Under the pieces are notes generated by a model. It searched no databases. It saw only the letters and a list, made by a program, of their open reading frames with translations, and was not told where the DNA came from. A stretch of DNA of 64,000 nucleotides from positions 8,257 through 72,256 of the forward strand of contig JBBTWH010000009.1 in assembly GCA_038062835.1 (NCBI GenBank). Direction: 5' to 3'. The position numbers were made by a program, and so were the translations under genes. Source of the DNA: Patescibacteria group bacterium (GTDB lineage Bacteria > Patescibacteriota > Patescibacteriia > SG8-24 > DYFX01). This document shows positions 1-64,000 of the stretch, one piece after another (within the stretch, counting starts at the first letter, position 1; each line of letters starts with the position of its first letter).

Positions 1-1037
1 TCATGGAAGATGCGCAGGATGAAGTCGCTGACGATGCGGCTCTTGGATTCGCTGACGCGCTTGAGGTGGTTGCCGTACTGGGGGCTGGAGAACTGGTTGA
101 ACGCGCCGATGACGTTGGACAGGTAGCTGGCCGCGCGGCCGGGGACGGCAGACGAAGCGACCAGGTTGACGTTCACGTCCAATCCGATCTGGCCGAGCTT
201 CTCTTCCATCGATTTGACCATCTGTTCTTCGGAGGGAGACAGGCGATATTCCTTGGCCTTCTCGCCGGTCTTGGATTCGCTCTTCTTTTCGGACGCGAAA
301 GCCGCCATCAGACCGAGCTTCTTGCGTGCCTGCTCAAAGGAGCGTCCTTGCTGCATCAGGGAAGCGATCTTCAGGCCCTTGCCGCGCCATTCCTTTTTCG
401 CCGAACGCACCAGGACCTGGATGGCGGCGCCGTCGGCGGCGGCGACCTTGGCCAGCGCGTTGGTGAGGGCGTTCAGCGGATCGGTCTCGAGATTCTTGTA
501 GGTATGGAGAGGAAAGAAGCTCTCGCGCCCGAATACGAGATGTGCGCTGGCTACCTCGGCCTTGGGCTGGAAAAGATTGTAATCCACGGTCTCCTCGATC
601 TGCGCGAGCGGATACTGCGCGTGGATCTGCTGCTCCATGAATTCCTTCCGGGCCTTCGGCACGGCGACATAGAAGGTGACGAGGCCGTCCTTGGCGACGA
701 TCTCGAAACTCACGACGTCGCCGCGGCCCGAAAGCCACGCGCCGAAGCCGCGCTCCGCGCGCGACCCGCCGATGCTCTTGAAGACGCCTTCGGCCATCGC
801 GATAGCGGCCTGGATCTCATTGAGCGACTTGTCGCGCGTGCCGGCGTCCTTGTCGCCCGCCTCTTTGGGCACCGTAAGCGTCAGGACGACGTTGTCGAAG
901 CCGCGGGCGATCCGCGCGCGCGACGTCAGGACCTTCCGGATCACCCGGACGACGATCAGCAGGACGGCGAAACCGGCGGCGAGCGGGGCCGCCTTCAGGA
1001 GCCACGGCGCCAGCGCAGCGATGTCGAAGGAAATCAT
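1..1037 (-). CDS. hypothetical membrane-anchored protein, 3'-truncated at window edge (N-terminus MISFDIAALAPWLLKAAPLAAGFAVLLIVV...)
   Basis: ATG at 1037-1035 forms an ATGA overlap with the stop of the upstream minus-strand ORF. Own translation gives an N-terminal TM helix followed by a clean, non-repetitive protein with no stops to position 1. Absent from the ORF track because it runs off the window. The + strand ORF 3..1256 is its antisense. Confidence 0.55.
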   Translation of the reverse strand, partial: MISFDIAALAPWLLKAAPLAAGFAVLLIVVRVIRKVLTSRARIARGFDNVVLTLTVPKEAGDKDAGTRDKSLNEIQAAIAMAEGVFKSIGGSRAERGFGAWLSGRGDVVSFEIVAKDGLVTFYVAVPKARKEFMEQQIHAQYPLAQIEETVDYNLFQPKAEVASAHLVFGRESFFPLHTYKNLETDPLNALTNALAKVAAADGAAIQVLVRSAKKEWRGKGLKIASLMQQGRSFEQARKKLGLMAAFASEKKSESKTGEKAKEYRLSPSEEQMVKSMEEKLGQIGLDVNVNLVASSAVPGRAASYLSNVIGAFNQFSSPQYGNHLKRVSESKSRIVSDFILRIFH

Positions 1038-1513
1038 AAGGGTCCGCGCTTGCGCTTTTCCTCTTCCGCCAGCGCCATGATCTTGTCGGTCTTGATCTTG
1101 GCTTCCTGTATCAGGAAAAACCTGTTCACGCCGGGGATCATCTTCAGCCAGCCGAGGATGAGCCCAAGCGCCTCGCGCGCCTTCACCTTGGCGCCGCTCA
1201 CCATCGCGACGATCTTACCCGTCACGCGCTCCCCTTCCTTGCGGAACTTCGCCTGAAGAGCCGGGTTCATCCGGGAATAAACGTCCGCCAGATCCTCCTC
1301 GAGGATGCTTTCGACGCCGCGCGTCGTGGGATCCTTGCGCGCGGCGGACGATGCCGGGGCGGGCACCGGAATCGGAGCGGCCGGAACCGGGTCAAGCGCC
1401 CGTTCAGATCCGCCTGCAGGAACCTCAAAAGAGGCGCTTGTCTCCGGTGACTCAAGCGCTCGGCCGGGCAGTTTCGGCGTCTGTTCAAAGCTGGGAGTCC
1501 CTCCGTCGGCCAT
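1034..1513 (-). CDS. hypothetical protein (159 aa, Pro/Ala-rich N-terminus, conserved-looking C-terminus KIVAMVSGAKVKAREALGLILGWLKMIPGVNRFF)
   Basis: ORF track. Translationally coupled (ATGA) to the downstream gene. Confidence 0.5.
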   Translation of the reverse strand: MADGGTPSFEQTPKLPGRALESPETSASFEVPAGGSERALDPVPAAPIPVPAPASSAARKDPTTRGVESILEEDLADVYSRMNPALQAKFRKEGERVTGKIVAMVSGAKVKAREALGLILGWLKMIPGVNRFFLIQEAKIKTDKIMALAEEEKRKRGPL

Positions 1514-1625
1514 AGGCGTTTAACGGCTCCAGTATACCACGGTGGTCGGACCCTTGCCTTCCTGGAGGCCATTGGGCATAGTGAGGCCGTTGCGCAAAAG
1601 GAACTTCTCAAAAGGACCGGTGCCG

Positions 1626-2279
1626 ATGTCCAATCCCAAGCGTTCGCGTGCGTCAGGAAACGTCATACCGCTCGACGCCGGAAAAAAGGACCGAACGACG
1701 CCCATGCCGCTGACCGCGCCCGCGCCCCCTCCCATGATCGCCTGCCTCAAGGTCAAGGTCGTCATCGGCAAGGACGGCGAGGGAAAAGACCTGCCGCCGA
1801 GATGGGTCGAAGTGGCCAACTACCCGTCCGAGGGCGGCCTGGAGGCATTCTACGATCTCATCCATCGGGCGCCGGACGACAGCTTCCTGACCGCGGACGC
1901 AGCAGGCTCGATCCCCTTCGCCTCGATCGTAGCCATCCGACGACCCAAGGACTCGTGCGAGGAGTTCCCGGTCAAGGTGGGCGCTTCGCCCAACGGATCG
2001 CCGAAACTCCACTATCGGAGGCTCCGCGTGAAGTTCGGCCGCAACCGAGACGAAATCGTCGACATCGCCAACGTCCCTTGGAGCGAGAACGGCATCGCGC
2101 ACTTCGCTCTCTTGATAGGAAAGCATCGCCGCTGCGATTTCCTGACCTCCGACTACGGCTTCCTGAACGTCGCCGGCGTCGACCTCGAGGATCTGACGAT
2201 GCCTGGCGACCCGCCCACGGCCGCGCGCGCGAAGTTCCGGCCGGAAGACATCCTTCGCCTCGAGGATCTTCCGGAATGA
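1626..2279 (+). CDS. hypothetical protein
   Basis: ORF 1542..2279. ATG at 1626 preceded by aaaagg is the more likely start. Protein-like composition and followed by a terminator. Confidence 0.5.
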   Translation: MSNPKRSRASGNVIPLDAGKKDRTTPMPLTAPAPPPMIACLKVKVVIGKDGEGKDLPPRWVEVANYPSEGGLEAFYDLIHRAPDDSFLTADAAGSIPFASIVAIRRPKDSCEEFPVKVGASPNGSPKLHYRRLRVKFGRNRDEIVDIANVPWSENGIAHFALLIGKHRRCDFLTSDYGFLNVAGVDLEDLTMPGDPPTAARAKFRPEDILRLEDLPE

Positions 2280-2287
2280 ACGAAAGC

Positions 2288-2312
2288 CCCGACGTCTCCG
2301 GGGCTTTTTTCG
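2288..2312. terminator. rho-independent terminator between convergent genes (gccccgacgtctccggggc + TTTTTT)
   Basis: GC stem-loop followed by a T6 tract. It lies between the + gene ending at 2279 and cysS ending at 2316. Confidence 0.65.
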
Positions 2313-2315
2313 TCT

Positions 2316-3725
2316 TCAGGCCTTCTTGAGCCTGGGGCCTTGCTGCGTGTCCTCGACGATCCATCCCTTGGCCGCGATCTCGCCGCGCAGACGGTCGGAA
2401 GCGGCCCAGTCCTTGGCGTCACGCGCGGCCTGGCGTCCGTCGGCGAGCGCGCGCACGTCGTCGGGAGCTTCGGCGGCGGACGAGCACAGGTCGATGCCGA
2501 ACGTCTCGCCGAGCGCGCGCTCGATGAACGCGCGCGCGGCGGCGGCCGCGACCGGCGTCATGGAACCGTCGTCGAGCGCCCGGTTCGCGGACTTGGCCGC
2601 CTCGTTCACGACGGCGAGCGCCTTGGAGACGTTCATATCCTCATCCATCGCGGCTTCGAACGCCGCATCGTCTGCGGCAGATGCTGCCGAACCGCCGGTG
2701 CCGGCGGAGGCTCCGAGACGCGCCAGGAGGTCGCGATAATACGCGACGGTCTTCTCGGCGGCGTCGAGACCGGAGAGCGTGAAGTTCAGCTGGGTGCGGT
2801 AGTGGGCCGAAAGCAGCAGCCAGCGGACGGCGGCGGCGGAGTGTCCCTTGGCGAGCAGGTCGTTGAGCGTGAAAAAATTCCCTTTTGATTTCGACATCTT
2901 CTCGCCGTCGACGACGAGGTAGGTGACGTGCAGCCAGTGCTTCGAGAAGATCTTGCCGGACGCGCCTTCGGACTGCGCTATCTCGCATTCATGGTGCGGG
3001 AACTTCAGATCCTCGCCGCCGCAGTGCAGGTCGATCGTATCTCCGAGGAACTTCTTCGCCATGGCGGAGCACTCGATGTGCCAGCCTGGGTAGCCGAGGA
3101 TGCCCTGCGGGCCCGTCCATTGCATCACGTGATCAGGGTTGTGGATCCAAAGCGCGAAATCGGCGGGGTGGCGCTTGTCTTCCTTCACTTCCACGCGCGC
3201 GCCGGCCACCAGGTCCTCGACCGTGTTGCCCGAGAGCTTGCCGTAGCCCGGGAACGAAGCGACCGAATAGTAGACGTCGCCCTTCGGCGTGACGTAGGCA
3301 TTGCCTGCCTCGATCAGCTTCTCGATGAGCGCGACCATCTGCGGGATGTGCTCGGTCGCTCGGGGATGCTCTGCCCGCTTGAAGCCGAGCGCGTCAAGAT
3401 CGGCGAAAAAAGCCTTCTCGTAATGGGCCGCGATTCCGGCGGGCGTCCTGCCTTCTCGCCGGGCGGCGACTTCCATCTTGTCCTCGCCCTCGTCGGCGTC
3501 GTTCAGCATGTGCCCGACGTCGGTGATGTTCATGACCAGCTTGACCTTCTCGCCCTTGTGCTCCAAATACCGCCGCAGCAGGTCGACGGTCAGGAATGTC
3601 CTGAGATTTCCGATATGGGCGTCGTGGTAGACGGTCGGGCCGCAGGCGTAGACGGTGATTTCGCGGCCGGTTTCAGGCGGAAAATACCTCTCTTGCCGGC
3701 TCAGCGTGTCATGCAGTTTCAGCAT
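2316..3725 (-). CDS. cysS: cysteine--tRNA ligase
   Basis: Class I aaRS with HIGH motif ([13 protein letters not shown]) and KMSKS (KMSKSKGNF). N-terminus [14 protein letters not shown] aligns to E. coli CysS MLKIFNTLTRQKEE. The track ORF extends to a TTG at 3761. Confidence 0.93.
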
Positions 3726-3767
3726 ATATGCTACAATAGCAGCAGAAACGCCCTCTAACAATATCGT

Positions 3768-4514
3768 ATGCCCATGAACACTGCACCCCCGGCTGCCAAG
3801 GCCCTGGGAGGCATGCCGGCTTCCAAAGGCGGCTCGATCCGCGCCCTCAGCGGAATCGTCGGAATCGTGCTCGGATTCGTAGTCGGCTACGGCGTCGGCC
3901 GCGTCTCGACCGGGACGCCGATCAATCCGCTGTCAGGCTCCACGAACGGAGTGGATCCGGCCGCGCTCGCCGAGGTCCAGCAGAAACTTATCGCTGCGGG
4001 CCTGCTGACGCCGCTCCTGGAAAATACGCCGGTCCTGTCAGGAAAGATCGTGGCTATCTCCGGAAGCAGCCTGACCCTTGAAGCGGACCTCAGCCGTTAC
4101 GATCCGCTCGGCGCCAAGGGGCTGCCGACGCGCCGCATCGTGACGCTGACGGACAAGACTGAGTATGCGCGCTATGAACAGCTCTCGGCCGAAGAGTTGC
4201 GTAAGGAACAAGAGGCGTTCGACGCCTCCCTCCGGAATCCGGAACCGGGGGTCCCGCCTCGTCAGCCGCCTGCGCCATTCAGGCAGACCGAGGCATCGTC
4301 TTCCGACCTGAAAATCGGAGACGCGGTGACGGTCCAGGCTGCTGGTGACATCCTTTCCGCCGAGTCGTTCGAAGCCGTACGCGTATCGATTTCACCGCAA
4401 CCGATCGCGGAACAGGTCCAGAACGCTCCCCCGGACATGCCGGAACCTCCGCCGCCGACCGCGCCCGACTCCGCAGCCGCCTCCACGGAGCCGCCGCCGG
4501 AAGTCGTCCGATAG
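3768..4514 (+). CDS. hypothetical membrane-anchored Pro-rich protein
   Basis: ORF track. N-terminal TM segment (GIVGIVLGFVVGYGVG) and a Pro-rich C-terminus. Divergent from cysS and followed by a terminator. Confidence 0.55.
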   Translation: MPMNTAPPAAKALGGMPASKGGSIRALSGIVGIVLGFVVGYGVGRVSTGTPINPLSGSTNGVDPAALAEVQQKLIAAGLLTPLLENTPVLSGKIVAISGSSLTLEADLSRYDPLGAKGLPTRRIVTLTDKTEYARYEQLSAEELRKEQEAFDASLRNPEPGVPPRQPPAPFRQTEASSSDLKIGDAVTVQAAGDILSAESFEAVRVSISPQPIAEQVQNAPPDMPEPPPPTAPDSAAASTEPPPEVVR

Positions 4515-4518
4515 AAGA

Positions 4519-4548
4519 AAAAACCGCCATCAGGGCGGTTTTTTTCTT
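4519..4548. terminator. bidirectional rho-independent terminator (AAAAAACCGCCatcaGGGCGGTTTTTTT)
   Basis: Perfect stem flanked by an A-tract and a T-tract. It lies between the convergent genes ending at 4514 (+) and 4555 (-). Confidence 0.75.
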
Positions 4549-4554
4549 CGGACC

Positions 4555-7500
4555 CTAACGCGACTTTTCTTCAAGAATCCGCAGGCGCCGCTCCAGGTCA
4601 TCCACCCGGCGCTTCAGGCTCACGGCGTCTTCCATCTCGGCTTCAAGACCATCGATCCTCAGATCCAGCTCCTTGGCGGCGTTGATGAGCACGAACGTCA
4701 AGGCGCTGGAGTCGAAATCGTACAATTCCGTCTTTTCGATATCGCCAGGATCCAGCTTGGCGTCGAACGTGTGGATGGTGTACGGGACGATCGGAAGAGC
4801 TTCCTGGGCGATGAGGCTGATGCCTTCCTCGCCTTTCGGCGTACCCGCCTTGCCGTTCAGCCGATAGCTGACGGGACGCAGCTGCCGAATCTTGTCGAGA
4901 CCGTCCGTAAAGTCCTGGATATCATCCTTGAGACGGCGATCGGAAATGATGCTCCACGTGCCGCTCGTAGGCTTGCCGGCGGAGTTGGCCGAGAGATGCA
5001 GCTGATAGGTCGCATCGGACACTCCGATGCCGACGTACCCGCCGTAGACGGTGTCTGCCCCGTTCCAGTTCATGAACAGCGTCGACACGGCTCCGCTGGA
5101 GTAGGCCTGGATCTCGTTCGCATCGATGGCGATGAAGTCCGCGCCGCCTTGCGAGACCTTCATAGGTGGGTAAGCGCCGGTGGCACCGAGGTCGTTGCCT
5201 CCCCTGACTTCCAGCTTCGCGTCCGGCGCTGACCAACCGATGCCGACATCTCCGCTGACGTAGGCCTTGCCCGCGCCGTAAAACGCATACGAGCTGCCGC
5301 TGCCATAGACGCCGTACGTCCCGCCGCTGAAGTATCCTCCGTACGTCGAGCCGCCCCCGTTGACGCCGGTAGATCCGCCCGAAGCGGCGACGGCGGTGCC
5401 GCCCGCGTTGACGACCACCCCCACTCCTGTCGTCGTGCCCCGCACGCTGACAGCCGTATCAAGAGCGGAGAAAGCGACACCCGTGTTGCTGACGCCGATA
5501 TACGTATTGATCTGCCTGCCGCGAGCGGCGACGGCGTCGAGCGTGTCTTCCTCGGCACCGCAGTTCACCCAAGCGCCGTTCTCGTAACATTTGAACTTAT
5601 TGCTGAGGGTGTCGTAGTACAGCATGCCGTTCGCGCCGGTCGGGGCGGCGGCCATGCTGCCCAGCACGAGCTCGCCGTTGACGGTCGCGCGGTCCGTCGT
5701 CGCATCTCCCAGCATCGAGCCGCCTGTCACGGCGAGAGCTCCGCCTACCGTGACCGTCGCGGCGTTGTCGGCGATGATGGAGTTGCCGAGCGCCGTCGCG
5801 CCGGTGAATTTCGGCAGGGTGTTGGCCGTGCCGCTGCCGGTGAAATCGTCGGCTGCGCTGGCGTCGCCGGTGTTGGCGATCGTCAGCGTATCGGTCGTAG
5901 CGTCGCCCGTGACGCTGATGCCGGCGCCCGCCGCCAGGTTCAGCGTGTCGGCGGCGGAATCCGGAAGCGGATCCGTGCCGGAAGGAGCGTTGATCGTGCT
6001 CCAGGCGTTCGGCTTGCAGTCCGACCACGCTCCGTTCTCGTAGCAGCGGAACTTATTGGAGGTGGAGTTGTAGAAAGTCATGCCGTTCACGCCGCCGGGA
6101 TCGGACGAAATCGAGCCGAGCGTCAGCGTACTGTTGTGCGTAACCGCGCCGACAAGCAATGCGTTGTAGTTCACGTAAAGCGAGGAAAAATGTCCGCCCC
6201 ATCCGGTCGCCGATTCGCCGAAGACGCCGTCCGCGCCACCCAGTCCTTGCCCGTGGACGCCCTTACCAAGCCCGCTTGCGGCGGTGTTGACGCCGTAGAC
6301 GCCCTGGCCCGAACCGGCCGCGGTGCCGTAGACGCCGTACAAAGTCCCGCTACCGGATACGCCCGTGCTTCCGGCGCCGGTGGACGTTCCGACAATGGCG
6401 TTGGGATCGATGGTGTAGGCCGAAACGGTCGTGGCTTTCACCCCTCCGTATACTTCGAGTTTATTGGCCGTGGGCGCGCCGCCGATCGCGACGCCGGAAC
6501 CGTCATCTTGGATCTGGGAGTCGCCGACGGTCGCGCCAGCGCCCGTGAACTTCGCGAGATAGTTGGGCGTGCCCGCGCCGCCAAGCGTCGCCGGGCAGTT
6601 CACGCCGTTCGCGCGGCAGACGCTCTGTCCAGCGACGGTCAGGTTTCCGGTAAAGGCACCCGTGCCTGCGACGGTCAGGTTGCCGGCCTGGTTGACGCTC
6701 AAGACCGTCGAGCTGTCGGCGTTGTTCCTGATGTTGAGGGCGTTGCCGGCCGTCGGGCTCACGATCTTGACCGAGTCGCCGGTACCGCCTGAACGGAAAT
6801 CAGCTCCGATGCCGGCCGCGCCGATACCTTGGGAGCGGATGCCGATGCCGCCCGTCGCGAAGACTCCGAAGGAACCGGCGGTGTTCGTGAAATATCCTCC
6901 GTAACCGGCCGCGCCGGTCGAGACTCCGTAGACGGCGGTGTTCGCGTTGCCCATCACGCCATAACCGGAGATGCCGGACTCGAAGCGTCCGCCGGCGGTC
7001 ACGCCGTTGCCGTAGACGCCATAGCTGGTCGTCGGATCGGTACCGACGCCGTACAGTCCGAAGCCGGTCGCGCGGGCGGCGATACCCGTCGCGTCAGCCG
7101 CGACGGCGCCGGATCCGACCGCGATGGTCGTCGTGGTCGTGCGCCCGCGGGCGGCGACCGTCTGCAACGTGTCGGCTTCAGTCACCACGCCGGTGATGGT
7201 GCCCGTGACGGTCAGATTGCCCCCGATCGTCGTGTCGCCGCCCGCCGCCACTCGGAACTCGTCAACCGACTCGTTCTGGAGCAGGAGCAGGCTGCCGACC
7301 GAGGCCGCGTCGATGTTGCCGTAGAGGAGGTTCTGTCCGGCGCCCACGCTCAAAGCCGCGGAGCCGAGCGAAGACATCCCCGAGAGCGCGTTATTGCCGG
7401 TGAACGTGCCGTTGGCGTTATAGAGCGCGACGTTCGTCGAAAGACGCGCGTCCGCGAGCGTGCCGCTCGAGATGTTGCTCGCGTTCAGCGTGGTCAGGCC

Positions 7501-8373
7501 CGCGCCGCTGCCGGTGAAGGAGTTAGCGACGTTGTTGAACGTGACGGCGCTGGAGTACGTGCCCGAGATACGTCCGCTCGGCACCGTGCCGCTCGTCAGT
7601 TGCGACGCGTTCATGGACGTCAGTCCCGCGCCGCTGCCGGTCAGCCCTCCGGATGACGTCAACGTGCCGCTGACGGTGAGCGCGCCCGGAATCACGACGT
7701 TGTTGGTGGCGGAAACCGTAAGCCCAGTCACGCCGTTCGTGACGAAGCTGATGGTGTCCGCCGTGCCGCGGAAGATGCCGGTGTTGGTGTCGCCGGAAAA
7801 GGTCAGTGACGGAGCCAGGTTGGTCCCTGCCGGGAGTGACAGCACGCCGGTTATGATGGACGTGCCGACGTTGTTGATGATGGTCCGCGCGGCACCGCCG
7901 GTCACGAACGACATCGAATCCGCTCCGCTGGAATACAGGCCCGTGTTGGTGTCGCCGATGTAGCTGTACGACGGAGCGCCGGCGCTTCCCGACGGAAGCT
8001 GCATCTGGCCGACCAGCGTGACGCGCAGGCGGTCGGCGGCGGCGTTCTGGAGCAGCAGCAGGCTGCCGTTGGTCGATGCGGCTCCGACGTTGCCGTAGAT
8101 AAGGTTGTCGGTCACGAGCGACATGACCGGAGCGAGAGCGCCGGTCTGGAAGGTGCCGCCGAGCTTCTGCGAGCCGGAAATGTTGATGCTGGCCGCCTGA
8201 GCGGCGCCAGCGATATCGACGTTCTGGATGACGGACGGATTGCAGTTCGGAGGCACGCAGGTCGGGGCCGCGAATTGCGCGTGAACGGAGCCCGCGACGG
8301 CCAAGACCGTCAGCGCTGAGAAAGCGGCGGCGATCCGGGTACGGACGTTCATGAGGACGCGCATAACTCGCAT
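4555..8373 (-). CDS. large secreted fibre-like surface protein (1272 aa) with C-terminal intramolecular-chaperone auto-processing domain (peptidase S74 type)
   Basis: Signal peptide MRVMRVLMNVRTRIAAAFSALTVLAVAGSVHAQ. Long Gly/Ser/Thr-rich repeat body with recurring motifs (SGAGLTxxNASxxxSGT; SNKF[RK]CYENGAW appearing twice). The C-terminus DRRLKDDIQDF..LDKIRQLRPVSYRL...ISLIAQEALPIVPY matches the endosialidase/tail-fibre chaperone motif SDxRLKxNI...L.P..Y.W...IAQEV. Confidence 0.8.
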   Translation of the reverse strand: MRVMRVLMNVRTRIAAAFSALTVLAVAGSVHAQFAAPTCVPPNCNPSVIQNVDIAGAAQAASINISGSQKLGGTFQTGALAPVMSLVTDNLIYGNVGAASTNGSLLLLQNAAADRLRVTLVGQMQLPSGSAGAPSYSYIGDTNTGLYSSGADSMSFVTGGAARTIINNVGTSIITGVLSLPAGTNLAPSLTFSGDTNTGIFRGTADTISFVTNGVTGLTVSATNNVVIPGALTVSGTLTSSGGLTGSGAGLTSMNASQLTSGTVPSGRISGTYSSAVTFNNVANSFTGSGAGLTTLNASNISSGTLADARLSTNVALYNANGTFTGNNALSGMSSLGSAALSVGAGQNLLYGNIDAASVGSLLLLQNESVDEFRVAAGGDTTIGGNLTVTGTITGVVTEADTLQTVAARGRTTTTTIAVGSGAVAADATGIAARATGFGLYGVGTDPTTSYGVYGNGVTAGGRFESGISGYGVMGNANTAVYGVSTGAAGYGGYFTNTAGSFGVFATGGIGIRSQGIGAAGIGADFRSGGTGDSVKIVSPTAGNALNIRNNADSSTVLSVNQAGNLTVAGTGAFTGNLTVAGQSVCRANGVNCPATLGGAGTPNYLAKFTGAGATVGDSQIQDDGSGVAIGGAPTANKLEVYGGVKATTVSAYTIDPNAIVGTSTGAGSTGVSGSGTLYGVYGTAAGSGQGVYGVNTAASGLGKGVHGQGLGGADGVFGESATGWGGHFSSLYVNYNALLVGAVTHNSTLTLGSISSDPGGVNGMTFYNSTSNKFRCYENGAWSDCKPNAWSTINAPSGTDPLPDSAADTLNLAAGAGISVTGDATTDTLTIANTGDASAADDFTGSGTANTLPKFTGATALGNSIIADNAATVTVGGALAVTGGSMLGDATTDRATVNGELVLGSMAAAPTGANGMLYYDTLSNKFKCYENGAWVNCGAEEDTLDAVAARGRQINTYIGVSNTGVAFSALDTAVSVRGTTTGVGVVVNAGGTAVAASGGSTGVNGGGSTYGGYFSGGTYGVYGSGSSYAFYGAGKAYVSGDVGIGWSAPDAKLEVRGGNDLGATGAYPPMKVSQGGADFIAIDANEIQAYSSGAVSTLFMNWNGADTVYGGYVGIGVSDATYQLHLSANSAGKPTSGTWSIISDRRLKDDIQDFTDGLDKIRQLRPVSYRLNGKAGTPKGEEGISLIAQEALPIVPYTIHTFDAKLDPGDIEKTELYDFDSSALTFVLINAAKELDLRIDGLEAEMEDAVSLKRRVDDLERRLRILEEKSR

Positions 8374-8390
8374 GATTCCCTTCTATCTTA

Positions 8391-8897
8391 TCACTCTTTG
8401 CGCCCGCTGAATATCATCATCGCGGCGATGGGCGCGACCAGCCAGACGAACTTGGCGGGGTCGGAAACGAAGACCATCCTGGTCTGGTCCGAGAAGACCG
8501 TCATGGCCGATTCCGGCAGGAACGTCAGGCCGACGCTGATCAGCAATCCGACGTGCAGGACGCTGAACATCACGGTCTGAAGGAGGCGTCCTCCCCCGCC
8601 GGTATCGAGCGAGCGGATGAGCGCGTTCTTCGAGAGGAAGAAGAACAGCAGGACGAAGACGCCAAGGAAGGTGCCGATCTTGAACGCGAAGTCGTTGACG
8701 GAGACCGCCGCCGAGATGTCTCGGATGTAGGGGGCGTTGGTGACGACCGCCAGGCCCATGTAGATGGAGACCATGATGACGACGATGCGGTCGCGGCCGA
8801 GCGTCAGGCCGTAGAGCAAGGCGCCGATCATGAAGAACAGCAGCAAAAATACGTCCCACGTCGGCGCCGAAAAATCCAACTGCCCGAAAAAAGGCAT
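8391..8897 (-). CDS. polytopic membrane protein (about 4 TM), hypothetical
   Basis: ORF track. Strongly hydrophobic helices. Lies 17 bp upstream of the fibre gene on the same strand. Confidence 0.6.
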   Translation of the reverse strand: MPFFGQLDFSAPTWDVFLLLFFMIGALLYGLTLGRDRIVVIMVSIYMGLAVVTNAPYIRDISAAVSVNDFAFKIGTFLGVFVLLFFFLSKNALIRSLDTGGGGRLLQTVMFSVLHVGLLISVGLTFLPESAMTVFSDQTRMVFVSDPAKFVWLVAPIAAMMIFSGRKE

Positions 8898-9100
8898 ACT
8901 GAGGACAGTATACCTTATATTCGCCTATTTTCGGCTAACTTGTGGGGATAAGTCGGCGCTCCGGGTCAGTCATCCGTTCGCTGGCGCCGGGAAGAGGAAT
9001 GCCCCTCTTTGAACGGACGCTGCGCGAACGGACGCCTGACCCTCCGCTTTGGAGGAGACGGGGGAGTTGCTATCACCCCGGCGGAGGCCGGGGTCCACGC

Positions 9101-10171
9101 TCAAACGTCTTCATCTCTCAACTCTTCGAGAAGCTGCTTGGCTTTGCGGGAGAGGTGCTTCGGGGTCTTCACGATGACGCGGACGTAGTGGTCGCCGCGG
9201 CCGGAGCCGCGGAGATGCGGGACGCCGCGGGCTTTGAGACGGATCTCTTCGCCGGATTGGACGCCGGACGGGATCTTGACTTCGAGTTCGCCGTCGAGTG
9301 TCTCGACGGGTTTGGTGGTGCCGAGCGCGGCGTCGGAGAACGCGACGTCGAGATTGGAGTAGACGTCGAAGCCGTCGCGTTCGAAGCGTGGGTCGGATTT
9401 CACGCGGATATGGAGGTAGAGGTCGCCGCTCGGCGTGCCGCGGACGCCCGCTTCGCCGCCGCCGGAGACGCGGATAGTCTCGCCGTCGTCGATGCCGGCG
9501 GGAATCTTCACGGTGACCGAGGATTTCTCGCGCCTCGCGCCTTCGCCGGCGCATTCCCTGCAGCGGCTTTCGGGGACGTTGCCCGCGCCGTGGCATTCGC
9601 CGCACGTCGCGACGGTCTCGAAACTGCCGAGCATCGTGCGCTGCGTCTGACGCACGCGCCCCTTTCCTTCGCAGCGCTTGCACTGATGCATCTTGGCGCC
9701 GGGCGGGATGCCGGTACCGGAGCACGACGCGCAGGCGACGGGCTTGTAGAGCTCGAAGGTCTTCTCGGCGCCGAAGGCCGCCTCGGAGAATCCGATCTGG
9801 GCGTTCACCTCGATGTCTCCGCCTCGCGCCTGACGGCGTCCGCGTCCGCCCATGCCGAACATGTCGCCGAACATCTCAGAGATGTCGCCCATGTCGAAGT
9901 TCGCGCCGCCGTTCTGGAAGCCGCCGAACCCGCCGAAGCCACCGCCTGGACCCCCGCCTTGGTCGAAGGTCTGGCCATACTGATCGTATTGGGCTTTTTT
10001 CTGGGGGTTCGAGAGGACCTGATAGGCCTCGTTGATTTCCTTGAACTTGGCCTCGTCGCCGCCCTCCTTGTCGGGATGATGCTTGTGCGCCAAAACCCGG
10101 AAGGCTTTCTTGATCTCCTCATCGGAGGCCCCCTTGACAATGCCGAGAATTCGGTAATAGTCTTTACCCAT
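9101..10171 (-). CDS. dnaJ: molecular chaperone DnaJ
   Basis: J domain with HPD (KDYYRILGI...HKHHPDK), a G/F-rich linker, four CxxCxGxG zinc-finger repeats and a C-terminal substrate-binding domain. Confidence 0.93.
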   Translation of the reverse strand: MGKDYYRILGIVKGASDEEIKKAFRVLAHKHHPDKEGGDEAKFKEINEAYQVLSNPQKKAQYDQYGQTFDQGGGPGGGFGGFGGFQNGGANFDMGDISEMFGDMFGMGGRGRRQARGGDIEVNAQIGFSEAAFGAEKTFELYKPVACASCSGTGIPPGAKMHQCKRCEGKGRVRQTQRTMLGSFETVATCGECHGAGNVPESRCRECAGEGARREKSSVTVKIPAGIDDGETIRVSGGGEAGVRGTPSGDLYLHIRVKSDPRFERDGFDVYSNLDVAFSDAALGTTKPVETLDGELEVKIPSGVQSGEEIRLKARGVPHLRGSGRGDHYVRVIVKTPKHLSRKAKQLLEELRDEDV

Positions 10172-10228
10172 TGGAGCTCATTATACAGCCACGTAAAGCG
10201 CTTCGCGCCACGTGGCAGGGAGGGTGTC

Positions 10229-10861
10229 ATGCACCTTTGCACGAACTGTCAGACCGTCGATTGGGAGAAGCGGATCGAAGACGATCTCAAGCTTTCCAAG
10301 AACGGCGGCAAGGTCAAGGCGAACTGTCCGTACTGCACGCACGTCGGCGGCGGCCGCGTCCGCCTACTACATTCGTCGCACAGCCTGTGCGACGTCTGCG
10401 CGAAGGAGCGCGGCGAGTGCCAGGCCTGCGGCGCCTCGACAGGCGATCTTGCCGCGAAGGAAGCCTTCGAGGCGCTCTTCGACGCCTACGTGACGCTGGT
10501 GAAAACATATGGTGCCACGGCGGCACGGAAGATCCTCACCGACGCGACGCTCGCGAAGGAAGAGGAGCCGCACGTCGCGACGCTCGTCGCGCTCGACGTC
10601 GGAGAGGTCGATTCCGCCCAGCCGCATCAGAGGTATCATTACCGCCTGAAGCGCGGCATCTGGACGAAGGTCTGGGGACAGCTGTCCTTCGCCGGGCGTC
10701 CACCGCGCTGCGCCCGTCATGGTCCCCCGCCACGCAACGCGCCGGCGATGGTCCGCGCAGAGAAGTGCGGCCACTGGACCGCCGGCCACCGCGCGAAGTG
10801 GTGCCTCGTCTGCGCCGTCGAGCATCGGCAGTGCGCCGACTGCGAGACCTCTACCGAGTAG
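10229..10861 (+). CDS. Cys-rich multi-zinc-ribbon protein, hypothetical
   Basis: ATG at 10229 preceded by gggaggg. At least six CxxC pairs (CTNC, CPYC, CDVC, CQAC, CLVC, CADC). The upstream 430 aa of track ORF 8942..10861 are antisense to dnaJ and were rejected. Confidence 0.55.
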   Translation: MHLCTNCQTVDWEKRIEDDLKLSKNGGKVKANCPYCTHVGGGRVRLLHSSHSLCDVCAKERGECQACGASTGDLAAKEAFEALFDAYVTLVKTYGATAARKILTDATLAKEEEPHVATLVALDVGEVDSAQPHQRYHYRLKRGIWTKVWGQLSFAGRPPRCARHGPPPRNAPAMVRAEKCGHWTAGHRAKWCLVCAVEHRQCADCETSTE

Positions 10862-10876
10862 AGGTCTCTTTTTTGT
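10843..10876. terminator. rho-independent terminator (gagacctctaccgagtagaggtctc + TTTTTT) overlapping the stop codon
   Basis: Perfect 10-bp stem followed by a T6 tract. Confidence 0.7.
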
Positions 10877-10897
10877 CCACTGTCGCCCTGACGAACG

Positions 10898-11197
10898 TCA
10901 GGGCCCAGCACCGCACGCGAAGCTATAAAGGTCTTTCCACTCCGGATTTTCTTTTTCTACCAACTCGATCTTCCAACGTCGTTTCCAATTCTTCAGTTGT
11001 TTTTCCCGTGCGATCGCGCTCAGCACGTCCGTCGCGCATTCGTACCAGACGAGGCTTGTGATGTCGTACTGCGAGGTATGGCTGTCGGCCGCGTGTGTCC
11101 GATGCTCGTAGACCCTCTTCACAAGGTTTGATGTGACTCCGATGTACAACGCGCCACCTTTCCGATTCGCCAGGATATAGACGTAGTAGTTTCGCAT
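10898..11197 (-). CDS. GIY-YIG nuclease domain protein (99 aa)
   Basis: YVYILANRKGGALYIGVTSNLVKRVYEH...REKQLKNWKR matches the GIY-YIG / UPF0213 signature. Confidence 0.8.
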   Translation of the reverse strand: MRNYYVYILANRKGGALYIGVTSNLVKRVYEHRTHAADSHTSQYDITSLVWYECATDVLSAIAREKQLKNWKRRWKIELVEKENPEWKDLYSFACGAGP

Positions 11198-11246
11198 TTG
11201 GTACTGGGCCCTGAATCAAGTTCAGGGCGACAGTACTTTTACTGGC

Positions 11247-13124
<1,878 letters not shown>

Positions 13125-13158
13125 AGTTGTTGGTGATTACGGTTCAAGACCCCTCCTG

Positions 13159-13221
13159 CCTCCCCTTTCAGGGGAGGAGTATCCCGGATTCTCCCCCTCT
13201 GAAAGAGGGGGCAGGGGGAGT
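13159..13221. repeat. GC-rich palindromic element: hairpin cctcccctttcaggggagg plus hairpin ccccctctgaaagaggggg with tail cagggggagt
   Basis: Intergenic between the hsp20 stop and the dnaK start. It shares the core agagggggcagggggagt with the copies at 14615 and 15191. Confidence 0.7.
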
Positions 13222-13230
13222 CTTAAAGGA

Positions 13231-13635
13231 TCATTTGTTCTTCACTTCAATCTTGATCTCCTTCTTCTCGCCTTCATCCGCTTTCGGAATCGTGATGCGC
13301 AGCAGCCCGTGCCGGGATTCCGCTTCGGCCTTCTCGCCGATGACGGCCGCGGGGAGCGCGACCTTGCGCTGGAAGGCGCCGTAGCGGACTTCCTTGTAGA
13401 GATAGTCCTGTTCGTCGACTTCGGTGCGATGCTCGCTCTTGCCGCGGAGGGTCAGCACGCCGCCTTCGACGGTGACTTCGACGTCCTTGGGATCGACGCC
13501 CGCCAGCGGCGTCTCGACGATGACGTTCTCGCCGTCCTCATACACGTCGACCGCGGGAATGAACCCCTTCGACATATCCGCAAGCGCGCGCTCCGCGTCG
13601 TCGAACGGGTTTTGGTTTTTGGGGAGGAGGGACAT
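13231..13635 (-). CDS. Hsp20/alpha-crystallin family small heat-shock protein
   Basis: Alpha-crystallin domain (VDVYEDGENVIVETPLAGVDPKDVEVTVEGGVLTLRGK...HGLLRITIPK). ATG start at MSLLPKNQNPFDD; the track ORF extends to 13680. Confidence 0.85.
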   Translation of the reverse strand: MSLLPKNQNPFDDAERALADMSKGFIPAVDVYEDGENVIVETPLAGVDPKDVEVTVEGGVLTLRGKSEHRTEVDEQDYLYKEVRYGAFQRKVALPAAVIGEKAEAESRHGLLRITIPKADEGEKKEIKIEVKNK

Positions 13636-13639
13636 AGGC

Positions 13640-14227
13640 TTACTGGGATTCGCGCATCTCTTCGCTGTAGAAGTCCTCAACGATTTTTTCCTTAGTCAGA
13701 AAAAGCTTGACCGGCTGTCCAGTGATCTTTTCCCAAATCGCGCGGCCAAACACGTAGAGCACAGAGAGGACACGGAAGAAGAAATAAAGCATGAAGAAGG
13801 CCTGCCAAACGACACCGGGCACACCCAGTACCTTGTCCGGGAACCTCGAGGTCAGCAGGAAGCCCAGCAAGAGAACGACGCTTTCGGCGCTCAGGAACAG
13901 GCCCCAGCGCCGCCCAACCGCTTCCGCAAGAAGAGCCAGCGCGTCCTTGAGCCTGTGGTCAGGCATCGGCACCACCCTATCCTCAGGAAGGCCGTAAAGT
14001 TTCGGGTGCTTGTGTGCGAACTTGAGCATATTTTTTTCCGAACCCGAGGGCATCAAGCTTTTTTCCATGTCAGCCAGAATCGCGTTGTACGCTTCGTTAA
14101 CTTCTTTAAACTTCTTAGGGTCTCCACCCTTGTCGGGATGATGCTTCTTGGCCAACTTTTTGTAGGCCTTCTTGATTTCATCAATCGAGGCTGACGGTTC
14201 AACCTCAAGGACTTCGTGTGGGGTCAT
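13640..14227 (-). CDS. membrane-anchored J-domain protein
   Basis: N-terminal J domain with HPD ([35 protein letters not shown]) and C-terminal hydrophobic helices. Start at 14227; the upstream part of the track ORF is Arg/Pro junk. Confidence 0.75.
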
Positions 14228-14229
14228 AC

Positions 14230-14523
14230 TCACTCCGCCTTCGCCTGGAAGCTGGCGCCGGCCGCTTCGAATTTGACCAGCTTGTTGATGGTCTGGACGG
14301 CGAGCTTCATCGACGTGGCGCCGGATTTGTGCTTGGGGAGGTCGCGGAGGCGGATCTTCTGTTCCTTGGCGCGGTTGCCGTTCTCGTCGACGGCGCGCGA
14401 AGGCACCGTCACGAGCATGTCGGGGTCGAGGCGGAAGAAATTCAGGAAGTTCCCCCACTCCTTGAAGGAGAAGCGGTGGTGCTGGTAGTCGGATTCCCAC
14501 TCGAGATCGCTTTTGAACACCAT
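14230..14523 (-). CDS. hypothetical protein (97 aa)
   Basis: ORF track. Balanced composition. Its stop lies 2 nt before the start of the J-domain gene. Confidence 0.5.
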
Positions 14524-14527
14524 ATGT

Positions 14528-15178
14528 TTATTTGTTCACGATGACTTTAGAGGGCCGGACGACTTTGCCGTTGATCTCGTAACCGGTCTGGACTTCTCGG
14601 AGGATCGTCCCGGAGATAACTCCCCCTGCCCCCTCTTGCTCCAAGAGGGGGGAATCCTCTTCACCGACAGCCTCGTGCCGCATGGGATCGAACTTCTCGC
14701 CGCCGGTCTTGATGGCCGTGAGGCCGAGGTCCTTCATCGCGTCGTCGATCTGCTTCTGGATGAAGCCGACGCCGAGGGCCCAGTTGAGGACCGTCTTATC
14801 CTCGGTCTTGGGCATGTGGCTGACGGCGACGTGGAAGTTGTCGAACACCGGGAGGAACCGCTCGACGACGCGGAGCGTGGCGTATTGGCCCATCTCCATC
14901 CGCTCGCGGGCGACGTCTTTCTGGAGGTTCTGGTAGTCGGCGAGCGCGCGCTTCCAACGCTGCTCCATCTCGTGCAAGGAGACGTCGTTGGAGGGCTGGG
15001 CCCCGGCCTCCGCCGGGGTGACATCAGGGGAAGTACGCTCCACCGAAAGCGCGGTGATGTCGGCGCTGCAGGAGCCGTGCTCCTCGCACCAAGCTTCGCA
15101 CTTCTTCATCGTCTCCTCGTCGCGGTAGTGGAAGCCGCATTCGGGACAGGCGTAAGTTTTCTGTTCTTCGTCGGGCAT
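14528..15178 (-). CDS. grpE: nucleotide exchange factor GrpE with N-terminal zinc-ribbon extension
   Basis: GrpE coiled-coil and C-terminal beta domain (ALADYQNLQKDVARERMEM...NGKVVRPSKVIVNK). Start MPDEEQKTYACPECGFHYRDEETMKKCEAWCEEHGSC carries four or five Cys; ATG at 15178. The track ORF extends to 15418. Confidence 0.85.
   Translation of the reverse strand: MPDEEQKTYACPECGFHYRDEETMKKCEAWCEEHGSCSADITALSVERTSPDVTPAEAGAQPSNDVSLHEMEQRWKRALADYQNLQKDVARERMEMGQYATLRVVERFLPVFDNFHVAVSHMPKTEDKTVLNWALGVGFIQKQIDDAMKDLGLTAIKTGGEKFDPMRHEAVGEEDSPLLEQEGAGGVISGTILREVQTGYEINGKVVRPSKVIVNK
14615..14652. repeat. copy of the GC-rich palindromic element (gataactccccctgccccctcttgctccaagagggggg) lying in-frame inside grpE
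   Basis: Near-identical (about 36 nt) to the reverse complement of the 15191 copy. Encodes LLEQEGAGGVIS in the GrpE C-terminal region. Confidence 0.7.
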
Positions 15179-15190
15179 AGTTTTCTTTTT

Positions 15191-15283
15191 CCCCCTCTTG
15201 AAGCAAGAGGGGGCAGGGGGAGTTATCTTCCGAGGGGATAACCCCTCCGGCCTTTGGCCACCTCCCCTTGCTTCAAGGGGAGG
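15191..15283. repeat. GC-rich palindromic element cluster: ccccctcttgaagcaagaggggg + cagggggagttatc; gaggggataacccctc; cctccccttgcttcaaggggagg
   Basis: Three GC hairpins in the 107-bp hrcA-grpE spacer. None has a T-tract. Confidence 0.7.
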
Positions 15284-15285
15284 AT

Positions 15286-15987
15286 CTAATGTCGGAGCGC
15301 TTCTAGTGCGGTCTCGAGGAGAGCGACGCCGGAGTCGTAGTCCATGCGCATCGGGCCGAGGATTCCCAGGACTCCGTAGGTCTCCCCCATCGGCGCGCGG
15401 CCGATGACCAGGCCGCACTCCTGTCCGAACGGGTTCTGGCTGCCGATGAGGACTGCGACAGAAGGCGCGACGTGCGGATACATCTTCTCCATCGTCTCGT
15501 CGAGATGATCGAGCACCTTCGACATCACGGCGACCTGCGAGAACTGGCGGAACTCCGGTTTGGCGAAGAGGTTCGAGAGGCCGGTGTAGTAGACGTTGCG
15601 CGGGGCGAAGGCGACGAGCGCGGACTCCTGCGCGAGTTCCGCGAGCGCCTTGGCGGCGCGGCGGAGGCGTTCGGCGTCCTCGAAGGATTCGTGGACGGCA
15701 TCGCTCATCGCTTCGACGACGTCTTCCGTCGGCGGCTTCTTCTCGAGGAAGTGGGAGACGTAGTAGCGATAGCCCTTTTCGGAAGGCGCGCGGCCCGCGG
15801 AAGTGTGCGGTTGGAGCAGGTAGCCGAGCTCTTCGAGGGCGGCGAGTTCGTTCCTGATCGTGGCCGAGGAAACGTCGAGGCCGGACTCTTCAGCTAGCCA
15901 CGCCGAACCTACCGGCTCGGCGGATTTCACGTACCGCCGGACGGTCAGCTTCAAAAGCGTCTCCTTGCGGGGGTCGAGGGTTTCCAT
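15286..15987 (-). CDS. hrcA: heat-inducible transcription repressor HrcA (short, 233 aa)
   Basis: N-terminal wHTH LTVRRYVKSAEPVGSAWLAEESGLDVSSATIRNELAALEELGYL is typical of HrcA. A CIRCE operator lies immediately upstream. Confidence 0.85.
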   Translation of the reverse strand: METLDPRKETLLKLTVRRYVKSAEPVGSAWLAEESGLDVSSATIRNELAALEELGYLLQPHTSAGRAPSEKGYRYYVSHFLEKKPPTEDVVEAMSDAVHESFEDAERLRRAAKALAELAQESALVAFAPRNVYYTGLSNLFAKPEFRQFSQVAVMSKVLDHLDETMEKMYPHVAPSVAVLIGSQNPFGQECGLVIGRAPMGETYGVLGILGPMRMDYDSGVALLETALEALRH

Positions 15988-15991
15988 AGCG

Positions 15992-16018
15992 TTAGCAATC
16001 CCATCTTACGAGTGCTAA
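15992..16018. promoter_or_regulatory. CIRCE operator (TTAGCAATC-N9-GAGTGCTAA)
   Basis: One mismatch to the consensus TTAGCACTC-N9-GAGTGCTAA. It sits 5 bp upstream of the hrcA start. Confidence 0.8.
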
Positions 16019-16031
16019 GAGGTGTCGTCAA
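16003..16031 (-). promoter_or_regulatory. putative sigma70 promoter of hrcA-grpE (-35 TTGACG, 17-nt spacer, -10 TAAGAT inside the CIRCE spacer)
   Basis: Read on the minus strand: ccTTGACGacacctcttagcactcgTAAGATggg. Confidence 0.45.
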
Positions 16032-16073
16032 GGCCGACCTGCTATACTGGATGGGCATTAAACACTCATCCCT

Positions 16074-16847
16074 ATGAACTTCAGTTTCGGCAACAGGTCG
16101 GGCAGCCGCCGCAAAGGTGGCCCGTGCGGCTTCCTGCTCCTCATCCCGTTCGGCATCCTCCTCGGCATCATCGGCGTCGTGATGCTGTTCTCCAACATCG
16201 CGCTGGTCGCGAACGGCGTGAAGACGACGGGCACGGTCGTCGATATGGAGACGAAGACGGACGTGAGGGACGAGTACACCGACGACGAGGGCCGCGTGCA
16301 TCCCGCCGAGACGCGCACGTCGTACTACCCCATCATCGAGTTCAAGAAGGCCGACGACGGCACGACGGTCCGCTACACCTCGAACTTCGGGTCTTCTTCC
16401 AAGCCGTCCGTCGGTTCGACCCGTGCGATCATCTACGACAAGGGCAATCCCCAGCGCGCGCAGGACGATTCCGCCTCCAACCTGTGGATCCTACCGATCG
16501 TCCTCATCCTCATCGGGTTCACCTGCCTCGGCTTCGGTATCTTGCTGTTCATCCTGGCGAAGAAGGCCGCCAAGGCGCTGCTCGGCGTCGCGCAGGGTGC
16601 GCAACAAGGCGGCATGGCCGGCGCGAGCGGCATCATCGCCAACCTGATGGGCGGCATGACCGGCGCCTCGGCTTCGCCCGGGATGCCGGCAATCCCCCAG
16701 ATTCTCCCGCCGTCGCCCGTGAACCCGCAGCTGGCCGACTACGTGAAGCAGAGCCGCGCGGTCGGCACGGACGACGCGACGATTCGCGCGACGCTGGCCG
16801 GACAAGGCTGGAGCGCTCCGGACATCGCCGCGAGCCTACGCCATTGA
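16074..16847 (+). CDS. DUF3592-like membrane protein
   Basis: TM helix, then the GxxTxGTVVDMETKT...YYPIIEFK...GSSSKPSVGSTRAIIYDKGNP pattern typical of DUF3592, then two TM helices and a Gly/Ala-rich tail. Confidence 0.7.
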   Translation: MNFSFGNRSGSRRKGGPCGFLLLIPFGILLGIIGVVMLFSNIALVANGVKTTGTVVDMETKTDVRDEYTDDEGRVHPAETRTSYYPIIEFKKADDGTTVRYTSNFGSSSKPSVGSTRAIIYDKGNPQRAQDDSASNLWILPIVLILIGFTCLGFGILLFILAKKAAKALLGVAQGAQQGGMAGASGIIANLMGGMTGASASPGMPAIPQILPPSPVNPQLADYVKQSRAVGTDDATIRATLAGQGWSAPDIAASLRH

Positions 16848-16889
16848 CAAAAGCGCCGGGACGCCGTATCCTCACGGCGTCCTTTTTTT
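16844..16889 (+). promoter_or_regulatory. terminator-promoter module: -35 TTGACA (16844-16849), 17 nt, -10 TATCCT (16867-16872), overlapping hairpin ggacgccgtatcctcacggcgtcc + T7
   Basis: The hairpin plus T-tract terminates the 16074 gene. The TTGACAAAA...TATCCT boxes precede the RBS ggagg and the GTG start at 16900. Confidence 0.55.
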
Positions 16890-16899
16890 CGGAGGCCCC

Positions 16900-17328
16900 G
16901 TGTCCGAACGCACAAACGAAGACATCATCCGCATCGTCACCAAGTACCAACGCTTCGGTATGGTCCACGAGCTGACGTGCACGATCGACAGCCGCCACGA
17001 AGCGCTCGAGCCCGTCGAACGCGACGGCAAGGTCATCCTGGAGTGCCCGACCTGCGGAACGACGCAGGAGCACATCCCCAGCTTCGTGCTGACGTCGGAG
17101 GAGCTGCTCGATTACTCGACGCTCAAGATGGCCGAAGCGCTGGAAGAGGCCGACCGGCGGCAAACGCGCCAGGACGTGTGGATGATCTTCGCCGCCAGCG
17201 GCATCAGTGCCGGCCTGCTCGGCAGCCTTTTGTCAGGCACCATCGGCGGCTTCGGCGGCATCGTCTTCGGCGGCATCGTCGCCTGGTTCGCCACGCGCTC
17301 CAAGCGCGCGTCCATCTCCCGTCCCTGA
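16900..17328 (+). CDS. hypothetical protein with CxxC pair and C-terminal TM/Gly-zipper segment
   Basis: GTG start with RBS ggagg. ECPTCG motif. C-terminus GISAGLLGSLLSGTIGGFGGIVFGGIVAWF. Confidence 0.55.
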   Translation: MSERTNEDIIRIVTKYQRFGMVHELTCTIDSRHEALEPVERDGKVILECPTCGTTQEHIPSFVLTSEELLDYSTLKMAEALEEADRRQTRQDVWMIFAASGISAGLLGSLLSGTIGGFGGIVFGGIVAWFATRSKRASISRP

Positions 17329-17366
17329 CGGGATTTTTTTCGAAAAAACGCCCCATACGGGACGTG

Positions 17367-17630
17367 TCAGTAGGTGAAGCCGTGGCCGCGACGAAGGAAC
17401 GGGTCGGCATCCTGCTCGCGCGTCAGGTGGACGCCCTCGACGGCGCGGACGCGCTCGAGATCCTCGTCGGCGACGCGCCCTCCGTAGATCCACGCCTCCC
17501 TGCGCGCGCCGGACGCCGGGCAGTGCCAGCTTTCGTAGTGCGGGTCGAGTTCGAATCCAGCTGCCTTGAGCTTCGCCAGCCTCGCTTCGATCCCCTCGGC
17601 GGGCAAGCTGATGACATAGTAGGGCTTCAT
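17367..17630 (-). CDS. hypothetical small protein (MKPYYVISLPAEGIEARLAKLKAAGFEL...)
   Basis: Internal ATG of ORF 17367..17663. ATGA-coupled to the upstream small ORF. Confidence 0.45.
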   Translation of the reverse strand: MKPYYVISLPAEGIEARLAKLKAAGFELDPHYESWHCPASGARREAWIYGGRVADEDLERVRAVEGVHLTREQDADPFLRRGHGFTY

Positions 17631-17923
17631 CAGTCGGTCTCCGGGTTCTGGCTCCAGGGCCACTTCGGCTCCGCGCCATCGGTCGGCTCCAGCACCGGCG
17701 CGGCCTTCCAGTCGAGAACGCCGTCGATGGCCCGGAGTTCCGGAAGGCTCTTCTCGGGCAGTTCGCCCGTGACTTCGAAACGGTCGCTCGCCGCGGAGGC
17801 CTCGTCGGGCCCCTCGCGCGCGAAACCGACCGTCTCGAGGACGAGCAGGGCGTCGTCGCGACGCCGTGATTCGATGATGAGCGTGATGCGCAAAATGATC
17901 TCCTTTTCGGACGCGAGGAGCAT
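17630..17923 (-). CDS. hypothetical small protein (MLLASEKEIILRITLIIESRRRDDALLVLETVGFA...)
   Basis: ORF 17630..17947. Could be a PII/CutA-like alpha-beta fold, but that is weak. Confidence 0.45.
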   Translation of the reverse strand: MLLASEKEIILRITLIIESRRRDDALLVLETVGFAREGPDEASAASDRFEVTGELPEKSLPELRAIDGVLDWKAAPVLEPTDGAEPKWPWSQNPETD

Positions 17924-17948
17924 ACGCGATTTCCGCGCGCTCGTCAAC

Positions 17949-20669
17949 CTAAAGCCACTTCGCCGGCACGACGCCGCGCCGGACCAGGATCTTGTAACCC
18001 TCGACCAGCCAGAGGACCGACGACGAGACGGCGACGGCCAGCGCCCAGTCTTTCCAGCCGAGCGGTACGATGCGGAATGCGGGCTGGAAGGCCGGGACGT
18101 ACATGATCATCGACATGAGTCCGACGGAGAGCGCGATCGTCATGGGGACCCAGCGGTTCGAAAGGATCCCCAGCGTGAAGAGGGACTTGTCGGTGGAGCG
18201 CATGTTGAAGACGTTCCACAGCTGGAAGAATGACATCGACAGGAACGCCATCGACCGCGCCGCGTCGAGGCCGTCGCGGTCGAGATACGCGCTGAAAAGC
18301 AGGAGCGTGCCGGCGGCCATCAAGGACGAGGTCAGGACGAGGAGGACGAGAAGGTTGCGCGACAGGATACGCGCGTCCTTGCGGCGCGGCGGGTTGAGCA
18401 GTTCGCCGCCATGCCTCGGCTCGAGCGCCAGAGCCTCGTCCGTCAGCGTGTCAGTGACGACGTTCAGCCAAAGCAGCTGCGCTGGCAGGAGCGGCAGCGG
18501 CAGCCCCAAGGCCAGCGTGGAGAGCATCGTGACGATCTCGCCGGCGTTGGTCATGACCAGGAAGCCGGCGGTCTGCTTGACGTTGCGGAAGACGATGCGC
18601 CCCTCCTCGACGGCGCTGACGACCGACGAGAAATCATCGTCGGTCAGGACCATGTCGGCGACTTCCTTGGTGACGTCCGTGCCGGTGATGCCCATGGCCA
18701 CGCCGACGTCGGCGCTCTTCAGGGCCGGCGCGTCGTTGATGCCGTCGCCCGTCATGGCGACGGTATGCCCGGAACGCTGCAGCTCGTCGACCACGCGGAT
18801 CTTGGTGGCGGGCGTGACGCGCGCGAAGACGACCGCGTCCTTCATGCTGGCGCGGAAGGCCTCTTCGGACATCGCGGCGACGTCCGCGCCCGTGAAGACG
18901 CGGCCTTCTCCGTCGTCTTCCAGCAGGCCGATCTCGCGGGCGATGGCGACGGCGGTGGCCTTATGGTCGCCGGTGTTCATGATGACCCTGATGCCGGCCC
19001 GGCCGCAGCGCGCGAGCGCCTCGCGGACGCCCTTGCGCGGAGGATCGATCATGCCGACGAGTCCCAACAGCGAGAGACCTCGTACGTCATCGGCGCGGAG
19101 CTCCTCCGTCTCAAGCCCGACTTCGCGGACGGCGACCGCGATGACGCGCATGGCCTTCGAAGCCATCGCGTCGTGCATCGTCTCGAAACGCGCGCGGAGT
19201 TCCGGCGTGAGGACGTCCGGACCGCGCCCGGACATCGTCATCGACGCCCTGCCGGCCAGCACCTCGAAAGCGCCGACGGCCATGATCTCCCGGCGGCGGA
19301 GCCCGTCGGCGTCGGCGTAGTCGTGGAGGACGGCGCGGAACTTCCGGTCGGAACTGAACGGGATCTCCTCGAGCGTGCGTTCCTCGCGCCTGAGCCGTGA
19401 ACGGTCGAAGCCGCCCTTGCGTCCGAGCGCGACAAGCGCCGCTTCGGTCGGATCGCCGACCGCCACGAGCCTGCCTCCCTCGACCTGGATCGAAGCCTTG
19501 GCGCACATCGCGGCCGCGCGGAGCACATGATTCAGCACGGGATGCTCTCCGAGATGGATGCGCGCGCCGGCGACGAGGAACTCGCCTTCGTAAGACCAGC
19601 CCTCCCCCGTCACGTGCACGGCATGATCGAGCAACCCGACTTCGCGGACGGTCATCTTGTTCTCGGTCAGCGTGCCGGTCTTGTCCGTGCAGATGACGTC
19701 GACGACGCCGAGCGTCTCGACGGCCGGAAGATGGCGCGTGATGGCGTTGCGTCGCGCCATGCGGCGGACGCCGACGGACAGGACGATGACGAGCACGAGC
19801 GGCAAGCCTTCGGGGATGCTGGAGACGGCGGCCGCCACGGCGAAGAGGAACGTGTCTACGACCGGCAGGTCGCGCCGCAGTCCGACGAAAAAGATGAGTC
19901 CTGCGGCCAAGATCGCGATGACGCCCAGATTGGCGGCCATGCGGTCGAGGCGGATCTCGAAAGGCGTGCGCTCGCGCTTGATGTCGAGGAGCTCGCCGGC
20001 GATGCGGCCGAATTCCGTGCGGACGCCTATCTCGACGACGACGCCCACGGACTCCCCGGCCACGATGAGGGTCCCCATATGCAGCATGCTGGACCGGTCG
20101 CCGACCGCGGCGGAAGGGTCGGTCGGAGCCGCGGCCTTGGACGTGGGGACCGATTCGCCCGTCAACGGAGACTCGTCGGCACGGATATCCTTGGCCTCGA
20201 CGATGCGCATGTCGGCCGGCACGCGCGCGCCTTCCGTCAGGATGACGATATCGCCGGGCACGAGTCCCGCCGCCGCGATCCGTTCGACGCGGCCGGAGCG
20301 CCGCACGGCCGCGGTCGGCACGGCCATGTCACGCAGCTTGGCGATGGCCGTCTCAGCCTTGCGTTCCTGGACGTAGCCGATCAGTCCGTTGACGACGACG
20401 ACGAAGACGATGGCGCCCGCGTCGAAGACGTGGCCGGAAAACCACGAGACGGCGGCGGCGGCGAAGAGGACGTAATTGAGCGTCCCGCGGAACTGCTTGA
20501 GGAACAGCAGGAAGCGCGAGGGCCCCTTCTCATGCGGCAGCTCGTTCGGACCGTGTTCGACGAGGCGCGCGGCCGCCTCCTCGGCCGAGAGCCCATCGGC
20601 TCCCGTCTCGAGCGCGGCGAACGCCTCGTCGACGGTCAGCGCGTGCCAGGGGCGCTGATCATTCGGCAT
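17949..20669 (-). CDS. cation-transporting P-type ATPase (P2-type, Ca2+/Mg2+-like)
   Basis: DKTGTLTEN phosphorylation motif, TGDGINDAPALK hinge motif, N-terminal cation-ATPase domain and 10 TM helices. Confidence 0.9.
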   Translation of the reverse strand: MPNDQRPWHALTVDEAFAALETGADGLSAEEAAARLVEHGPNELPHEKGPSRFLLFLKQFRGTLNYVLFAAAAVSWFSGHVFDAGAIVFVVVVNGLIGYVQERKAETAIAKLRDMAVPTAAVRRSGRVERIAAAGLVPGDIVILTEGARVPADMRIVEAKDIRADESPLTGESVPTSKAAAPTDPSAAVGDRSSMLHMGTLIVAGESVGVVVEIGVRTEFGRIAGELLDIKRERTPFEIRLDRMAANLGVIAILAAGLIFFVGLRRDLPVVDTFLFAVAAAVSSIPEGLPLVLVIVLSVGVRRMARRNAITRHLPAVETLGVVDVICTDKTGTLTENKMTVREVGLLDHAVHVTGEGWSYEGEFLVAGARIHLGEHPVLNHVLRAAAMCAKASIQVEGGRLVAVGDPTEAALVALGRKGGFDRSRLRREERTLEEIPFSSDRKFRAVLHDYADADGLRRREIMAVGAFEVLAGRASMTMSGRGPDVLTPELRARFETMHDAMASKAMRVIAVAVREVGLETEELRADDVRGLSLLGLVGMIDPPRKGVREALARCGRAGIRVIMNTGDHKATAVAIAREIGLLEDDGEGRVFTGADVAAMSEEAFRASMKDAVVFARVTPATKIRVVDELQRSGHTVAMTGDGINDAPALKSADVGVAMGITGTDVTKEVADMVLTDDDFSSVVSAVEEGRIVFRNVKQTAGFLVMTNAGEIVTMLSTLALGLPLPLLPAQLLWLNVVTDTLTDEALALEPRHGGELLNPPRRKDARILSRNLLVLLVLTSSLMAAGTLLLFSAYLDRDGLDAARSMAFLSMSFFQLWNVFNMRSTDKSLFTLGILSNRWVPMTIALSVGLMSMIMYVPAFQPAFRIVPLGWKDWALAVAVSSSVLWLVEGYKILVRRGVVPAKWL

Positions 20670-21237
20670 CGGCGGGGCATTCCTTGATGTCGGAGAGGAG
20701 CACGTTCTCCACGCGGATGCCGCGCGGGAAAAAGATGCGTTCGAGCTCCTGCTTAGTCTCGATCTCGACCTGGTCCCGGCGCGTCGAGCAGATGTCGGCG
20801 TGCGGGTAGCGCGCGGAGATCATGCGCATGCGGCTGCGGATGGTGGGACGCACGATCTTCTGCACGAAGTCGTCGCCGATGTTCTGCCAGATCATCGGGA
20901 TCTGCTCGATATCGAGACGCAGCAGGATAGTGCCTTCGACCTGGATGCGCTTGCCGTCCGAAGATTGGGCGACGATCGGCACGTCGCCGAGCGCCTTGAC
21001 GTGCTCGGGTCGGAACTCGCCGGAGATCGAATACTCGAGCGTCTGCGTGTTGAACAGTTTGGCTTTCTGCCAGAACGGGATCTTGAGGTGGAGGCCGGGC
21101 ATCATGACCTTCTTGAGGACGCCGCGGCCGAGGTCGTAGACGCAGGCGACGTAGCCGGGAGGGACGTAAATGAAAAGCCCCTTGAGGACGTCCTCGACGA
21201 CGAACGAATACATCAGTTGGTCGAGACGGTCGGCCAT
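20659..21237 (-). CDS. SPFH/band-7 domain protein (193 aa)
   Basis: MADRLDQLMYSFVVEDVLKGLFIYVPPGYVACVYDLGRGVL... is a stomatin/HflC-like beta-rich core. The track ORF start at 21585 lies in a junk Arg-rich frame. Confidence 0.7.
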   Translation of the reverse strand: MADRLDQLMYSFVVEDVLKGLFIYVPPGYVACVYDLGRGVLKKVMMPGLHLKIPFWQKAKLFNTQTLEYSISGEFRPEHVKALGDVPIVAQSSDGKRIQVEGTILLRLDIEQIPMIWQNIGDDFVQKIVRPTIRSRMRMISARYPHADICSTRRDQVEIETKQELERIFFPRGIRVENVLLSDIKECPADAE

Positions 21238-21866
21238 AGCTTGTGTCTGATGGCTGAAACGGTGAAGGAGAAGGCCATCGAGGTGAGCACGAACAGGGCC
21301 TTCACCATGGGCAAGAGTGACAATACCACGACGGAAAACAGCGGGAAAGCGTAACGGTAGATGGCGTCTTGCTTCCCGAGCAGGTGTTCGACCTGGCGCT
21401 GTTCGTGCGAAATCTCGAGATACAGCACGACGCCGACGGCCAGCGCCCACCAGACATTCCTCGCGGAGAGCCCGAAACCGAAGAACGTCGGGTCGATGTC
21501 CGGCGTGAGGGCGCCGCGGGTGAAGACCTGGTAGAGCGCGAGCAAGACGGCGAGCTGGACCAGGAGCACCGTCGCCTTGGCCCACGGATTGATCTTGCGC
21601 CGTTTGAGCAGCTCGCGGATCTGCTCGTTGGCCAGCACCGGGTCGTTCTTGTACTGCCCCTGAATGGCGGCGACCTCCTCGGAGAGGCGTTCATAGCGCG
21701 CGCTGGAACGCTCCGCGAGGATGGTGAGCGGCATGAGCGCCAAACGCAGGAGCACCGTCAGCTCGATGACGGCGACGCCCAGGTTCCCGAACGCCAGCGT
21801 GCGGTACAGGAAGAGCAGGGTCTCAAGCATCGGGTGGACGATCGCTTCGCGCCAGAGATCTTGCAT
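21213..21866 (-). CDS. yidC: short-form YidC/Oxa1 membrane protein insertase
   Basis: MQDLWREAIVHPMLETLLFLYRTLAFGNLGVAVIELTVLLRLALMPLT...KINPWA, with the conserved hydrophilic groove helix and five TM helices. Confidence 0.75.
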   Translation of the reverse strand: MQDLWREAIVHPMLETLLFLYRTLAFGNLGVAVIELTVLLRLALMPLTILAERSSARYERLSEEVAAIQGQYKNDPVLANEQIRELLKRRKINPWAKATVLLVQLAVLLALYQVFTRGALTPDIDPTFFGFGLSARNVWWALAVGVVLYLEISHEQRQVEHLLGKQDAIYRYAFPLFSVVVLSLLPMVKALFVLTSMAFSFTVSAIRHKLWPTVSTN

Positions 21867-21919
21867 ACCGCGACAGCATAGCAAAAACGAGGGTTTCGGT
21901 CACCCTCGTTTCAGGCGTT

Positions 21920-22888
<969 letters not shown>

Positions 22889-22938
22889 AGGATACGAAAG
22901 GATGCCTCGTTCCAGGCATCCAGTCAAGCGGATCGTCT

Positions 22939-23595
22939 TCAGGATTTACCGGCTGCCTCGCACTTCTTCTGGAGCTCCTCGATGCGCTGCTTGAGCTTGA
23001 TCATCTGGAGTTCGCGATCGACGATCAAGCGCTTCATGTCCCGTGTCCTCTCAAGTTCCTTCTCCAGGACCTTGCGGAACGATTCGTGCTTGAAAAGTTG
23101 CTGGTGAAGTTGGACGACCTGGAGCTCGAGCGCGGCCCAGGAGGCAAGATCCTTGAGCAGCTGCTGGTCATCGAGCGACAGTTCACGCGGAGCGCGATCC
23201 TTGATGCAGAAGACGCCGAGCCGGAAGCCGTGGATGTCCAGGATCGGCACGCCTGCATAGAAGCGGATGTAGGGCTCTCCGATCACCATGGGGTTGTCGG
23301 AGAACCGGGCGTCTTTCCGCGCGTCGGGGATGACCATGATGTCGTCGGCGAGCATCGCGTGCCCGCAGAACGAGATGGCTCGCGCTCCCTGGCGCGCCTC
23401 CAGGCCCTGGCACGACTTGAACCACTCGCGCTCCTTATCGACCAAGGTCAGGGTCGAGATGGGCACTTTGAAAAGCTTGAGCGCCAGGCGCGTGATGCGG
23501 TCGAACTGCTCTTCGCGCTGGGTGTCGAGGAACCCGAGGCTATGGAGCGCCAGGAGTCGCTCGGATTCGTTTTCCGGAATAGGAGCTTCGATCAT
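22939..23595 (-). CDS. GAF domain protein with C-terminal coiled coil
   Basis: ENESERLLALHSLGFLDTQREEQFDRITRLA...ISFCGHA is GAF-like. The C-terminus is charged and helical. Confidence 0.75.
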   Translation of the reverse strand: MIEAPIPENESERLLALHSLGFLDTQREEQFDRITRLALKLFKVPISTLTLVDKEREWFKSCQGLEARQGARAISFCGHAMLADDIMVIPDARKDARFSDNPMVIGEPYIRFYAGVPILDIHGFRLGVFCIKDRAPRELSLDDQQLLKDLASWAALELQVVQLHQQLFKHESFRKVLEKELERTRDMKRLIVDRELQMIKLKQRIEELQKKCEAAGKS

Positions 23596-23597
23596 AT

Positions 23598-24071
23598 TTA
23601 CGGCTTGGCCACCGGCAACGCCGCATCATGCTCGACTGACCCCTTCTTCATCAGCATGGCATCGAGGCCGTAGGCCCCGGCACCGGAAAGGACGAGCGCG
23701 AGAGCCGTCATCATCAACGAGAATTCGAACTCGTAGGTCTTGAACGAACCGATTTCCTTGGCCGTCAGGACGGCGACGACCATGATGACGACGTGTCCGG
23801 CCGCCCAGAAACGGGTCGCGAGACCGAGCAGGACGAAGATGCCGCCGAAGAATTCCACGCAAGCGACGAGGACCGCCATGGCGCCCGGCAACGGGATTCC
23901 CAGCTTCTCGAAGAACATGCCGGTGCCGTCGAGGCCGCTGAGTTTCATCCAGCCGTGAAAGATGAAGACGAAGGCGAGTCCGACGCGCAGGACGAGCTTG
24001 GCGGCATCGGCGCTGCACGGCTTCCTAAGGAAAACCATGGCCGGGTTGTGCATGAGTCGGTGGAGCATCAT
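23598..24071 (-). CDS. DoxX family membrane protein
   Basis: LVLRVGLAFVFIFHGWMKL...FEKLGIPLPGAMAVLVACVEFFGGIFVLLGLATR is a DoxX signature. Confidence 0.8.
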   Translation of the reverse strand: MMLHRLMHNPAMVFLRKPCSADAAKLVLRVGLAFVFIFHGWMKLSGLDGTGMFFEKLGIPLPGAMAVLVACVEFFGGIFVLLGLATRFWAAGHVVIMVVAVLTAKEIGSFKTYEFEFSLMMTALALVLSGAGAYGLDAMLMKKGSVEHDAALPVAKP

Positions 24072-24160
24072 AGGCGTTAGTTTAAGCCTTATATATCAGG
24101 CTGAGTGTACCACCTCCACTGGACATCCTTCCAGCGGAATGCTATCGTCATCTGCGTCAT

Positions 24161-24239
24161 GGCGCGTTCGTCTAGCCCGGTCCAGGACGTCTCCCTCTCA
24201 CGGAGAAGATCAGGGGTTCGAATCCCCTACGCGCTACCA
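24161..24239 (+). tRNA. tRNA-Glu (anticodon CUC)
   Basis: GGCGCGT acceptor stem. The D-arm and T-arm (TCGTCTAG...AGGGGTTCGAATCCCCT) are near-identical to E. coli tRNA-Glu. Anticodon loop CTCTCAC. CCA is encoded. Confidence 0.9.
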
Positions 24240-24240
24240 A

Positions 24241-24274
24241 AAAAATCCCGACCTTCTGCGGTCGGGATTTTTTG
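24241..24274. terminator. bidirectional terminator AAAAAATCCCGACCttctgcGGTCGGGATTTTTT
   Basis: Perfect stem flanked by an A-tract and a T-tract immediately after the tRNA. Confidence 0.8.
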
Positions 24275-24285
24275 ACGTAAAAACG

Positions 24286-24317
24286 GGGCGAACTTGATGT
24301 TCGCCCCGTGCGTGAGT
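24286..24317 (-). terminator. rho-independent terminator of the Ser/Thr kinase gene (cggggcgaac..ttcgccccg + T5 on the minus strand)
   Basis: Stem-loop plus T-tract just after the stop at 24327. Confidence 0.65.
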
Positions 24318-24326
24318 GCCGATGCC

Positions 24327-25760
24327 CTAGCGCGAGATGCGCCGGAGCCAGAGGTTGACCTGCCGGGCCTTGTCCGCGTCCCGGTCGGGGCGCGAGCGAT
24401 AGGCCTTGCAAGCCTTTAGCGCTTCCGTGCGGGCTTCGGGCTGCCGGACATAGGCGCCGCAGAGGCAGAAGAGCCCCTCGGCGTCGTTCGGCTTGGACTT
24501 GAGAGCGCGCGTGAGCGTCGCGATGGCGTCCGACGTCCGGCCGCCGGCGTAGAGCGCGCAGCCTTGGACGGAAGTCGCGGCGGACGGGGGCGGCGGTGGC
24601 GGAATCGAGATTCCGTCGGACGCATCCCTGTCATCGACGGCCTTCGCAGGAGCGACGGCCTCGGCCTTGGCGGTCACGATGACCGCTTCAGGCCTGCCGG
24701 ACCGAGCGGGAGCCTTGCCCATCGTCAGCGCCAGGCCGACGGCGAACGCCGCGACCGCGCAGACCGCGATCGATGCCGGAATCCACGCGCGCTTCCTCGA
24801 TGCCGACTTGATCGGAGCTTTCGGCTTCGATTCGAACGCGACCGCCTCGAGCGCGGCGCGCATCTCGGAAGCCGACCCGTACCGTTCGCCGGGAATCTTG
24901 GCCATCGCCTTGCGGACGATGGCGTCGAGCCCGGGAGGGAGCGGCTCGGCGTCCGACGCAACGATCGCGGGGACCGCCGAACTCCGATGCTGGTCGTAGA
25001 TGGCGAGCGCATCCTTCCCGCGGAAAGGCGCCCTGCTGTTCAACAGCTGGAACAGCATCACGCCGACGGAGTAGATGTCGGTGCGCTCATCGACGGGCAG
25101 GGAACGGATCTGCTCCGGCGACATATAGAGCGGCGAACCGAGCGGCATGCCTTGCTGGGTCAGCGTCATGTCGAGGGCGGGGTCGCCCGACGACTCGGAA
25201 GCCTTCCCCAGGCCGAAGTCCAGGATCTTCACCTGGTCGTCCTTGTCGGTCAGCATGACGTTGCCGGGCTTCAGATCGCGGTGGACGATCTTGATGGCAT
25301 GGATCGCCTCGAGGCCCCTGAGGATCTCGATGACGATCTTGATGGCCCTTTTCGGCGCCAAAGCGCGGGGCTTTCCGGCAGGCGTCATGATCTCGTCGCG
25401 CAGCGTGCGCCCTTCGATCCGTTCCATGACCAGCAGGTGCCGGCCGTCGATCTCGTCGAAGGAGAAGATCATGGCGACGTTCGGGTGCATGACGCGTCCG
25501 GCGACCTGCGCCTCGCGGCGGAAGCGCGCGACCATCATCTTGCAGTGCTCCGGATCCCTCGTCGGGAAACTGATCACCTTGATGACGACCGTCCGGCCCA
25601 GACTCTCGTCTTTCGCCAGATAGACCTCGCCCATGCCGCCCTTGCCGATCGGAGAACCGATGCTGTACTTCCCGATCTTCTTGCCCTCGACCCTGGAATC
25701 CTCCAGGGCCTTTTCGATGTCATCGCCTATCAGCGCGCGCAAGCCGTCGTCCGTGTTCAT
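24327..25760 (-). CDS. Hanks-type Ser/Thr protein kinase with TM segment and C-terminal TPR-like extracellular domain
   Basis: GKGGMGEVYLAKD...VVIKV, HRDLKPGNVML, DFGLGK, SPEQ. TM helix AWIPASIAVCAVAAFAVGLAL. RBS aggaggt. Confidence 0.88.
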   Translation of the reverse strand: MNTDDGLRALIGDDIEKALEDSRVEGKKIGKYSIGSPIGKGGMGEVYLAKDESLGRTVVIKVISFPTRDPEHCKMMVARFRREAQVAGRVMHPNVAMIFSFDEIDGRHLLVMERIEGRTLRDEIMTPAGKPRALAPKRAIKIVIEILRGLEAIHAIKIVHRDLKPGNVMLTDKDDQVKILDFGLGKASESSGDPALDMTLTQQGMPLGSPLYMSPEQIRSLPVDERTDIYSVGVMLFQLLNSRAPFRGKDALAIYDQHRSSAVPAIVASDAEPLPPGLDAIVRKAMAKIPGERYGSASEMRAALEAVAFESKPKAPIKSASRKRAWIPASIAVCAVAAFAVGLALTMGKAPARSGRPEAVIVTAKAEAVAPAKAVDDRDASDGISIPPPPPPSAATSVQGCALYAGGRTSDAIATLTRALKSKPNDAEGLFCLCGAYVRQPEARTEALKACKAYRSRPDRDADKARQVNLWLRRISR

Positions 25761-25861
25761 CTGAACCTCCTGCCTTACGGCGGTGTGGGGACTCGTGGTG
25801 CTTCCCAGGAGAACTCTCCATTGGAAACGGCTTACTTTAGCTTAAAAAAACGCTTCTGTCA

Positions 25862-25895
25862 AGTCTTTATGACAGAAGCGCCAGATTTTTGGCTT
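25862..25895 (-). promoter_or_regulatory. terminator-promoter module: hairpin gcgcttctgtca..tgacagaagcg + T7 (murF terminator) containing -35 TTGACA, 17 nt, -10 TAAAGT for the kinase gene
   Basis: Read on the minus strand: ggcgcttctgtcataaagacTTGACAgaagcgtttttttaagcTAAAGT. Confidence 0.55.
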
Positions 25896-25898
25896 GTT

Positions 25899-27173
25899 TC
25901 AGCCCTTCTTTTCCTGGCTGACGAGGAGCTCCGCCGCCCTTGAAGGCTCGGCCATGAGTTCCTTGACGACTCGCTCCATCCGCATGCCCCGCGAACCCTT
26001 GATGAGCAGGAGGTCGCCTGGATGGATGCGGTCCTGGAGGAAACGACCCGACGCGACGGCATCCCTCATATGGAAGACGCGCTCGTCCGGCATGCCGGCC
26101 TCGCGCGCCGCCTCGCACAGGAGCGCGGAGGCCGCGCCGACGCCGACTAACATATCGAGGCCGGACGCCGCCGCGGCTTTGCCGATGCGTCGGTGCGATT
26201 CCTCGGTCAGCGCGCCGAGTTCGAACATGTCTCCGAGAACGGCGATGCGCCGAGCGTCGCCTTCGCGCGGCAAGGCGGCGAACGTCCGCAGGGCGAGCTC
26301 GGCGGCGCGAGGCGATGAGTTGTAGGTGTCGTCGACGATGACGGTGCGCTTCACGCCCGACAGGACCCGCAGGCGTCCCGGCGGGGGCTGATACTCCGCC
26401 AGCCCGTAGGGGATGGCGGCCGGGTCGATGCCGAAGGCCACCCCGACGCCTGCGGCCGCCAGCGCGGCATAGACGTTGCCTTCGCCGATGGCTTCCGACA
26501 GGTTCGCCGCATAGCTGACGCCGTCGATCAGCAGGTCGAAACGCGTGAAGACCGTGCCGAGCGCCGTTTCGGCGCTGACGCGCTCCGCGCGGACACGGGC
26601 GGACGGTCCGAAGCCGAAAAGCACCGCGCGCTCGCCCATGCCATCCCCCATCGGCGCGACGCGGACGTCGTCGGCGTTCAGCACGGCAGTGCCGCGCTCG
26701 GCGACGGCGCGCACGATCGCGCCCTCTTCTTTCGCCACGCCGTCGAGATCGCCTAGGAATTCCGTGTGCTCTTCGGAAATGGCCGTCAGCACGGAGACGT
26801 CAGGGGGGGCGATCGCGGTCAGATAGTCCAGGTCGCCCGGATGGTCGGTAGCCATCTCGAGCACGAGGACTTTCGGATAGTCGCGCTCGGGTCCGAACGC
26901 CAGGCGGAACCCGCGCCAAAGGATGCCGGCCCAGGCGAAAATCGAGCGTCCGCCGCTCGAAGGCTCGCCCAGGATCGTGAGCGGCACGCCGATCTCGTTG
27001 TTGTGGTTCCTGGAGCTGGCGCGGGTCGGAAAAGCGCGGCCGAGGACGGCCGCGACGGCGCGCGTCGTCGACGTCTTGCCGACGGAACCGGCGACAGCGA
27101 CGATCTTCGGCCGATACCGGGCCAGGACGACTCGCGACAGGAAGGCCAGGACGTATTGCAGGTTGCGGAGCAT
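25899..27173 (-). CDS. murF: UDP-N-acetylmuramoyl-tripeptide--D-alanyl-D-alanine ligase
   Basis: Mur ligase P-loop IVAVAGSVGKTSTT, plus DTYNSSP and GDMFELG motifs. ATG at 27173 forms a TGAtATG coupling with the ftsI stop. The upstream 93 aa of the track ORF are junk. Confidence 0.88.
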   Translation of the reverse strand: MLRNLQYVLAFLSRVVLARYRPKIVAVAGSVGKTSTTRAVAAVLGRAFPTRASSRNHNNEIGVPLTILGEPSSGGRSIFAWAGILWRGFRLAFGPERDYPKVLVLEMATDHPGDLDYLTAIAPPDVSVLTAISEEHTEFLGDLDGVAKEEGAIVRAVAERGTAVLNADDVRVAPMGDGMGERAVLFGFGPSARVRAERVSAETALGTVFTRFDLLIDGVSYAANLSEAIGEGNVYAALAAAGVGVAFGIDPAAIPYGLAEYQPPPGRLRVLSGVKRTVIVDDTYNSSPRAAELALRTFAALPREGDARRIAVLGDMFELGALTEESHRRIGKAAAASGLDMLVGVGAASALLCEAAREAGMPDERVFHMRDAVASGRFLQDRIHPGDLLLIKGSRGMRMERVVKELMAEPSRAAELLVSQEKKG

Positions 27174-27174
27174 A

Positions 27175-28878
27175 TCACTTGCGGGTAGGCGGTATCTGAT
27201 AGTAGTCGAGCAGGAACTTGGCGATGTCGCCGAACAGCGGCGCGGCCGACGACTCGGCGAACTGCACGTCCTTGGGACGGTCGATGCGCACGACCATCGC
27301 GAACTTCGGATCGTCGATAGGGCCGTAGCCGGCGAATGATCCGATGGTGGCGCCGATCTCATAGCCGGGTCCGTCCTTGCGCGCGATCTGCGCGGTGCCG
27401 GTCTTGCCGCCGATCCAGTATCCCGGCACGCCCGCGCGTTTGCCGTGCCCACGCTCGACGACGGCGGTCAGCATGCCGGAGACGAGCCTGGCGGCGCGTT
27501 CCGAGACGACGCGGCGCAGGGCCTTGGGAGCGCGCTTCTCGACCGTGCCGTCGGCGCGGCGTATCTCCTCCACTATGTAGGGCTTCATCATCATGCCGTC
27601 ATTGGCGAGCGCCGCATAGGCCGCCGCCATCTGGAGCGCCGTCACGGTGATGCCCTGGCCGTAGGAACCGGTCGCCGACCAGATGTCGCCCTTGCGCTCA
27701 AGCGGTTCGATGTCGCCGGCCGCTTCCGAGTGCAGCTCGAGTCCCGGCTTCTGGCCGAAGCCGAAGTCGCGCACGTATGTGAGGAAAGTCGGCGCGCCGA
27801 GACGATGGACCACCTCGACCATGCCGGTGTTGAGAGATTCCGCCAGGACGTCCGTCATCGTGACCTTGCCGTGCGCCTTGAGGTCGGAATTGCGGATGGT
27901 GTACGGCCCGATCTTCACTTCACCAGGGTCGTCGAAGGGCGTCGCGGGGGAGATCTTATCCGTATCGAGGCCGGCCGCCATCGTGATGGTCTTGAAGATC
28001 GAGCCCGGCTCGTACGCGTCGAACGCGGCGGTGTCGTTATAGACGCCGATGTCTTCGACCTTTCCGTAGTCGTTCGGGTCGAAGGCCGGGGCGTTGCAAA
28101 GGGCGATGACGGCGCCGGTATCCGGTTCGACGATGACGACGCTCCCCCGCTCGGCTCCGTGGCGCGCTACCCACTCCTCGAGCTTGCGGCAGGCGACGTA
28201 TTGCACGGTACGGTCGACGGTCAGCACCAGGTCGGAGCCGTCCTTGGCCGGCTTGACGGTACGGTTGCCTACGGCGATGGCGCGCCCGCCCGGATCCTTC
28301 TCCGACTCGAGATAACCCTGCGCGCCGGTCAGCTCCTTGTCGAACCAGCCCTCGATGCCGTAGCGCCCGCTTCGTCCGCGTTCGCTCTCGCCGACGAACC
28401 CGAGCATCTGCGCGGCGACGGAACCTTCGGGATAAAAGCGGTACTCCTCCTCGGAGAAGCCGATGCCTCCGATCCCAAGCGCCTCTATCTTGGCGCGCGT
28501 CTCGTCGTCGAGCTTGCGCGCGAGGGCGCGGTAGCGCTCGTCCTTATTCGAAAGCTTCTCCGCCAGTTTTTCGGGCTCCTCGCCGATGAGCGGCGCGATG
28601 GCGCGCGCGGCGGAGAGCGGATCCTTCAGACGGAAAGGTTCCGCGTACAGGAGGTGCATCGGACGGTTGGTGGCCAGGAGATATTCCTGGTCGCCGGAGG
28701 CGCGATCGCGCGCGTAGATCTTCCCTCGCTCGGGGAAAAGTTGACGGAACAGGTCGTGCTGTCCTTCCGCCAAGGCGGCATAGAAATCGTGACCGAGCAC
28801 CTGGATGCGGAAGAGCTGCCCGAAGATCAGCGCCCCGAACAGGAAAAAGCCCAGGCGAAGCAGTCGCAGGCGGCTCAT
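27175..28878 (-). CDS. ftsI: peptidoglycan D,D-transpeptidase FtsI/PBP2-like (class B PBP)
   Basis: N-terminal TM helix, dimerisation domain, SxxK (GSIFK), SxN, and KTGTAQ. Confidence 0.9.
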   Translation of the reverse strand: MSRLRLLRLGFFLFGALIFGQLFRIQVLGHDFYAALAEGQHDLFRQLFPERGKIYARDRASGDQEYLLATNRPMHLLYAEPFRLKDPLSAARAIAPLIGEEPEKLAEKLSNKDERYRALARKLDDETRAKIEALGIGGIGFSEEEYRFYPEGSVAAQMLGFVGESERGRSGRYGIEGWFDKELTGAQGYLESEKDPGGRAIAVGNRTVKPAKDGSDLVLTVDRTVQYVACRKLEEWVARHGAERGSVVIVEPDTGAVIALCNAPAFDPNDYGKVEDIGVYNDTAAFDAYEPGSIFKTITMAAGLDTDKISPATPFDDPGEVKIGPYTIRNSDLKAHGKVTMTDVLAESLNTGMVEVVHRLGAPTFLTYVRDFGFGQKPGLELHSEAAGDIEPLERKGDIWSATGSYGQGITVTALQMAAAYAALANDGMMMKPYIVEEIRRADGTVEKRAPKALRRVVSERAARLVSGMLTAVVERGHGKRAGVPGYWIGGKTGTAQIARKDGPGYEIGATIGSFAGYGPIDDPKFAMVVRIDRPKDVQFAESSAAPLFGDIAKFLLDYYQIPPTRK

Positions 28879-30053
28879 AGACCGAAGCCGAACAGCGCGC
28901 CCGGACCGACCGGATTCATGCCCTTGTCCAATTCCAGCGCGTCGCTCCAGCCGTCGCCGTCCGTATCGGGATTCCAGGCGTCGGATCCATAGAAATGCTC
29001 TTGCCCGTCCGAAAGGCCGTCGCCGTCGCTGTCCGCCTCCCGTACGGCCGCGCCGGTCGCCGGAAGAGTCGCCTGAAGAGCGGGCGTCGTTTCAGTCGCC
29101 GTCGGCCCGCGACCGCCGGCGAGGCTCAGTCGTTTGGAAAAAGCCGGACCGAGAGCCTTCTCGACGTCTTCCGCCTGCGGCACGTCGAAGACGACCGGTC
29201 GTCCGTAACGGGAGAACCGCACGGTGCCGCCCACGGCCCCGGACGCATCCGCTCCGTTCATGGCGCTGAAGAGGCCGATCTTGAGGAATTTCCCGGTGCG
29301 CTTGTCGATCCAGACCTCGCCGACCGGTTTTCCCCACCGGATCATGTCCGCCGTCACGGCCAGGACGTCCTCGGCGTCGATGGCCCGTCCGACGCGCGCC
29401 TCGCGAAGCTTGAGAAGCAGGGCCGAGACGGCCTCCATGTTCATCTCGACGGCATAATGGCGCGCCTTGGCGTCGAGCAGCTTCTCGTCCGGCAGTTTTT
29501 CGGTGACGGTGAAGAGGTCGACGCTCGAGAACGCCTGCGCCATGGCGGCCACCCCGAGCGCGTCGAGCGGCCGTTCCGCGAGCGCTCGTTCGTCGGGCGG
29601 CAGGATGAATTCCAGGAACGGCCGCTCGGAAACGACCCACTTTCCTTTCAGCCGCGCGGCGACGTCGGAAGAAAGATCCCCGGTATCTTCGAGTCTCAGG
29701 TAGTGGCGCCCGTCCTTGCGCCGCGCCTCGCCGGAGAGCCTCATCTCCGCCGAGCCGCTCCCTTGAGCGAAGGCGAAGGTCGAGACCGAAGCATGCCTGA
29801 ACGGATCGGTGCGATCGAGATCCACGCGCATGACGATGTCGACGCCTGTCGCGCTCGGCGTCGCGACGCCACCCAATTCCTGCGGCGGCAGCGCGAGCGC
29901 CGCTTCCGACTCGACACGCATCGTCTTCTCGACGGCGAGCTTGCGCTGCGCCTTGTTGAGGACGGTCCTGGGGGCGGGTTCCGACAGGAACACGGCCATC
30001 GACACGACGGCGGCAAGTCCGAGCCCTCCGAAGATGATCGCGCGCTTAGGCAT
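28875..30053 (-). CDS. hypothetical membrane-anchored periplasmic protein with C-terminal calcium-binding (thrombospondin type-3-like) Asp-rich repeats
   Basis: TM helix at the N-terminus. C-terminus EADSDGDGLSDGQE...NPDTDGDGWSDALE. ATGA-coupled to ftsI. Confidence 0.55.
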   Translation of the reverse strand: MPKRAIIFGGLGLAAVVSMAVFLSEPAPRTVLNKAQRKLAVEKTMRVESEAALALPPQELGGVATPSATGVDIVMRVDLDRTDPFRHASVSTFAFAQGSGSAEMRLSGEARRKDGRHYLRLEDTGDLSSDVAARLKGKWVVSERPFLEFILPPDERALAERPLDALGVAAMAQAFSSVDLFTVTEKLPDEKLLDAKARHYAVEMNMEAVSALLLKLREARVGRAIDAEDVLAVTADMIRWGKPVGEVWIDKRTGKFLKIGLFSAMNGADASGAVGGTVRFSRYGRPVVFDVPQAEDVEKALGPAFSKRLSLAGGRGPTATETTPALQATLPATGAAVREADSDGDGLSDGQEHFYGSDAWNPDTDGDGWSDALELDKGMNPVGPGALFGFGL

Positions 30054-31308
30054 CGAGATATTTCCTGCCTTTGAGGGACTTCGGGAGATATTCCTGGTCG
30101 ACGGTTTCCTTGAAGTCGGGGCCGTATTTATAGCCTTTGCCGTAACCGATCCGCTTCATCAGCTTCGTCGTCGCGTTGCGTAGGTGAAGCGGCACGCCCT
30201 CGTTCGGAAGCTCGCGGATATCGGATTTGACCTTGCCGTACCCGACATACAGCGCGTTGGATTTCGGCGCGCGAGCGCAATACGCGACGGCCTGCGCCAG
30301 GATGACGTCGCACTCCGGCATGCCCATCTGATGGCAAGCCTGGTACGCGGCGACGCACTGCACGAGCGCGTTCGGATCGGCGAGACCGATGTCCTCCGAG
30401 GCGAAACGTACGACGCGGCGCGCGACATACAGCGGGTCCTCGCCCGCCTCGAGCATCCGTCCGAGCCAGTAGAGCGCCGCGTCGGCGTCGGACCCGCGCA
30501 TCGACTTATGGAGCGCCGAGATGATGTTGTAGTGCTCTTCCCCCTGCCGGTCGTAAAGCAGGTGATTCTTCTGAAGCGTCTTGGCGAGGGCTTCCTTCTT
30601 CAAGTGTACCACGCCGTCCGCGTCGGGCCGAACGCTCCGAAGGCCCAATTCCAGGCCGTTCAGGGCCGATCGCGCGTCACCGTTCGCGCTGGCCGCCAAG
30701 TACCCCAGCGCGTCTTTTCCGGCCTCGATCCTGTACGGATAGGCCTCTCGCTTGCGGACGAGTTCCAGCGCGCGCTCGAGGACCGTCTCGACGGCTTCCG
30801 TCGAGAGCGCTTGCAGGATGAAGACGCGTGAACGCGAAAGCAAGGCCCCGTTCACTTCGAACGACGGGTTCTCCGTGGTGGCGCCGATCAGCACGACCGT
30901 GCCGTCTTCGACGTGCGGCAGGAAGGCGTCCTGCTGGGCCTTGTTCCAACGGTGGATCTCGTCGATGAAGACGATCGTCCGCTCGCCGTGGAGGATGCGC
31001 CGCTCTTTCGCCTCCTCGACCGCCTTCTTGAGGTCGGCGATGCCGGATGTGGTGGCCGAGAGCGGCACGAATCGCGCCTTCGTCATCCTGGCGACGATGC
31101 GCGCGAGCGTCGTCTTGCCTACGCCCGGCGGACCCCACAGGACCATCGAAGGGATGGCATCCAATTCCAAAAGCGTGCGGAGCGGAGAGCCGGGACCGAC
31201 CAATTCGTCCTGCCCGACGAAGTCGTCGAGCGTCTCGGGACGCATGAGTTCCGCGAGCGGCGCCTGCTTCTTCATTTCCACCTTATCTTTGAGGTCGAAC
31301 AGGTCCAT
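30046..31308 (-). CDS. rarA: replication-associated recombination protein A (MgsA/RarA, AAA+ ATPase)
   Basis: Walker A GPPGVGKTTLA, Walker B VFIDEIHR, and a sensor region. ATG at 31308 (MDLFDLKDK); the track ORF extends to 31404. Confidence 0.88.
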   Translation of the reverse strand: MDLFDLKDKVEMKKQAPLAELMRPETLDDFVGQDELVGPGSPLRTLLELDAIPSMVLWGPPGVGKTTLARIVARMTKARFVPLSATTSGIADLKKAVEEAKERRILHGERTIVFIDEIHRWNKAQQDAFLPHVEDGTVVLIGATTENPSFEVNGALLSRSRVFILQALSTEAVETVLERALELVRKREAYPYRIEAGKDALGYLAASANGDARSALNGLELGLRSVRPDADGVVHLKKEALAKTLQKNHLLYDRQGEEHYNIISALHKSMRGSDADAALYWLGRMLEAGEDPLYVARRVVRFASEDIGLADPNALVQCVAAYQACHQMGMPECDVILAQAVAYCARAPKSNALYVGYGKVKSDIRELPNEGVPLHLRNATTKLMKRIGYGKGYKYGPDFKETVDQEYLPKSLKGRKYLDA

Positions 31309-31521
31309 ACAAGGCCATCTTACACGAACGCAAGGCGAACGAGTCAAACACGAAGCTCCCCGGCTGCACGGGGAGCTTCGCGATGTTTTCCCCAACAGGA
31401 ACACTGACCTGTCCTCTGTTGGGTAAAGATGATGGGGCCGTCCTGCCGCGCGACCGTAACTCCCGGGAGGCTGGAACTGTTCGCCTTCATCATACCACGA
31501 AAAAAGGCCTGACCGAGGAGG

Positions 31522-31983
31522 TCAGGCCGAACCGGCGAAGCCGACCAGGTGCCCGCCGTAGAGCAGTCCGTCGGAACCATCGAGCGTCTCGCGCCAGGCG
31601 AGGGCGTCGTCCACGCCTTCGGGCCATGGGCGCCCGATGTCCGCGAGAAAGCGCCGCCACGGGTCGTTGATGAAGTGGTCAAAGACCTGCTCGGCGCTGC
31701 CGCGCGCGTCGCCGACCGGACGATAGATGCGGTCCGCCGCCACCAGCGCTCGCCACCAATCGTCCTCCGGACGGAAGATCGGTATCACGGTACAGACGAA
31801 GACGGCGCGACCCTCGCCGATGGCGCGCTCGAGCTTGCCGGTCGACCATAGCCGATAGCCATGCTTGGGACATTCCTGCGCGTAGACGGGAGTCTGACCT
31901 GGATACGCGGGCCTTTCCGAAATGATGGCGGTGGTGCCGAAGACGACGATCAAGTCCGGATCGCGGACGCCTGCTGTCTTCAT
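31522..31983 (-). CDS. hypothetical protein (153 aa)
   Basis: ATG at 31983 with RBS ggaggt. The part of track ORF 31522..32169 upstream of this start is the antisense of tRNA-Pro. Confidence 0.5.
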   Translation of the reverse strand: MKTAGVRDPDLIVVFGTTAIISERPAYPGQTPVYAQECPKHGYRLWSTGKLERAIGEGRAVFVCTVIPIFRPEDDWWRALVAADRIYRPVGDARGSAEQVFDHFINDPWRRFLADIGRPWPEGVDDALAWRETLDGSDGLLYGGHLVGFAGSA

Positions 31984-32053
31984 AATGAACCTCCATGGCA
32001 ATACCGACCCGGCAACGTACCTGAAAATCCAGCGACCGTCAACCCACCTCCTT

Positions 32054-32082
32054 GCCAGGATGAGCCGCATCGTGTAGAGTAG
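32054..32082 (+). promoter_or_regulatory. putative promoter of tRNA-Pro (-35 TTGCCA, 17 nt, -10 TAGAGT)
   Basis: cCTTGCCAggatgagccgcatcgtgTAGAGT lies about 11 nt upstream of the tRNA 5' end. Confidence 0.45.
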
Positions 32083-32093
32083 GCACGTCGCGC

Positions 32094-32168
32094 CGGAATG
32101 TAGCTCAGCGGTAGAGCGCTCGCTTCGGGTGCGAGAGGCCGCAGGTTCAATCCCTGTCATTCCGACCA
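32094..32168 (+). tRNA. tRNA-Pro (anticodon CGG)
   Basis: Acceptor CGGAATG/CATTCCG. D-arm GCTCAGCGGTAGAGC. Anticodon loop TTCGGGT with G37. T-arm GCAGGTTCAATCCTGT (wobble). CCA is encoded. Confidence 0.85.
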
Positions 32169-32171
32169 CGA

Positions 32172-32205
32172 AAACGCCTTCGTTGCATACGAGGGCTTTT
32201 TCGTT
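32172..32205 (+). terminator. rho-independent terminator (gccttcgttgcatacgagggc + TTTTTCGTTGTTTTG)
   Basis: Stem-loop plus a U-rich tail after the tRNA. Confidence 0.6.
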
Positions 32206-32367
32206 GTTTTGCGGGTGTACCTAGAAAGTAAGTGATGCAAAACCACCGCCTTTGGGCGGGGGAGCGTTTCGTCTTTTTGACTTTCCGATTCCCGCGTTCT
32301 ATGGTGGTTCGGTGAGGAAAGAAGAAGCGCTACTGAAGATGCCGTTTCATTGAAAAAGGAGGCAGTC

Positions 32368-32781
32368 GTGCCGAAGAAGCAAAGCAGCGGAAACCTGTTC
32401 CAGTACGTCCTGATGTCAGCCGTCGCGCTGTTCCGCTGGGGCGTCAAGCGCCTCTGGAACATACTGACCTTCTGGCAAGCCGAGCGGAAGAAGCCGCTCG
32501 CCGACCGGCAAAAGGTCGACCGCCAGAAGGCCGTCGCCGGACTCCTCGCCGTCGTCATCGCCGTCGGCGGCGTGGCCTTCTTCGTCTGGAAGGGGCTCAT
32601 AGCCGTCTTCTCGATGTCCGTCGCCTTCCTCGACCGCCAGATGGCCCTCTACATCGGCGCCGCGCTCCTCATCGTCGGCCTCAACATCCTGCGGCTCATG
32701 CCGCAGCGCAAGAAGATCGGCCTCGTCCTGATGGCCCTCGGCGCGCTCCTCGTCGCCTACGGCCTCGGATATCTCGGATAG
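32368..32781 (+). CDS. small polytopic membrane protein, hypothetical
   Basis: GTG at 32368 lies 7 nt after the RBS AAGGAGG. Upstream promoter TTGACT, 17 nt, TATGGT at about 32268-32297. Three or four TM helices. Confidence 0.55.
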   Translation: MPKKQSSGNLFQYVLMSAVALFRWGVKRLWNILTFWQAERKKPLADRQKVDRQKAVAGLLAVVIAVGGVAFFVWKGLIAVFSMSVAFLDRQMALYIGAALLIVGLNILRLMPQRKKIGLVLMALGALLVAYGLGYLG

Positions 32782-33038
32782 CGAAGACCCTCCGTCTCAC
32801 GGAGGGTCTTTTTCGTCATCTAAAACCGACGACTGTCAAGACGCCGCACCTTCTTTCCTCCACCCCGCCAAGCGTCCGACCGCGCGCGAGCGAAGGGCCG
32901 GTTCCGGCGACCATCGCGGAGGCGCACGAGCTTGGTCCCCGAAGGGGTCGCGCGCCGAGCGTGAGGGCGACGCGCCGCAGGAGCGCGTCGACCCGGGTCG
33001 CCGGAACCGGTCCGAGCGGAGCGCGCGGTCGGACGCCC

Positions 33039-33606
33039 CTAAAACGGCATCGTCAGGTTGATGGGGTTCGGCTTGGCGTTCGGCATGCGGAAGTCGACCT
33101 TCACCGCCTTCTTGGCGCCGGCGCGGTCCTCATAGAAGATCTCGCCGTGCTTGAGGCCGTAGTCGTAGACCTCCTTCGTGATCTTCACGTCCATCAGGCA
33201 GTAGTCGCGCAGCTTGTCGAACTCCCCCTTCTTGAAGTACTCGAGCGCCTGCAGGCCGTGCCCGCTCTTGCCGGCGCCGATCGTCGCCTGCGCCACGCTG
33301 TCGAGCTTCAGCCGGAATCCCAGGCCGGCGTGGATCACTTCGAGCAAGTCAAGGCTCGGGAACGTCAGGAAGTCGCCTGGATAGTAGCTGTTCATCACCG
33401 GATAATCGAAACCTTTGGTGTTGTAGCCGATGATGCGTTCGGCGCGCTCGAGGCGAGGCCAGAGATTCGGCAGCTCGTGCTCAAGATAGCTGGCGTACTC
33501 GTCGGTCTCGTAATAGTACACGCCGATCAGCGTGATCTTCGGCATGGCACCGTTCGGTCCGATGAGACCGTCCGTCTCGATGTCGAGCACGACTTCGTTC
33601 AGCATA
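33039..33606 (-). CDS. DEDD-family 3'-5' exonuclease (RNase D / DnaQ-like)
   Basis: Exo I LDIETDGL, Exo II/III with Y-x3-D (DYCLMDVKITKEVYDY). ATG at about 33606 (MLNEVVLDIETDG). Coordinates +/-1. Confidence 0.75.
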
Positions 33607-33608
33607 CG

Positions 33609-33665
33609 AAAAAAGGTTTGAGGCTTGAGGATATGAGGTTTGAAACCGGGCGTCAAGCCTCAACG
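33609..33665 (-). terminator. long imperfect inverted repeat / terminator (GGTTTGAGGCTTGAGG..CCTCAACGCTCAAACC + T6 on the minus strand)
   Basis: A 16-bp arm repeated with a 2-nt transposition. An A6 tract on the plus strand gives a T-tract on the minus strand just after the pilin genes. Confidence 0.5.
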
Positions 33666-33680
33666 CTCAAACCTCAATCC

Positions 33681-34184
33681 TTACCTCTGGACCGTGATCG
33701 TCGAGACCCGTTCGGGATTGCAGGATCCGACCGTGATGCGATTGTTCGTCGACTTGTTCACGTAGTAGCCGGTCTTGGTCGCATCATAGGTGACGACGCC
33801 GTTGGTGCCTTTCGGATCGACCGGCATCGAGGAGATGTATTCGTCCACGAGCGGCGACGAGAGGTTCAGGCAGGCGCCGAGCGTCGTACCCGCCGGGGCG
33901 CAGCCGGTGTTGCAGCCGGAGCCTGAGGTGCCGAGCACCTGCGCGGTCGAGGCGTCGCTGTCGATGCCCGCTGGCACGGCACCGACGTTGTCCGACATGT
34001 AATTCAGGATGGCGTTGAGCACCGAATAGACCTCACCCGCCCGCCGCGCGTCGCGCGCCTGAGAAAACCGCTTGGGCGGGTCCACGGCGACCAAAATAAT
34101 GGCCGCCAAGATGGCGATGATGCCAATGACAAGGAGTAATTCAATCAGGGTGAAGCCCTGTCGAACACGCCGTGAAAGCGCCAT
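33681..34184 (-). CDS. type IV pilin (major pilin-like), prepilin with class III signal
   Basis: MALSRRVRQG|FTLIELLLVIGIIAILAAIILVA: the Gly-Phe cleavage site, Glu+5 and a hydrophobic alpha1-N helix. Confidence 0.85.
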   Translation of the reverse strand: MALSRRVRQGFTLIELLLVIGIIAILAAIILVAVDPPKRFSQARDARRAGEVYSVLNAILNYMSDNVGAVPAGIDSDASTAQVLGTSGSGCNTGCAPAGTTLGACLNLSSPLVDEYISSMPVDPKGTNGVVTYDATKTGYYVNKSTNNRITVGSCNPERVSTITVQR

Positions 34185-34228
34185 TCTGGTGGGTTAAGGA
34201 AAGGCCGACTCGTCCCGAGATCAAACGC

Positions 34229-34807
34229 CTAGCGCTTGATCTTGATGCTCGGAGTCGTGATGTTGTCCTCGGACTCGGGGTTGCAGGCGCCGACCTCGAT
34301 GCGGCCGTTGGTCGAGCGCTTGATGTAGTAACCCGTCGCATTATCGTCGTACGTGTCCGTGTCGTTCGTACCGCGCGGATCGACCGGGATGGATGAGATG
34401 TACTCGTCGACAAGGGCCGTGTTCGTCGCCACGGCGATGATATGCGTCGCCGTACCCGCTCCGGTCAGGTGGTTCGGGCAGAGCGTGGTTCCCGTGATCG
34501 GACGGATGTCGAGCGTGAGGTTGCCGGTGCCGTTGTTCTCTCCGATGACGAACGGGACGTTGGCCGTCGCCGAGGAAATCTGCGTCGGCAGCTTGCCCTT
34601 GTAGTCGACCGTGTAGTTCAAGATGGCGTTCAAGATGGCGTTGGCTTCCGCGTAACGGCGGGCGTTGCGGGCCTGTTTGAGGCGCTTGGCAGGATCCACG
34701 GCGACCAAGATGATGGCAGCGAGAATCCCGATGATGCCGATGACGATCAGGAGCTCGATCAGGGTGAAACCCTTGGCACCATGATTCTTAATGGAAAGAC
34801 GGGACAT
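34229..34807 (-). CDS. type IV pilin paralogue
   Basis: MSRLSIKNHGAKG|FTLIELLIVIGIIGILAAIILVA. Shares the C-terminal motif LVDEYISS.PVDP.GTN...YD...TGYY with the downstream pilin. Confidence 0.85.
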   Translation of the reverse strand: MSRLSIKNHGAKGFTLIELLIVIGIIGILAAIILVAVDPAKRLKQARNARRYAEANAILNAILNYTVDYKGKLPTQISSATANVPFVIGENNGTGNLTLDIRPITGTTLCPNHLTGAGTATHIIAVATNTALVDEYISSIPVDPRGTNDTDTYDDNATGYYIKRSTNGRIEVGACNPESEDNITTPSIKIKR

Positions 34808-34851
34808 ATCGGATCGCTTGTGGATAAAAATGATGCGTGTAATTCATTATA

Positions 34852-36972
34852 TCACAGGGCTTCCGGCAGTACGTCTGCGATGGCCGTAAGGCGTATTTCT
34901 CCTTCGGCGGCATCGCCGCCAAGGGACGCTTCAATGTCCCGGAACGCGTGCTTCGTGCCTTGCGCCGGCTCCGGCAATGCGCTGCGAAGCAAGATTTCGG
35001 CGTCGGCGATCTCTATGGCTGAAGAACGGGCCAGGACGACGGCATGCGCGCTGAAAGAACCGACAGGCTCTCCGACGACCGGCGCCTCAAGGTACCGGAT
35101 TTCGAAGATTTCGAAGGAATCCGCGACCAGAATCGCCCCTTCTCCGGCCTTGGCGGCGGCCGCGCTCTTGAGCGTCTCCTCCGCCTCGGATTCGAACATG
35201 CTTCGAAGCGAGGCTACGTCCTCTTCCGTGAACGGAGCTCCGGACACGGTCATGCCGCCCCGCGTCGGCTCGGACGTCTCGCCATATATGGCTTTCTGGA
35301 CGGCGACCGAAAGGCCAGGAATCGTGAAACGTCCCACGGGAACGTCCCCCTGCGCTCCCGACTGGTCGGCGGTCATCGCGGCCGAAACTCGGCCGCGCGC
35401 CGGGACGAAGACTCGGCTGTCCAGACGGAAGGTCACGCCGCCCTCGGAGAGCAAGCGCGTCGTGGCGACGAGCGTCTGGCCGTTGCCGCTCTCGTTGATG
35501 ATCAAGATAGTGCCCTTGGCGTATCCGGACGTCTCCTCGCCCGGGCGATCGACCGTCACGCGCAGCTCAGCTTCGACTTCGATGTCGGTCACGGCCAGGA
35601 CTCGCGGGTCGGCAGACGTGGCCTCGCCGATTTCAGCCGTGACCTCAAGCGGGATCGCGGACGACGCCGCTTGCGGGGCTTGAGTATCGGCAGGCGCGGC
35701 GCCGCGCATACGGAAGGACGCGAACCAGGCCCCGACGGCGAGCGTCAATACGGCCGCGACGGCGGCCGCCAACTTGAGCCATGTCGGCATATGACGCGCG
35801 CCTCCCCGCAGAGGCGCGATCCGGCGGGGACCGGCAGGGCGCGGCAGCTCGGCTGAATGGCCCTGGGCACCGGCCGAAAGCAGGTTGATGTCGGAGAACT
35901 TGCGGACGCCGAGGCCTCGCATCGAAAGCCCGACGGCGGTCGTCGCCAGGACGCCGCGCTCGCGGAGATTCAGCTTCTCCAGCAGAGGATCGAGCTCGAG
36001 TCCGGACCAAGGGTCCGCGTGCTCGACGCGCTGGGTACGGGACGGCGAGGAGAGCTTGCCGGATACGTATTCGACGAGCCCCGGCATCAGCGTCGAGCCG
36101 CCGCACATCACGATGCGGGAAATCGGGCGTCCGGACTTCGCTTCGTAGTATTCACGGGCGGCAAGGACGTCCTTGGCGAGACTGTCGGCGGTGTCGCGCA
36201 TGGCCTTCTGCGCCTTGAGGTCGAACTCGCCGATGAGCCCCTGATTGCGCTTCAGCGAATCGGCGTCTTCGACCGTGATACCGAGGGCGCGCGCGAGCGC
36301 CTGCGTGAAGGCGTCCCCGGCGGTCTCGAGCGCCTCGGAGAACTGGATGCCGCTGCGGTCGAAGACCGAGATATTGGAGACGCGCGCGCCGACATCGACG
36401 AACATCACGGGCTCCGCCTCGTTCGGCAGGAGCGTCGCGCGGGCGATGGAAGCGGATTCGTTCTCGACGGCCTCGAGCGAAAGGCCGGAGGCCGCGAAGA
36501 GGTCGAGATAGCTTTTCAGCGTGTCCTTGTGGACCGCCGCGTAGTAGATGTCCTTGCGGTCGGGGCGCTGGCCGATGACGGCGTAGCCGGAGACCATTTC
36601 GTCGTGGCGGTACGGGAAATACCCGTCCGCCTCGATGGCGAGCGAGCGTCCGAGTTCCGCCTCGTCGGCGACGCGCGGGACTTCGAAGATGTGGCTGTAG
36701 ACCTGCGACTCCGGCAAGGCGAAGACGACGCGATCGATGCCTTTCGGCAGAGGCGGCGTCATCTTGTCAGCCAGGAGCTTGCGGAGCGCGAGGCTCGCGA
36801 CGTCTCGGCGTTCCACGTAGCCGTCGACGACGGCGCCCGGCGGCAAGGTGGTGCGGCCGTAGGAAGCCACGGCGAGGCGATCGCCGCGGCGCACCATGAA
36901 AACGGCCTCGATCGAATGATCGGAGATGTCGAGACCGATCGCCGGTTTTTGAAACATGGCCATGGCGTTCAC
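34852..36972 (-). CDS. pilM: type IV pilus assembly protein PilM fused to a TM segment and a large C-terminal periplasmic domain (PilN/O-like)
   Basis: Actin-like ATPase fold at the N-terminus (IGLDISDHSIEAVF...VMCGGSTLMPGLVEYV). TM helix WLKLAAAVAAVLTLAVGAWF. About 300 aa of extracytoplasmic domain. Confidence 0.8.
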   Translation of the reverse strand: MNAMAMFQKPAIGLDISDHSIEAVFMVRRGDRLAVASYGRTTLPPGAVVDGYVERRDVASLALRKLLADKMTPPLPKGIDRVVFALPESQVYSHIFEVPRVADEAELGRSLAIEADGYFPYRHDEMVSGYAVIGQRPDRKDIYYAAVHKDTLKSYLDLFAASGLSLEAVENESASIARATLLPNEAEPVMFVDVGARVSNISVFDRSGIQFSEALETAGDAFTQALARALGITVEDADSLKRNQGLIGEFDLKAQKAMRDTADSLAKDVLAAREYYEAKSGRPISRIVMCGGSTLMPGLVEYVSGKLSSPSRTQRVEHADPWSGLELDPLLEKLNLRERGVLATTAVGLSMRGLGVRKFSDINLLSAGAQGHSAELPRPAGPRRIAPLRGGARHMPTWLKLAAAVAAVLTLAVGAWFASFRMRGAAPADTQAPQAASSAIPLEVTAEIGEATSADPRVLAVTDIEVEAELRVTVDRPGEETSGYAKGTILIINESGNGQTLVATTRLLSEGGVTFRLDSRVFVPARGRVSAAMTADQSGAQGDVPVGRFTIPGLSVAVQKAIYGETSEPTRGGMTVSGAPFTEEDVASLRSMFESEAEETLKSAAAAKAGEGAILVADSFEIFEIRYLEAPVVGEPVGSFSAHAVVLARSSAIEIADAEILLRSALPEPAQGTKHAFRDIEASLGGDAAEGEIRLTAIADVLPEAL

Positions 36973-37024
36973 GCCAAAAGACTGGGGCTGAGTCCCCGTG
37001 AGCCTATCATACCACGAACCTGCC

Positions 37025-37435
37025 TTAATCCGCCTCCCTCCAGGAGTTGATCTTGATTTTTTTGGCGTTGGCCGAGTTGTTGGACTTGATGGTCACGTTG
37101 GCGTCGACGATGCGGACGGCGTACCGATACTCGCCCTGGCCGCGGACCAGTCGATCGTTCCCGCCCAGGTTCGTGACGGAAATCACGCATTCGCCGCCGT
37201 CCAAAGAGAACGAGCCGCCCGCGTAAGCCGCGTTCATCTTGAGCTGTTCGAGGCCCTCCTCGACGCAGGCGTCGGCCAGGCTGAACGCGATCTCGCCGTC
37301 CTCGACCACGCCGGTCAGGACCGCTTCGTCGTTGCCGACTGCGGATATGGTGATGCCGATCGAGATGAGCGTCACCATGACGATCAGCACGGTGATGAGG
37401 GCGACGACGCCTTTGGGAGCGTTGGGGTGCGTCAT
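37025..37435 (-). CDS. minor pilin-like / pilus assembly protein (non-canonical N-terminus)
   Basis: N-terminal hydrophobic helix PKGVVALITVLIVMVTLISIGITIS without Glu+5. Lies in the pilus operon. Confidence 0.5.
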   Translation of the reverse strand: MTHPNAPKGVVALITVLIVMVTLISIGITISAVGNDEAVLTGVVEDGEIAFSLADACVEEGLEQLKMNAAYAGGSFSLDGGECVISVTNLGGNDRLVRGQGEYRYAVRIVDANVTIKSNNSANAKKIKINSWREAD

Positions 37436-37436
37436 A

Positions 37437-37949
37437 TCAATCTTTGCGGATGACGGCGGTGCCGCTCGCCGCCGCCACGTACGTGAAAGCCTGGTCGGGA
37501 TTGTCGGAAGCGAAGGCGAGCGTGATGACGGCGGTGACGGCGTTGTTGTTGCCGCCGAGGTTATCCTTGGAGAAGCGCAGGGAGGTGACGTTCACGCGCG
37601 GGGTCGTGAGCGGCGTCGCCGGCCCGCTCCCCTCCTTCATGCGCACGGCACCGCCGGAGAGGTCGAAGACGGTGGGCGTGTTCGAGGCGCTCGGCATATC
37701 GACGGACAAGACGCCGCTGTCGCTGTTGAACGTCGAGGCGCCGACGTTCAGCTTCGACGCCTGGCGGACCGTGCGCAGCATGCGTTGCATGCCGAAGCGC
37801 ATGTTCTGCTCGACCTCGGCGATGACGGCCGTCTTCGCGCGGGTGCGGATGACGTCCAGCGCGAAGAGCGTGATCGCCGAGATGACGATCGAGATGAGGG
37901 CGAAATAGATGATGAATTCCAGCAGGGTGAAGCCCTTGGGATGACGCAT
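37437..37949 (-). CDS. type IV pseudopilin (minor pilin)
   Basis: MRHPKG|FTLLEFIIYFALISIVISAITLFAL is a class III signal. Confidence 0.75.
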   Translation of the reverse strand: MRHPKGFTLLEFIIYFALISIVISAITLFALDVIRTRAKTAVIAEVEQNMRFGMQRMLRTVRQASKLNVGASTFNSDSGVLSVDMPSASNTPTVFDLSGGAVRMKEGSGPATPLTTPRVNVTSLRFSKDNLGGNNNAVTAVITLAFASDNPDQAFTYVAAASGTAVIRKD

Positions 37950-37950
37950 A

Positions 37951-40900
37951 TCAGCGGTAGGTCACGGTGATGTCGTCGAGCGTCGGCGTCACCGAGGTAT
38001 CGCCCGTCGCGAGCAGGGCGCGGTACTGGAGATAGCGGCTGACGGGGGCAGTGATGGCCGTGCCGGTGGCGACGGTCATCTCGGAGGTGAACGGCGACCA
38101 GCCGCCGTCCGGCGTCGGCGTGTTGCCGGTCCGGATGGCGACGGTCAGCGTGGTCATGGCCGGAATCGACCTGTTCCAAAACGAGACCATCGGCGTCGAG
38201 GTCGCCACGTCCATGTCGAGAATGGAGGAGAGGAAGGTACCGGTGGGCTGGTAGGTCGGCGGGTCTTTCAATAAGATTCCGAGCTTGCCGCAGATCCAAC
38301 CGTCGGTCGGGGCTTCGACGGTGATGCCGTAGAGGTGGCGGGTGGTCGGTGACGTGAAGCTCGTCCAGTTCGCGCCGTCCCACTGAATGATGGCGCCGGA
38401 GTCGCCGTTCGCCCAAGCTTCCGAGGAGGATCTCGCCTCCACCGCGTTCAGTGACGAGACGACGGGGCTCGTGACGGTCGACCAGAGCGTGCCGTTCCAG
38501 CGGACGATGACGCCGTTCGCGCCGACCGCCCAGCACGAGGTCGAAGACAGGCAATGGACGGCATTCAGGCGGCTGGCCGTCGGCGAGGTTTGCGTCGCCC
38601 ACAACGCGCCGTTCCAGCTGACGATGGTGCCTGAATCGCCGACGGCCCAACCAGTGACGGCATCGACCATCCAAACGCCGCGAAGCGCGTTGCCGGTCGG
38701 AGAAATCGCCGGAAGCCAGGCGACGCCGTTCCAATGGACGATAGTCCCGCCCTGGCCGACGGCAGCGCCGAAGGCGGATGAGGTCATCGATACCGAGAAG
38801 AGGTCGTTGCCCGTCGGACTGGACTGCACGGCCCAGGGCGCGTTGTTAAAGCGGATGATTTCTCCTTGATTGCCGACAGCGAAGGCGAGCGCCGACGAGA
38901 CCGCGTCGACGCCGTTCAGGTTACGGATCGTCGGCGAGGACGTGGCGGACCACGTGAGTCCGTCGTAGTGGATGATGGTGCCGACGCGGCCGACGGCCCA
39001 GACGTCCGAAGCGCCGGTGCCGTCGGTGTCATAGAGGTCCTGCGCGGTGACTGCGCTGTGGATCATGCGCACTTCCTGCAGGATGGAGGTCTGATACGAC
39101 TGCGAGTTGGTGAAGGTCACACGGTATTGGAGATAGCGGTTCGGCGGCGCCGTGATGGTCGCGCCGCCCGCGTCCGAATATTCGGAACTCCAGGCCGACC
39201 AGCTGCCGTCGGGCGTCGGCGTGGGGCCGCTGCGCACGGCCAGGGTCAGCGACGCGAACGGCTGGGTGGTGTAATCCCAGGCGATGGAGTTCCAGACGGC
39301 GGTCGAGGAGCCGCTGTCCACGACGGTGCTCGTGAAATACGCCGGCGACGTATAGAAGGCGGTGTAGTGATAGATGGCGCCGCCCTCGCCGACGGCCCAT
39401 CCATCCGTCGGCGTCATCAGGAAGACGCTCTGCACCAGCGGGTTGGACTGGTTGGCGAAGACGTACTGGGACCAGACGGCGCCGTCCCAATGCAGGAAGG
39501 TCTGTTCGATGCCGACCGCCCAGCACTCGGTCGAAGAGAGGCAGTGGACGTCGCGAAGCTCGTTGGGCGTATTGCTCGTCACGATATTCCATGCCGTGCC
39601 GTTCCAATGGCGCGTCATGCCGCCTGCGCCCACGGCGACGGCGAAGCTCGCGTCCACCATCGAGACGCCGTAGAAGGCGTTGGTGGTGCCCGATGTCATC
39701 GTCGACCAGGTCGTGCCGTTATATCGGATGATGGTGCCGTTACGGCCGACGGCGATGCAGTCGCTGGCGCTGGCGCAGCTCACGCTCTCCAGATCCTTGT
39801 TGACGGGACTCGTCATCGTCGCCCAGCTGGCGCCGTTCCACCTCAGGATCACGCCTGACTTGCCGACGGCGAAGGCCAGGCTGGCCGAGATGACGTCGAC
39901 GGCGAACAGGTCGAGGCCGGTCGGGCTCGAGAAGTTCGCCCAGCTGGCGCCGTTCCAACGGATGATGCGACCGTTCAGGCCCACGGCCCAGGCATCGGAG
40001 GTCGACGAAAAGTCGACGCCCTGCAAGGTATCGGTCGTCGGCGAGGCGAAGGTCGACCAGTTGGAGCCGTCGAAGCGCAGGATGTTACCGCCCTGGCCGA
40101 CGGACCACCCGTCGGAGGCCGAGGTCAGGACGGTATCGTACATCGTGGCGGACGTCGGGGCGTCGTAGGTGATCGTGATGTTGTTGAGCGACGGCGTGAC
40201 CTGCGTGTTGGTCGTCGACATCGTCAGGCGATACTGGATGTACCGGCTGTCGGCGTTCGCGATGACCGACCCGAACGGATCCGTCACTTCCCCGCTGAAG
40301 GCGGTCCAGCTGACGTCCGGCACGGCCACGTTGCCGGTGCGGACCGCGACCGTGAGGTCCGTGCCGCTGTCGAGGTCCTCGTTCCAGAAGAGCCGGTCCC
40401 AATTCGCGCTGGCCGTCGCGTCGAAGACATTCGAGGTGTAGGTGCCGGAGGTCGGATAGTTGGAACCGTATTTCAGGAAGGTCGGACCGGCGCCGACGGC
40501 GTATCCCTCGCCGGCCGACACCATATCGACCGCGTTGAGCTGGTTGACGGTGGGCGAAGCGACCGACGCCCAGCTCGTCCCGTTCCAATGGATGACCGCG
40601 CCAGTCACGCCGACGGCCGTACAGAACGACGCGGAGACGCAATCGACGTCAAGAAGGCTTACGGCCACCGGAGACGACACCGTGTTCCAGGCCGTGCCGT
40701 TGAAGCGCCGGATGACGCCGTTGTTGCCGACGATCCAGCCGTCGGTCGCCGAGACCATCTCGACGCCGTTCCATTGATGCGACCCAGTATCCGTATGAAG
40801 GCTCCAGGCCGTGCCGTTCCAGCGCCTGATCTCGCCAGCGGTCCCGACGACCCAGCAGTCCGAGGCCGTGACGCAGGTCACCGCGTACCACACTTGGCTG

Positions 40901-42168
40901 CCGGTATCGGTATGCGCGTTCCAGGCGGTGCCGTTCCAGCGCCTGATCTCGCCGCCGTTTCCGACGATCCAGCCGTCGGTCGCCGAGACCATCCGGACGG
41001 ACTGCCATTGCTGGTTGCCGACGTCGGCGAACTGGCTCCAGGCCGTGCCGTTCCAACGATAGATCTTGCCGGAGTCGCCGGCCGCCCAGCAATCTGAGGT
41101 CGTACGGCAGTGGACGCCGAAGACCTCCTGGTTGTTGAGGTCATGGGTCAGGACCCAGCCGGTGCCGTCCCAGCGATAAAACCGTCCGGATTGCCCGACC
41201 GCGCGGCCGTCTATCGACGACAGCATCGATATCTCGTACAGGGATCCGGCGCCAGGAGCCGGGGCCAGCGTGCCCCAGCTCGTGGAGTTGGCCAGGATGA
41301 CGCGCCCGAGGTCGCCCGTGTCGGCCACCACCGTGCCGCTGAAGGAACCGTCATTGAAATGCGTGTGGGTGGTCTCGAAGAAGCTCTTGCCGGCGATGAT
41401 CTGGATCCATTCCGGATCGCCGGTTCCCGTGACCGACGACGGCGTGCCGCTGCCGCTCACGACGGTGTCCTGGAAGGCGCCGGGGCCGAAGTCGGTATCG
41501 GTCGTGTGGGTGACGAGAAGCCCCTCAGCCGGCGTCCAGGTCTTCACGCCCGTCGTCGAGAGCTGGAGGCTGGCGCCGTCGCCGGTGCCGTAGACTTCCG
41601 TGGCGTTGTGCGTGCCAGCGTTGAAATCGACGTCGGTCGTCTGCTTCCAGTCATAGACGCCCCAGTCGGTCAGATACATCGACCGCGTGACGTCGCGCGG
41701 GATGGCCAGGACGCCGGAGTTCCAAAGGACCGCCACGACGACCTTGCGCGTGCGCGGGTCGACCGTGCCGCCGGACGCGACGATGACGTTCAGGCCGTCC
41801 CGTTCCACTTCGGTGACCGTCACGGTCCGCGTGTAGGTGCCGTCGATCTGGTCGGAGGCTCCCAGGAAGACCCAGTTGCCGCTTCCGTCCTGCGCGAGGC
41901 CGTGCGTGCCGAGCGCGAGGTCGCTCCAGCGGTTCTCCTTGATGGCGCGCGCCGCCTCAAGGCCCTGCGTGGCGAGGAACGTGGCGCGCGTGCGGTCGGC
42001 GCCCGATGCCGCCGACGCCAGCGGGTTCAGCACGAGCAGGATGACGCCGCTCGCGAGCACGGCGAAGACGCCGACCGCGATCAGCACCTCCATGACGGAT
42101 TGTCCCGCGTAAAAGCCCATCCGGGGCTCACGCGGCGATGCGCGCTTATTCTGCCACCACGCGGCCAT
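37951..42168 (-). CDS. giant prepilin-anchored adhesin (1405 aa): N-terminal pseudopilin-like helix plus three tandem modules of a Ycf48/BNR-like beta-propeller and a roughly 110-aa RYLQYR domain
   Basis: N-terminus RMGFYAG|QSVMEVLIAVGVFAVLASGVILLV (Gly, then Glu+5). About 18 blade repeats of the form GWAVG..G.I.RWNGT.W. Three conserved inter-propeller domains ending ..RY[IL]QYR..L....TP.L..IT[IV]TY. Start could instead be the internal MGFYAG at 42120. Confidence 0.75.
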   Translation of the reverse strand: MAAWWQNKRASPREPRMGFYAGQSVMEVLIAVGVFAVLASGVILLVLNPLASAASGADRTRATFLATQGLEAARAIKENRWSDLALGTHGLAQDGSGNWVFLGASDQIDGTYTRTVTVTEVERDGLNVIVASGGTVDPRTRKVVVAVLWNSGVLAIPRDVTRSMYLTDWGVYDWKQTTDVDFNAGTHNATEVYGTGDGASLQLSTTGVKTWTPAEGLLVTHTTDTDFGPGAFQDTVVSGSGTPSSVTGTGDPEWIQIIAGKSFFETTHTHFNDGSFSGTVVADTGDLGRVILANSTSWGTLAPAPGAGSLYEISMLSSIDGRAVGQSGRFYRWDGTGWVLTHDLNNQEVFGVHCRTTSDCWAAGDSGKIYRWNGTAWSQFADVGNQQWQSVRMVSATDGWIVGNGGEIRRWNGTAWNAHTDTGSQVWYAVTCVTASDCWVVGTAGEIRRWNGTAWSLHTDTGSHQWNGVEMVSATDGWIVGNNGVIRRFNGTAWNTVSSPVAVSLLDVDCVSASFCTAVGVTGAVIHWNGTSWASVASPTVNQLNAVDMVSAGEGYAVGAGPTFLKYGSNYPTSGTYTSNVFDATASANWDRLFWNEDLDSGTDLTVAVRTGNVAVPDVSWTAFSGEVTDPFGSVIANADSRYIQYRLTMSTTNTQVTPSLNNITITYDAPTSATMYDTVLTSASDGWSVGQGGNILRFDGSNWSTFASPTTDTLQGVDFSSTSDAWAVGLNGRIIRWNGASWANFSSPTGLDLFAVDVISASLAFAVGKSGVILRWNGASWATMTSPVNKDLESVSCASASDCIAVGRNGTIIRYNGTTWSTMTSGTTNAFYGVSMVDASFAVAVGAGGMTRHWNGTAWNIVTSNTPNELRDVHCLSSTECWAVGIEQTFLHWDGAVWSQYVFANQSNPLVQSVFLMTPTDGWAVGEGGAIYHYTAFYTSPAYFTSTVVDSGSSTAVWNSIAWDYTTQPFASLTLAVRSGPTPTPDGSWSAWSSEYSDAGGATITAPPNRYLQYRVTFTNSQSYQTSILQEVRMIHSAVTAQDLYDTDGTGASDVWAVGRVGTIIHYDGLTWSATSSPTIRNLNGVDAVSSALAFAVGNQGEIIRFNNAPWAVQSSPTGNDLFSVSMTSSAFGAAVGQGGTIVHWNGVAWLPAISPTGNALRGVWMVDAVTGWAVGDSGTIVSWNGALWATQTSPTASRLNAVHCLSSTSCWAVGANGVIVRWNGTLWSTVTSPVVSSLNAVEARSSSEAWANGDSGAIIQWDGANWTSFTSPTTRHLYGITVEAPTDGWICGKLGILLKDPPTYQPTGTFLSSILDMDVATSTPMVSFWNRSIPAMTTLTVAIRTGNTPTPDGGWSPFTSEMTVATGTAITAPVSRYLQYRALLATGDTSVTPTLDDITVTYR

Positions 42169-42616
42169 AGGCGTTGATGATGACGGTGCGCGTCGCCGAA
42201 TCGACGCCCGTCAGGGTGATGGAACCTGTCGAAGCGGCCGCGCCGTGGAAGCGGGTGAAGGTCACGTCGCAGCCGCCGCCGACATCCACGCCGGTGACGG
42301 TCACGTTACTCGGCAGATCGAAGGTGTCGAGCGTGTCAGTGGCCGAGGTGAAGCTGGCGCCGCGGAAGATGTGGTACTTGGTCGTCGGCAGGGCGCAACC
42401 GTCCGTCTCCGAGAAGTGGACGCCCCATCTGTCGCCGAAGTGGCCGGAAAGCGCCTGCGTCTCGGCGCGGCGGATGACGTCGACGACGCCGGTCAGTCCG
42501 TCTTCCAAGGCGTTGCGCGTCTGGAACGAATACAACGGGACCGTCGTCACCGCTACGATGACGCCGAAGAGAGCGACGACCAGGACGAGTTCGAGCGCCG
42601 AAAATCCAGCGCGCAT
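42146..42616 (-). CDS. FimT/GspH-like pseudopilin
   Basis: MRAG|FSALELVLVVALFGVIVAV plus the GHFGDRWGVHF motif typical of GspH/FimT. Confidence 0.75.
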   Translation of the reverse strand: MRAGFSALELVLVVALFGVIVAVTTVPLYSFQTRNALEDGLTGVVDVIRRAETQALSGHFGDRWGVHFSETDGCALPTTKYHIFRGASFTSATDTLDTFDLPSNVTVTGVDVGGGCDVTFTRFHGAAASTGSITLTGVDSATRTVIINAYGRVVAE

Positions 42617-42617
42617 G

Positions 42618-43826
42618 CTAAAGGCGTTCGATATTGCCGATGAAGTTGTAGATCGGCGTGATGATGGCGACGGCGATGTAGGCGACGGTCAGGCCGATGA
42701 CGATGAGCAGGACCGGCTCGAGGATCGTCGAGAGGTTCTTGGTGGTCACGTCGACCTCGTCCTCGTAGAACTCCGCCAGGTACTGGAAGGTCTCCTCGAG
42801 CTTTCCGCTGCGTTCGCCGACGGCGAGCATCCTGGTGCAGATCGACGGGAAGAGCCGCGGGAACTCCTCAAGGACGGTCGAAGCCGGCACGCCGGTCTCC
42901 GTCCCCTGCTTCACCCGCAAAAGCGCCTTCTTGAAGCGGGCGTTCCTGAGGGTGTTCGAGACGATCTCGAAGGCGTCGCCGATCGTGATGCCGGACTTGA
43001 GGAGCGTCGCCATCGTGCGGGCGAACATCGCCAGGTTGAAATTGCGCGCCAAGAGGCCGAAGACGGGAACCCTGAGCAGCACGCCGTGGCTGAACGGACG
43101 GACGGGCTTCCAGCCCAGGAATTGGATCAGTCCGAAAATCCCGGCGATCACGCCGATCGTGAACGGCACGCCGTAGGCGACCATGAAGCGCGAGAAGCCG
43201 ATCATCAGGCGGGTCGCCAGCGGCAGCTCGACCGAGATGGAATCGAAGAGGCCGATGACGCGCGGCAGGACGAAGAGCGAAAGGCCCATGCCGATGCCGG
43301 ACGCCGCGACCAGCACCAGGACCGGGTAGATCATCGCGCCGCGGATCTTGCGCTGGAGATCGTAGCTCTTGGTCAGCTGCAGGGCCAGGTCGTCGAGGCT
43401 GCGCTCGAGCGTGCCGCTCGATTCGCCGGAGCGGACGGTGGCGATGAACAGCTCCGAGAAGATCTTAGGATATTGAGCGAAGCCCTCCGAAAGCTGGCGG
43501 CCGCCCTCGACGGCGACGAGCACGCCCATCAACGCCTTGCGGAAGCGTCCCTGCGCCTGCTCTGCCAGCACGCGCACCGCCTCGTCGATCGGCAGTCCTG
43601 CCTTGATCATCAGCGACATGTGCTTGGCGAACGTGACCTTCATCACGTTCGGCACCCAGCCGATGCCGAGCAGGTTCACGAAATTTCCGCCGGCGTCGCG
43701 GCGCAAAGACACCACGAGCAAACCCGCGGCGCGGATCTGCTCGGCGGCCTCCTCGGAGGAACGCGCGTCGATGACGCCGTTCTCGATCTTGCCTTGCGGG
43801 GTCGTGGCGCTGTATTTGAAACGCAT
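42618..43826 (-). CDS. pilC: type IV pilus assembly platform protein PilC (GspF family)
   Basis: Two GspF repeats and three TM helices. RBS AAAGGAGG. Confidence 0.9.
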   Translation of the reverse strand: MRFKYSATTPQGKIENGVIDARSSEEAAEQIRAAGLLVVSLRRDAGGNFVNLLGIGWVPNVMKVTFAKHMSLMIKAGLPIDEAVRVLAEQAQGRFRKALMGVLVAVEGGRQLSEGFAQYPKIFSELFIATVRSGESSGTLERSLDDLALQLTKSYDLQRKIRGAMIYPVLVLVAASGIGMGLSLFVLPRVIGLFDSISVELPLATRLMIGFSRFMVAYGVPFTIGVIAGIFGLIQFLGWKPVRPFSHGVLLRVPVFGLLARNFNLAMFARTMATLLKSGITIGDAFEIVSNTLRNARFKKALLRVKQGTETGVPASTVLEEFPRLFPSICTRMLAVGERSGKLEETFQYLAEFYEDEVDVTTKNLSTILEPVLLIVIGLTVAYIAVAIITPIYNFIGNIERL

Positions 43827-43847
43827 GTTCCTCCTTTATGCGGGGCT

Positions 43848-45551
43848 TCAGTCGTGCATGGTGCGGAGCAGCTCCTCGACGGTCGTGAGGCCGTTCAAGA
43901 CCTTGCTGATGCCGTCCTCGAGCATGGTGGTCATGCCCTGCGCTATGGCTTCGCGCTCGATGTCGTCGGCGTTGGCGCGGCTCATGATGAGCTTCCGGAT
44001 CGTCTCGTTCATCTCGACGAGTTCGAAGATGCCGATGCGGCCGATGTACCCGGTGTGCCGGCAGAGCTCGCACTTCGCGCCGCTGTAGATCGTCAGGCTC
44101 TTCTTCTTGCCGAAGAGGCGCCGGGAAAGGTCTTCAGAGACGCCGGCTGCCTTCGCCTCGCTCATGCTCATCGTACCGCTTTTCCGGCATTTCGGACAGA
44201 TGCGCCGGACGAGACGCTGGGCGATGATGAGATTGATGGACGACGCGATCAGGAACGGCTCTACCTTCATGTCCAAAAGGCGCGGCAGGGTCGTGGCCGC
44301 GTTGTTGGTGTGCAGCGTGGAGAGTACCAGGTGGCCCGTCATCGCCGAGTTCACGGCGATGCCGGCGGTCTCCTCGTCGCGGATCTCGCCGACCATGATG
44401 ATGTCCGGGTTCTGGCGGACGATGGCGCGCAGCCCGGCGGCGAAGGTGATGCCCGTCTTGGGGTTGACCTGGATCTGGCTGACGCCGGCGATGTCGTATT
44501 CGATCGGATCCTCGATGGTGGTGATGTTCACCTCCGGCGTGTTGAGGATCTTCATCATCGCGTAAAGCGTCGTCGTCTTGCCCGAGCCGGTCGGGCCCGT
44601 CGACAGGATCATGCCGAACGGCTTCTTCATCGCGCGCATCGTCTTCTCGACGTCCGGGTCCGAAAGGCCGATGGACTCGAGATAGAAGTGCTTGCCGCGC
44701 TCGGTCAGCAGGCGCATCACGACCTTCTCGCCTTCGATGATCGGCACGATGTTGATGCGGACGTCGACCGTCTCGCCTTCCAGCAGGGTGCGGATCTTGC
44801 CGTCCTGCGCCGCGAAGTGCTCATCGGTGCGCAGGCGTCCCATGATCTTGAGGCGCGTGACGATCAGGTCGTGCATGTACTTCGGATACCGGACGATGTC
44901 GTGCATCAGGCCGTCGATGCGGAAACGAACCAGCGCTTCCTTCTCGCGCGGCTCGATGTGCATGTCGGAAGAACCGGCCTGATACGCGTAGAGCAGGAGC
45001 GTATCGACGATCTGGACGATCGGCAGCTCCTTCAGGGCGTCTTCGGGGGAGATGTCCGGCTTCTCGGCGAGCTTGCGCTCGATCTCGGAAATGATGGCCT
45101 GGAAGACGCTCTTGATGTCCTTGCGATAGCGGGCGGCCACCAGTTCGATGTCGCTTCGGGTCGCGTAGTAGAGCCGGATTTCCTTGCCGCGAAGCTTCTT
45201 GCGCAGGGCGGCGACGGCTTCCAGGTTCGCCGGGTCATTGACGGCGACGGCGACGGCTTCTTCGACGCGCCGGAACGGCATGACCCAGCTGCGCTTGACC
45301 ATCTCGACCGGGATGAGCCTCAGCACATCCTCGGGAATCGCCTCGTTGCGGAGGTTGATGTACGGGACCTTGTAGATGTCGGCCATCAGCCGGCCCATGT
45401 TCTCGTCGGTGATGATGTTCCGTTCGACGAGAAAATCGACCAGCGGCTCGCCGCGGTCGCTGGCGCTCTGATACGCGGCTTCCAGCTTCTCGGCCGGTAA
45501 GACATCCAGCTCGCTGAGCGCCGATTTCAATGTGTCGTTGGAAATCGCCAC
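43848..45551 (-). CDS. pilB: type IV pilus assembly ATPase PilB (GspE family)
   Basis: N-terminal GSPII domain. Walker A GPTGSGKTT. Asp/His boxes. C4 zinc motif CPKC..CELC. GTG start with RBS GAAGGAGG. Confidence 0.92.
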   Translation of the reverse strand: MAISNDTLKSALSELDVLPAEKLEAAYQSASDRGEPLVDFLVERNIITDENMGRLMADIYKVPYINLRNEAIPEDVLRLIPVEMVKRSWVMPFRRVEEAVAVAVNDPANLEAVAALRKKLRGKEIRLYYATRSDIELVAARYRKDIKSVFQAIISEIERKLAEKPDISPEDALKELPIVQIVDTLLLYAYQAGSSDMHIEPREKEALVRFRIDGLMHDIVRYPKYMHDLIVTRLKIMGRLRTDEHFAAQDGKIRTLLEGETVDVRINIVPIIEGEKVVMRLLTERGKHFYLESIGLSDPDVEKTMRAMKKPFGMILSTGPTGSGKTTTLYAMMKILNTPEVNITTIEDPIEYDIAGVSQIQVNPKTGITFAAGLRAIVRQNPDIIMVGEIRDEETAGIAVNSAMTGHLVLSTLHTNNAATTLPRLLDMKVEPFLIASSINLIIAQRLVRRICPKCRKSGTMSMSEAKAAGVSEDLSRRLFGKKKSLTIYSGAKCELCRHTGYIGRIGIFELVEMNETIRKLIMSRANADDIEREAIAQGMTTMLEDGISKVLNGLTTVEELLRTMHD

Positions 45552-45596
45552 AGGGTTCCTCCTTCATCCCGCCCCTTGCGCCGCGCGGCGTCGAGG

Positions 45597-45986
45597 TTAT
45601 TTCCTCTTATCGAGCGTCTCCCGGATCTTGGCGACGATGTCCTGAATCGAGAAATTTGCTTTGACGAGATAGCTGTCGGCTCCGAGGGCTTCGGCCCGCT
45701 TGATGTCTTCCTCCTGTCCGAGGTTCGAAAGCACGATGACGGGCGTCGTCTTGTTGGCGGACGAAGCGCGCATCTTCTCGAGCGCCTCGAAACCGTTCAT
45801 CTTCGGAAGGATCAGGTCGAGCAGGATGATGTCCGGTTCGATTTCCTGGGCCAAGCGCACGGCCTCTTCGCCGTCGTTGGCGATCGAGACGTCGAAACCC
45901 TCCTTCTTCAGCTTGACGGCGTAAATCTTGACGAGAAACGTCTCGTCTTCGACGACCAGGATTTTAGGGCTGCTTTTGGCGGTCAT
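45597..45986 (-). CDS. single-domain response regulator (CheY-like receiver)
   Basis: KILVVEDE, DIILLDLILP (phospho-Asp), VIVLSNL, K at about 105. Confidence 0.85.
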   Translation of the reverse strand: MTAKSSPKILVVEDETFLVKIYAVKLKKEGFDVSIANDGEEAVRLAQEIEPDIILLDLILPKMNGFEALEKMRASSANKTTPVIVLSNLGQEEDIKRAEALGADSYLVKANFSIQDIVAKIRETLDKRK

Positions 45987-45995
45987 GATGTCGGA

Positions 45996-46370
45996 CTATG
46001 GTCCGCCGAGGCGGTCGTTCACCTTCTTGAGCACGTCGTCGAGCGAATAGTTGGCCTTCACGAGGAAATCGAAGGTGCCGAGCTGCATCGCTTCCGCGAC
46101 CTTGTCGCCCGAGCTTAGATTGGTGAGGATGATGACCGGCAGGGCGCGCATGGCGTCGTCAGCCTTCATCAGGTGGAGGACGCTGATGCCGTCGAGCTTC
46201 GGCATGATGAGGTCCAGCAAGACGAGGTCCGGTTTCGAAGCGCGGAGCGTGCCGATCGCCTCCTCTCCGTCGGCGGCCGTGACGACGGCGTACCCGACGT
46301 GCTCGAGCTTGTTCTTGAGCGCCCGCTGCATGCTCTGTTCGTCCTCGACGATCAGGACTGTCTTGGCCAT
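45996..46370 (-). CDS. single-domain response regulator (CheY-like receiver)
   Basis: TVLIVEDE, DLVLLDLIMP, VIILTNL, VKANYS. Confidence 0.85.
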   Translation of the reverse strand: MAKTVLIVEDEQSMQRALKNKLEHVGYAVVTAADGEEAIGTLRASKPDLVLLDLIMPKLDGISVLHLMKADDAMRALPVIILTNLSSGDKVAEAMQLGTFDFLVKANYSLDDVLKKVNDRLGGP

Positions 46371-46391
46371 GTGGAATTTCTGACGGGATTC

Positions 46392-48901
46392 TTATGGCGC
46401 CAGTGTACCGCCGTCCTCCGAGACAGGCAAGGCCTTGGGAGCGTTCGGAAGCGCGATGTTGAAGGTCGTTCCCTTATTCTCCTTCGACGTGAACCAGACG
46501 CGGCCGCCGGAAAGCTCGATGATCGTCTTGACGAAGTAAAGCCCCAGGCCGGTACCGACCGTCTCCAGCGCGGCCACGTTCTCGCCGCGAAAGAACTTGG
46601 CGAAGACGCGGTACTGCTGGCCTTCCGGAATGCCTAAGCCGGTGTCCTTCACGCGGAAGACGGTCTCCCCGCCTTCGACGAAGACGTCGAGGGCGATCGA
46701 GCCGCCTTCAGGCGTATATTTCACGGCGTTGCCGATGATGTTCGAAAATGCCTGGCCAGCCAGATTGGGATCGGCATAGAACGTAGCGACGTCCTTCGCG
46801 ACCGCCTGCGTGAACGCCAGCTGCCGTTGGCGGATGAGCGGCGATAATTCCTTGACCGCCGCCTCGACGAAGGCGCGCGCGTCGACGTGCTCCGGGACGG
46901 GCTTGACCCGTCCGGCCTCGATCCTCGAGATGTCGAGCAGGCTGCCGACCAGCCTGACCATGCGCACGACGGACGTCGACAAGTCGCTCAGATACTCCTT
47001 CTGCGTCGGCTTGAGCGGGCCGGCGTCACCCTCCAGAAGCAAGTCAAGGAACCAGCGCATCGCGGACAACGGCGTGCGCAGCTGGTGCGACGCGATAGAG
47101 ATGAAATCCGATTTTTGGCGGTCGATCTCGCGCTCGACCGTCACGTCGCGGAACGCGGCGACGATGCCGGTCGTGCGGCTATCCTCGTCGAGATACGGCG
47201 CGACGGTGCCGGAGACCGGCACGAAGCTGCCGTCCGCGCGGGCGAGCCGCAGGCGCTCTCCCAGCGCGCCGGCGCGGCGCGGGCCGCGACGAAGGCGTCC
47301 GTCCGCATCACGACGTCATCCTCGCGGAACAGCCGTAGGACGCGTTCGATGGGCTGCCCGATGACGTCCCTCGCCTCCATGCCGATGATGCGCGCGGCGG
47401 TGGGGTTGCATCGGAAAATCTTCCCGTCCTTGCCGGAGGCCACCACGCCTTCCGCGAGGGCGTCGAAGCTGGCGGATTCGCGCCGCCGCTCGGATTCGAT
47501 CTGCCGCTTGGACTCCTCGACGTCCTCCAGGAGGTTCATCAACGCCGTACGCATATCGACCAGATCACGGTTCAGTCGACGCTGAGTCACGGCATCATCC
47601 TCGGCACGGGCCTTCGCGATCGCGGTGGCTTTCAAGGATTCGGACAGGTTTTCGTTGGTCTTTTTCAGCTGCGCGCTCTCGCGCGCTCGGTTGCGGCTGG
47701 AGATGAAGACGTAGGTCCCGGTGATCGCCATGGCCACGGTCAGGGTCGCGTGCTCATTCGTCCAGCCCAGTCGCGCGCGCAGGCCGGAAGGCACGAATAC
47801 CTCGAAGAGGAAAAAGGCGTAGTAGGCCGCCACGGGATAGAGCGTCCATATCGGCGACAAGACGAGCGATCCGGCGAAGATGGTCACGAACGTCAGGTAG
47901 GTGAACGGGCTCTCGATGCCTCCGGTGGCATGCATCAGCAGGCTGAGGCTGACGACCACGGACGACAGCGGCAGCAGGTAGGTGCGCAGGGTGGCTTTGG
48001 CGGCGGGAATCAGCTGGTAGCTGACGGTGGTCAAGGCTGCGATGACGAGGATCGACGGGAAGTATTCCGCCGTATCGATTCCTCCATACCTGCCGTACAC
48101 GGCAGAGACGGCTACCACTCCCCAGACGTTCATCTCGCCGAGCTGCTGGTGGCGGATAATCGCCAGCCGGCTCCCATCGAGGCCAGAGGCGTCTACCGCC
48201 CGCGTCTGGTTATCGGAGGCGTACCAGCTCAGGATCAAGACGCCGAAGAGCGCGCAGATGGACATGGCTCCTATCGTCGTCCCGTCAGCCGAGGCCGCCA
48301 GGGCGGCGGCGGAACCGGCCAAGATCGCGACGCAGACCCTGAACCGGCCGAAGACGGAACGCCATTCGCAGAATGCGATCAGGAGGCCGCTGAGGAACGA
48401 CAGCGTGAGAGGCACGGAAATAGACTGGCCGCCGGCCGGACCTGAGGCGGCGGAAGAAGGAATCGCGAGCGCGCCGATCCAGGCCGCGATAGGGACGAGC
48501 ATGTAAGCGGCGGCGACCGCAAGCGCGGCGAGGTTGATTTCTGCGGCCGGGACCTCGGCTGGGTCGCCCTTGGTCCGATGCGCGGCATAGACCAGCACGG
48601 CCGCGAGCACCGCAGCCGAGACGACGGCCCGATCGTGCCCTGACCGCAGCTCCGGCATGAAAAACGAGTACGCAAGCACGGCCGCGACCGCCGCCGCCGC
48701 GACCAACCGCACGGACTCCATGCGCCTGTAGCGGTGCGAAGCGAAGGCTAGGCAGCCTGCGGCGACGGCGGTTACCGCGAAGAGGGCGCCGATCGCGTCT
48801 CGCGACGAAGCGGCGTCAAGGCCCGAAGCCGCCGCCAGGGAGAACATCTGGAACCCGGCGAGCGTCGTCATCCAATCGGTACGAAAACGGAAGCGTTTCA
48901 T
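46392..48901 (-). pseudogene. membrane sensor histidine kinase (polytopic N-terminus, coiled coil, PAS, HisKA, HATPase) interrupted by an apparent -1 frameshift near 47255-47285
   Basis: ORF 47141..49066 (start MKRFRFRTDWM at 48901, about 10 TM helices, coiled coil, then the start of a PAS domain) continues in another frame as ORF 46392..47222 (..RADGSFVPVSGTVAPYLDEDSRTTGIVAAFRDVT..HQLRTPL..HATPase). The switch occurs in GC-rich gccgcgccggcgcg. Confidence 0.7.
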
Positions 48902-50067
48902 GGTCCTTGTCGCTTCGACAGCAGTTCCTTCAGCTCTTTCATCCTGACTTCGCGCCCGACCATCAGCCTGGCCATGCGTTCGACGGCATCGCGCTCCGTG
49001 AGCGTCTTCCGGAACAGGAGCGCGGCGTTCAAGAGCGTCGCCATGAAGCCCGTCAGCAGCTCGCAATAATTGACGTCCTCTTCGTCATACTGGCCCTTGC
49101 GGCGATTCACGAGGCAGAGCACGCCGATCGAGGCGTCTCGCACATGCAGCGGCATGACGAGCATGTCGCGGATGCGCGCGTTGCCGACGAAGCGTTCGAT
49201 GCCGCCGGCCTTTCCGTCGAAGACGCGCGGAATCCCCGTCTCGATGATGCCGCGGAGGATACTCATGTTTTCCTCGACGGACATCAGGTCGCGTGCGTAG
49301 AAATCGGCGTCGGCGCCCTCGCCGACGCGCCTGAGCTCCTTGCTGTCGCCTTCAAGCACGAAGACGGCGTGGCGCTCGGCGTCGATGGCGTCCGATACGA
49401 TGCCTCCCGCGCGCGAGGCCAGCCGGTCGAGTTCCGAAGTGAATTCGCTCAGCCGCACCAGCATATTTATGACCTGGAGCTGATCGAGGCGATCCGAGAG
49501 ATCGCGCGAAAGCCGGTCGGTCTTCTCGAAGGCCTGACGCAGTCCGCGCGTCACTGACACGAGGCAGGCCGAAGCGGCCGCGAATATCAGGAGCTGCAGG
49601 GTGAACTCCCACGACATGAACGGGCCGCGGACCCAAGCCGCCGCGTGAAGGAACAGCATGGCCAGCAACGAAAAGGCCGATTCGGCCAGCACGACGTTCT
49701 CGTGCAGCACCAGGGCGGAAGCGAAAAGAGGTATGAAGTACAGATAGCCGAGAGTCCCGGCCATTTCGGGCAGGACGTAAATGAAACCCGTCAACAAGAC
49801 GACCATCGCCAAGCTGACGACGAGCGCCTTATCCTCCTTGACGAATCGGATCGGCCCTTCGGAGGATTCCGGCATCAGGCGTTGGAAGACGACGTTGGCG
49901 ACGGCAAGCAGCGCGACGGAGAGGATAAGTCTGGCCTGCCGCCCCGGTACGCCGGCTTGGGGAAGAAAGACGATGAGCGACCCGAGCAGCAGCGTCAGAA
50001 ACCAGCCTGCGGCCTCGAAGCCGTAACCGGAACGGACGATCTTCTTCGTGCGCGAGGACGCGGTCAT
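48898..50067 (-). CDS. membrane-bound GAF-domain sensor protein (no output domain)
   Basis: About six TM helices followed by GAF (DASIGVLCLVNRRKGQYDEEDVNYCELLTGFMATLL). ATGA overlaps on both sides. Confidence 0.65.
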   Translation of the reverse strand: MTASSRTKKIVRSGYGFEAAGWFLTLLLGSLIVFLPQAGVPGRQARLILSVALLAVANVVFQRLMPESSEGPIRFVKEDKALVVSLAMVVLLTGFIYVLPEMAGTLGYLYFIPLFASALVLHENVVLAESAFSLLAMLFLHAAAWVRGPFMSWEFTLQLLIFAAASACLVSVTRGLRQAFEKTDRLSRDLSDRLDQLQVINMLVRLSEFTSELDRLASRAGGIVSDAIDAERHAVFVLEGDSKELRRVGEGADADFYARDLMSVEENMSILRGIIETGIPRVFDGKAGGIERFVGNARIRDMLVMPLHVRDASIGVLCLVNRRKGQYDEEDVNYCELLTGFMATLLNAALLFRKTLTERDAVERMARLMVGREVRMKELKELLSKRQGP

Positions 50068-51203
50068 ACGGCGGTGCGTCGCGGCAACGTGACGGTGAAG
50101 ACCGACCCGGAGCCTTCTCCGGTCCGGCACTCGATGCGGCCGTCGTGGGCGTCGACGATGAATTTCGCGATATAGAGCCCGAGGCCGGAGGCGTTCGGAT
50201 TGACGTCGATGGCTTTTTTGGAACGGTAGAAGCGTTCGAAAAGGCGCGTGCGCTCCTTTTCAGGCATGCCGATGCCGGAGTCCCGTACCGCGATCGAGAC
50301 CTCGTCCTTGCCGGACAGGATATCGACCGAAATCCTTCCGCCGTCCGGCGTGTATTTGATGGCGTTGTCGATCAATCGGCTGAATACCGTCTCCATCTTG
50401 CCGGCGTCCACGAAGAGCGGCGCCGGATGCGGCGACGGTTCCGCGTACCCGAGCGCCTGCGAGCGCATGGCGGCGCTGCGCGTGAAATCGCGCACGACCT
50501 TGCCGACGACCTCGGCGATATCGACGGCGCTCTTGTCGAGCCGCAGCGTGCGCTGCTCGATGTCGACGGCCAGGAGCATGTCGTCGACGATCGAGATGCC
50601 GCTCGTCACGCTCTGATAGATCGATCGGAGCGACTCGGAGGCGTCCGGCGGCAGGGCGGGACCGTCGGACAGCAGCAGTTCCAGGTTCCAGCGGATGGCG
50701 TTAAGCGGCGTGCGCAGCTGATGCGAAGCCACGGTCAGGAACTTCGACTTGATCTCGTCGGCGCTGCGCAGGCCTCCGTATTGGATCTTGAGCTCGGTAA
50801 TCTCGCGCTCGTGCGTGACGTCGCGCATCAGCCAGAGGCGGCCGGCATGGACTCCCGCCTTGCGCACGGGCGCGCTCACGACCTCGACGAAGCGATGCGT
50901 CGGCGAGATGATCTCGACGTCGCGGAGGAATTCGCTCTCACGGTCCTCCGAAGGATGCGCGATGACCTCATAATAGCTCATGAACTCGGCGAAGGCGCGG
51001 CCCCACGTCTCGGAGAGCGATCCGACGTCCTTGCCGAGAAGCGCCGCCGGCTCAAGTCCGAAAAACGCGCCGATGGCCTTGTTGGCCGCCAGCACGCGCC
51101 CATCCGGTCCCGTGACCAGGATCGCGTACGGCGAGGCGTCGAGGATCGGCTCGATGACGCTATCGGTGCAGACGCTCGGTTCGACGCGGCTCGTGAAAAG
51201 CAT
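50064..51203 (-). CDS. cytoplasmic PAS-domain sensor histidine kinase
   Basis: PAS (ILDASPYAILVTGPDGRVLAAN), HisKA H-box SHQLRTPLNAI, and HATPase N/G boxes (DNAIKYT, DSGIGMP, GLGLYIAKFIV). Confidence 0.85.
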   Translation of the reverse strand: MLFTSRVEPSVCTDSVIEPILDASPYAILVTGPDGRVLAANKAIGAFFGLEPAALLGKDVGSLSETWGRAFAEFMSYYEVIAHPSEDRESEFLRDVEIISPTHRFVEVVSAPVRKAGVHAGRLWLMRDVTHEREITELKIQYGGLRSADEIKSKFLTVASHQLRTPLNAIRWNLELLLSDGPALPPDASESLRSIYQSVTSGISIVDDMLLAVDIEQRTLRLDKSAVDIAEVVGKVVRDFTRSAAMRSQALGYAEPSPHPAPLFVDAGKMETVFSRLIDNAIKYTPDGGRISVDILSGKDEVSIAVRDSGIGMPEKERTRLFERFYRSKKAIDVNPNASGLGLYIAKFIVDAHDGRIECRTGEGSGSVFTVTLPRRTAV

Positions 51204-51218
51204 ACTGCGTTCAGTGTA

Positions 51219-52202
51219 TCACGAAAGCAGGCCGCGGGCGGCCTTCCACAGTTCATCGCGCCCGTTCGTCTTCAGCCAATACCACCACTCGACGCCCCAG
51301 AGATATATCTCGGAGGCTCCGGTCGAGGCGGCGAACTCGACGTTGCCGCGCAGGCGCTCCGGATCCATCTGCGAGAACTGCTCGTCGATGGGCGTCTCCG
51401 CCACCGGAGCGCGGAACCACGGCTCGGCCTGGAGTTCGCTGACGATCACGCGCTTGACGACCGGTCCGATGATGTTGATGCGGTCGGTATAATAGAGCGG
51501 CGAGACCGGCCAGTAGAGCTCCCCGAGGTACTTGTTCCAGACCAGGCGATACATGCTGATGCCCAGCACGTCGCCGAGCGTCGCGGTGCGGATCCAGGTC
51601 GAGAGCTCGCCGGAGTCAGTCACCATGACAGGCCGCGCGTCGAGGCCGCGCACGAGCATGATCTCTTCCTTCAGGAAATCGCGGTCGGGCGGCGGGCACT
51701 TGCCGAAATGGAACAGAGGCTCGTTCTCGACCTGCCAGACGCGCACGGCGGAATAGGACTTGAAATGCAGGATCTCGGCTTCCAGGAAATTCAGCACGCG
51801 CTCGCGCTGCCGCGCCTCGTCGAGCTTCGCGGCCCAGCCGGGGACGTGGCACTCGGGCCAGCGCGGCGTCTTGCGGCCGACGGCCAGGATGACCTCCGCG
51901 CCGCGTTCTCCCGCCTCGTCGAGCATCCACTCGACTTCCCCCCACTCATAGCGCCCGCGCTCAGGTTCCGCCTCGTCCCAGTACACCGGGATGCGAAGAT
52001 GGCGGACGCCGAGGTCGTCGAGCGTCGCGAGGTACGCCTCCTTCCAATCGAGGCCGAGTTCCTTCGCGTATTTCGTCGAAAACGTCACGCCGAGGCTGGG
52101 CGGCGCGGCGCGGCGCGGGACGGAGGCGAGGTACCACGAAACCAGGCTCGCCAGCGCCACGAGGCCGATCGCGATCGTGATGACGACGCGGCGACGGCGC
52201 AT
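51219..52202 (-). CDS. membrane-anchored TIM-barrel glycoside hydrolase-like protein (GH5/GH42-like clan GH-A)
   Basis: N-terminal TM helix. VRHLRIPVYWDEAEP..G.YEW....W. Catalytic-looking WQVENEP. The family assignment is tentative. Confidence 0.6.
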   Translation of the reverse strand: MRRRRVVITIAIGLVALASLVSWYLASVPRRAAPPSLGVTFSTKYAKELGLDWKEAYLATLDDLGVRHLRIPVYWDEAEPERGRYEWGEVEWMLDEAGERGAEVILAVGRKTPRWPECHVPGWAAKLDEARQRERVLNFLEAEILHFKSYSAVRVWQVENEPLFHFGKCPPPDRDFLKEEIMLVRGLDARPVMVTDSGELSTWIRTATLGDVLGISMYRLVWNKYLGELYWPVSPLYYTDRINIIGPVVKRVIVSELQAEPWFRAPVAETPIDEQFSQMDPERLRGNVEFAASTGASEIYLWGVEWWYWLKTNGRDELWKAARGLLS

Positions 52203-52203
52203 G

Positions 52204-53544
52204 TCAGACGATCATCGGGAGTTTCTCGAGCTTGACCGTCAGGCCCGTGATGATCTCCTCGATGCGATAGGCGCCGTGCGTCGGCGCTTCGATGAAGCCG
52301 TTCCAGGCCATGCGCGCGAGGCCGCCGGACTCGACCCAGTCGAACAGCCATTCGTCGGTATACCGGGGATCGAGCTGCGGGGTCCCGCCCCCGAGCGTGC
52401 GCAGCCAGTGCTCGTTGAACTTCTCCTGTGAACCGATCGGCGGCGCGGCGATGATGGGCAGGCCGACGCCGGTATAGAAGGACAGCTCGCTGGGCTTGGT
52501 CCAGAGGATGTCGGAACGGCGGATGAGCTGGTCGAATTTCTTGAAGTAGGTCGGGCGGTCGGCGTAATACTGGATGCGCAGTCCTTCGCCGAGCTCCGAG
52601 CCGAGTCCGAGGTCTATGACGCGCTTCTTGTAATACGACGCCACGTCCTTATTGGTGCCGGCCACCAGGTTCAGGATGACGTTGCCGCGGCGGATCTTCT
52701 CGCGCAGGCTCTCCGCGATCGTCAGGCCGAGATCGCGCTGGGCGCCGGCGCCGCCGACCGCGAAGGTCAGCGTGAGCGGATGCGTGGGCTCGCGCTTGCA
52801 GTTCGAGACTCCGATGGCTTCCTTCAACGTGTCCTCGTACTTGGAATAGAAGATGCCGTTCGGATCGAGGTGACAGATGCGCTCTCCCAGGTCTTCCTTG
52901 ATGGTCTCGGCCGTCGGGCCGCCGATCAGGTCCTTCGAGAGCGGGAAGCCTGTCAGGTAGATGTTCTCCGGGCGCACGCCATAAAGCTTGAGGCGCTCGA
53001 CGACGCGGCCGTTGGAGGCGAAGTATTTGATGCGGCTGCGCTTGGGATCCTTGGCGACCCAAGCGCGGCTGACGTCGGCGTCGGTCGTGACGAGATAGAT
53101 GTCCTCGGGGTAATCGAAGTATTCCGCGGCGAAGGCCGGCAGGAAGAACGTGCAGACCAGCGGCAGCTTCCGCTTGTTGCGCAGCGTCTCGACGAGGTCG
53201 CGGCCGAGGCCCTTCCGTTCGATCAGATAGTAGAGCTGGAGCAGCTGCAGGCTCGGCGCGGAAAGGTCGCGGCGCGGATAGAAAGACTTGATTTCCTGGA
53301 ATCCGTCGAAGACGTTCCAGGCCAGCTCCCCGAGGATCGGAAACGACTTGAAACGCGAGAACGCCTCATAGAGCGTGCGGCTCTGCCGCCAGAGTTTCTT
53401 GTCGGCGTCGGGAATGCCGGGATAGTTGTTCGCGACGATGACGTCGGCGTACGCCAGATCAGTGAGCGCGTGCGAGGCGCGCTCGTGGCCATAGCCCATG
53501 TCGACGGTCACGACCCAGGCTTTGCGGAAATGCTGTTCAGTCAT
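52204..53544 (-). CDS. GT-B glycosyltransferase, MGDG-synthase/UgtP-like
   Basis: N-terminal VTVDMGYGHERASHAL (the GxGHxxxAxAL motif of MGDG synthase / GT28-like enzymes) and a C-terminal GT-B lobe. Confidence 0.6.
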   Translation of the reverse strand: MTEQHFRKAWVVTVDMGYGHERASHALTDLAYADVIVANNYPGIPDADKKLWRQSRTLYEAFSRFKSFPILGELAWNVFDGFQEIKSFYPRRDLSAPSLQLLQLYYLIERKGLGRDLVETLRNKRKLPLVCTFFLPAFAAEYFDYPEDIYLVTTDADVSRAWVAKDPKRSRIKYFASNGRVVERLKLYGVRPENIYLTGFPLSKDLIGGPTAETIKEDLGERICHLDPNGIFYSKYEDTLKEAIGVSNCKREPTHPLTLTFAVGGAGAQRDLGLTIAESLREKIRRGNVILNLVAGTNKDVASYYKKRVIDLGLGSELGEGLRIQYYADRPTYFKKFDQLIRRSDILWTKPSELSFYTGVGLPIIAAPPIGSQEKFNEHWLRTLGGGTPQLDPRYTDEWLFDWVESGGLARMAWNGFIEAPTHGAYRIEEIITGLTVKLEKLPMIV

Positions 53545-53554
53545 GGCGGATGGA

Positions 53555-53854
53555 TCATCTGTGATGCAGCGCGACGAGCGTCGCGCCTCCCTTCGAAGCG
53601 TCGCGGAAGCCCGCGACCAGCCTGTGTCCTTCCAGCCAGCGATGTAGGGAGTCGCGGAGCTTGCCTTCTCCTTTGCCGTGCACCACGCGAACGGAGCGCT
53701 CCCCGCTCACGAACGCGCGCTGGATGAGCGCCTCGGCCGCCGCGCTGGCGGCGTCCCAGCGCAGTCCGTGCAGGTCCGCCTCAGGCACGTCGCCGCCCGC
53801 TTCGGCCAGGAACAGCAGGTTTTCGAGCTCGTCGAGGTCTTGGGTCTGCGGCAT
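53555..53854 (-). CDS. Smr domain protein
   Basis: DLHGLRWDAASAAAE...VRVVHGKGEGKLRDSLHRWL matches the Smr (small MutS-related) signature. ATG MPQTQDLDEL at 53854; the track ORF extends to 53947. Confidence 0.7.
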   Translation of the reverse strand: MPQTQDLDELENLLFLAEAGGDVPEADLHGLRWDAASAAAEALIQRAFVSGERSVRVVHGKGEGKLRDSLHRWLEGHRLVAGFRDASKGGATLVALHHR

Positions 53855-55034
53855 TTTTTTTCGCTTTCGGAGTTTCAGAAACCGGCAGCGTGAAGTGAAA
53901 GACGGTGCCTCGGCCCTCGACCGACGAGAAGCCGACGGTGCCGCCATGCGCCTCGACGAAGGTCTTCGTGACGAACAGCCCGACGCCGGAAGCGTTCGGC
54001 TGCATCAGGTTGGCGTTGGAGGCGCGGAAGAACTTCTGGAATATCTCGCGCTGCTCGTCCGGCGGGATTCCGACGCCTGAATCCTGAACTTCGAAGCGCG
54101 CGTAGTCGCCGTCGCGCATAGCGCGCAACTCGACGCGTCCGCCCTCATGCGTATAGCTCATGGCGTTGTGCAGGAACTTGCTGAAGACGTAGTGCAGCTT
54201 GAGCTTGTCGGCATAGACCATCGGCATGTCCCTGACGACGGACGCGCGGAACGAGAGCTTCTTGAGCTTGGCCTGGCTCTTGAATTCGAGCGCGAGCGCG
54301 GCGATGAACGCGTCGACGTCGACCGGCTCCGGATTGAGGTGCAGGAGCCCGCGTTCGACCTCCAGCGCTTCGACCCAGTCGGAAATCATCACCAGGATGT
54401 TCTGATAGTTCTTGTCGGTGATACGCAGGACCTCTTCCTGCCGCCTGGTGAGCTCTCCGACCTCGCCGCGCAAGAGGCTCTCGATGTTCCAGCGCACGGC
54501 TGTCAGCGGCGTGCGCAGCTGGTGCGAGATGATCTCCAGGAAGCGCGTCTTCACCTCCTCGATCTCGGAAAGCGGCGCGGCCGAGGCCGCGGACTTGGCG
54601 CGCTCGGATTTCGCCAGCGCAAGGACGGCTTTCGCGATGACGTCATCGACGTCGCCGTCGTGGATATGGGGCGAGCGGCTCCAATCACCGGCCGCGTAGT
54701 CCCTGAGGGAGGCGACGATCTCGGCGACGTTGCGTTCGCGGCGCCGCTCGGTGGCATGGAGGACGACGAGCGCGACGCACAGGAAGAAGGCGACGATGGC
54801 CGAAAGCAGCCAGGTGGCGTTCTGCAGGAAGAACAGGTCGTTCAGGTGGCGGACGTCGGAGGCCGCGCCGGTCGCCGCGTCGAACAGCACGAAACCGTAG
54901 CCAGCGAACAGCGCCCATGCGCCGCCCGAGACCAACAAAGCCGCGATGCCTATCAGCATCAAGACGAATCCGGCGCGTTGTCTTCCCGGAATGAGCATAT
55001 CTCCTCCTGAATGCGTACGCCTGAAGTATATCAC
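53781..55034 (-). CDS. membrane sensor histidine kinase
   Basis: Two TM helices, HAMP-like linker, H-box SHQLRTPLTAV, and HATPase (HNAMSYT, DSGVGIP, GVGLFV). The Arg-rich 3' tail overlaps the Smr start by about 74 nt. Confidence 0.85.
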   Translation of the reverse strand: MIYFRRTHSGGDMLIPGRQRAGFVLMLIGIAALLVSGGAWALFAGYGFVLFDAATGAASDVRHLNDLFFLQNATWLLSAIVAFFLCVALVVLHATERRRERNVAEIVASLRDYAAGDWSRSPHIHDGDVDDVIAKAVLALAKSERAKSAASAAPLSEIEEVKTRFLEIISHQLRTPLTAVRWNIESLLRGEVGELTRRQEEVLRITDKNYQNILVMISDWVEALEVERGLLHLNPEPVDVDAFIAALALEFKSQAKLKKLSFRASVVRDMPMVYADKLKLHYVFSKFLHNAMSYTHEGGRVELRAMRDGDYARFEVQDSGVGIPPDEQREIFQKFFRASNANLMQPNASGVGLFVTKTFVEAHGGTVGFSSVEGRGTVFHFTLPVSETPKAKKNAADPRPRRARKPAVPGRSGRRRA

Positions 55035-55068
55035 AAAAAGAAAAACCGGCCGGAGCGCTAGGCATGCG

Positions 55069-56112
55069 CTACGGCCGGACGAAGATCTCGTCGACGCTCA
55101 CGCCTGTGAGCGTAGGGATCGAGGAGGCTGGGATGCCGAGGAGGCGAAGGATCGTGGGCGCGGTGTCGGCGAGCCGGATCGAGGCTCGGATCTCGTGGCC
55201 AGGCTTGATGCCGGGACCGACGGCGACCCAGGGGACCAGGCGGTCGTCAGGCGTGTCATAGCCATGTCCCTTGCCGGGCGTGCCGCCGTGGTCGGATGTG
55301 ACGATTAGCGTCGTAGGGACGCCGCCCGCCGCTTCCGCATCCGACATGCATTTCCGGATGGTCTCGAGGTGTCGGCCGATTTTCTCGGCTTCGACATACT
55401 GCTCCTCGGAGAGCCAGCCATGGCGATGCCCCGCGTCGTCGGTCATCTTGAAGTGCAGGATGACGAGGCGCGCGGCGTCGTCCCTCACGGCATCACAGGC
55501 CGTCTGAATGAGGATTTTGTCGCCGCGGACGCGTACGCCGGTCTCGTCGCCGTCGGGACGGAGCATGCCGACGAGCTTGCCCTTCTGGACGGCGGCGACG
55601 GCCTTGTAACCAGCGCTTTCGACAGCCGTGAAAAGCGTGTGGGAGACCTTGAGCGGCTTCCAGCGGAACTTGACTCCGTGGACATGCGGGTCGTCGCCGG
55701 TCCTCTCCGACTTGGTCGGCTCACCCGTGACGCCGTTCACCTTCGGCTCGGCTCCAGTGTAGAGCTCCGCGTGGGAGATAGACGTCGTGGCGCCTTTCGG
55801 AACTTCGGCGACGAAAGTCCAGGCGCCTTCCGAAGCCATCTCCTTCCAGACCGGCATGCGGTCGGCCAGGCGGACGTGCCATCCGTCGACGGTGACGAGG
55901 ATGACGCGCGCGGGACCGGCGGCCTTCGATACCGACGTCCCGGCGGCCACGGGCGGCTTGGGGACGACGAGACCTTTCTTGGCTTGGGGTTTGACGACAG
56001 CGGGAGGCGCGGACTTCGCAGGATGACGCTCGATCTGCCCGAACGCCACGCAGGCCGCGAGGCCGATGAAGGCTAGCAGATACGGGACAGGACTGGTGCG
56101 ATTGAGTTGCAC
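55069..56112 (-). CDS. alkaline-phosphatase-superfamily phosphodiesterase / nucleotide pyrophosphatase-like secreted enzyme
   Basis: Signal/TM peptide. VILVTVDGW. DDAGHRHG. LIVTSDHGG. GTG start with RBS aaggagc. Confidence 0.75.
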   Translation of the reverse strand: MQLNRTSPVPYLLAFIGLAACVAFGQIERHPAKSAPPAVVKPQAKKGLVVPKPPVAAGTSVSKAAGPARVILVTVDGWHVRLADRMPVWKEMASEGAWTFVAEVPKGATTSISHAELYTGAEPKVNGVTGEPTKSERTGDDPHVHGVKFRWKPLKVSHTLFTAVESAGYKAVAAVQKGKLVGMLRPDGDETGVRVRGDKILIQTACDAVRDDAARLVILHFKMTDDAGHRHGWLSEEQYVEAEKIGRHLETIRKCMSDAEAAGGVPTTLIVTSDHGGTPGKGHGYDTPDDRLVPWVAVGPGIKPGHEIRASIRLADTAPTILRLLGIPASSIPTLTGVSVDEIFVRP

Positions 56113-56156
56113 GATAGGCTCCTTGGTCGGGGGTTGAGATCAAAAGGCCACGTCGC

Positions 56157-56185
56157 AGGATACCGAAAAAACGCGGTTTTGTCAA
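56157..56185 (-). promoter_or_regulatory. sigma70-like promoter of the phosphatase gene (-35 TTGACA, 17 nt, -10 TATCCT)
   Basis: Read on the minus strand: cATTGACAaaaccgcgttttttcggTATCCTgcgacg. Confidence 0.55.
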
Positions 56186-56419
56186 TGCTGGCGCCCGTTT
56201 TTATCATTCCAGCATTCGCTGGAGTCCAGTACATCCGCAAAGCCAAGAGATATTTTCAACCTCACGCTGTAATCTCCAGGTATTCCCATGTTTCAGGAGT
56301 CCCAGATATGCCTGGAGAGTTTCGGACATCGAGTGTTCGTTAAAACCCGCGTGAGACGACGTCTCACGCGGGGAAGGGTCCAAGGACACTCGAGAGCTAA
56401 GTGTCCAAGGGATCAAGGG

Positions 56420-57127
56420 CTACTTGCGAACGAACAGGAACCGGCGGCTCGCAATCCACCTGCCGTCGACCGGGAAGCCGTCGAGGAGGCGCCTGCCGTC
56501 ATCGGCGCACAGCACCGCGACGTAGCGGAGGCCGACGTCGCCCAGCGCGGACGAGCCGCAGGCGACGATCCAGAACTGCAGCTGCAGCTCGGGGTGGGCC
56601 TTGGCGAACTCGTAGGCCTCCTTGTGAGTCGCCGGACGGTAGCCGTTCTTCTGACCCCAGGCGATCGCCTCCTCGTCATCCATCGAGCGTCCGAAGTCCT
56701 TCGTGAGGAAGACTTTCTCGCCGGGGGTTTCATCCATGTCGACGCAGGAGGCGTGCTTCTTCCACTCGCGTCCGTCGAAGAGACTGGAGACGCCGCCCTT
56801 GGAGAACTCCTCCTCGAGCTGGCGCATGGGCGGGAGCGGGGCGTAGGTGATTGTGACGCGGTAGTGGTCGAGCGGGAGCGGCTCGGACGGCATGCCGCGA
56901 TAGCGGTGGTCGCCAGTCTGTTGGACCGGCTTCGACTGCTCCGCGAGCCAGTCTGCGTAGGCCAGGTCGGCGATCTTGCCGAGCGTCGTCCTGCCGCCCG
57001 CAGTCACGAGCCGATAGATGGCCGCGAAGGGCACCGCCTTCTCACGGACCACATCCATCAAACCAGTCGCGAATCCCATGAAATAACCGACACCCGTCTC
57101 GATCTCGGACACGTTTCGCTTCGCCAT
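56420..57127 (-). CDS. hypothetical protein (235 aa)
   Basis: ATG at 57127, 6 nt after the RBS AAGGAGA. Upstream promoter -35 TTGACA (57239-57244), -10 TTATGT. Followed by a hairpin terminator ccgcgtgagacg/cgtctcacgcgg at about 56349-56375. Confidence 0.55.
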   Translation of the reverse strand: MAKRNVSEIETGVGYFMGFATGLMDVVREKAVPFAAIYRLVTAGGRTTLGKIADLAYADWLAEQSKPVQQTGDHRYRGMPSEPLPLDHYRVTITYAPLPPMRQLEEEFSKGGVSSLFDGREWKKHASCVDMDETPGEKVFLTKDFGRSMDDEEAIAWGQKNGYRPATHKEAYEFAKAHPELQLQFWIVACGSSALGDVGLRYVAVLCADDGRRLLDGFPVDGRWIASRRFLFVRK

Positions 57128-57298
57128 GTGCATTCTCCTTGCGTTTGGCTTGCCCCTCATCCCGCACTATGCGAGACCCCAGGCTTGCCGTGAAAGGTAC
57201 TGACTGTGATGCACACATAAGCATAAATATGCAGTTTTGTCAAGTATTCTTGACTGTTTGGCCTGCCGCGCCCCAGCCCCGCGCCCTCCTCGCTCAAC

Positions 57299-57332
57299 AC
57301 GTCAAAACTTCACGATCGTGAACTTTTGACGT
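57299..57332. promoter_or_regulatory. 34-bp near-perfect palindrome ACGTCAAAACTTCACGATCGTGAACTTTTGACGT (core TTCACGATCGTGAA) abutting the stop of the 57332..57850 gene
   Basis: One mismatch between the arms. The same 14-bp core recurs at 57854-57867. Confidence 0.7.
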
Positions 57333-57850
57333 CATGTTTCTACGATCTGAATCCAAGCTCCGAGTCGCCGCCGTGAAACCCATCTCTTCAGCAACGCCGC
57401 GACGTCTCGTTCCGTCACCCAGACGCTCCGCTGATGGAGTCTGAATCCGGCCATCTTCAGCCAAGTACGCACCGCATCACGTGCCGTTCGATGCCGCTCC
57501 GGAATGTCGTACATGACATATGTCCGCCCGCCGTCTTCCCGACGTTTCGCCGCGCGGACCTGAAGCTTCAGGAACGATTCGTGGCCGCGATCCGTCAGCA
57601 TCGCGACAATCCTTTTCCCGATCCTCCGCTCGACCAACAATTTGCGGCGTCGAAGTTCGACATAGCGCTGACGCAGCGCCGCCTTCTCATCGTACTCCGC
57701 CACGCGCCGCATGCCGGCGAGCCCGTCGCGCAGGAACGCCTTGCGGTATTTCCCGTTCAGCTCGAAATACAGCATGCCATCGGCGACAGTCGACAACACG
57801 TCTAAAGTCCGGCGGCCGGCCTTGCCCAAGCTTTGAATCAAGCGCGTCAT
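57332..57850 (-). CDS. putative small DNA-binding regulator (172 aa) with a Cas2/VapD-like C-terminal motif
   Basis: ATG MTRLIQSLGKAGRRTLDVL. C-terminus YVMYDIPERHRTARDAVRTWLKMAGFRLHQRSVWV resembles the Cas2 pattern YDV..R...V...L..G.R.Q.SVF. The palindromic core lies 4 nt upstream of the ATG. The track ORF starts at TTG 57874, which would place the palindrome in-frame. Confidence 0.5.
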   Translation of the reverse strand: MTRLIQSLGKAGRRTLDVLSTVADGMLYFELNGKYRKAFLRDGLAGMRRVAEYDEKAALRQRYVELRRRKLLVERRIGKRIVAMLTDRGHESFLKLQVRAAKRREDGGRTYVMYDIPERHRTARDAVRTWLKMAGFRLHQRSVWVTERDVAALLKRWVSRRRLGAWIQIVET

Positions 57851-57853
57851 TTG

Positions 57854-57867
57854 TTCACGATCGTGAA
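57854..57867. promoter_or_regulatory. second copy of the TTCACGATCGTGAA palindrome at the 5' end of the 57332..57850 gene
   Basis: Identical 14-mer. The flanks are similar to the 57299 copy (gcgtcatttg / acgtcaaaag). Confidence 0.7.
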
Positions 57868-57959
57868 GATTCAACGTCGTATCGCGTGAGCACTACAGAA
57901 GTCGGCCTGCGGATGTCAATCCCATGCATGAAAAAAGACCCCCCAGCGAGGCTGGGAGG

Positions 57960-60900
57960 TCAGTCGAAGGCTCCTGCGCCGAAGTCGGCTGAGGGAGCGG
58001 TGAGGTAGGCGTCGGGCATCTTGCCGCGCTGGAACGGGAGGAGGACAGGAGTCCCCTCGCGCCGCTCGCCTTGATCGACGAGCGTGACGTCGTCCGGAAT
58101 CGGAAAGTCGCGCGCCGGTGCGGCATCCGTGACCGGATACGCCGCTTCCATGAATCCCTCCCAGATGGGCAGGGCGACGGAGCCGCCGGTGGCTTCCTTG
58201 GCGATCGGATCCGGAGTCATGCGCCCGACCCAGACGCCCACGGCCAGGTCGGCCGTGCCGCCCATGAACCAGACGTCGCGGAAGCTGTTGGTCGTGCCGG
58301 TCTTGCCGGCGACCGGACGGCGCAGGCGTTTGGCGCGCGTGCCGGTGCCGAACTCGACGACGCCCTTCATCAGGTGCGTCATGGCGTAGGCGTCCCCCGA
58401 TGGGACGGCCTGCCACGACGGCTGGACCTTGGACTCGTACAGGACGTTCTCCTCGATCGTGCCGTCCGGACGGCGGCGGCGTTCGCTTACCTTGGTGACG
58501 AAGAGCCCCGGGGCGCCGCTGGAGTGCTGGACCGGCAGCGCCTTTCCGTTGGCGAGGATCGCGGCGTACCCGGCGGTGTGCTCGAGGAGCGTGAGCTCCG
58601 GAGAGCCGACCGCGATCGGGAAGACGCGTTCGATCTTCGACTTGACCCCGAGCGCGCGGATCGTGCCGAGGGCCTGGTCGAGGCCGACTTCGACGAGAAG
58701 TCGGACGGAGACCGAGTTCAGCGACTTCGCCAGCGCCGTCATGAGATCGACGTTGCCGTAGTAGGCGCGGAAGCCCGGCTTGTGGTTGTCGTAGTTCGTC
58801 GGGCACCAGAGGCCGGAGGCCGTCTGGATGCAGACCGGCTTATCGTCGACCCTCGAGACCACCGTCTCGCCCTTCATCAGGGCCGAGAGGTAGATGTAGG
58901 GCTTGATCGACGAGCCGGTCTGGCGGCGCGACTGCGTGGCGATGTCGAACTGGATCTCGCTCCAGTCGTAGCCGCCGACGATGGCGACGATCTCGCCGGT
59001 CGACGGTTCGATGGCCACGAGCCCGGCTTGCAGGGCCTGGTGCTGAGCGTCGCCCTTTGCGTCCGGTCCGCCGGTGCGCCTGGCAGTCAGCGCGTAGCGC
59101 GCGTCCCGGCCTTCGTCGTCCTTGCGGGTCTCGACGCGCACGGTCATGAAGTCTCCGATGCGGACCGAACGCCCCGGCTTGGCGCTTTCCCAGCTCCCGA
59201 CGCGTTTGACGTCGTCCGGGTCGAGCTGGAAGCGGTTGCCGCGGACGCAGAGCGTGAGAGATCCCTTATCGCGCGCGACGACGCGGGCGTTGGGTTCGAT
59301 GGCGTTGTCGGCCACCCATTCGGCGGGAGGATCGCAGCGGTCGCCCGCCGCTTCGTCGCGCCCTTCCGGGCCGGCGAAGCCGAGACGCCGTTCGAGATCG
59401 AGTAAGCCGTAGCGGACGGCCGCCTGCGCCTTCTCCTGGAGGTCCAGGTCGAAGGTCGTGCGGATCAGCAGCCCGCGCTTATAGACCGCGTCATAGCCGT
59501 AAGTCTTCTCGGCAAAGCGCCGGACTTCCTCGCAGGCGTACGGAGCGGCCGTCGCGTTCAGCTGATGTGACTGGCGGATGATGACGATATCTTCGGCGAC
59601 GGCGGCGTCGTGATCGACGCGCGTGATGGAACCGAGTTCCCACATGCGTCCGAGCACGTAGCGCTGCCGCATCTTGGCGCGATCGAAGTGTCCGTCCGGA
59701 GAATCGATGGCGGGCGCCTTCGGAAGGCCCGCCAGGATGGCGGCTTCCGCCAGCGAAAGGTCCTTGGCGCTTTTGCCGAAGTAGCCTTGCGAGGCCGCTT
59801 CGACGCCGTAGAGACCTTTGCCGAGGTAGACGTGGTTCAGGTAGACCTCGAGGATCTGTTCCTTCGCCCCGCGCCGCCCATACTTGGCGGCCATCTGCTT
59901 CTCGAGCCGCACGGCCAGCAGGATCTCGGAGATCTTGCGTTCGTAGCTCTTGCTCGAGTCTTTCAGGATGATCTGCTTGATCATCTGCTGGTCGAGGGTC
60001 GACGCCCCCTGGCTCGTGCCGTCGGTGAAGTTGGACTTCGCCGCGCGCGCGATGCCGATAGGGTCGACGCCGTCGTGTTCCCAGAACCGCTGGTCCTCGG
60101 CGCCGATGAAGGCGTCGCGGACGTGCACGGGGATTTCGGACAGCGGGACGTAGATGCGGTTCTCGAGCGTGAACGCGCACATCCGGCGTCCTTTGCGGTC
60201 TAGGGCGACCGTCGAGACGACCGGCTGGTAAGCGGACACGCCGGAGAGATCCTGGGTCTTGCCGGCGATGAAATCCTCGGCCATGCCCGAAAGCGCGGCG
60301 ACGGAGATCATCGTGACGGAGGCGAGGCCGGTCCAGAATGTCCGCGTGAACGTGAAGCGCTCCCCCGCTTCGGCCTGGCGGCCGTCCGGAAGGACGACCG
60401 TGATCGTCTTGCGCACGCGTTCCACGCTGTAGAACGGCTTCCGCTGGAAGATCCGGCGGGACTGTTCCTGGCGCGCCGTCGACGGCCTCGTGACCGTGAA
60501 GATCCAGCGGGGCGGGGCGCGGCGCAGGTACGGCTGGCCGGCCAAGATCGCGGCGACGGTGAAGACCGTCGGAGCGATACAGGCGAGCGGGATGCGCACG
60601 TCATCGAGAAAGCCCCACGGCGCGGAGATCCAGTTGCCGCCGAGCCACTTCTCGACCGCGGCATAGAGCCACAGGTCGATGAACGCGACGCCGGCGATCC
60701 AGGCTGACGCGCGGACCCATGCTATGGGCCGGTTCCATTCCGGAGGCATCCGCATGCGCTGTCGCAGCAGGAACTCCTCCGTCTTGAATGAGGCGCCAGC
60801 GACACTGAGCGCCGCGGCGAGCGCCGCGGCCCCGACCGCTTCGCAGGCGAGTCCAAGCCAGGCGTAATCGCCCGACCACTTGACGTTCGCGTACGCGAGC

Positions 60901-61190
60901 GCGCCGCTGGCGGTGACGCCAGCCGACCAGGCCAGCGCGCGGAAAGCGCGGAACTTCCATAGGAAGCGGGACGCGCTGGCGACGAGCCAGGCCGCGAGCC
61001 GATAGATCCTCCAGCACGCCAAAACGGCGGGCACCGAAGCGGTCGCGAGCGCGCCGGCCAGGAAGAATCCCGCGCCGAGGTTGCTGGCGACCGAGAAGGT
61101 CGCCGTGAGCATTGATGCGACCAGGACCCATAGGATGAGTACCCGGATGGCGAGCGACGTCTCTTCGACGAACCTTTTGAGCTTCTTCAT
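57960..61190 (-). CDS. class A penicillin-binding protein (PBP1A-type transglycosylase/transpeptidase) with a roughly 270-aa polytopic N-terminal extension
   Basis: GT51 motifs (RDAFIGAEDQRFWEHDGVD, GASTLDQQ). TPase SSIK, SLN, KTGTT. Six or seven predicted TM helices precede the usual anchor. Confidence 0.88.
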   Translation of the reverse strand: MKKLKRFVEETSLAIRVLILWVLVASMLTATFSVASNLGAGFFLAGALATASVPAVLACWRIYRLAAWLVASASRFLWKFRAFRALAWSAGVTASGALAYANVKWSGDYAWLGLACEAVGAAALAAALSVAGASFKTEEFLLRQRMRMPPEWNRPIAWVRASAWIAGVAFIDLWLYAAVEKWLGGNWISAPWGFLDDVRIPLACIAPTVFTVAAILAGQPYLRRAPPRWIFTVTRPSTARQEQSRRIFQRKPFYSVERVRKTITVVLPDGRQAEAGERFTFTRTFWTGLASVTMISVAALSGMAEDFIAGKTQDLSGVSAYQPVVSTVALDRKGRRMCAFTLENRIYVPLSEIPVHVRDAFIGAEDQRFWEHDGVDPIGIARAAKSNFTDGTSQGASTLDQQMIKQIILKDSSKSYERKISEILLAVRLEKQMAAKYGRRGAKEQILEVYLNHVYLGKGLYGVEAASQGYFGKSAKDLSLAEAAILAGLPKAPAIDSPDGHFDRAKMRQRYVLGRMWELGSITRVDHDAAVAEDIVIIRQSHQLNATAAPYACEEVRRFAEKTYGYDAVYKRGLLIRTTFDLDLQEKAQAAVRYGLLDLERRLGFAGPEGRDEAAGDRCDPPAEWVADNAIEPNARVVARDKGSLTLCVRGNRFQLDPDDVKRVGSWESAKPGRSVRIGDFMTVRVETRKDDEGRDARYALTARRTGGPDAKGDAQHQALQAGLVAIEPSTGEIVAIVGGYDWSEIQFDIATQSRRQTGSSIKPYIYLSALMKGETVVSRVDDKPVCIQTASGLWCPTNYDNHKPGFRAYYGNVDLMTALAKSLNSVSVRLLVEVGLDQALGTIRALGVKSKIERVFPIAVGSPELTLLEHTAGYAAILANGKALPVQHSSGAPGLFVTKVSERRRRPDGTIEENVLYESKVQPSWQAVPSGDAYAMTHLMKGVVEFGTGTRAKRLRRPVAGKTGTTNSFRDVWFMGGTADLAVGVWVGRMTPDPIAKEATGGSVALPIWEGFMEAAYPVTDAAPARDFPIPDDVTLVDQGERREGTPVLLPFQRGKMPDAYLTAPSADFGAGAFD

Positions 61191-61264
61191 GATGTTCGCT
61201 TCCCCCGTCGAAATTGTGCAAAGACCTTGTTTTTCAGGGTCCTTGTGGATCTGAAAACACCATC

Positions 61265-61324
61265 GGTATACGCCAAACCGGCCTTTTTGTCAATGAAAAG
61301 ACCCTGCACGGTATGGTGCAGGGT
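61265..61324 (-). promoter_or_regulatory. terminator-promoter module: hairpin accctgcac..gtgcagggt + T4 (end of the TPR gene), then -35 TTGACA (61289-61294), 18 nt, -10 TATACC (61265-61270) for PBP1A
   Basis: Read on the minus strand: tgaccctgcaccataccgtgcagggtcttttcaTTGACAaaaaggccggtttggcgTATACC. Confidence 0.55.
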
Positions 61325-63540
61325 CAGAGATCATGCTGGATGACGATGTTCAAACCTTCGTGGAACCAGGTATTCCGCAATGGCGTGCCCAGCTTGCCGC
61401 ATTCTTCCGCGCGCTCCTTGGTGGGAAGGCAAAAGGCATGGTCGCCGAGCGTCGTGGCGTAGGTCTGGAGCTTGCCGGGCTCGATCGTCGGCTCGAACGG
61501 CTTGCCGTCAAGCACGAGCACGTAGTCGCGGCGCCCATTGTTCTCTATCGAGAACTTCACGACGCGGCGGGCGTCCGTCGGAACGACCGGCGATATGCCG
61601 GACATGTCCCTGGGCTTCGGCTCCGGCATGGTCACGACGCGCTTCAGGTTGCGTTCCCTGATAGCGTCGATCGAGGCGACGGGCGTCTCGGAAGGAGAGA
61701 CGCTGCAGCCATGCTTCGCGAGCAACGGCTTCAGTTCCTCGTATCCCGTCCGCATCTCGCGCAGGTCCCGGAGCGCGATGCCTTCATAGCGCAGGAGATC
61801 TTCCGCGAGCGCGAGCTCGTCCGGCGTCAACGCCTCGCCTTCGCCGTTCTTGAGCGAGGCGCGCAGGACACGGACGCCCTGCTGCAGATCGGCGCCGTAA
61901 GCGGCGTATGCCCGGCCATTCTCCCGGGCGAGCAGGTAGGCCGATCCGGCACGTCCCGGCTCGCAGGCGGCCTTCTTGTTCCACGAAAGGTCCCAGACGC
62001 CGTCGCTGACGGCGAGCTGGAATTCCGCGCGGAGACGTTCCATGTCGTCGCGGCCGGTACCGACGGCGCGGACGCTCGACACGAGAGCGAGACCGAAGAC
62101 GATCTCCTGTCCGCTCCAGCGGGCGTCCTTCGGCGCGAGCGCCTTCGCTTCCGCGTAGGCCTGCGCGGCATCGTCCTTGCGGCCGAGTCCGAGCAGGAGG
62201 TCGGCGCGGAACTTACGCAGGCGCGGCTCCGTCTTGAAACGAGGTTCGGCCATGGCATATGCGTCGATCGCGGCTTCTTCCTTGCCGGCGGCCCGGAGGC
62301 AGGCGGCGAGAAGGAAGACGGCGTCGATGTCATCGGGTTCGCCGTCGACGACGACGGCGAGTTCCTTGGCGGCGTCCGCGTAGCGGCGCTGTCCGGCGTA
62401 TAGTCCGGCCAGCGCCCGATGAGCGTCGAACTTCGCCGGATCCAGCTCGCGACTGCGTTCGTAGCGCGCGATGGCCTCGGCGACATCGCCGAGTTTCGCG
62501 TGCGCTTCTCCGAGCCAGAAGTGGATGACGGCGTCGTCGGGCCGAAGCGCGACGGCGGCGCTGAGCGCTGAGCGCCCCGCGTCGTACTGCCCTTCGGCTA
62601 TCTCGACGCGGCCGAGCGCGACGAGCGCGCGGACGTCGCCGGGATCGCGGGCGAGGGCTTCGCCGAACTGCTTGCGCGCCGCGATGGCCATGCCTCGCTG
62701 CCAGAGCAGCCAGGCATAGAGCCTGAGGCCGATCTGATAGTCGGGATAGATGCGGACGGCGGATTCGGCTTTCTTGAGAGCGATCTTCATCCCCTCCTCG
62801 TCGGAGTCCGACTCGGACCCCGATCCGTGGCTGAGCAGCAGTTCGCGGTATGCCTCTGAGAGGCGGATGAACGCGACGATGTCCGGCGTCTGCGGAGTGG
62901 AGAGAGCCTTGACGGCCTCGTCCGGAAGGACAATGCCGCCCTCGGCGAACACGGACGCCGCGAGCGTGCCGAACATGGCATGAATGGCCGGCGATTGGAC
63001 GCCGGCGCGCTCAGGCTTGGGCACGTCCTTGGACCACGCGAATATCTTCCGCGTCTCCTCGCGCGTGCCGACCGCGATCAGCGCGTCCGGACCAACCTCG
63101 TACAGCTCGACGGCCAGCGACCACTCCTCGACGCGGCCGCCGTAGCTGCCGGTCAGGACATGGGTCGCTCCGGCGCGCTTCGCTTCCGCATGGACCGCGG
63201 CGGCGTCGACCGCTGCGCGTCGCTCGGCGCGAAGCCGCGCGGCTTCCGCCGGATAGGCGTGCGGTCCGACGACCGCCTCGACCTTCAGGCCCTTGGCGGG
63301 ATCGAGCGAGCGCGATAGCTCCTCGAAGCGCGCCGTAGCGAAAACCGCGAGCCCTATCGAGACGTAGGCCGTCTCGTCATGGGAATTGCGGTCCTGGAAC
63401 GGCACGACCAGCACGCGAACGGTCCGCGGCGGCGAGGCTTCGACCTTGGGCTTCTCGGCAGGGACGCTTTTGGAATCGTCCGAACCGCAGGCCGCGAGGG
63501 CGAATACGAGCGGAATCAAGCTTAAAAAGGACTTGAGCAT
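61324..63540 (-). CDS. TPR-repeat lipoprotein (738 aa)
   Basis: Lipoprotein signal MLKSFLSLIPLVFALAAC (lipobox LAAC). Many TPR-like helical repeats in the middle (AEA.A.YE.A..LDP.). Distinct N- and C-terminal domains. Confidence 0.7.
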   Translation of the reverse strand: MLKSFLSLIPLVFALAACGSDDSKSVPAEKPKVEASPPRTVRVLVVPFQDRNSHDETAYVSIGLAVFATARFEELSRSLDPAKGLKVEAVVGPHAYPAEAARLRAERRAAVDAAAVHAEAKRAGATHVLTGSYGGRVEEWSLAVELYEVGPDALIAVGTREETRKIFAWSKDVPKPERAGVQSPAIHAMFGTLAASVFAEGGIVLPDEAVKALSTPQTPDIVAFIRLSEAYRELLLSHGSGSESDSDEEGMKIALKKAESAVRIYPDYQIGLRLYAWLLWQRGMAIAARKQFGEALARDPGDVRALVALGRVEIAEGQYDAGRSALSAAVALRPDDAVIHFWLGEAHAKLGDVAEAIARYERSRELDPAKFDAHRALAGLYAGQRRYADAAKELAVVVDGEPDDIDAVFLLAACLRAAGKEEAAIDAYAMAEPRFKTEPRLRKFRADLLLGLGRKDDAAQAYAEAKALAPKDARWSGQEIVFGLALVSSVRAVGTGRDDMERLRAEFQLAVSDGVWDLSWNKKAACEPGRAGSAYLLARENGRAYAAYGADLQQGVRVLRASLKNGEGEALTPDELALAEDLLRYEGIALRDLREMRTGYEELKPLLAKHGCSVSPSETPVASIDAIRERNLKRVVTMPEPKPRDMSGISPVVPTDARRVVKFSIENNGRRDYVLVLDGKPFEPTIEPGKLQTYATTLGDHAFCLPTKERAEECGKLGTPLRNTWFHEGLNIVIQHDL

Positions 63541-63558
63541 GGATCTCCTCCCAGCGAA

Positions 63559-63623
63559 GGTCTACTCCGAAAACCGGTTCTTGTCAATGAAAAAATCCCC
63601 TTCCGCTTGCAGCTTCAGGGGAT
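63559..63623 (-). promoter_or_regulatory. terminator-promoter module: hairpin tcccc..gggga + T6 ending the upstream gene, then -35 TTGACA (63583-63588), 18 nt, -10 TAGACC for the TPR lipoprotein gene
   Basis: Read on the minus strand: ccatcccctgaagctgcaagcggaaggggattttttcaTTGACAagaaccggttttcggagTAGACC. Confidence 0.5.
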
Positions 63624-63989
63624 GGATTCGCGGTCGTCGAGATCGATGACAGCGTGGGTACGGGCGCAGAGCGTCAGGGCACCGGCCTCGTTGCCATCGA
63701 ACACGGAGCCGAGGATGCGCGCGAAATGCACGCTTTCGCCGACGAACTGGATGTGACCGACAAGGTCACCGTCGTCATCGCGCCAGAGGAACTCGCGCAA
63801 GACGCGGCCCGGCTTGATGGCACCGTCAGTCATATGCCGCTCCGTGAGGTCGCAGGCGTCCAGGACGGCGCAGGCCTCATCGAATGAGACGGCGCGCGAC
63901 AGCTTACGATGACGCTTCCAGTCGTTCTGAAGCGCCGTCCGAAGCAGTTCTTCCGTCTCCGGATCGAGCTGGCCGCTCAGCCGCCGCAT
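63615..63989 (-). CDS. hypothetical protein (124 aa), start close to the window edge
   Basis: ORF track. The stop is embedded in the terminator hairpin. Confidence 0.45.
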   Translation of the reverse strand: MRRLSGQLDPETEELLRTALQNDWKRHRKLSRAVSFDEACAVLDACDLTERHMTDGAIKPGRVLREFLWRDDDGDLVGHIQFVGESVHFARILGSVFDGNEAGALTLCARTHAVIDLDDRESIP

Positions 63990-64000
63990 GAGGACGATGG

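Follow-up and report, generated by a model that had tools for sequence, protein, structure and literature searches.

Fibre gene and its domains

The fibre gene is located on the minus strand at positions 4555..8373 of the window, which is the whole 64-kb stretch of DNA that was analysed. The ORF list and the translation give 1272 aa plus a stop codon. The gene belongs to the chromosome of an uncultured groundwater Patescibacterium (candidate phyla radiation; NCBI phylum name Minisyncoccota). The NCBI start lies 3 codons downstream, giving 1269 aa, and the gene is already carried there as 'MAG: tail fiber domain-containing protein [Patescibacteria group bacterium]'. The database protein P0001 is 100% identical to the fibre, and the identical 1272-aa gene is called in 3 other assemblies. 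The Gly/Ser/Thr-rich body described by the first-pass annotation agrees with the composition of the protein (G 16.0, T 10.8, and S 9.4%), which also contains 12.7% A.

A signal peptide is predicted at aa 1-32 (MRVMRVLMNVRTRIAAAFSALTVLAVAGSVHA / QF; 8278..8373; this and all following features are on the minus strand). The Sec-type features are an Arg-rich n-region, a hydrophobic stretch at aa 14-28, and V-H-A/Q-F at -3/-1. The residues A(-1), Q(+1), and F(+2) around the predicted cleavage site are invariant in 19 family members (alignment A1). The signal peptide is the sole hydrophobic segment of the whole protein, with no second transmembrane segment, and neither LPxTG nor any other known wall-anchor motif was found in the fibre. 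Cys pairs mark four short Cys-Cys loops (39/44, 586/593, 777/786, and 929/938). The signal peptide had been annotated earlier, and its features, together with the Cys-Cys loops and the lack of another transmembrane segment, favour the secretion that had been claimed for the product.

The N-terminal domain (aa 33-118; 8020..8277), delimited by alignment A1, contains the Cys39/Cys44 pair and occurs as a single copy per locus. The invariant block AQF..P.C.PP.C.P.VIQN just past the signal peptide defines the fibre family. We propose this domain as the cell-proximal anchor, which is kept as a conjecture because the domain could not be modelled well (AF2 monomer model, pLDDT 59.6). Two ~54-aa 'APSYSFxGDTNTGxY' repeats follow at aa 119-236 (7666..8019), where self-comparison aligns aa 122-236 with aa 176-290 (E=1.4e-14). 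This repeat region matches the PHROG tail-fibre families phrog_18345 and phrog_28766. The repeat is widespread (4079 cluster representatives) and reaches up to 45 copies per protein.

The 'SGAGLTxLNASxxSSGTLxDARLS' repeat module is located at aa 240-330 (7384..7656). The two repeat motifs that had been quoted for the body were each recovered by regex in exactly two copies. SGAGLT.[LM]NAS..[ST]SGT[LV]...R[LI]S occurs at aa 247-270 (7564-7635) and aa 289-312 (7438-7509), and SNKF[RK]CYENGAW.[DN]C occurs at aa 772-786 (6016-6060) and aa 924-938 (5560-5604). The latter lies in the variable mosaic shaft and distal region (aa 331-1083; 5125..7383), which was delimited by self-comparison, regex, and Cys positions. 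This region contains Gly/Tyr-rich repeats, three of the short Cys-Cys loops, duplicated modules (aa 399-480 with aa 941-1030; aa 745-786 with aa 897-938) and the loop motif VGIGWSAPDAKL at 5212-5247. The segment directly before the predicted cleavage site (aa 1084-1143; 4945..5124) is modelled by AF2 as strands only (pLDDT ~60). In this segment, VGIGVSDATYQL at 4999-5034 aligns with the 'VGINTDRPDEAL' loop of the myelin regulatory factor (MyRF) in the profile alignment to 7DC3.

The C-terminal Peptidase_S74 intramolecular chaperone (aa 1144-1272; 4558..4944) had been proposed earlier, and the Pfam search bears it out. The Peptidase_S74 profile (PF13884) aligns to aa 1144-1197 (E=1.1e-12); the score of 48.5 bits exceeds the gathering score of 22 and is far above chance level. 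The suggested check for a Ser-Lys dyad gave S1144 and K1149 in the catalytic motif SDRRLK (4927-4944). In the 20 aligned sequences of alignment A2, S61/D62/K66/A106/Q107 are invariant, corresponding to SDxxxK and to A1189 and Q1190 of the IAQE that is conserved at about aa 1188-1191. PDB profiles match the S74 region (6F45, 4e-19; MyRF 7DC3, 1e-17; 8JOV, 4e-14; GA-1 3GUD, 6e-7). The AF2 model of the domain reaches pLDDT ~85-96 per 10-residue block, and a long C-terminal helix spans aa ~1223-1271. Foldseek with the modelled C-terminus gives 7DC3 as the best match (rmsd 2.6 A, 122 columns, TM 0.66-0.71), followed by the K1F chaperone 3GW6 and 3GUD. By profile, catalytic dyad, and modelled fold, this is a genuine S74 domain. 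Self-cleavage is predicted at S1144, and homology suggests both autocleavage and trimerisation.

S74 was originally recognised on endosialidases and occurs frequently in depolymerase tailspikes. The fibre might thus be a secreted tailspike-like enzyme, an S74-folded polysaccharide depolymerase (cf. K1F endosialidase) that digests host or matrix glycans, and weak PDB matches to the tail-spike proteins 6EU4 and 9VVR through the S74 region point the same way. However, we consider this very unlikely. S74 is the only Pfam match at E<=0.1, no catalytic domain was detected, and the NCBIfam search and the full-length PDB sequence search of the fibre were both empty. The body consists of short Gly/Thr/Tyr-rich repeats that are typical of fibre shafts, and the phage protein that matches best is listed as a distal tail fibre.

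Chromosomal setting and variation of the fibre

A 168-aa membrane protein (8391..8897) ends 17 bp before the fibre ATG and has four strong hydrophobic segments and a weaker fifth. The first-pass annotation described it as a co-transcribed 4-TM protein. The gap and the four strong segments stand and the two genes may well share one transcript, but the implied partnership with the fibre does not hold. The membrane protein is not a fibre-specific partner because genomes that lack the S74 fibre also have its gene behind dnaJ, and because the gene is missing between dnaJ and the fibre at the L002 and L004 loci. Its Pfam, PHROG, and NCBIfam searches gave no match, and 222 homologues occur across Patescibacteria. 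On these comparisons it is a conserved Patescibacteria-wide backbone gene and not a fibre component. The 203-bp spacer between dnaJ and this gene (8898..9100) has a GC-rich hairpin directly past the dnaJ stop and an AT-rich stretch ahead of the ATG. It may possibly act as terminator and promoter for a two-gene transcript; a consensus scan of the spacer found no strong sigma-70 site.

The fibre gene lies beside cysS and the hrcA-grpE-dnaK-dnaJ cluster, and all identifiable genes of the window are cellular (housekeeping, type IV pilus, and signalling). The dnaJ-cysS slot holds one fibre orthologue in each of at least eight related Patescibacteria genomes, one of them a complete 1.17-Mb chromosome. 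The order hrcA-grpE-hsp20-dnaK-dnaJ-FIBRE-p248-cysS-...-VirB4-like is shared by L001, L002, L004, L006, L007, L009, L012, and L013. A single fibre locus per genome was found in 10 species-level genomes.

This setting bears on whether the gene is a prophage or tailocin remnant, namely the tail-fibre gene of a degraded phage without a cellular role. S74 domains are characteristic of phage fibres and spikes, and the fibre matches PHROG tail-fibre families (phrog_1980, E=1.2e-17; phrog_5481 and phrog_4563; and the two repeat-region families), as such an origin would have it. Nevertheless, no phage structural, capsid, terminase, portal, tail, integrase, or lysis genes were found in the 64-kb window, which extends the earlier remark that none were nearby. 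The fibre carries a Sec signal peptide, a feature absent from virion fibres, its N-terminal domain was not found in the 2.9 million viral contigs of IMG/VR, and the GC content of the gene is that of its surroundings. The same slot is occupied in at least eight genomes despite the divergence of their housekeeping genes (63-89% identity), and therefore the gene has long been inherited and kept intact. A prophage origin is largely refuted and highly improbable. The sequence comparisons support a stable cellular gene, in line with the surface fibre carrying a phage-type S74 module that the first reading had favoured.

In the family-wide map of 29 members, 20-25 can be aligned over aa 1-400 and only 5-13 over aa 400-1100. 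By alignment, the first ~400 aa are conserved, whereas the distal ~700 aa form a mosaic that has been exchanged between lineages. Compared to the closest genome, the flanking genes are 73-94% identical, whereas alignment of the fibre is confined to two stretches, aa 2-388 (62%) and aa 1118-1272 (44%). Its distal half is instead similar to fibres encoded in less closely related genomes (39% over aa 551-1266). Some orthologues end without S74, such as the same-locus orthologue in L012 (P0020), which has a different C-terminus. Two other assemblies equal the window sequence throughout the shared stretch, and the third has 11 base differences, none of them in the fibre gene. No within-population variation of the gene was found among these 3 assemblies, and therefore diversification is evident only between species. 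Rapid divergence and mosaicism are also compatible with a surface protein under phage or grazer pressure that has no attachment role.

Proposed role of the fibre

The best overall explanation, to which we give a probability of about 0.6 as a whole, is a secreted trimeric surface adhesion fibre that is built on the phage tail-fibre plan, folded by S74, and used for host or partner attachment. The Sec signal peptide (aa 1-32) would take the chain across the membrane. The S74 chaperone (aa 1144-1272) would register and fold three chains, starting at the C-terminus, and would cut itself off at Ser1144 via the Ser1144/Lys1149 dyad. The product would be a mature trimeric fibre of aa ~33-1143 with the newly exposed distal end as the binding tip. 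The strictly conserved N-terminal domain would keep the fibre on the cell surface, and the mosaic lineage-swapped distal two-thirds would determine the ligand. The most likely ligand would be a structure exposed by the host or partner cell that the organism lives on, and the fibre probably serves attachment to other cells. According to the account in PMC12206443, the cultivated Patescibacteria are all episymbionts.

A general envelope or adhesion fibre with no specific host cell (a spike associated with the S-layer, or an adhesin for biofilms or mineral surfaces), its variability reflecting escape from phages or grazers for which it is the receptor, is equally compatible with the structural evidence. 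The slot between the membrane protein and cysS is variable and holds other secreted proteins in other Patescibacteria, such as a 972-aa Peptidase_C1/PEGA/NosD protein in L018, and therefore a general 'surface protein slot' is suggested. The missing strain-level variation also favours this explanation. However, the conserved proximal part, the swapped distal modules, and the S74 and non-S74 ends at one locus follow the plan of phage and Bdellovibrio MAT receptor-binding proteins, and cleavage in solved S74 fibres exposes the region that binds the ligand (PMC10769870). We regard the general envelope fibre as doubtful and prefer the attachment fibre.

Comparison with known systems

The closest known system, on our best reading, is the S74 subgroup of the mosaic adhesive trimer (MAT) fibres of Bdellovibrio bacteriovorus, such as Bd3182. 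In the MAT fibres, a signal peptide precedes a conserved N-domain, the tips vary, and the ends are either S74 (SDxxxK) or of another type (Caulton et al. 2024, PMC10769870); these fibres engage prey from the predator surface (PMC10769870). The fibre described here shares with them a cellular genome, a signal peptide, a family-conserved N-terminal domain, a long repetitive trimer-type shaft, variable distal ends, members with and without a C-terminal S74 (SDxxxK), and a VGI[GN]xxx[PA]xxxL-type loop motif ahead of the cleavage site. Life on other bacteria may be a further likeness, drawn for this uncultured organism through the cultivated Patescibacteria. The two systems differ in phylum and envelope, Patescibacteria being thought to lack an outer membrane. 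The N-terminal domain has a signature of its own, AQF..P.C.PP.C.P.VIQN, and the likeness to the MATs is one of plan. The fibre occupies a single locus per genome, at a fixed position in the chromosome, whereas B. bacteriovorus has 21 paralogues.

The phage fibres and tailspikes with chaperone ends that were compared are the K1F endosialidase (3GW6), the T5 pb1 L-shaped fibre (4UW8), S16 gp37 (6F45), and the GA-1 neck appendage (3GUD). They have in common with the fibre the C-terminal chaperone/protease domain, the Ser-Lys dyad, the fold, and the C-terminal helix. As in phage fibres, the shaft repeat modules match PHROG tail-fibre families, and the attachment end is conserved while the receptor end is variable. 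Unlike phage fibres, the fibre carries a signal peptide and lacks a virion-attachment domain at its N-terminus, and it is vertically inherited in a housekeeping neighbourhood. Isolate phages match it at 26-36% identity, only in the S74 region and the stretch just before.

The S74-ended fibres with a 'GTAFTYQGRL' N-terminus (P0013-P0120) have the LNAS/DARLS repeat module in common with the fibre (55-68% identity), and many of them also end in S74. They differ in their unrelated N-terminal domain and belong to other phyla, some being source-named Verrucomicrobia, Planctomycetes-type, or Phycisphaerales. The modelled C-terminus finds its best structural match in the ICA domain of MyRF, whose profile alignment takes in the preceding VGINTDRPDEAL loop. 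Unlike the fibre, MyRF is a eukaryotic membrane-bound transcription factor whose cleavage frees a DNA-binding domain, and it represents another cellular co-option of the phage module.

The fibre protein and its S74 end

The fibre ORF (4555..8373, minus strand; 1272 aa) is present in one copy in the 64-kb window. The third-position GC of the ORF is 0.83, similar to that of the other window genes, and the GC around the gene is the same as the regional background. In NCBI, the same protein is annotated from a start three codons further in; an exact-sequence look-up of this 1269-aa version returned no record. The fibre DNA is also found in other assemblies, such as on the 95.6-kb contig Hain_H41_02um, a name that points to a 0.2-um fraction of groundwater as the source. 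Comparison of the window with three other assemblies showed that two are identical over the shared stretch, and that the third has 11 base differences (eight in dnaK, close to where the match ends, three in cysS, and none in the fibre). No strain-level hypervariation of the fibre was seen across these three assemblies. No sign of a diversity-generating retroelement was found, and no reverse transcriptase gene is present in the 64 kb.

The N-terminus bears the features of the signal peptide read in the first-pass annotation, with an Arg-rich n-region, a hydrophobic core, and V-H-A/Q-F. A sequence scan beyond the N-terminus found no further hydrophobic segment and no LPxTG motif. The fibre is high in Gly, Ala, Thr, and Ser. 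The eight Cys residues form four short-range pairs, a pairing that is usual in extracellular proteins. The two repeat motifs described earlier were each matched exactly twice by regular expression. Self-comparison identified further duplicated modules (aa 60-120 with 320-380, aa 122-236 with 176-290, aa 399-480 with 941-1030, and aa 745-786 with 897-938, the last at 57 % identity). As judged from these duplications, the fibre body is a mosaic of duplicated modules. The repeat of about 54 aa, APSYSFxGDTNTGxY (window 7666-8019, fibre aa 119-236), is without a Pfam model. A search at E<=1e-3 recovered it from 4079 cluster representatives, and one 3918-aa protein has as many as 45 stretches that match.

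The C-terminus had been assigned to the peptidase S74 intramolecular chaperones, and this assignment holds. PF13884 matches aa 1144-1197 with E=1.1e-12 and 48.5 bits (gathering score 22), and the match spans profile positions 1-54 of 58. The Ser-Lys dyad is present at the start of the domain as S1144-D-R-R-L-K1149 (S-D-x-x-x-K), and SDRRLK of the fibre aligns with SDRRIK of the S16 tail fibre protein gp37. The sole invariant residues among 20 aligned C-termini are S1144, D1145, K1149, A1189, and Q1190, the last two being part of IAQE. A PDB sequence search with the full-length fibre gave no match and a search with a C-terminal fragment gave weak matches. The C-terminal profile matched S16 gp37 (6F45, 4e-19), MyRF (7DC3, 1e-17), a tail fibre (8JOV, 4e-14), and the GA-1 neck appendage (3GUD, 6e-7).

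The AF2 monomer model of aa 1084-1272 has a pLDDT of about 85-96 per 10-residue block over aa 1144-1272 and ends in a helix of about 50 residues (aa ~1223-1271). The best Foldseek matches of this model in the PDB are the MyRF ICA (7DC3, rmsd 2.6 A, TM 0.66-0.71), K1F endosialidase (3GW6), and 3GUD. The fibre C-terminus is a genuine S74 intramolecular chaperone. By homology, the domain would trimerise the fibre and would then cleave itself off at S1144.

Conserved base and variable distal part

The block that follows the signal peptide, A-Q-F-x-x-P-x-C-x-P-P-x-C-x-P-x-V-I-Q-N, is shared by 29 of the best 120 homologues. It is the best-conserved part of the fibre, with 18 invariant columns in 19 members. 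Fibre aa 1-400 align in 20-25 of the 29 members at about 38-50 % identity, aa 400-1100 in 5-13 members at 32-38 %, and the S74 end in 16-17 members at 32-39 %. Four homologues (P0020, P0022, P0024, and P0037) have the N-terminal domain (N-domain) but not the Pfam S74 domain, and P0020 occupies the orthologous slot between dnaJ and cysS.

The flanking genes are 73-94 % identical to those of the closest genome, whereas the fibre aligns with its counterpart there solely over aa 2-388 (62 %) and aa 1118-1272 (44 %). The distal half has closer counterparts in fibres from genomes that are further away (39 % over aa 551-1266). The fibre is thus a recombination mosaic. High-identity matches that have a different N-terminus are confined to the LNAS/DARLS module (fibre aa ~230-345), and some of these proteins are source-named Verrucomicrobia or Planctomycetes.

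The N-domain has no match in Pfam. Its profile returned two short fragments and nothing else in a word-indexed protein search. In an exhaustive HMMER search it was swamped by the ~54-aa DTNTG repeat, and the true family makes up roughly 19 of the best 150 matches. A model built with AF2 for the first 160 aa (pLDDT 59.6) is too poor for a fold search.

Genomic setting of the fibre gene

The fibre gene lies between cysS on one side and dnaJ, dnaK, hsp20, grpE, and hrcA on the other. The window also contains genes for a P-type ATPase, YidC, Dus, a Ser/Thr kinase, a Mur ligase, PBPs, and MgsA, together with a type IV pilus cluster and two-component systems. The order hrcA-grpE-hsp20-dnaK-dnaJ-fibre-p248-cysS-...-VirB4-like ATPase-dnaX is kept in related genomes, among them the complete 1.17-Mb chromosome CP129476.1. 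A pattern scan of one genome per species identified the N-terminal signature in 10 genomes (CP129476.1 included) at one locus each, a count that could miss divergent paralogues.

A phage or prophage tail-fibre gene was weighed as another reading. Isolate phages match the fibre at 26-36 % identity, solely over the S74 region and the residues immediately N-terminal to it. Capsid, terminase, tail, and integrase genes are absent throughout the 64 kb, so that no structural module surrounds the gene, the N-terminal signature was not found in IMG/VR, and the housekeeping synteny is conserved in related genomes. These findings bear out the earlier proposal of a cellular fibre rather than a prophage remnant.

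Several TPA MAGs that carry this Patescibacteria-type locus (L005, L006, L007, L009, L010, and L014) are titled 'uncultured Gammaproteobacteria bacterium', and the homologue P0003 bears the label Candidatus Baltobacteraceae. Among the signature carriers, Patescibacteria or Minisyncoccota is the label of the complete genome and of others. The Gammaproteobacteria- and Baltobacteraceae-labelled records are probably mislabelled or mis-binned.

The gene upstream of the fibre (8391..8897, minus strand) encodes a 168-aa membrane protein with 4-5 TM segments and no family assignment. Its ORF ends 17 bp before the fibre start. The two genes had been described as co-transcribed, and this is plausible since the gap is short and nothing terminator-like lies in it; a scan for consensus promoters and terminators gave no more sites than shuffled sequence. 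The pairing of the two proteins did not stand. Across Patescibacteria, 222 homologues of the membrane protein share about 50 % identity with it. It directly follows dnaJ in distant genomes without an S74 fibre (L016-L020) and adjoins cysS in another such genome (L015). It is missing at this position in the L002/L004 lineage, where an unrelated lipoprotein-like gene comes after the fibre instead. A functional pair was rejected because the distribution of the membrane protein is independent of the fibre; it is found without the fibre and is absent beside it in L002/L004, and is thus a backbone gene whose adjacency is incidental. Its place is almost always straight after dnaJ, even in distant Patescibacteria. 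It looks like an uncharacterised last member of the hrcA-grpE-dnaK-dnaJ cluster.

The interval between the membrane protein and cysS (window 3768-8373; L015-L020 in the distant genomes) behaves as a variable slot for secreted or surface proteins. The slot holds the S74 fibre in the window, PAP2 in L015, a 972-aa Peptidase_C1/PEGA/NosD protein in L018, and secreted Gly/Thr-rich fibre-like proteins of 611-629 aa in L016, L017, and L019; it is empty in L020. The N-termini of the 611-629-aa proteins match the family N-domain in hhalign (probability 94.8 %, E=5.4e-8, 112 columns), with the signal peptide included and shallow alignments on which to compare. Single-sequence comparisons between them are weak. 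The occurrence of proteins with a homologous N-domain in the same slot of distant Patescibacteria suggests that the fibre system may be old and widespread in the phylum.

The fibre gene is convergent with p248 (3768-4514, plus strand), which encodes a single-pass membrane protein of 248 aa that has a tail rich in Pro and no family match. It adjoins the fibre in all related loci and evolves fast, as judged from the 33-42 % identity among them. Window 1-1513 (minus strand) contains a 159-aa ORF together with the first part of a gene for a VirB4-like ATPase (DUF8128/DUF87 in orthologues), which belong to a Patescibacteria-type type IV secretion system (T4SS). In all the genomes examined, these genes are no more than a few kb away from the fibre slot, with housekeeping genes intervening between the fibre and the ATPase. 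The paper on the Patescibacteria T4SS mentions no fibre. This proximity may denote a functional link or mere conserved gene order.

Other genes in the window may encode surface proteins. Pseudopilin-like genes flank a 1405-aa ORF (37951-42168, minus strand) in the type IV pilus cluster. This ORF may encode a giant minor pilin or tip adhesin, given its prepilin-like N-terminus (G/QSVMEVLIAVGVF) and the lack of any Pfam domain. An ARAGORN tRNA-Pro call inside this ORF (38047-38128, plus strand) is without Rfam support and is probably a false positive. A 392-aa protein with TSP3_bac (bacterial thrombospondin type 3) repeats (28875-30053, minus strand) is probably exposed at the surface as well; its gene is flanked by a PBP gene and mgsA. 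The heat-shock cluster has two unusual inserts in the gene calls of the identical contig L021. These are a 99-aa GIY-YIG protein after dnaK (window 10898-11197, minus strand) and a 195-aa extra J-domain protein between a 97-aa ORF and hsp20 (window 13680-14230 region).

Proposed role and comparison with known fibres

All cultivated Patescibacteria are episymbionts according to PMC12206443, in which type IV pili are the sole well-supported factor in host attachment so far. By analogy, attachment to a partner cell or its recognition is the most likely role of the fibre, given this way of life. The main rival is an adhesin or envelope spike of lower specificity. A role as an enzymatic tailspike is unlikely since no catalytic domain was detected with Pfam, NCBIfam, or the full-length PDB search.

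A more specific and tentative reading, to which we give a probability of about 0.3, is that the fibre is a host-recognition organelle (a 'cellular tail fibre') at a fixed slot (dnaJ, membrane protein, slot, cysS) in an episymbiotic Patescibacteria clade. Its distal modules and its S74 or non-S74 tips, exchanged between lineages, would set the host. How ultrasmall Patescibacteria recognise and hold their hosts is little understood, and a single-copy, secreted, phage-receptor-binding-like fibre with a conserved base and swappable tips is a concrete candidate for what determines host specificity. Because its position between dnaJ and cysS is fixed, the locus is easily found in MAGs, and tip types could be set against the hosts that co-occur.

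Bacterial genomes are already known to encode fibres with an S74 end; such genes are annotated as a matter of routine, and nothing in the mechanism departs from the standard. The searchable literature yielded no account of this Patescibacteria fibre family, its N-terminal signature, or its fixed locus.

The mosaic adhesive trimer (MAT) fibres of Bdellovibrio begin with a signal peptide and a conserved N-domain of about 130 aa, end in S74 (SDxxxK) or non-S74 tips, and are located on the predator surface, where they engage prey (PMC10769870). Both MAT fibres and the fibre in this work have a signal peptide followed by a family-conserved N-terminal block. Both families also exhibit S74 and non-S74 C-termini on one scaffold. 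Unlike MAT, which has 21 paralogues in strain HD100, the fibre has one locus per genome in the 10 species-level genomes. The sole Bacteriovoracaceae match (P0091, N-terminus missing) aligns at aa 164-226 and the S74 region, and no further. If the host-recognition reading is right, the MAT principle (phage fibre architecture taken over by cells whose way of life is to live on other cells) would apply to a second lineage of bacteria, and a very large one. The four-part plan of signal peptide, conserved base, variable shaft or tip, and S74 or other end is common to phage receptor-binding fibres; among cellular proteins, it is that of the Bdellovibrio MAT fibres.

Follow-up and report, generated by a model that had tools for sequence, protein, structure and literature searches.

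Probable intrastrand-triplex-type repeats in a Patescibacterium heat-shock operon, one of them in frame within grpE

BoxC, PIT and TM repeats have been known since the 1990s, and to our knowledge they have neither an established function nor an established mode of spread. Another group of short hairpin repeats, the Rickettsia palindromic elements (RPE), was reportedly described by Ogata et al. in 2000; like intragenic REPs, and like the repeats described here, they can lie in frame in conserved genes whose product is retained. The class represented by BoxC, PIT elements and TM_ECO was described in E. coli, and many further variants are contained in the ITxF survey of Holder et al. (2015; PMC4666352), which cites Hoyne, Maher and colleagues (2000) and Bachellier and colleagues for the E. 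coli elements. These E. coli elements are reported between genes only, and the TM_ECO triplex was seen in vitro and not in in vivo footprinting (PMC4666352). Different repeats at about the same site of orthologous genes have been described for recB in Xanthomonas (Di Nocera et al. 2013, PMC3733652).

We analysed a 64-kb stretch of DNA (the window) whose source organism is a groundwater Patescibacterium. The 18-mer AGAGGGGGCAGGGGGAGT occurs in it as three exact copies, at 13204-13221 (+), 14619-14636 (-) and 15206-15223 (+), against a chance level of 0.06 copies per shuffle (at least three copies in 0 of 100 shuffles), and all three lie within the minus-strand operon hrcA-grpE-orf97-J-domain gene-hsp20-dnaK. 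The gene names given in a preliminary description of this locus agree with Pfam for HrcA, GrpE and Hsp20 and with the sequence for DnaK. That description had listed three copies of the element (13193-13221, 15191-15227 and, inverted, 14615-14652), the coordinates and sequences of which all hold. It had also placed a second hairpin, regarded as a separate type, beside each of the intergenic copies; these hairpins are present (13159-13177 and 15261-15283), but they are units of the same kind, inverted and with mirror tails of their own, and the intergenic sites are therefore inverted dimers. Subtypes H1 and H2 are paired in this way in the two largest spacers of the operon, which is CIRCE/HrcA-controlled, and a solo H1 unit lies in grpE (Table 1). 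The unit ahead of grpE and the unit within it belong to a 41-nt inverted repeat (15188-15228 and 14614-14654) that is 95% complementary, with 39 of 41 positions matching. On the mRNA strand the U4 hairpin ends 12 nt upstream of the grpE ATG, and U5 begins 3 nt past the hrcA stop. Hairpins of the form CCYCCYCT..AGRGGRGG number five in the window, every one inside 13159-15283, and the motif was not found in the remaining ~62 kb. All five units crowd into 2.1 kb of a single operon, which is odd for a repeat that disperses freely and could reflect local duplication or local function.

Table 1. Repeat units and associated features, in window coordinates
Feature	Position	Strand or location	Description
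U1, H2 type	13149-13177	-	CCTCCCCT-gaa-AGGGGAGG-ca-GGAGGGGT (pyrimidine arm-loop-purine arm-linker-mirror tail); perfect 7-triad motif
U2, H1 type	13193-13221	+	CCCCCTCT-gaa-AGAGGGGG-ca-GGGGGAGT
Inverted dimer A (U1 + U2)	13143-13227	hsp20-dnaK spacer	Single ~85-nt near-perfect hairpin fold, -60.7 kcal/mol, z = -5.8
grpE CDS, 216 aa	14528-15178	-	PF01025, 1.1e-33; N-terminal zinc-ribbon-like module, long helix, insert-bearing beta domain
U3, H1 type, in frame within grpE	14615-14652	-	Coding strand CCCCCCTCTTG-gag-CAAGAGGGGG-ca-GGGGGAGTTATC
U4, H1 type	15191-15227	+	CCCCCTCTTG-aag-CAAGAGGGGG-ca-GGGGGAGTTATC
U5, H2 type	15237-15283	-	Minus strand CCTCCCCTTG-aag-CAAGGGGAGG-TGGCCAAAGGCC-GGAGGGGTTATC
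CIRCE operator, outside the repeat family	15992-16018	-	TTAGCACTC-N9-GATTGCTAA, 1 mismatch

In every unit, 29-47 nt long, a homopyrimidine arm is followed by a loop of 3-5 nt, the homopurine complement of that arm, a short linker and a G-rich tail mirroring the purine arm. The tail CAGGGGGAGT(TA) had been noticed before as something that follows the hairpin; it does follow it, but as a mirrored version of the purine arm and not as a mere appendage. Because the tail mirrors the purine arm, the units have the intrastrand-triplex (BoxC/PIT/TM) design rather than that of RPE or MITE elements. The ITxF definition of such a motif combines a Watson-Crick hairpin stem of 6-15 nt with an antiparallel third block that follows the purine arm on its 3' side and may contain one mismatch, both loops being 1-6 nt; the triads accepted for the class II purine motif were G.G:C, A.A:T and T.A:T. 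All five units have the perfect stem of the class II motif, at 8-10 bp. An ITxF-like scan of the 64 kb returned exactly five perfect 7-triad motifs, all at 13149-15283, against none in 100 Markov-1 randomisations, and visual inspection of the units lengthens the match to 8-9 triads. The loops of U1-U4 (3-5 and 2-4 nt) fall within the limit of 1-6 nt, and the 12-nt linker of U5, itself a mini-hairpin, falls beyond it; linkers of the U5 type recur in loci L125, L127 and L128, and the linker hairpin covaries in L127 and L128. The complementary strand of the units has the pyrimidine-motif design. Judged from these sequences, a single DNA strand could fold as a hairpin with the tail filling the major groove through triads. 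A G-quadruplex was considered and rejected: each unit has two G5 runs only, and the G-runs of a dimer lie on opposite strands, so that a short-loop intramolecular quadruplex cannot be drawn. No unit was matched by Rfam at gathering thresholds, which found two tRNAs only in the window, and a permissive search gave only sub-threshold animal miRNA-precursor models, a spurious result that reflects the long hairpin. A literature search with the literal element sequence gave no match.

With TM_ECO, BoxC and PIT elements the units share the pyrimidine arm, purine arm and mirror purine tail of the class II purine motif, a G/C-rich composition with a length of ~37 nt, conserved stems with variable loops, two subtypes often paired as inverted repeats, the lack of mobility genes among the neighbouring ORFs scanned and a patchy distribution among relatives (PMC4666352). 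The units agree with the published description in their design, in having two subtypes paired in inverted orientation and in linkers of the CCG/TTA type (PMC4666352). The sequence differs, however (CCCCCTCTT.. here, CCCTCNCCC.. in TM_ECO), and the TM_ECO consensus CCCTCNCCC-N3-6-GGGNGAGGG-N3-GGGNGAGGG finds no match in the window. As second loop the units have 2 nt or a 12-nt mini-hairpin, and TM_ECO has 3 nt. Unlike TM_ECO, the 18-mer found in this Patescibacterium is present in many non-proteobacterial phyla; and whereas TM_ECO is reported as always intergenic (PMC4666352), U3 lies in frame in grpE, an essential-type gene, and related units lie in PolA of L011. H-DNA has the same mirror symmetry of purine tracts and the same base triads, but it arises from duplex under supercoiling and requires no hairpin arm on the same strand, whereas here the three blocks are on one strand. 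The family is thus a new member of a known repeat type, and its uncommon feature is the location inside a gene.

The family extends far beyond this genome. Over 116 loci, spread across many phyla, contain AGAGGGGGCAGGGGGAGT; a complementary arm lies at most 10 nt upstream of the 18-mer in ~70 of 115 copies, and TA follows directly 3' in 55. The same loci contain 183 pyrimidine/purine hairpins after exclusion of those containing the query. Perfect triad-compatible mirror tails accompany 54 of the 183. Permuting the tails (500 trials) left 9.5 on average and never more than 19, and a direct-repeat control gave 11. Tails change in step with the arms across about 40 distinct arm variants (for example, GAGGGGG with GGGGGAG, GGGGAGG with GGAGGGG and AGAGGGG with GGGGTGT). 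Because arm and tail change together across these variants, the third block appears to be under constraint, and the arm-tail covariation that characterises an intrastrand triplex motif is present; it argues for the fold at the level of sequence. Within one genome, stems are conserved and loops variable. Locus L036 holds at least 15 units in 8 kb, and the in-frame units in PolA of L011, mentioned above, belong to another Hainich Patescibacterium. Coding status of all 117 element copies from other genomes was read from spanning open frames, which are unreliable in GC-rich DNA, and is put to no quantitative use. The same design, and even the identical 18-mer, therefore spans many phyla and is also present in Patescibacteria, with their reduced genomes.

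Within grpE, U3 encodes SPLLEQEGAGGVIS, residues 176-189 of the protein. Relative to the nearest empty orthologue, 14 codons replace five, a net gain of nine residues where about ten had been estimated, and at the nucleotide level 39 nt stand in place of 12 nt without target-site duplication. The closest orthologues (90-92% core identity) lack both the element and the residues, and the six nearest are all empty in the alignment and the core tree. In a lineage further removed, the same element is displaced by one codon, and the sister of that lineage, 94% identical to it, is empty. The element was gained at least twice, in different sub-lineages and one codon apart, with 12 or 9 nt giving way to 39 or 36 nt at the junctions, again with no target duplication. 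Four other hairpin sequences fill the same grpE loop in other relatives. Microhomology between a GAAGA(A/G)G flank and the purine arm was tried as the cause of this hot spot; it is possible for the triplex element but fails for the unrelated hairpins in the loop, and we did not adopt it. The loop measures 18-20 residues in 62 of 75 parsed homologues (typically 19-20) and 28 in the GrpE of the window. An AF2 model shows the insert as a loop with pLDDT 70-79, flanked by strands 168-174 and 191-197 (pLDDT >90), and the insert site is a surface loop of a beta-hairpin that is hypervariable in this clade. Since an identical GrpE protein is encoded on six contigs from several assemblies (DNA was available for four of the six, from three ENA assemblies and one NCBI MAG), the insert is not an assembly artefact. 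Taken together, these comparisons indicate that the grpE copy is a true in-frame insertion, as the preliminary description had proposed.

We propose that the five units belong to the G/C-rich intrastrand triplex motif class and spread and inserted as follows, a reading to which we give a probability of about 0.7. The units would be non-autonomous, structure-prone DNA, of which an existing copy is reproduced in permissive sites, probably by template switching or repair at stalled forks or else by some single-strand DNA enzyme. The copy in grpE would most likely have had as its template the inverted unit at a distance of 533 nt (39 of 41 positions matching), and would persist because the loop tolerates extra residues rather than for heat-shock control. 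In transcripts, the intergenic dimers would form very stable stem-loops that at most modulate mRNA stability or processing in the operon.

Other explanations start from the same facts. That the extra GrpE residues are an ancestral loop which merely resembles the intergenic repeat could appeal to the variable loop length of the family; the nucleotide match of the in-gene to the intergenic copy, the empty sites in the six nearest orthologues and the narrow range of loop lengths in most parsed homologues refute it in practice. A more serious alternative is that the units are cis-acting RNA stem-loops that serve in protection or processing of the operon's polycistronic mRNA, for example through 3'-end protection or RNase III cleavage, and that the in-gene copy is kept for pairing with the 5' UTR and control of grpE. 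In support of this idea, RNA folding, suggested earlier as a check for the operon transcript, gave spacer structures far better than those of shuffled sequences (-58.5 kcal/mol, z = -4.4; -60.7 kcal/mol, z = -5.8), and both the MFE and the centroid fold of 14560-15295, from upstream of the hrcA stop to the 3' part of grpE, pair the 5'-UTR copy with the in-gene copy in a predicted 41-bp long-range RNA duplex. Structured repeats of some sort occupy the hsp20-dnaK or hrcA-grpE spacers of most relatives, REP elements are known mRNA stabilisers (PMC3733652), and the distant relatives L125, L127 and L128 have units of the same architecture upstream of grpE, which could have been retained by selection. 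However, the repeats at these spacers are mutually unrelated in sequence, the hrcA-grpE spacer is missing from L005 and L130 and the hsp20-dnaK spacer is almost absent from L125, and the in-gene copy of L008 has no complementary partner within 12.5 kb. An RNA hairpin, moreover, needs no mirror tail, RNA forms no purine-motif triplexes, and PIT elements were inactive as promoter or terminator in E. coli (PMC4666352). The earlier view that the units are not classical terminators is borne out by the lack of T-tracts and by a scan that predicted no terminator-like or promoter-like site at the spacers. On balance we regard a cis-acting RNA function as unlikely. That the hairpin upstream of grpE is an RNA thermometer masking the ribosome-binding site, or that the inverted repeats are operators of HrcA or another regulator, is highly improbable. 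The purine arms (AAGAGGGGG, AAGGGGAGG) do resemble Shine-Dalgarno sequences, in L125 and L128 as in the window a hairpin ends 8-13 nt ahead of the grpE start codon, and the locus is a heat-shock operon; but the 10-bp G/C-rich stems (-16 to -23 kcal/mol) are far too stable for mild heat-shock melting, the GAGG-ATG spacing of 12-15 nt in the window is too long, and the spacer is missing in close relatives. A canonical CIRCE, the only one in the window, already lies directly upstream of hrcA and overlaps a promoter-like site (16031-16003); the units do not match its consensus, TTAGCACTC-N9-GAGTGCTAA, and the element occurs in many unrelated contexts, with a CIRCE nearby in only 1 of 116 loci. Because of the CIRCE upstream of hrcA and the other or absent repeats in relatives' spacers, a heat-shock-specific role is not supported, and the locus does not point to a new regulatory system.

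Movement by a dedicated transposase, the gene for which would lie elsewhere in the genome (RAYT, IS200-IS605-like Y1 or other), which would make the units REP/REPIN or MITE-type elements, has a little less in its favour than an RNA function and seems improbable. Like REPINs, the units are short imperfect palindromes that often form intergenic inverted doublets, two ~35-nt units in one long hairpin; the absence of target-site duplication at the grpE junctions fits single-strand Y1 transposition, some lineages have many copies per genome (the L036 cluster, for example), and intragenic REPs are documented (PMC3733652). Yet RPE and REP families have CGTC or GTAG end tags and no mirror purine tail, and the ends of U1-U5 (..GGGGGAGT(TA/C), CCCCC..) have no GTAG/CTAC and no CGTC/GACG. 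REPINs differ further in that the halves of the doublets here are different subtypes (H1 and H2), and neither a transposase nor a RAYT was found among 27 scanned ORFs of the window or the precomputed gene calls of the 20.7-kb locus L001. Mobility genes have never been found near TM_ECO (PMC4666352), 9-12 nt are replaced at the grpE junctions rather than cleanly integrated into, and the pattern of conserved stems and variable loops within one genome also speaks against this alternative. RPE-1, at 100-150 bp, is longer than any unit. The analogy with Rickettsia palindromic elements drawn in the preliminary description stands for the behaviour, short selfish hairpin DNA tolerated in a protein loop, but the class is neither RPE nor MITE, since the design is that of an intrastrand triplex.

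GrpE tolerates peptide segments derived from repeat DNA, both in one beta-hairpin loop and in the N-terminal linker. Filled and empty sites in a conserved gene provide readable insertion junctions, so the mechanism of insertion can be tested. Given that the element arrived in the grpE loop on at least two independent occasions, and that four or more other hairpins occupy that loop elsewhere, it is conceivable, although doubtful, that structure-directed insertion repeatedly targets the same few grpE codons and that triplex and other hairpin repeats colonise genes of Patescibacteria in the manner of RPE. Were this so, the arm-tail covariation across phyla would imply that what is recognised and copied is the folded triplex of single-stranded DNA itself, and comparison of filled with empty grpE sites would provide the first natural junctions for movement of BoxC-type elements, by replacement without target duplication. 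A metagenome scan for more relatives of this grpE returned 13 loci, mostly already in our set. Among the scanned ORFs and gene calls, a small GIY-YIG ORF located between dnaK and dnaJ was the sole nuclease-like gene.

The window derives from a Patescibacterium of Hainich groundwater, and a GrpE identical to its own is present on ENA contigs Hain_H41 and in NCBI GCA_964357585.1. Hairpins of the form CCYCCYCT..AGRGGRGG occur five times in these 64 kb, all at 13159-15283 in the heat-shock operon (see table). The 18-mer AGAGGGGGCAGGGGGAGT is found in three exact copies against 0.06 expected, and everything that the preliminary description reported of the repeat family at this locus was present; the observation is real. 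Read from the C-rich arm, each unit consists of a pyrimidine arm, a short loop, a purine arm complementary to the first, a linker (2-4 nt, in one unit 12 nt) and a G-rich tail that mirrors the purine arm instead of complementing it. Two subtypes can be distinguished: H1 units read ..AAGAGGGGG-CA-GGGGGAGTT.. and H2 units ..AAGGGGAGG-CA (or a longer linker)-GGAGGGGT(T)... Both intergenic sites are inverted dimers, the one in the hsp20-dnaK spacer folding into a single 85-nt hairpin, and the hrcA-grpE copy and the copy inside grpE are 95% complementary over an inverted repeat of 41 nt. The 'second hairpins' described beside the intergenic copies exist but are not a separate type: they follow the same plan with tails of their own, and are thus such units themselves, placed in inverted orientation. 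A scan by the published rules for intrastrand triplex motifs (ITxF) gave a total of five perfect 7-triad motifs for the window, each within the operon, and none in 100 randomised sequences.

In kind the element is not new: it is one of the intrastrand triplex repeats, which were already known. Work on E. coli has described this design under the names potential intrastrand triplex (PIT) elements and BoxC, and Holder et al. surveyed it in 5,246 genomes in 2015 (PMC4666352). The E. coli motif is about 37 nt long and belongs to the class II purine type. It has conserved stems and variable loops and occurs as two subtypes, often in inverted-repeat pairs; it forms a stable triplex in vitro and gives no triplex footprint in vivo, has neither promoter nor terminator activity, is strictly intergenic, lacks mobility genes among its neighbours and is associated with local genome variability (PMC4666352). 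In RNA, purine-motif triplexes do not form, whereas pyrimidine-motif ones can (PMC4666352). Although the window units share the PIT/BoxC design, they fail the TM_ECO consensus, and the GTAG and CGTC tags of the REP and RPE superfamilies are missing from them. We found no paper describing triplex motifs inside genes or in Patescibacteria within the limited literature covered. What goes beyond the published description is a unit copy within a conserved gene, the repeated, independent filling of one GrpE loop, and arm-tail covariation across phyla.

Alignment identifies the grpE copy as an in-frame insertion, as had been proposed. Among 34 aligned proteins, the window reads ..GEED-SPLLEQEGAGGVIS-GT.., whereas its nearest relatives (core identity 92% for the homologues P0005 and P0016, 91% for P0006 and 90% for P0002) read ..GEED-GGKPP-GS... 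In the DNA, 12 nt are replaced by 39 nt, and a flanking direct repeat is absent. The segment from HEA to GY measures 18-20 residues in 62 of 75 homologues, compared with 28 in the window. An AlphaFold2 model (mean pLDDT 84.7), which matches solved GrpE structures, places residues 176-189 in a loop that connects two strands in the C-terminal beta domain, with a lower pLDDT of 70-79.

Searching one genome per species, we found the 18-mer at more than 116 loci; by record titles, the hosts among the matches listed include Delta- and Gammaproteobacteria, Nitrospirae, Omnitrophota, Planctomycetes, Acidobacteriota, Bacteroidales, cyanobacteria and several Patescibacteria. Flanking sequences keep the hairpin-plus-tail form, with invariant stems and variable loops even inside one genome. 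Because an exact-match search favours identity, the design was tested on hairpins without the query 18-mer, namely 183 unique pyrimidine/purine hairpins from the same loci. A tail triad-compatible at every position lay within 14 nt in 54 of them, compared with a mean of 9.5 and a maximum of 19 when tails were permuted (500 trials) and with 11 for direct repeats. About 40 distinct arm sequences each had their own mirror tail. When DNA is copied in the ordinary way, by base pairing, direct or inverted repeats result rather than mirror repeats, and the arm-tail relation thus speaks for a constraint acting on a three-stranded fold. In another Hainich Patescibacterium (L011, 425-3367), DNA polymerase I carries in-frame units of this triplex-type family at about residues 335-365, in the linker joining the 5'-nuclease and 3'-5' exonuclease domains, and at about residues 905-925, inside the polymerase domain. 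A Candidatus Uhrbacteria contig (JACPJN010000008.1) holds hairpin-plus-mirror-tail units of several subtypes, at least 15 in its 8 kb, a density far above that of the window. Contigs of two different MAGs (L080, 36-104; L093, 36-53) start with an identical 35 nt and the element and then diverge, suggesting that these repeats cause breaks in assemblies. Downstream of the L080 element come a TTGACA-type promoter and a perfect CIRCE.

In a more distant lineage, the same H1 element occupies grpE at locus L008 (82% core identity), in the same orientation and one codon off, with a different loop and flanks; in its sister L129, at 94% identity, the site is empty. In a neighbour-joining tree (without support values), the two filled genes fall in separate sub-clades, each amid empty relatives, so two gains, or a transfer, are more parsimonious than many precise losses. 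Unrelated hairpins sit in this loop elsewhere (see table). As the elements differ, the hot spot is most simply explained by the loop's tolerance of insertions, with a preference of the insertion process for a certain structure or sequence as another possibility. Of 41 positions compared between the grpE unit and the unit 533 nt upstream, 39 agree, among them TTATC, five bases outside the triplex blocks; with the unit near dnaK, the grpE unit has just 19 nt in common. This near-full match fits local templating, and we infer a mode of spread in which the grpE copy would have been templated locally in inverted orientation, for example by strand switching at a stalled fork.

Any function of the units is inferred. 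Several findings count against a dedicated heat-shock role: the operon has its own CIRCE, L005 and L130 are without any hrcA-grpE spacer, the hsp20-dnaK spacer is nearly missing in L125, a different repeat of about 95-110 nt lies in one or both spacers of L005, L008, L126, L129 and L130, and the element is near a CIRCE in only 1 of 116 loci among the matches listed. A role at the RNA level is kept alive by the unusual stability of the spacer RNAs, by units of like architecture upstream of grpE in L125, L127 and L128 (including a covarying 12-nt linker hairpin), and by a predicted transcript fold in which 41 bp join the 5'-UTR copy and the in-gene copy, although L008 has no such partner. Neither promoter-like nor terminator-like sites were predicted at internal operon spacers in a scan of the window, in agreement with the earlier view that the intergenic copies are not classical terminators; the interpretation offered there was essentially right. 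The different spacer repeat is an inverted-repeat element of the GTCATCCCGA...TCGGGATGAC type, found in hrcA-grpE and/or hsp20-dnaK spacers.

Features of the heat-shock operon and of related loci (L, loci from other genomes; P, GrpE homologues)
Feature	Locus	Position	Strand	Remark
hrcA	window	15987-15286	-	operon member
grpE	window	15178-14528	-	operon member
conserved 97-aa ORF	window	14523-14230	-	operon member
J-domain protein gene	window	14227-13640	-	operon member
hsp20	window	13635-13231	-	operon member
dnaK	window	13124-11247	-	operon member
CIRCE operator	window	15992-16018		1 mismatch; overlaps promoter-like site directly upstream of hrcA
GGGGTCTGACCCC-gaaa-GGGGTCAGACCC	L125 (and P0004)			unrelated hairpin, same GrpE loop
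AGGGACAGTCCC-tta-GGGACTGTCCCT	L128			unrelated hairpin, same GrpE loop
GCAGGGC-tt-GCCCTGC	L126 (and P0009)			unrelated hairpin, same GrpE loop
degenerate copy	L127			unrelated hairpin, same GrpE loop
GTCATCCCGA...TCGGGATGAC type	L005	7665-7770
GTCATCCCGA...TCGGGATGAC type	L008	5893-5990 and 7970-8065		two copies
GTCATCCCGA...TCGGGATGAC type	L126			upstream of grpE and of dnaK
GTCATCCCGA...TCGGGATGAC type	L129			upstream of grpE
GTCATCCCGA...TCGGGATGAC type	L130	4100-4130

The 97-aa ORF directly after grpE has no Pfam match and is of equal length in L001 (the window's own locus), L005, L007, L008, L126 and L130, which suggests a conserved, uncharacterised operon member. In L130, a 375-aa Abi_C-domain gene of abortive-infection type (2553-3680) lies between this ORF and hsp20. 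Downstream of dnaK, and before dnaJ, is a GIY-YIG nuclease ORF of 99 aa (10898-11197), which an inverted repeat of 28 nt brackets (82% complementary; arms at 10898-10925 and 11187-11214) and which is absent at the corresponding position in L005 and L008; ORF and repeat are possibly a small mobile nuclease cassette. Elsewhere in the window, ARAGORN called a second tRNA-Pro(cgg) of 82 nt at 38047-38128, which shares its anticodon with the tRNA at 32094-32168; the Rfam tRNA model was silent there at gathering score.

A second, plain palindrome family, TCACCCCGGC-GGAG-GCCGGGG, occurs at 14997-15026, in frame in the GrpE N-terminal linker, where it encodes TPAEAGAQ, and just downstream of dnaJ at 9068-9097 (27 of 30 nt matching). 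Since similar segments are common to many orthologues (P0005, P0006, P0009, P0014 and P0019, with the variants VIPAKAGIQ/VIPAEAGAQ in P0011 and P0012), this insertion looks older, judging by the proteins compared. GrpE residues 1-46 (15178-15040) form an N-terminal, zinc-ribbon-like CPxC...C...C module, confidently modelled (pLDDT 89-94), which is absent from the closest orthologue and present in scattered others (P0001-4, P0007, P0008, P0010-12 and P0024); matches to the module only were found on other metagenome contigs (L137-L143).

Follow-up and report, generated by a model that had tools for sequence, protein, structure and literature searches.

CPR genomes encode PilB, PilC, PilM, PilN, PilO, PilT and PilD but not PilQ (PMC6744442). 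The locus analyzed here resembles these CPR type IVa pili (Meheust et al. 2019, PMC6744442) and those of monoderms such as Streptococcus sanguinis: clustered genes code for PilB, PilC, PilM, GFxxxE pilins and a number of minor pilins, and a secretin and other outer-membrane parts are absent. In contrast to both, it has no separate PilN or PilO and neither PilT nor PilD; PilM carries a PilN-like peptide, a membrane helix and an unrelated domain on the same chain, and a two-component system is embedded upstream. The T4P-2 system of Nanosynbacter lyticus TM7x is likewise a CPR pilus locus without retraction ATPase. Its large minor pilin PilX2 combines a non-canonical signal peptide with a seven-bladed beta-propeller; host binding requires this pilin, filament extrusion does not (PMC11623550 / PMC12206443). 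[quoted passage not shown]

Within the window, the complete stretch of 64,000 nucleotides that was analyzed, positions 33681-45551 of the minus strand contain nine co-directional type IV pilus genes (Table 1). They encode PilB, PilC, four minor-pilin-like proteins of 156, 1405, 170 and 136 aa in the order GspH/I/J/K, a PilM fusion of 706 aa and two pilins. The boundaries agree exactly with the initial annotation, which had counted eleven genes. Third-position GC is 0.81-0.92 across all genes of the locus; a 73-aa ORF at 36969-37190 was rejected as a spurious out-of-frame overlap with the 136-aa gene. Profile searches of the translated ORFs matched PilB, PilC and PilM, and N_methyl was detected in the 167-, 192- and 170-aa proteins and more weakly in the 156-aa protein. 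The prepilin motifs claimed earlier were thus recovered in these four proteins, whereas the 136-aa protein had no match. Profile matches and prepilin motifs bear out a type IV pilus locus that comprises PilB, PilC, PilM, a pair of paralogous pilins, four minor-pilin-like genes and a putative adhesin of giant size with a prepilin anchor, and the gene cluster is genuine and complete-looking.

From PilB to the last pilin the intergenic gaps are 21, 1, -23, 1, 1, 52, 44 and 44 nt (-23 to 21 nt from PilB to the 136-aa gene). The range of -23 to 52 nt, with an overlap in one pair only, replaces the earlier description of gaps mostly of 2-45 bp with several overlaps. No terminator-like sites were found in the gaps of the pilus locus, and the genes are probably co-transcribed. 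Terminator-like sites were not in excess (13 found versus 10.1 +/- 3.3 expected in shuffled sequence). Co-directionality is unremarkable here, as nearly every gene between 21 kb and 64 kb is on the minus strand. The reported lack of pilT, pilD and pilQ was confirmed: these genes and pilN/O were found neither among all sizeable ORFs of the window nor within 5.4-9.6 kb of contig beyond either end. Since about 79 kb of the 95.6-kb contig revealed neither a prepilin peptidase nor a retraction ATPase, pilin processing and retraction depend on genes outside the scanned stretch.

Table 1. Features of the pilus locus and the adjoining upstream genes. A slash marks the end of the leader.
Feature	Position	Strand	Evidence
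Pilin, 167 aa, candidate major pilin	33681..34184	-	signal ...VRQG/FTLIE; Pfam N_methyl E=1.1e-7
Pilin, 192 aa, candidate major pilin	34229..34807	-	signal ...GAKG/FTLIE; Pfam N_methyl E=3.2e-8; GspG-like N-terminus
PilM fusion, 706 aa: PilM domain, PilN-like peptide, disordered linker, membrane helix, extracytoplasmic domain	34852..36972	-	
Extracytoplasmic domain, residues 439-706 (268 aa)	34855..35658	-	model of domain alone, pLDDT 93
Single transmembrane helix, residues 397-421	35710..35784	-	model helix, hydrophobic sequence WLKLAAAVAAVLTLAVGAWFASF
FSDINLL motif, residues 359-365	35878..35898	-	counterpart of PilM-binding PilN N-terminal peptide
PilM actin-like domain, residues 11-357	35902..36942	-	Pfam PilM_2 E=1.3e-36
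Small pilin-like protein, 136 aa, GspK/PilX position	37025..37435	-	hydrophobic N-terminus KG/VVALITVLIV, without Glu5
Minor pilin, 170 aa, GspJ/PilW position	37437..37949	-	signal MRHPKG/FTLLE; Pfam N_methyl E=3.5e-6
Giant modular minor pilin, 1405 aa, putative tip adhesin	37951..42168	-	leader ...AG/QSVMEVLIAV; blade/module repeats; Ycf48 match
Unit 3: propeller 3 and C-terminal module 3, residues ~1041-1405	37954..39048	-	repeats
Unit 2: propeller 2 and C-terminal module 2, residues ~673-1040	39049..40152	-	repeats, Ycf48 profile match
Unit 1: propeller 1 and C-terminal module 1, residues ~300-672	40153..41271	-	repeats, Ycf48 profile match
Minor pilin, GspH/FimU-like, 156 aa	42146..42616	-	signal MRAG/FSALE; TIGR02532 16.8 bits (cut-off 16.3)
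PilC/GspF platform protein, 402 aa, two T2SSF domains	42618..43826	-	Pfam T2SSF E=2.2e-59, two stretches
PilB/GspE-type extension ATPase, 567 aa	43848..45551	-	Pfam T2SSE E=5.9e-122; N-terminal MshEN E=1.3e-15; identical to NCBI MEK7545911
Single-domain CheY-like response regulator, 129 aa	45597..45986	-	Pfam Response_reg E=1.2e-24; 45 nt upstream of pilB
Single-domain CheY-like response regulator, 124 aa	45996..46370	-	Pfam Response_reg E=6.6e-26; syntenic in L002-L005
Sensor histidine kinase: polytopic membrane N-terminus, PAS, HisKA, HATPase_c	46392..49066	-	Pfam HisKA and HATPase_c on 46392-47222, PAS on 47141-49066

A CPR origin, as proposed initially, is confirmed by seven window proteins identical to NCBI entries in the range MEK7545879-MEK7545911, which are named '[Patescibacteria group bacterium]' and lie on a contig from Hainich groundwater. 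Among syntenic relatives whose titles are informative, a Candidatus Paceibacter MAG is the closest. The order HK-RR-RR-PilB-PilC-156-1405-170-136-PilMx-pilins is strictly kept in four genomes of distinct species (L002-L005), down to 42% PilM identity. A more distant genome (L013) shows the identical gene order at ~30% identity, with SH3 domains in its PilM fusion instead. The histidine kinase and the two CheY-like regulators directly upstream of pilB, which the initial annotation had missed, are syntenic in every relative examined. For the 129-aa regulator the identity in L002-L005 is 84-87%, and L013 too has a response regulator before pilB. The kinase is frameshifted in the assembly, with a switch between two frames inside PAS near 47222-47300; its C-terminal part is syntenic in L002-L005.

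PilB contains the Walker A motif GPTGSGKT at residue 319 and CPKC and CELC motifs at residues 452 and 494. Comparison with NCBIfam resulted in 530 bits for both GspE and PilB, each under its equivalog cut-off, and PilC scored 296 bits with GspF and 247 bits with PilC. The 192- and 167-aa pilins are paralogues with 49% identity. Members of the cluster of the 167-aa protein are named PilA by JGI, and either pilin may be the major one. The 170-aa minor pilin is identical to NCBI MEK7545907, named prepilin-type N-terminal cleavage/methylation protein, and the 156-aa protein (48-75% identity in L002-L005) matched Pfam GspH under the cut-off of 21 (E=0.0024, 18.8 bits). The 136-aa protein had zero matches to Pfam and NCBIfam profiles; its N-terminal segment, operon position and conservation (48-73% identity in L002-L005) suggest that it is pilin-like.

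The 1405-aa protein consists of a prepilin leader, a pilin-like module of ~170 aa, a linker domain of ~130 aa and three propeller-plus-module units. Each unit comprises a seven-bladed propeller of 39-aa Ycf48-like blades and a C-terminal module of ~110 aa ending RY[LI]QYR; the 7 x 39-aa periodicity was found three times. A profile from five orthologues matched the Ycf48 structures 5OJP and 2XBG (E=3.7e-10), and the match to TIGR02523 (PilV) was weak (E=0.023). The leader ends in G, followed by QSVME with Glu at +5; leader and Glu+5 are kept in four orthologues, and the distant orthologue in L013 has the canonical KKG/FSLVE at this position. Judged by these sequence features, the protein is a genuine prepilin. 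Residue +1 is Gln and not Phe, which counts against a pilin. The protein resembles the host-binding PilX2 of Saccharibacteria; in contrast to PilX2 it is 1405 aa long and has three propellers, with a ~110-aa module after each. It also shares features with PilY1, the diderm type IVa tip adhesin with a C-terminal beta-propeller: a propeller-bearing putative adhesin is encoded among HIJK-type minor pilins, and a tip location is presumed. However, PilY1 itself is no pilin but attaches to the minor-pilin complex, whereas the three propellers found here, Ycf48-like by sequence, are covalently part of a prepilin. We infer a location at the pilus tip and an adhesive role.

The 706-aa PilM fusion has about 38 full-length homologues (41-73% identity), and its AlphaFold2 model reached a mean pLDDT of 87, with values below 50 in the segments on either side of the helix at residues 397-421. 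The PilM domain scored 131.9 bits with TIGR01175 (cut-off 133) and matched P. aeruginosa PilM in the PDB (E=1.5e-24; 5EOU/5EOX at E~1e-24). The FSDINLL motif can be aligned with the PilN peptide (...ARINLL) in 5EOU, an engineered PilM-PilN chimera, and F359 and L365 are nearly invariant across the family. For the extracytoplasmic domain the model predicts a beta-rich part with a baseplate-J-like barrel, followed by an alpha-beta-beta-beta-alpha-beta-beta subdomain. A Foldseek search of the PDB identified baseplate proteins of Mu, phi812, A-1(L) and phiCD508 (E 6.5e-5 to 6e-3); baseplate chains made up seven of the ten best matches, and no PilN, PilO, GspL or GspM chain was among the 50 best. 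Of 29 BFVD matches at E<=1e-3 the named ones are mostly baseplate-J-like, and Pfam Baseplate_J was matched under its cut-off (E=0.016), with weak Pfam matches also in many homologues. The barrel core of ~100 residues superposes on phage baseplate wedge J / gp47 / gp6 (Pfam PF04865) at 3-5 A rmsd with a Foldseek probability of 1.0, although the alignment covers only about a third to half of the domain (TM ~0.3) and the setting is a cellular protein anchored in the membrane rather than the baseplate of a contractile tail. The model and these matches show the fold class of the domain, which contains a baseplate-J-like barrel.

With respect to the PilM-N fusion claimed earlier, PilN-like character is limited to the INLL peptide and the membrane helix, whereas the C-terminal ~270 aa, on whose fold the initial annotation had made this reading depend, matched PilN/PilO neither in profiles nor among the 50 best Foldseek matches in the PDB. 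PilO and PilN are built of alpha-beta-beta repeats, and the order of secondary structure in model residues 583-706 resembles this pattern. Together with the PilN-like peptide and helix, this leaves some room for a highly diverged PilN/PilO-type domain with a ferredoxin-like dimerisation module at residues ~583-706 and the barrel inserted before it, a reading that we consider conceivable but rather unlikely. GspL/PulL (PMC10191384) also joins an actin-like domain in the cytoplasm, a single membrane helix and a domain outside the cytoplasm into one polypeptide, with the surrounding gene order E-F-H-I-J-K-L. In contrast to GspL/PulL, the cytoplasmic domain here is PilM-type by profile, a PilN-type INLL peptide is present in cis, and the outer domain has a baseplate-J-like barrel and no detectable ferredoxin-like PilN/GspL fold. 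Contrary to the initial annotation, PilM-N fusions do not generally characterise episymbionts: in TM7x, the one studied case, PilM2, PilN2 and PilO2 are separate genes (PMC11623550). Fusions of PilM with a membrane helix and another domain are common among relatives of the 706-aa protein. The family of the extracytoplasmic domain is very large and uncharacterised (7809 cluster representatives, named members all Patescibacteria) and includes a standalone protein of ~380 aa. Because this form adjoins a PilB-like ATPase in only three of six sampled loci, the domain is not exclusively a pilus part.

Directly downstream of the locus, an RNase-H-fold 3'-5' exonuclease and RarA are encoded, syntenic in L003-L005. 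These neighbors would suit a competence pilus that binds extracellular DNA and passes it to ComEC, as proposed generally for CPR; type IV pili, ComEC and competence genes are reported together in CPR genomes (PMC6744442, PMC8672522), and the Thermus competence protein PilM (2YCH) is a detectable homologue. However, Com-type pili have no PilM (PMC10191384, Table 1), profile searches revealed no DNA-binding-pilin-like or ComEA/ComEC-like gene at the locus, and the three-propeller minor pilin is more easily read as an adhesin. DNA uptake in place of adhesion is therefore improbable, although one function does not exclude the other. A type II secretion-like pseudopilus machine is suggested by the equal GspE and PilB scores of PilB, the preference of PilC for GspF, the gene order, which fits gspE-F-(G)-H-I-J-K-L with G-like pilins at the end, and the PulL-like layout of the PilM fusion (PMC10191384), but is very unlikely, as secretin, GspC and GspM were not found in the scanned window ORFs, the actin-like domain matches PilM_2 with GspL/T2SSL absent from its Pfam matches at E<=0.1, such systems are limited to diderms (PMC10191384), CPR have no outer-membrane components (PMC6744442) and the 1405-aa tip pilin speaks for an extended filament.

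Taken together, the locus is very probably the operon for a type IVa-like pilus in an ultrasmall groundwater bacterium of the Patescibacteria (CPR; Paceibacteria-like), with an envelope of the monoderm type that has no secretin. In such a pilus, a hexameric PilB would drive the PilC platform, which polymerises one of the GFTLIE pilins or both, after priming by a minor-pilin complex of four members in GspH-I-J-K order. The three C-terminal units of the 'I' member would reach the pilus tip and serve as adhesin, probably binding glycans or a host surface in analogy to PilY1 of diderms and PilX2 of Saccharibacteria. The alignment subcomplex would be shrunk to a single polypeptide made up of cytoplasmic PilM with a tethered PilN-type INLL peptide, a single membrane helix and an outer domain specific to CPR. 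This domain would stand in for the ferredoxin-like domains of PilN/PilO, and its probable role is to oligomerise and/or to fix the machine to the cell wall. The upstream kinase and the two CheY-like regulators probably control pilus assembly. Apart from the CPR-specific outer domain of the PilM fusion and the three-propeller tip pilin, the cluster is ordinary for Patescibacteria/CPR and represents a known kind of system, a CPR type IVa-like adhesive pilus, with a variant alignment component.

The type IV pilus cluster recognized in the initial annotation is real and lies where it had been placed, and that reading was largely right. It consists of nine genes on the minus strand with a coding-type GC3 of 0.81-0.92, which are listed in the table together with the other features of the region. 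The earlier count of eleven genes was wrong: the only extra ORF is an out-of-frame overlap of 73 aa inside the 136-aa gene, which is absent from the NCBI calls and was rejected as a gene. Six or more of the nine genes are already covered by the NCBI annotation, namely PilB, PilC, the two pilins and the 170-aa pilin (all five through exact matches) and PilM (in its family). Profile searches recovered prepilin motifs in four of the proteins. For the class III signal peptide, with its Gly-1, hydrophobic helix and Glu+5, N_methyl scored above the cut-off in the 167-, 192- and 170-aa proteins, and TIGR02532 barely accepted the 156-aa protein. The 192- and 167-aa pilins share 49% identity. Two tRNA genes predicted by ARAGORN, tRNA-Pro and tRNA-Glu, were both supported. 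A second prediction, tRNA-Pro(CGG) antisense within the 1405-aa gene, was rejected as a false positive because Rfam support is absent, with the Rfam tRNA model below threshold.

Genes of the pilus locus and other features of the region (window positions unless a locus is named)
Feature	Position	Strand and order	Evidence or description
Pilus locus	33681-45551	minus	nine genes
PilB, 567 aa		minus, 1st in transcription	T2SSE E=5.9e-122, MshEN domain, Walker A, CPKC/CELC motifs
PilC, 402 aa		minus, 2nd	two T2SSF domains, E=2.2e-59
Pilin-like protein, 156 aa		minus, 3rd	MRAG/FSALE (slash, cleavage point); weak GspH match; TIGR02532 just above cut-off
Giant pilin, 1405 aa		minus, 4th	prepilin motif read by eye, kept in orthologues
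Giant pilin, M1 to Met17	42120-42168		alternative starts
Prepilin, 170 aa		minus, 5th	KG/FTLLE; N_methyl E=4e-6, above cut-off
Protein of 136 aa		minus, 6th	hydrophobic KG/VVALITVL N-terminus; no Glu5, no profile match
PilM fusion, 706 aa		minus, 7th	PilM_2 E=1.3e-36; PDB PilM E=1.5e-24
Pilins, 192 and 167 aa		minus, 8th and 9th	G/FTLIE; N_methyl E ~1e-7 to 3e-8
Rejected ORF, 73 aa	36969-37190		inside 136-aa gene
Rejected tRNA-Pro(CGG)	38047-38128	plus	inside 1405-aa gene
Sensor kinase	46392-49066	minus	frame switch within 47141-47300
Histidine kinase	53781-55034
Ser/Thr kinase	24327-25760		TPR repeats
GAF-domain proteins	22939-23595; 48898-50130
Exonuclease	33039-33656	minus	RNase-H-fold, PolB-exo-like 3'-5'
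RarA/MgsA	30046-31404	minus
tRNA-Pro	32094-32168
tRNA-Glu	24161-24239
Protein of 1272 aa	4555-8373	minus	C-terminal Peptidase_S74 intramolecular-chaperone domain, E=1e-12
Protein of 168 aa	8391-8897	minus	no matches
Stretch shared with GCA_964357585.1	24852-46966		22.1 kb with 11 mismatches and a single gap
Coupling-protein homologue, 821 aa	L011 (contig upstream of the window) 17337-19802; overlaps window ~1-1037		DUF8128; weak or faint T4SS-DNA_transf, TrwB and TraG-D_C matches
Three-gene unit	L007 5201-9149; L008 5305-9146; L017 3173-7167		~320-aa protein, PilB-like T2SSE ATPase, ~380-aa protein with helix and baseplate-J-like domain
SH3-type PilM fusion	L013 10001-11911

The intergenic distances in order are 21, 1, -23, 1, 1, 52, 44 and 44 nt. 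Because the gaps are small and a scan of the locus found no terminator-like site between the genes, the single operon proposed at first is plausible, but the several overlaps claimed along with it reduce to one negative gap (-23). Terminator-like and promoter-like sites were not more frequent than in shuffled sequence.

Immediately upstream of pilB, two single-domain CheY-like response regulators and a PAS-HisKA-HATPase sensor kinase are encoded with gaps of 45, 9 and 21 nt, a context that was absent from the initial annotation. The order HK-RR-RR-PilB-PilC-156-1405-170-136-PilMx-pilins(2-3)-exonuclease-RarA, in which PilMx denotes the PilM fusion, is strictly kept in four genomes of distinct species, with PilM identities down to 42%. 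A distant sister operon (L013) reads RR-PilB-PilC-153-1259-175-124-PilM fusion-three pilins with ~30% identity in the PilM domain, and an orthologue fragment (L014) displays the same core. In this assembly the sensor kinase is distributed over two reading frames with the switch inside the PAS domain: frame 0 ends with '...TDAFVAARAA' and frame 2 picks up at 'LGERLRLARADGSF...'. This split could be an assembly error, with an indel in a GC-rich run, or the gene could truly be a pseudogene. The exonuclease and RarA/MgsA come after the pilin genes, also in the syntenic relatives L003-L005, and this placement may indicate either a functional linkage or mere synteny among close relatives. Between 21 and 64 kb of the window, signalling genes are unusually dense for a reduced genome, comprising two histidine kinases, the two CheY-like regulators, a Ser/Thr kinase and two GAF-domain proteins.

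The statement that pilT, pilD and pilQ are absent from the window was borne out: a profile scan of all sizeable window ORFs revealed no match to PilT, PilD, PilQ, PilN or PilO, and none of these was present among the called genes in the 5.4-9.6 kb of contig beyond each window end. The Peptidase_A24 domain of the prepilin peptidase PilD was likewise not found in the window ORFs and flanks. Apart from PilB, the scanned ORFs of the window and flanks include no member of the T2SSE family, hence no PilT retraction ATPase. Separate genes for PilN or PilO, which are bitopic proteins with ferredoxin-like periplasmic domains, are lacking in the locus, again with no Pfam matches. Absence of the secretin is a known condition in CPR bacteria (PMC6744442).

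To model the 706-aa PilM fusion we used AlphaFold2 with 34 homologues (pLDDT 87). In the predicted structure, residues 11-357 form the PilM actin-like domain, which is followed by the peptide FSDINLL (359-365). A disordered linker (368-395) leads to a single membrane helix (397-421) and then to a C-terminal domain of 268 aa, termed the outer domain, which reached a pLDDT of 93 when modelled alone. FSDINLL aligns with the N-terminal PilN peptide of 5EOU, an engineered chimera of PilM and PilN, and F359 and L365 are almost invariant across the PilM-fusion family; the protein therefore does contain two elements of PilN, its membrane anchor and the peptide that binds PilM. The designation as a PilM-N fusion is thus correct for the INLL peptide and the membrane helix, but it does not extend to the outer domain, for which neither a PilN/PilO profile match nor a corresponding fold was found. 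Pfam searches with PilN, PilO, T2SSM and GspL gave no match, even at E<=1 for the last 182 residues, and a Foldseek comparison of the predicted structure with the PDB contained no PilN, PilO, GspL or GspM chain among the best 50. A diverged PilN/PilO domain is conceivable for its last subdomain only.

The Foldseek matches in the PDB were mostly baseplate-J/gp47-type wedge proteins of phages and tailocins (Mu, phi812, 7-7-1, A-1(L), phiCD508 and diffocin), with E values of 6.5e-5 to 6e-3 and a probability of 1.0. The top three matches were to the galactose-oxidase homologue GlxA from Streptomyces (E 1.4e-5 to 3.2e-5). In BFVD, 29 matches were obtained at E<=1e-3, and the named ones are mostly baseplate-J-like. 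The common core of the outer domain and the baseplate-J proteins is a barrel of ~100 residues with an rmsd of 3-5 A; since the TM-scores are only ~0.3, the barrel is common to both but the match does not cover the whole domain. The 706-aa protein scored 14.9 bits with Baseplate_J (PF04865; cut-off 21.1), and many of its homologues have a precomputed PF04865 match. In the literature searched, baseplate-J and PilM were not linked by any paper. Sister PilM fusions of 514-636 aa (in L013 and P0040-P0049) contain SH3_3/SH3_4 domains after PilM and no baseplate-J-like domain; the one such locus that was read, L013, keeps the gene order of the present operon. The outer domain, whose place is taken by SH3 domains in L013, probably serves to anchor the machine in the wall zone or to oligomerise it there. 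More tentatively, it might be an unrecognised CPR machine part that replaces the periplasmic module of PilN/PilO and links the cytoplasmic ring of PilM to the S-layer or wall of the cell, with a barrel perhaps of baseplate-J ancestry and with the SH3 swap reflecting an anchoring role; we regard this fuller reading as possible rather than probable.

Using the outer domain as a profile, 7809 cluster representatives (clusters at 50% identity) were retrieved at E<=1e-3 and 1227 at E<=1e-30. About one third of the best matches are PilM fusions (670-1196 aa) whose linkers vary in length, and the others are mostly ~380-aa standalone proteins in which a membrane helix is joined to the outer domain. 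Every member name found was 'hypothetical protein', and the named organisms belong to Uhrbacteria, Magasanikbacteria, Kuenenbacteria, Parcubacteria, Paceibacterota and Patescibacteria, apart from one that was probably mis-binned. Six loci with a standalone gene were sampled. In three it follows a gene for a ~320-aa protein and a PilB-like ATPase, in the other three (L006, L015 and L016) it follows DnaE, and ThrRS is nearby in all six. PilC and pilins are not adjacent to the three-gene unit, which recurs in CPR bacteria. From these contexts it follows that the outer domain is not exclusively a pilus part. The ~320-aa neighbour was considered as a cryptic PilM and rejected, with an hhalign probability of 0.1%.

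For the giant pilin of 1405 aa, M1 is preferred over the Met17 start called in GCA_964357585.1 (1388 aa), because the MAAWW start and the leader are conserved in the orthologues. The last leader residue is Gly, and QS[VT][MI]EVLIAV comes next in four of four orthologues; the L013 orthologue has a canonical KKG/FSLVEIILAV at that position. Relative to the syntenic relatives L002 and L003, the leader carries a 12-residue insertion. The first ~160 residues are common to small CPR pilins of Peregrinibacteria and Parcubacteria, and a homologue search with this module retrieved only nine proteins, all of this type. The pilin module is followed by a linker of ~130 aa and three units, each with six clear 39-aa repeats (G..G.I.RWNGT.W), one degenerate repeat and a module of ~110 aa ending in RY[LI]QYR. 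A profile of five orthologues matched the seven-bladed Ycf48 propellers 5OJP, 2XBG and 5OJ5 in the PDB (E 3.7e-10 to 3e-9), and the L014 orthologue showed a faint PSII_BNR match. On this evidence the giant pilin is predicted to carry three Ycf48-like seven-bladed propellers. The nearest studied analogue is PilX2 of TM7x. This minor pilin combines a non-canonical signal peptide with a seven-bladed propeller and is needed for host binding and not for filament extrusion; PilX1 of TM7x has a jelly-roll-like domain (PMC11623550). Another large candidate in the window is the 1272-aa protein with a Peptidase_S74 domain as in endosialidase and tail-fibre proteins, whose gene is preceded by that of the 168-aa protein. 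It may be a further large surface fibre of the cell.

The window has a GC content of 64%, which is unusual for CPR bacteria and no evidence against a CPR origin. The CPR-type genome proposed at first was confirmed: seven proteins of the window have identical MAG-derived entries at NCBI labelled '[Patescibacteria group bacterium]' (MEK7545879-MEK7545911 range), and the only syntenic relative whose title is informative belongs to Candidatus Paceibacter sp. (phylum Minisyncoccota). The locus therefore stems from a CPR genome and is not merely 'CPR-like'. A non-CPR origin, suggested by the GC content and by relatives labelled 'Gammaproteobacteria' or 'Baltobacteraceae', was rejected because of these identical proteins and because the named members of the outer-domain family are Patescibacteria. 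The matching proteins are located on the 95,573-bp contig Hain_H41_02um_R1_143, a name that suggests the CPR study of Hainich groundwater (PMC8672522). A GCA_964357585.1 contig is 99.94% identical to the window over the shared stretch; together with the exact protein matches to the Hainich contig this indicates that the same population was assembled at least twice. At its left edge the window contains part of a gene for an 821-aa VirD4/TraG-like coupling-protein homologue.

The analysis showed the identity of the genes, their motifs, the synteny, the taxonomy and the class of fold, and the roles of the components are inferred as follows. The locus most likely encodes an adhesive T4aP-like pilus, made by a secretin-less cell, in which the GFTLIE pilins are polymerised by PilB and PilC. 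A minor-pilin set in the order GspH-I-J-K would prime assembly (PMC10191384), and its 'I' member, the 1405-aa protein, would take the triple-propeller adhesin to the pilus tip. The single chain of PilM, PilN peptide, membrane helix and outer domain would stand in for PilM/N/O, in parallel to PulL of the T2SS, which fuses PilM and PilN (PMC10191384), and the kinase and CheY-like proteins probably gate assembly. A competence pilus, which would be compatible with an adhesive role, is improbable: Com systems are without PilM (PMC10191384), PilM is present here unlike in the ComGA-GG set, and the ComG equivalog profiles scored far under their cut-offs. A T2SS-like pseudopilus would agree with the gene order and the GspE/GspF scores but is very unlikely given the envelope, the giant tip pilin, an actin-like domain that matches PilM_2 and not T2SSL, and window ORFs in which no GspD secretin, GspC, GspM or GspL-type (T2SSL) cytoplasmic domain was detected.

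In CPR genomes, secretin-less type IV pilus loci are known and to be expected. Type IV pili are the leading candidates for the finding and holding of hosts by these ultrasmall bacteria. To our knowledge, experiments on host attachment by CPR pili are limited to Saccharibacteria. As an adhesive pilus the whole system is of a known kind, in a group where it is expected; the fused PilM with its CPR-specific baseplate-J-like domain, the pilin with three predicted Ycf48-like propellers and the embedded two-component system are variant features and not categorically new. Taken together, they indicate that Paceibacteria-like lineages have a differently built pilus machine that is conserved in several species, with the propeller modules as targets for study as host-recognition determinants and the outer domain as a target for study as a CPR-specific envelope part.
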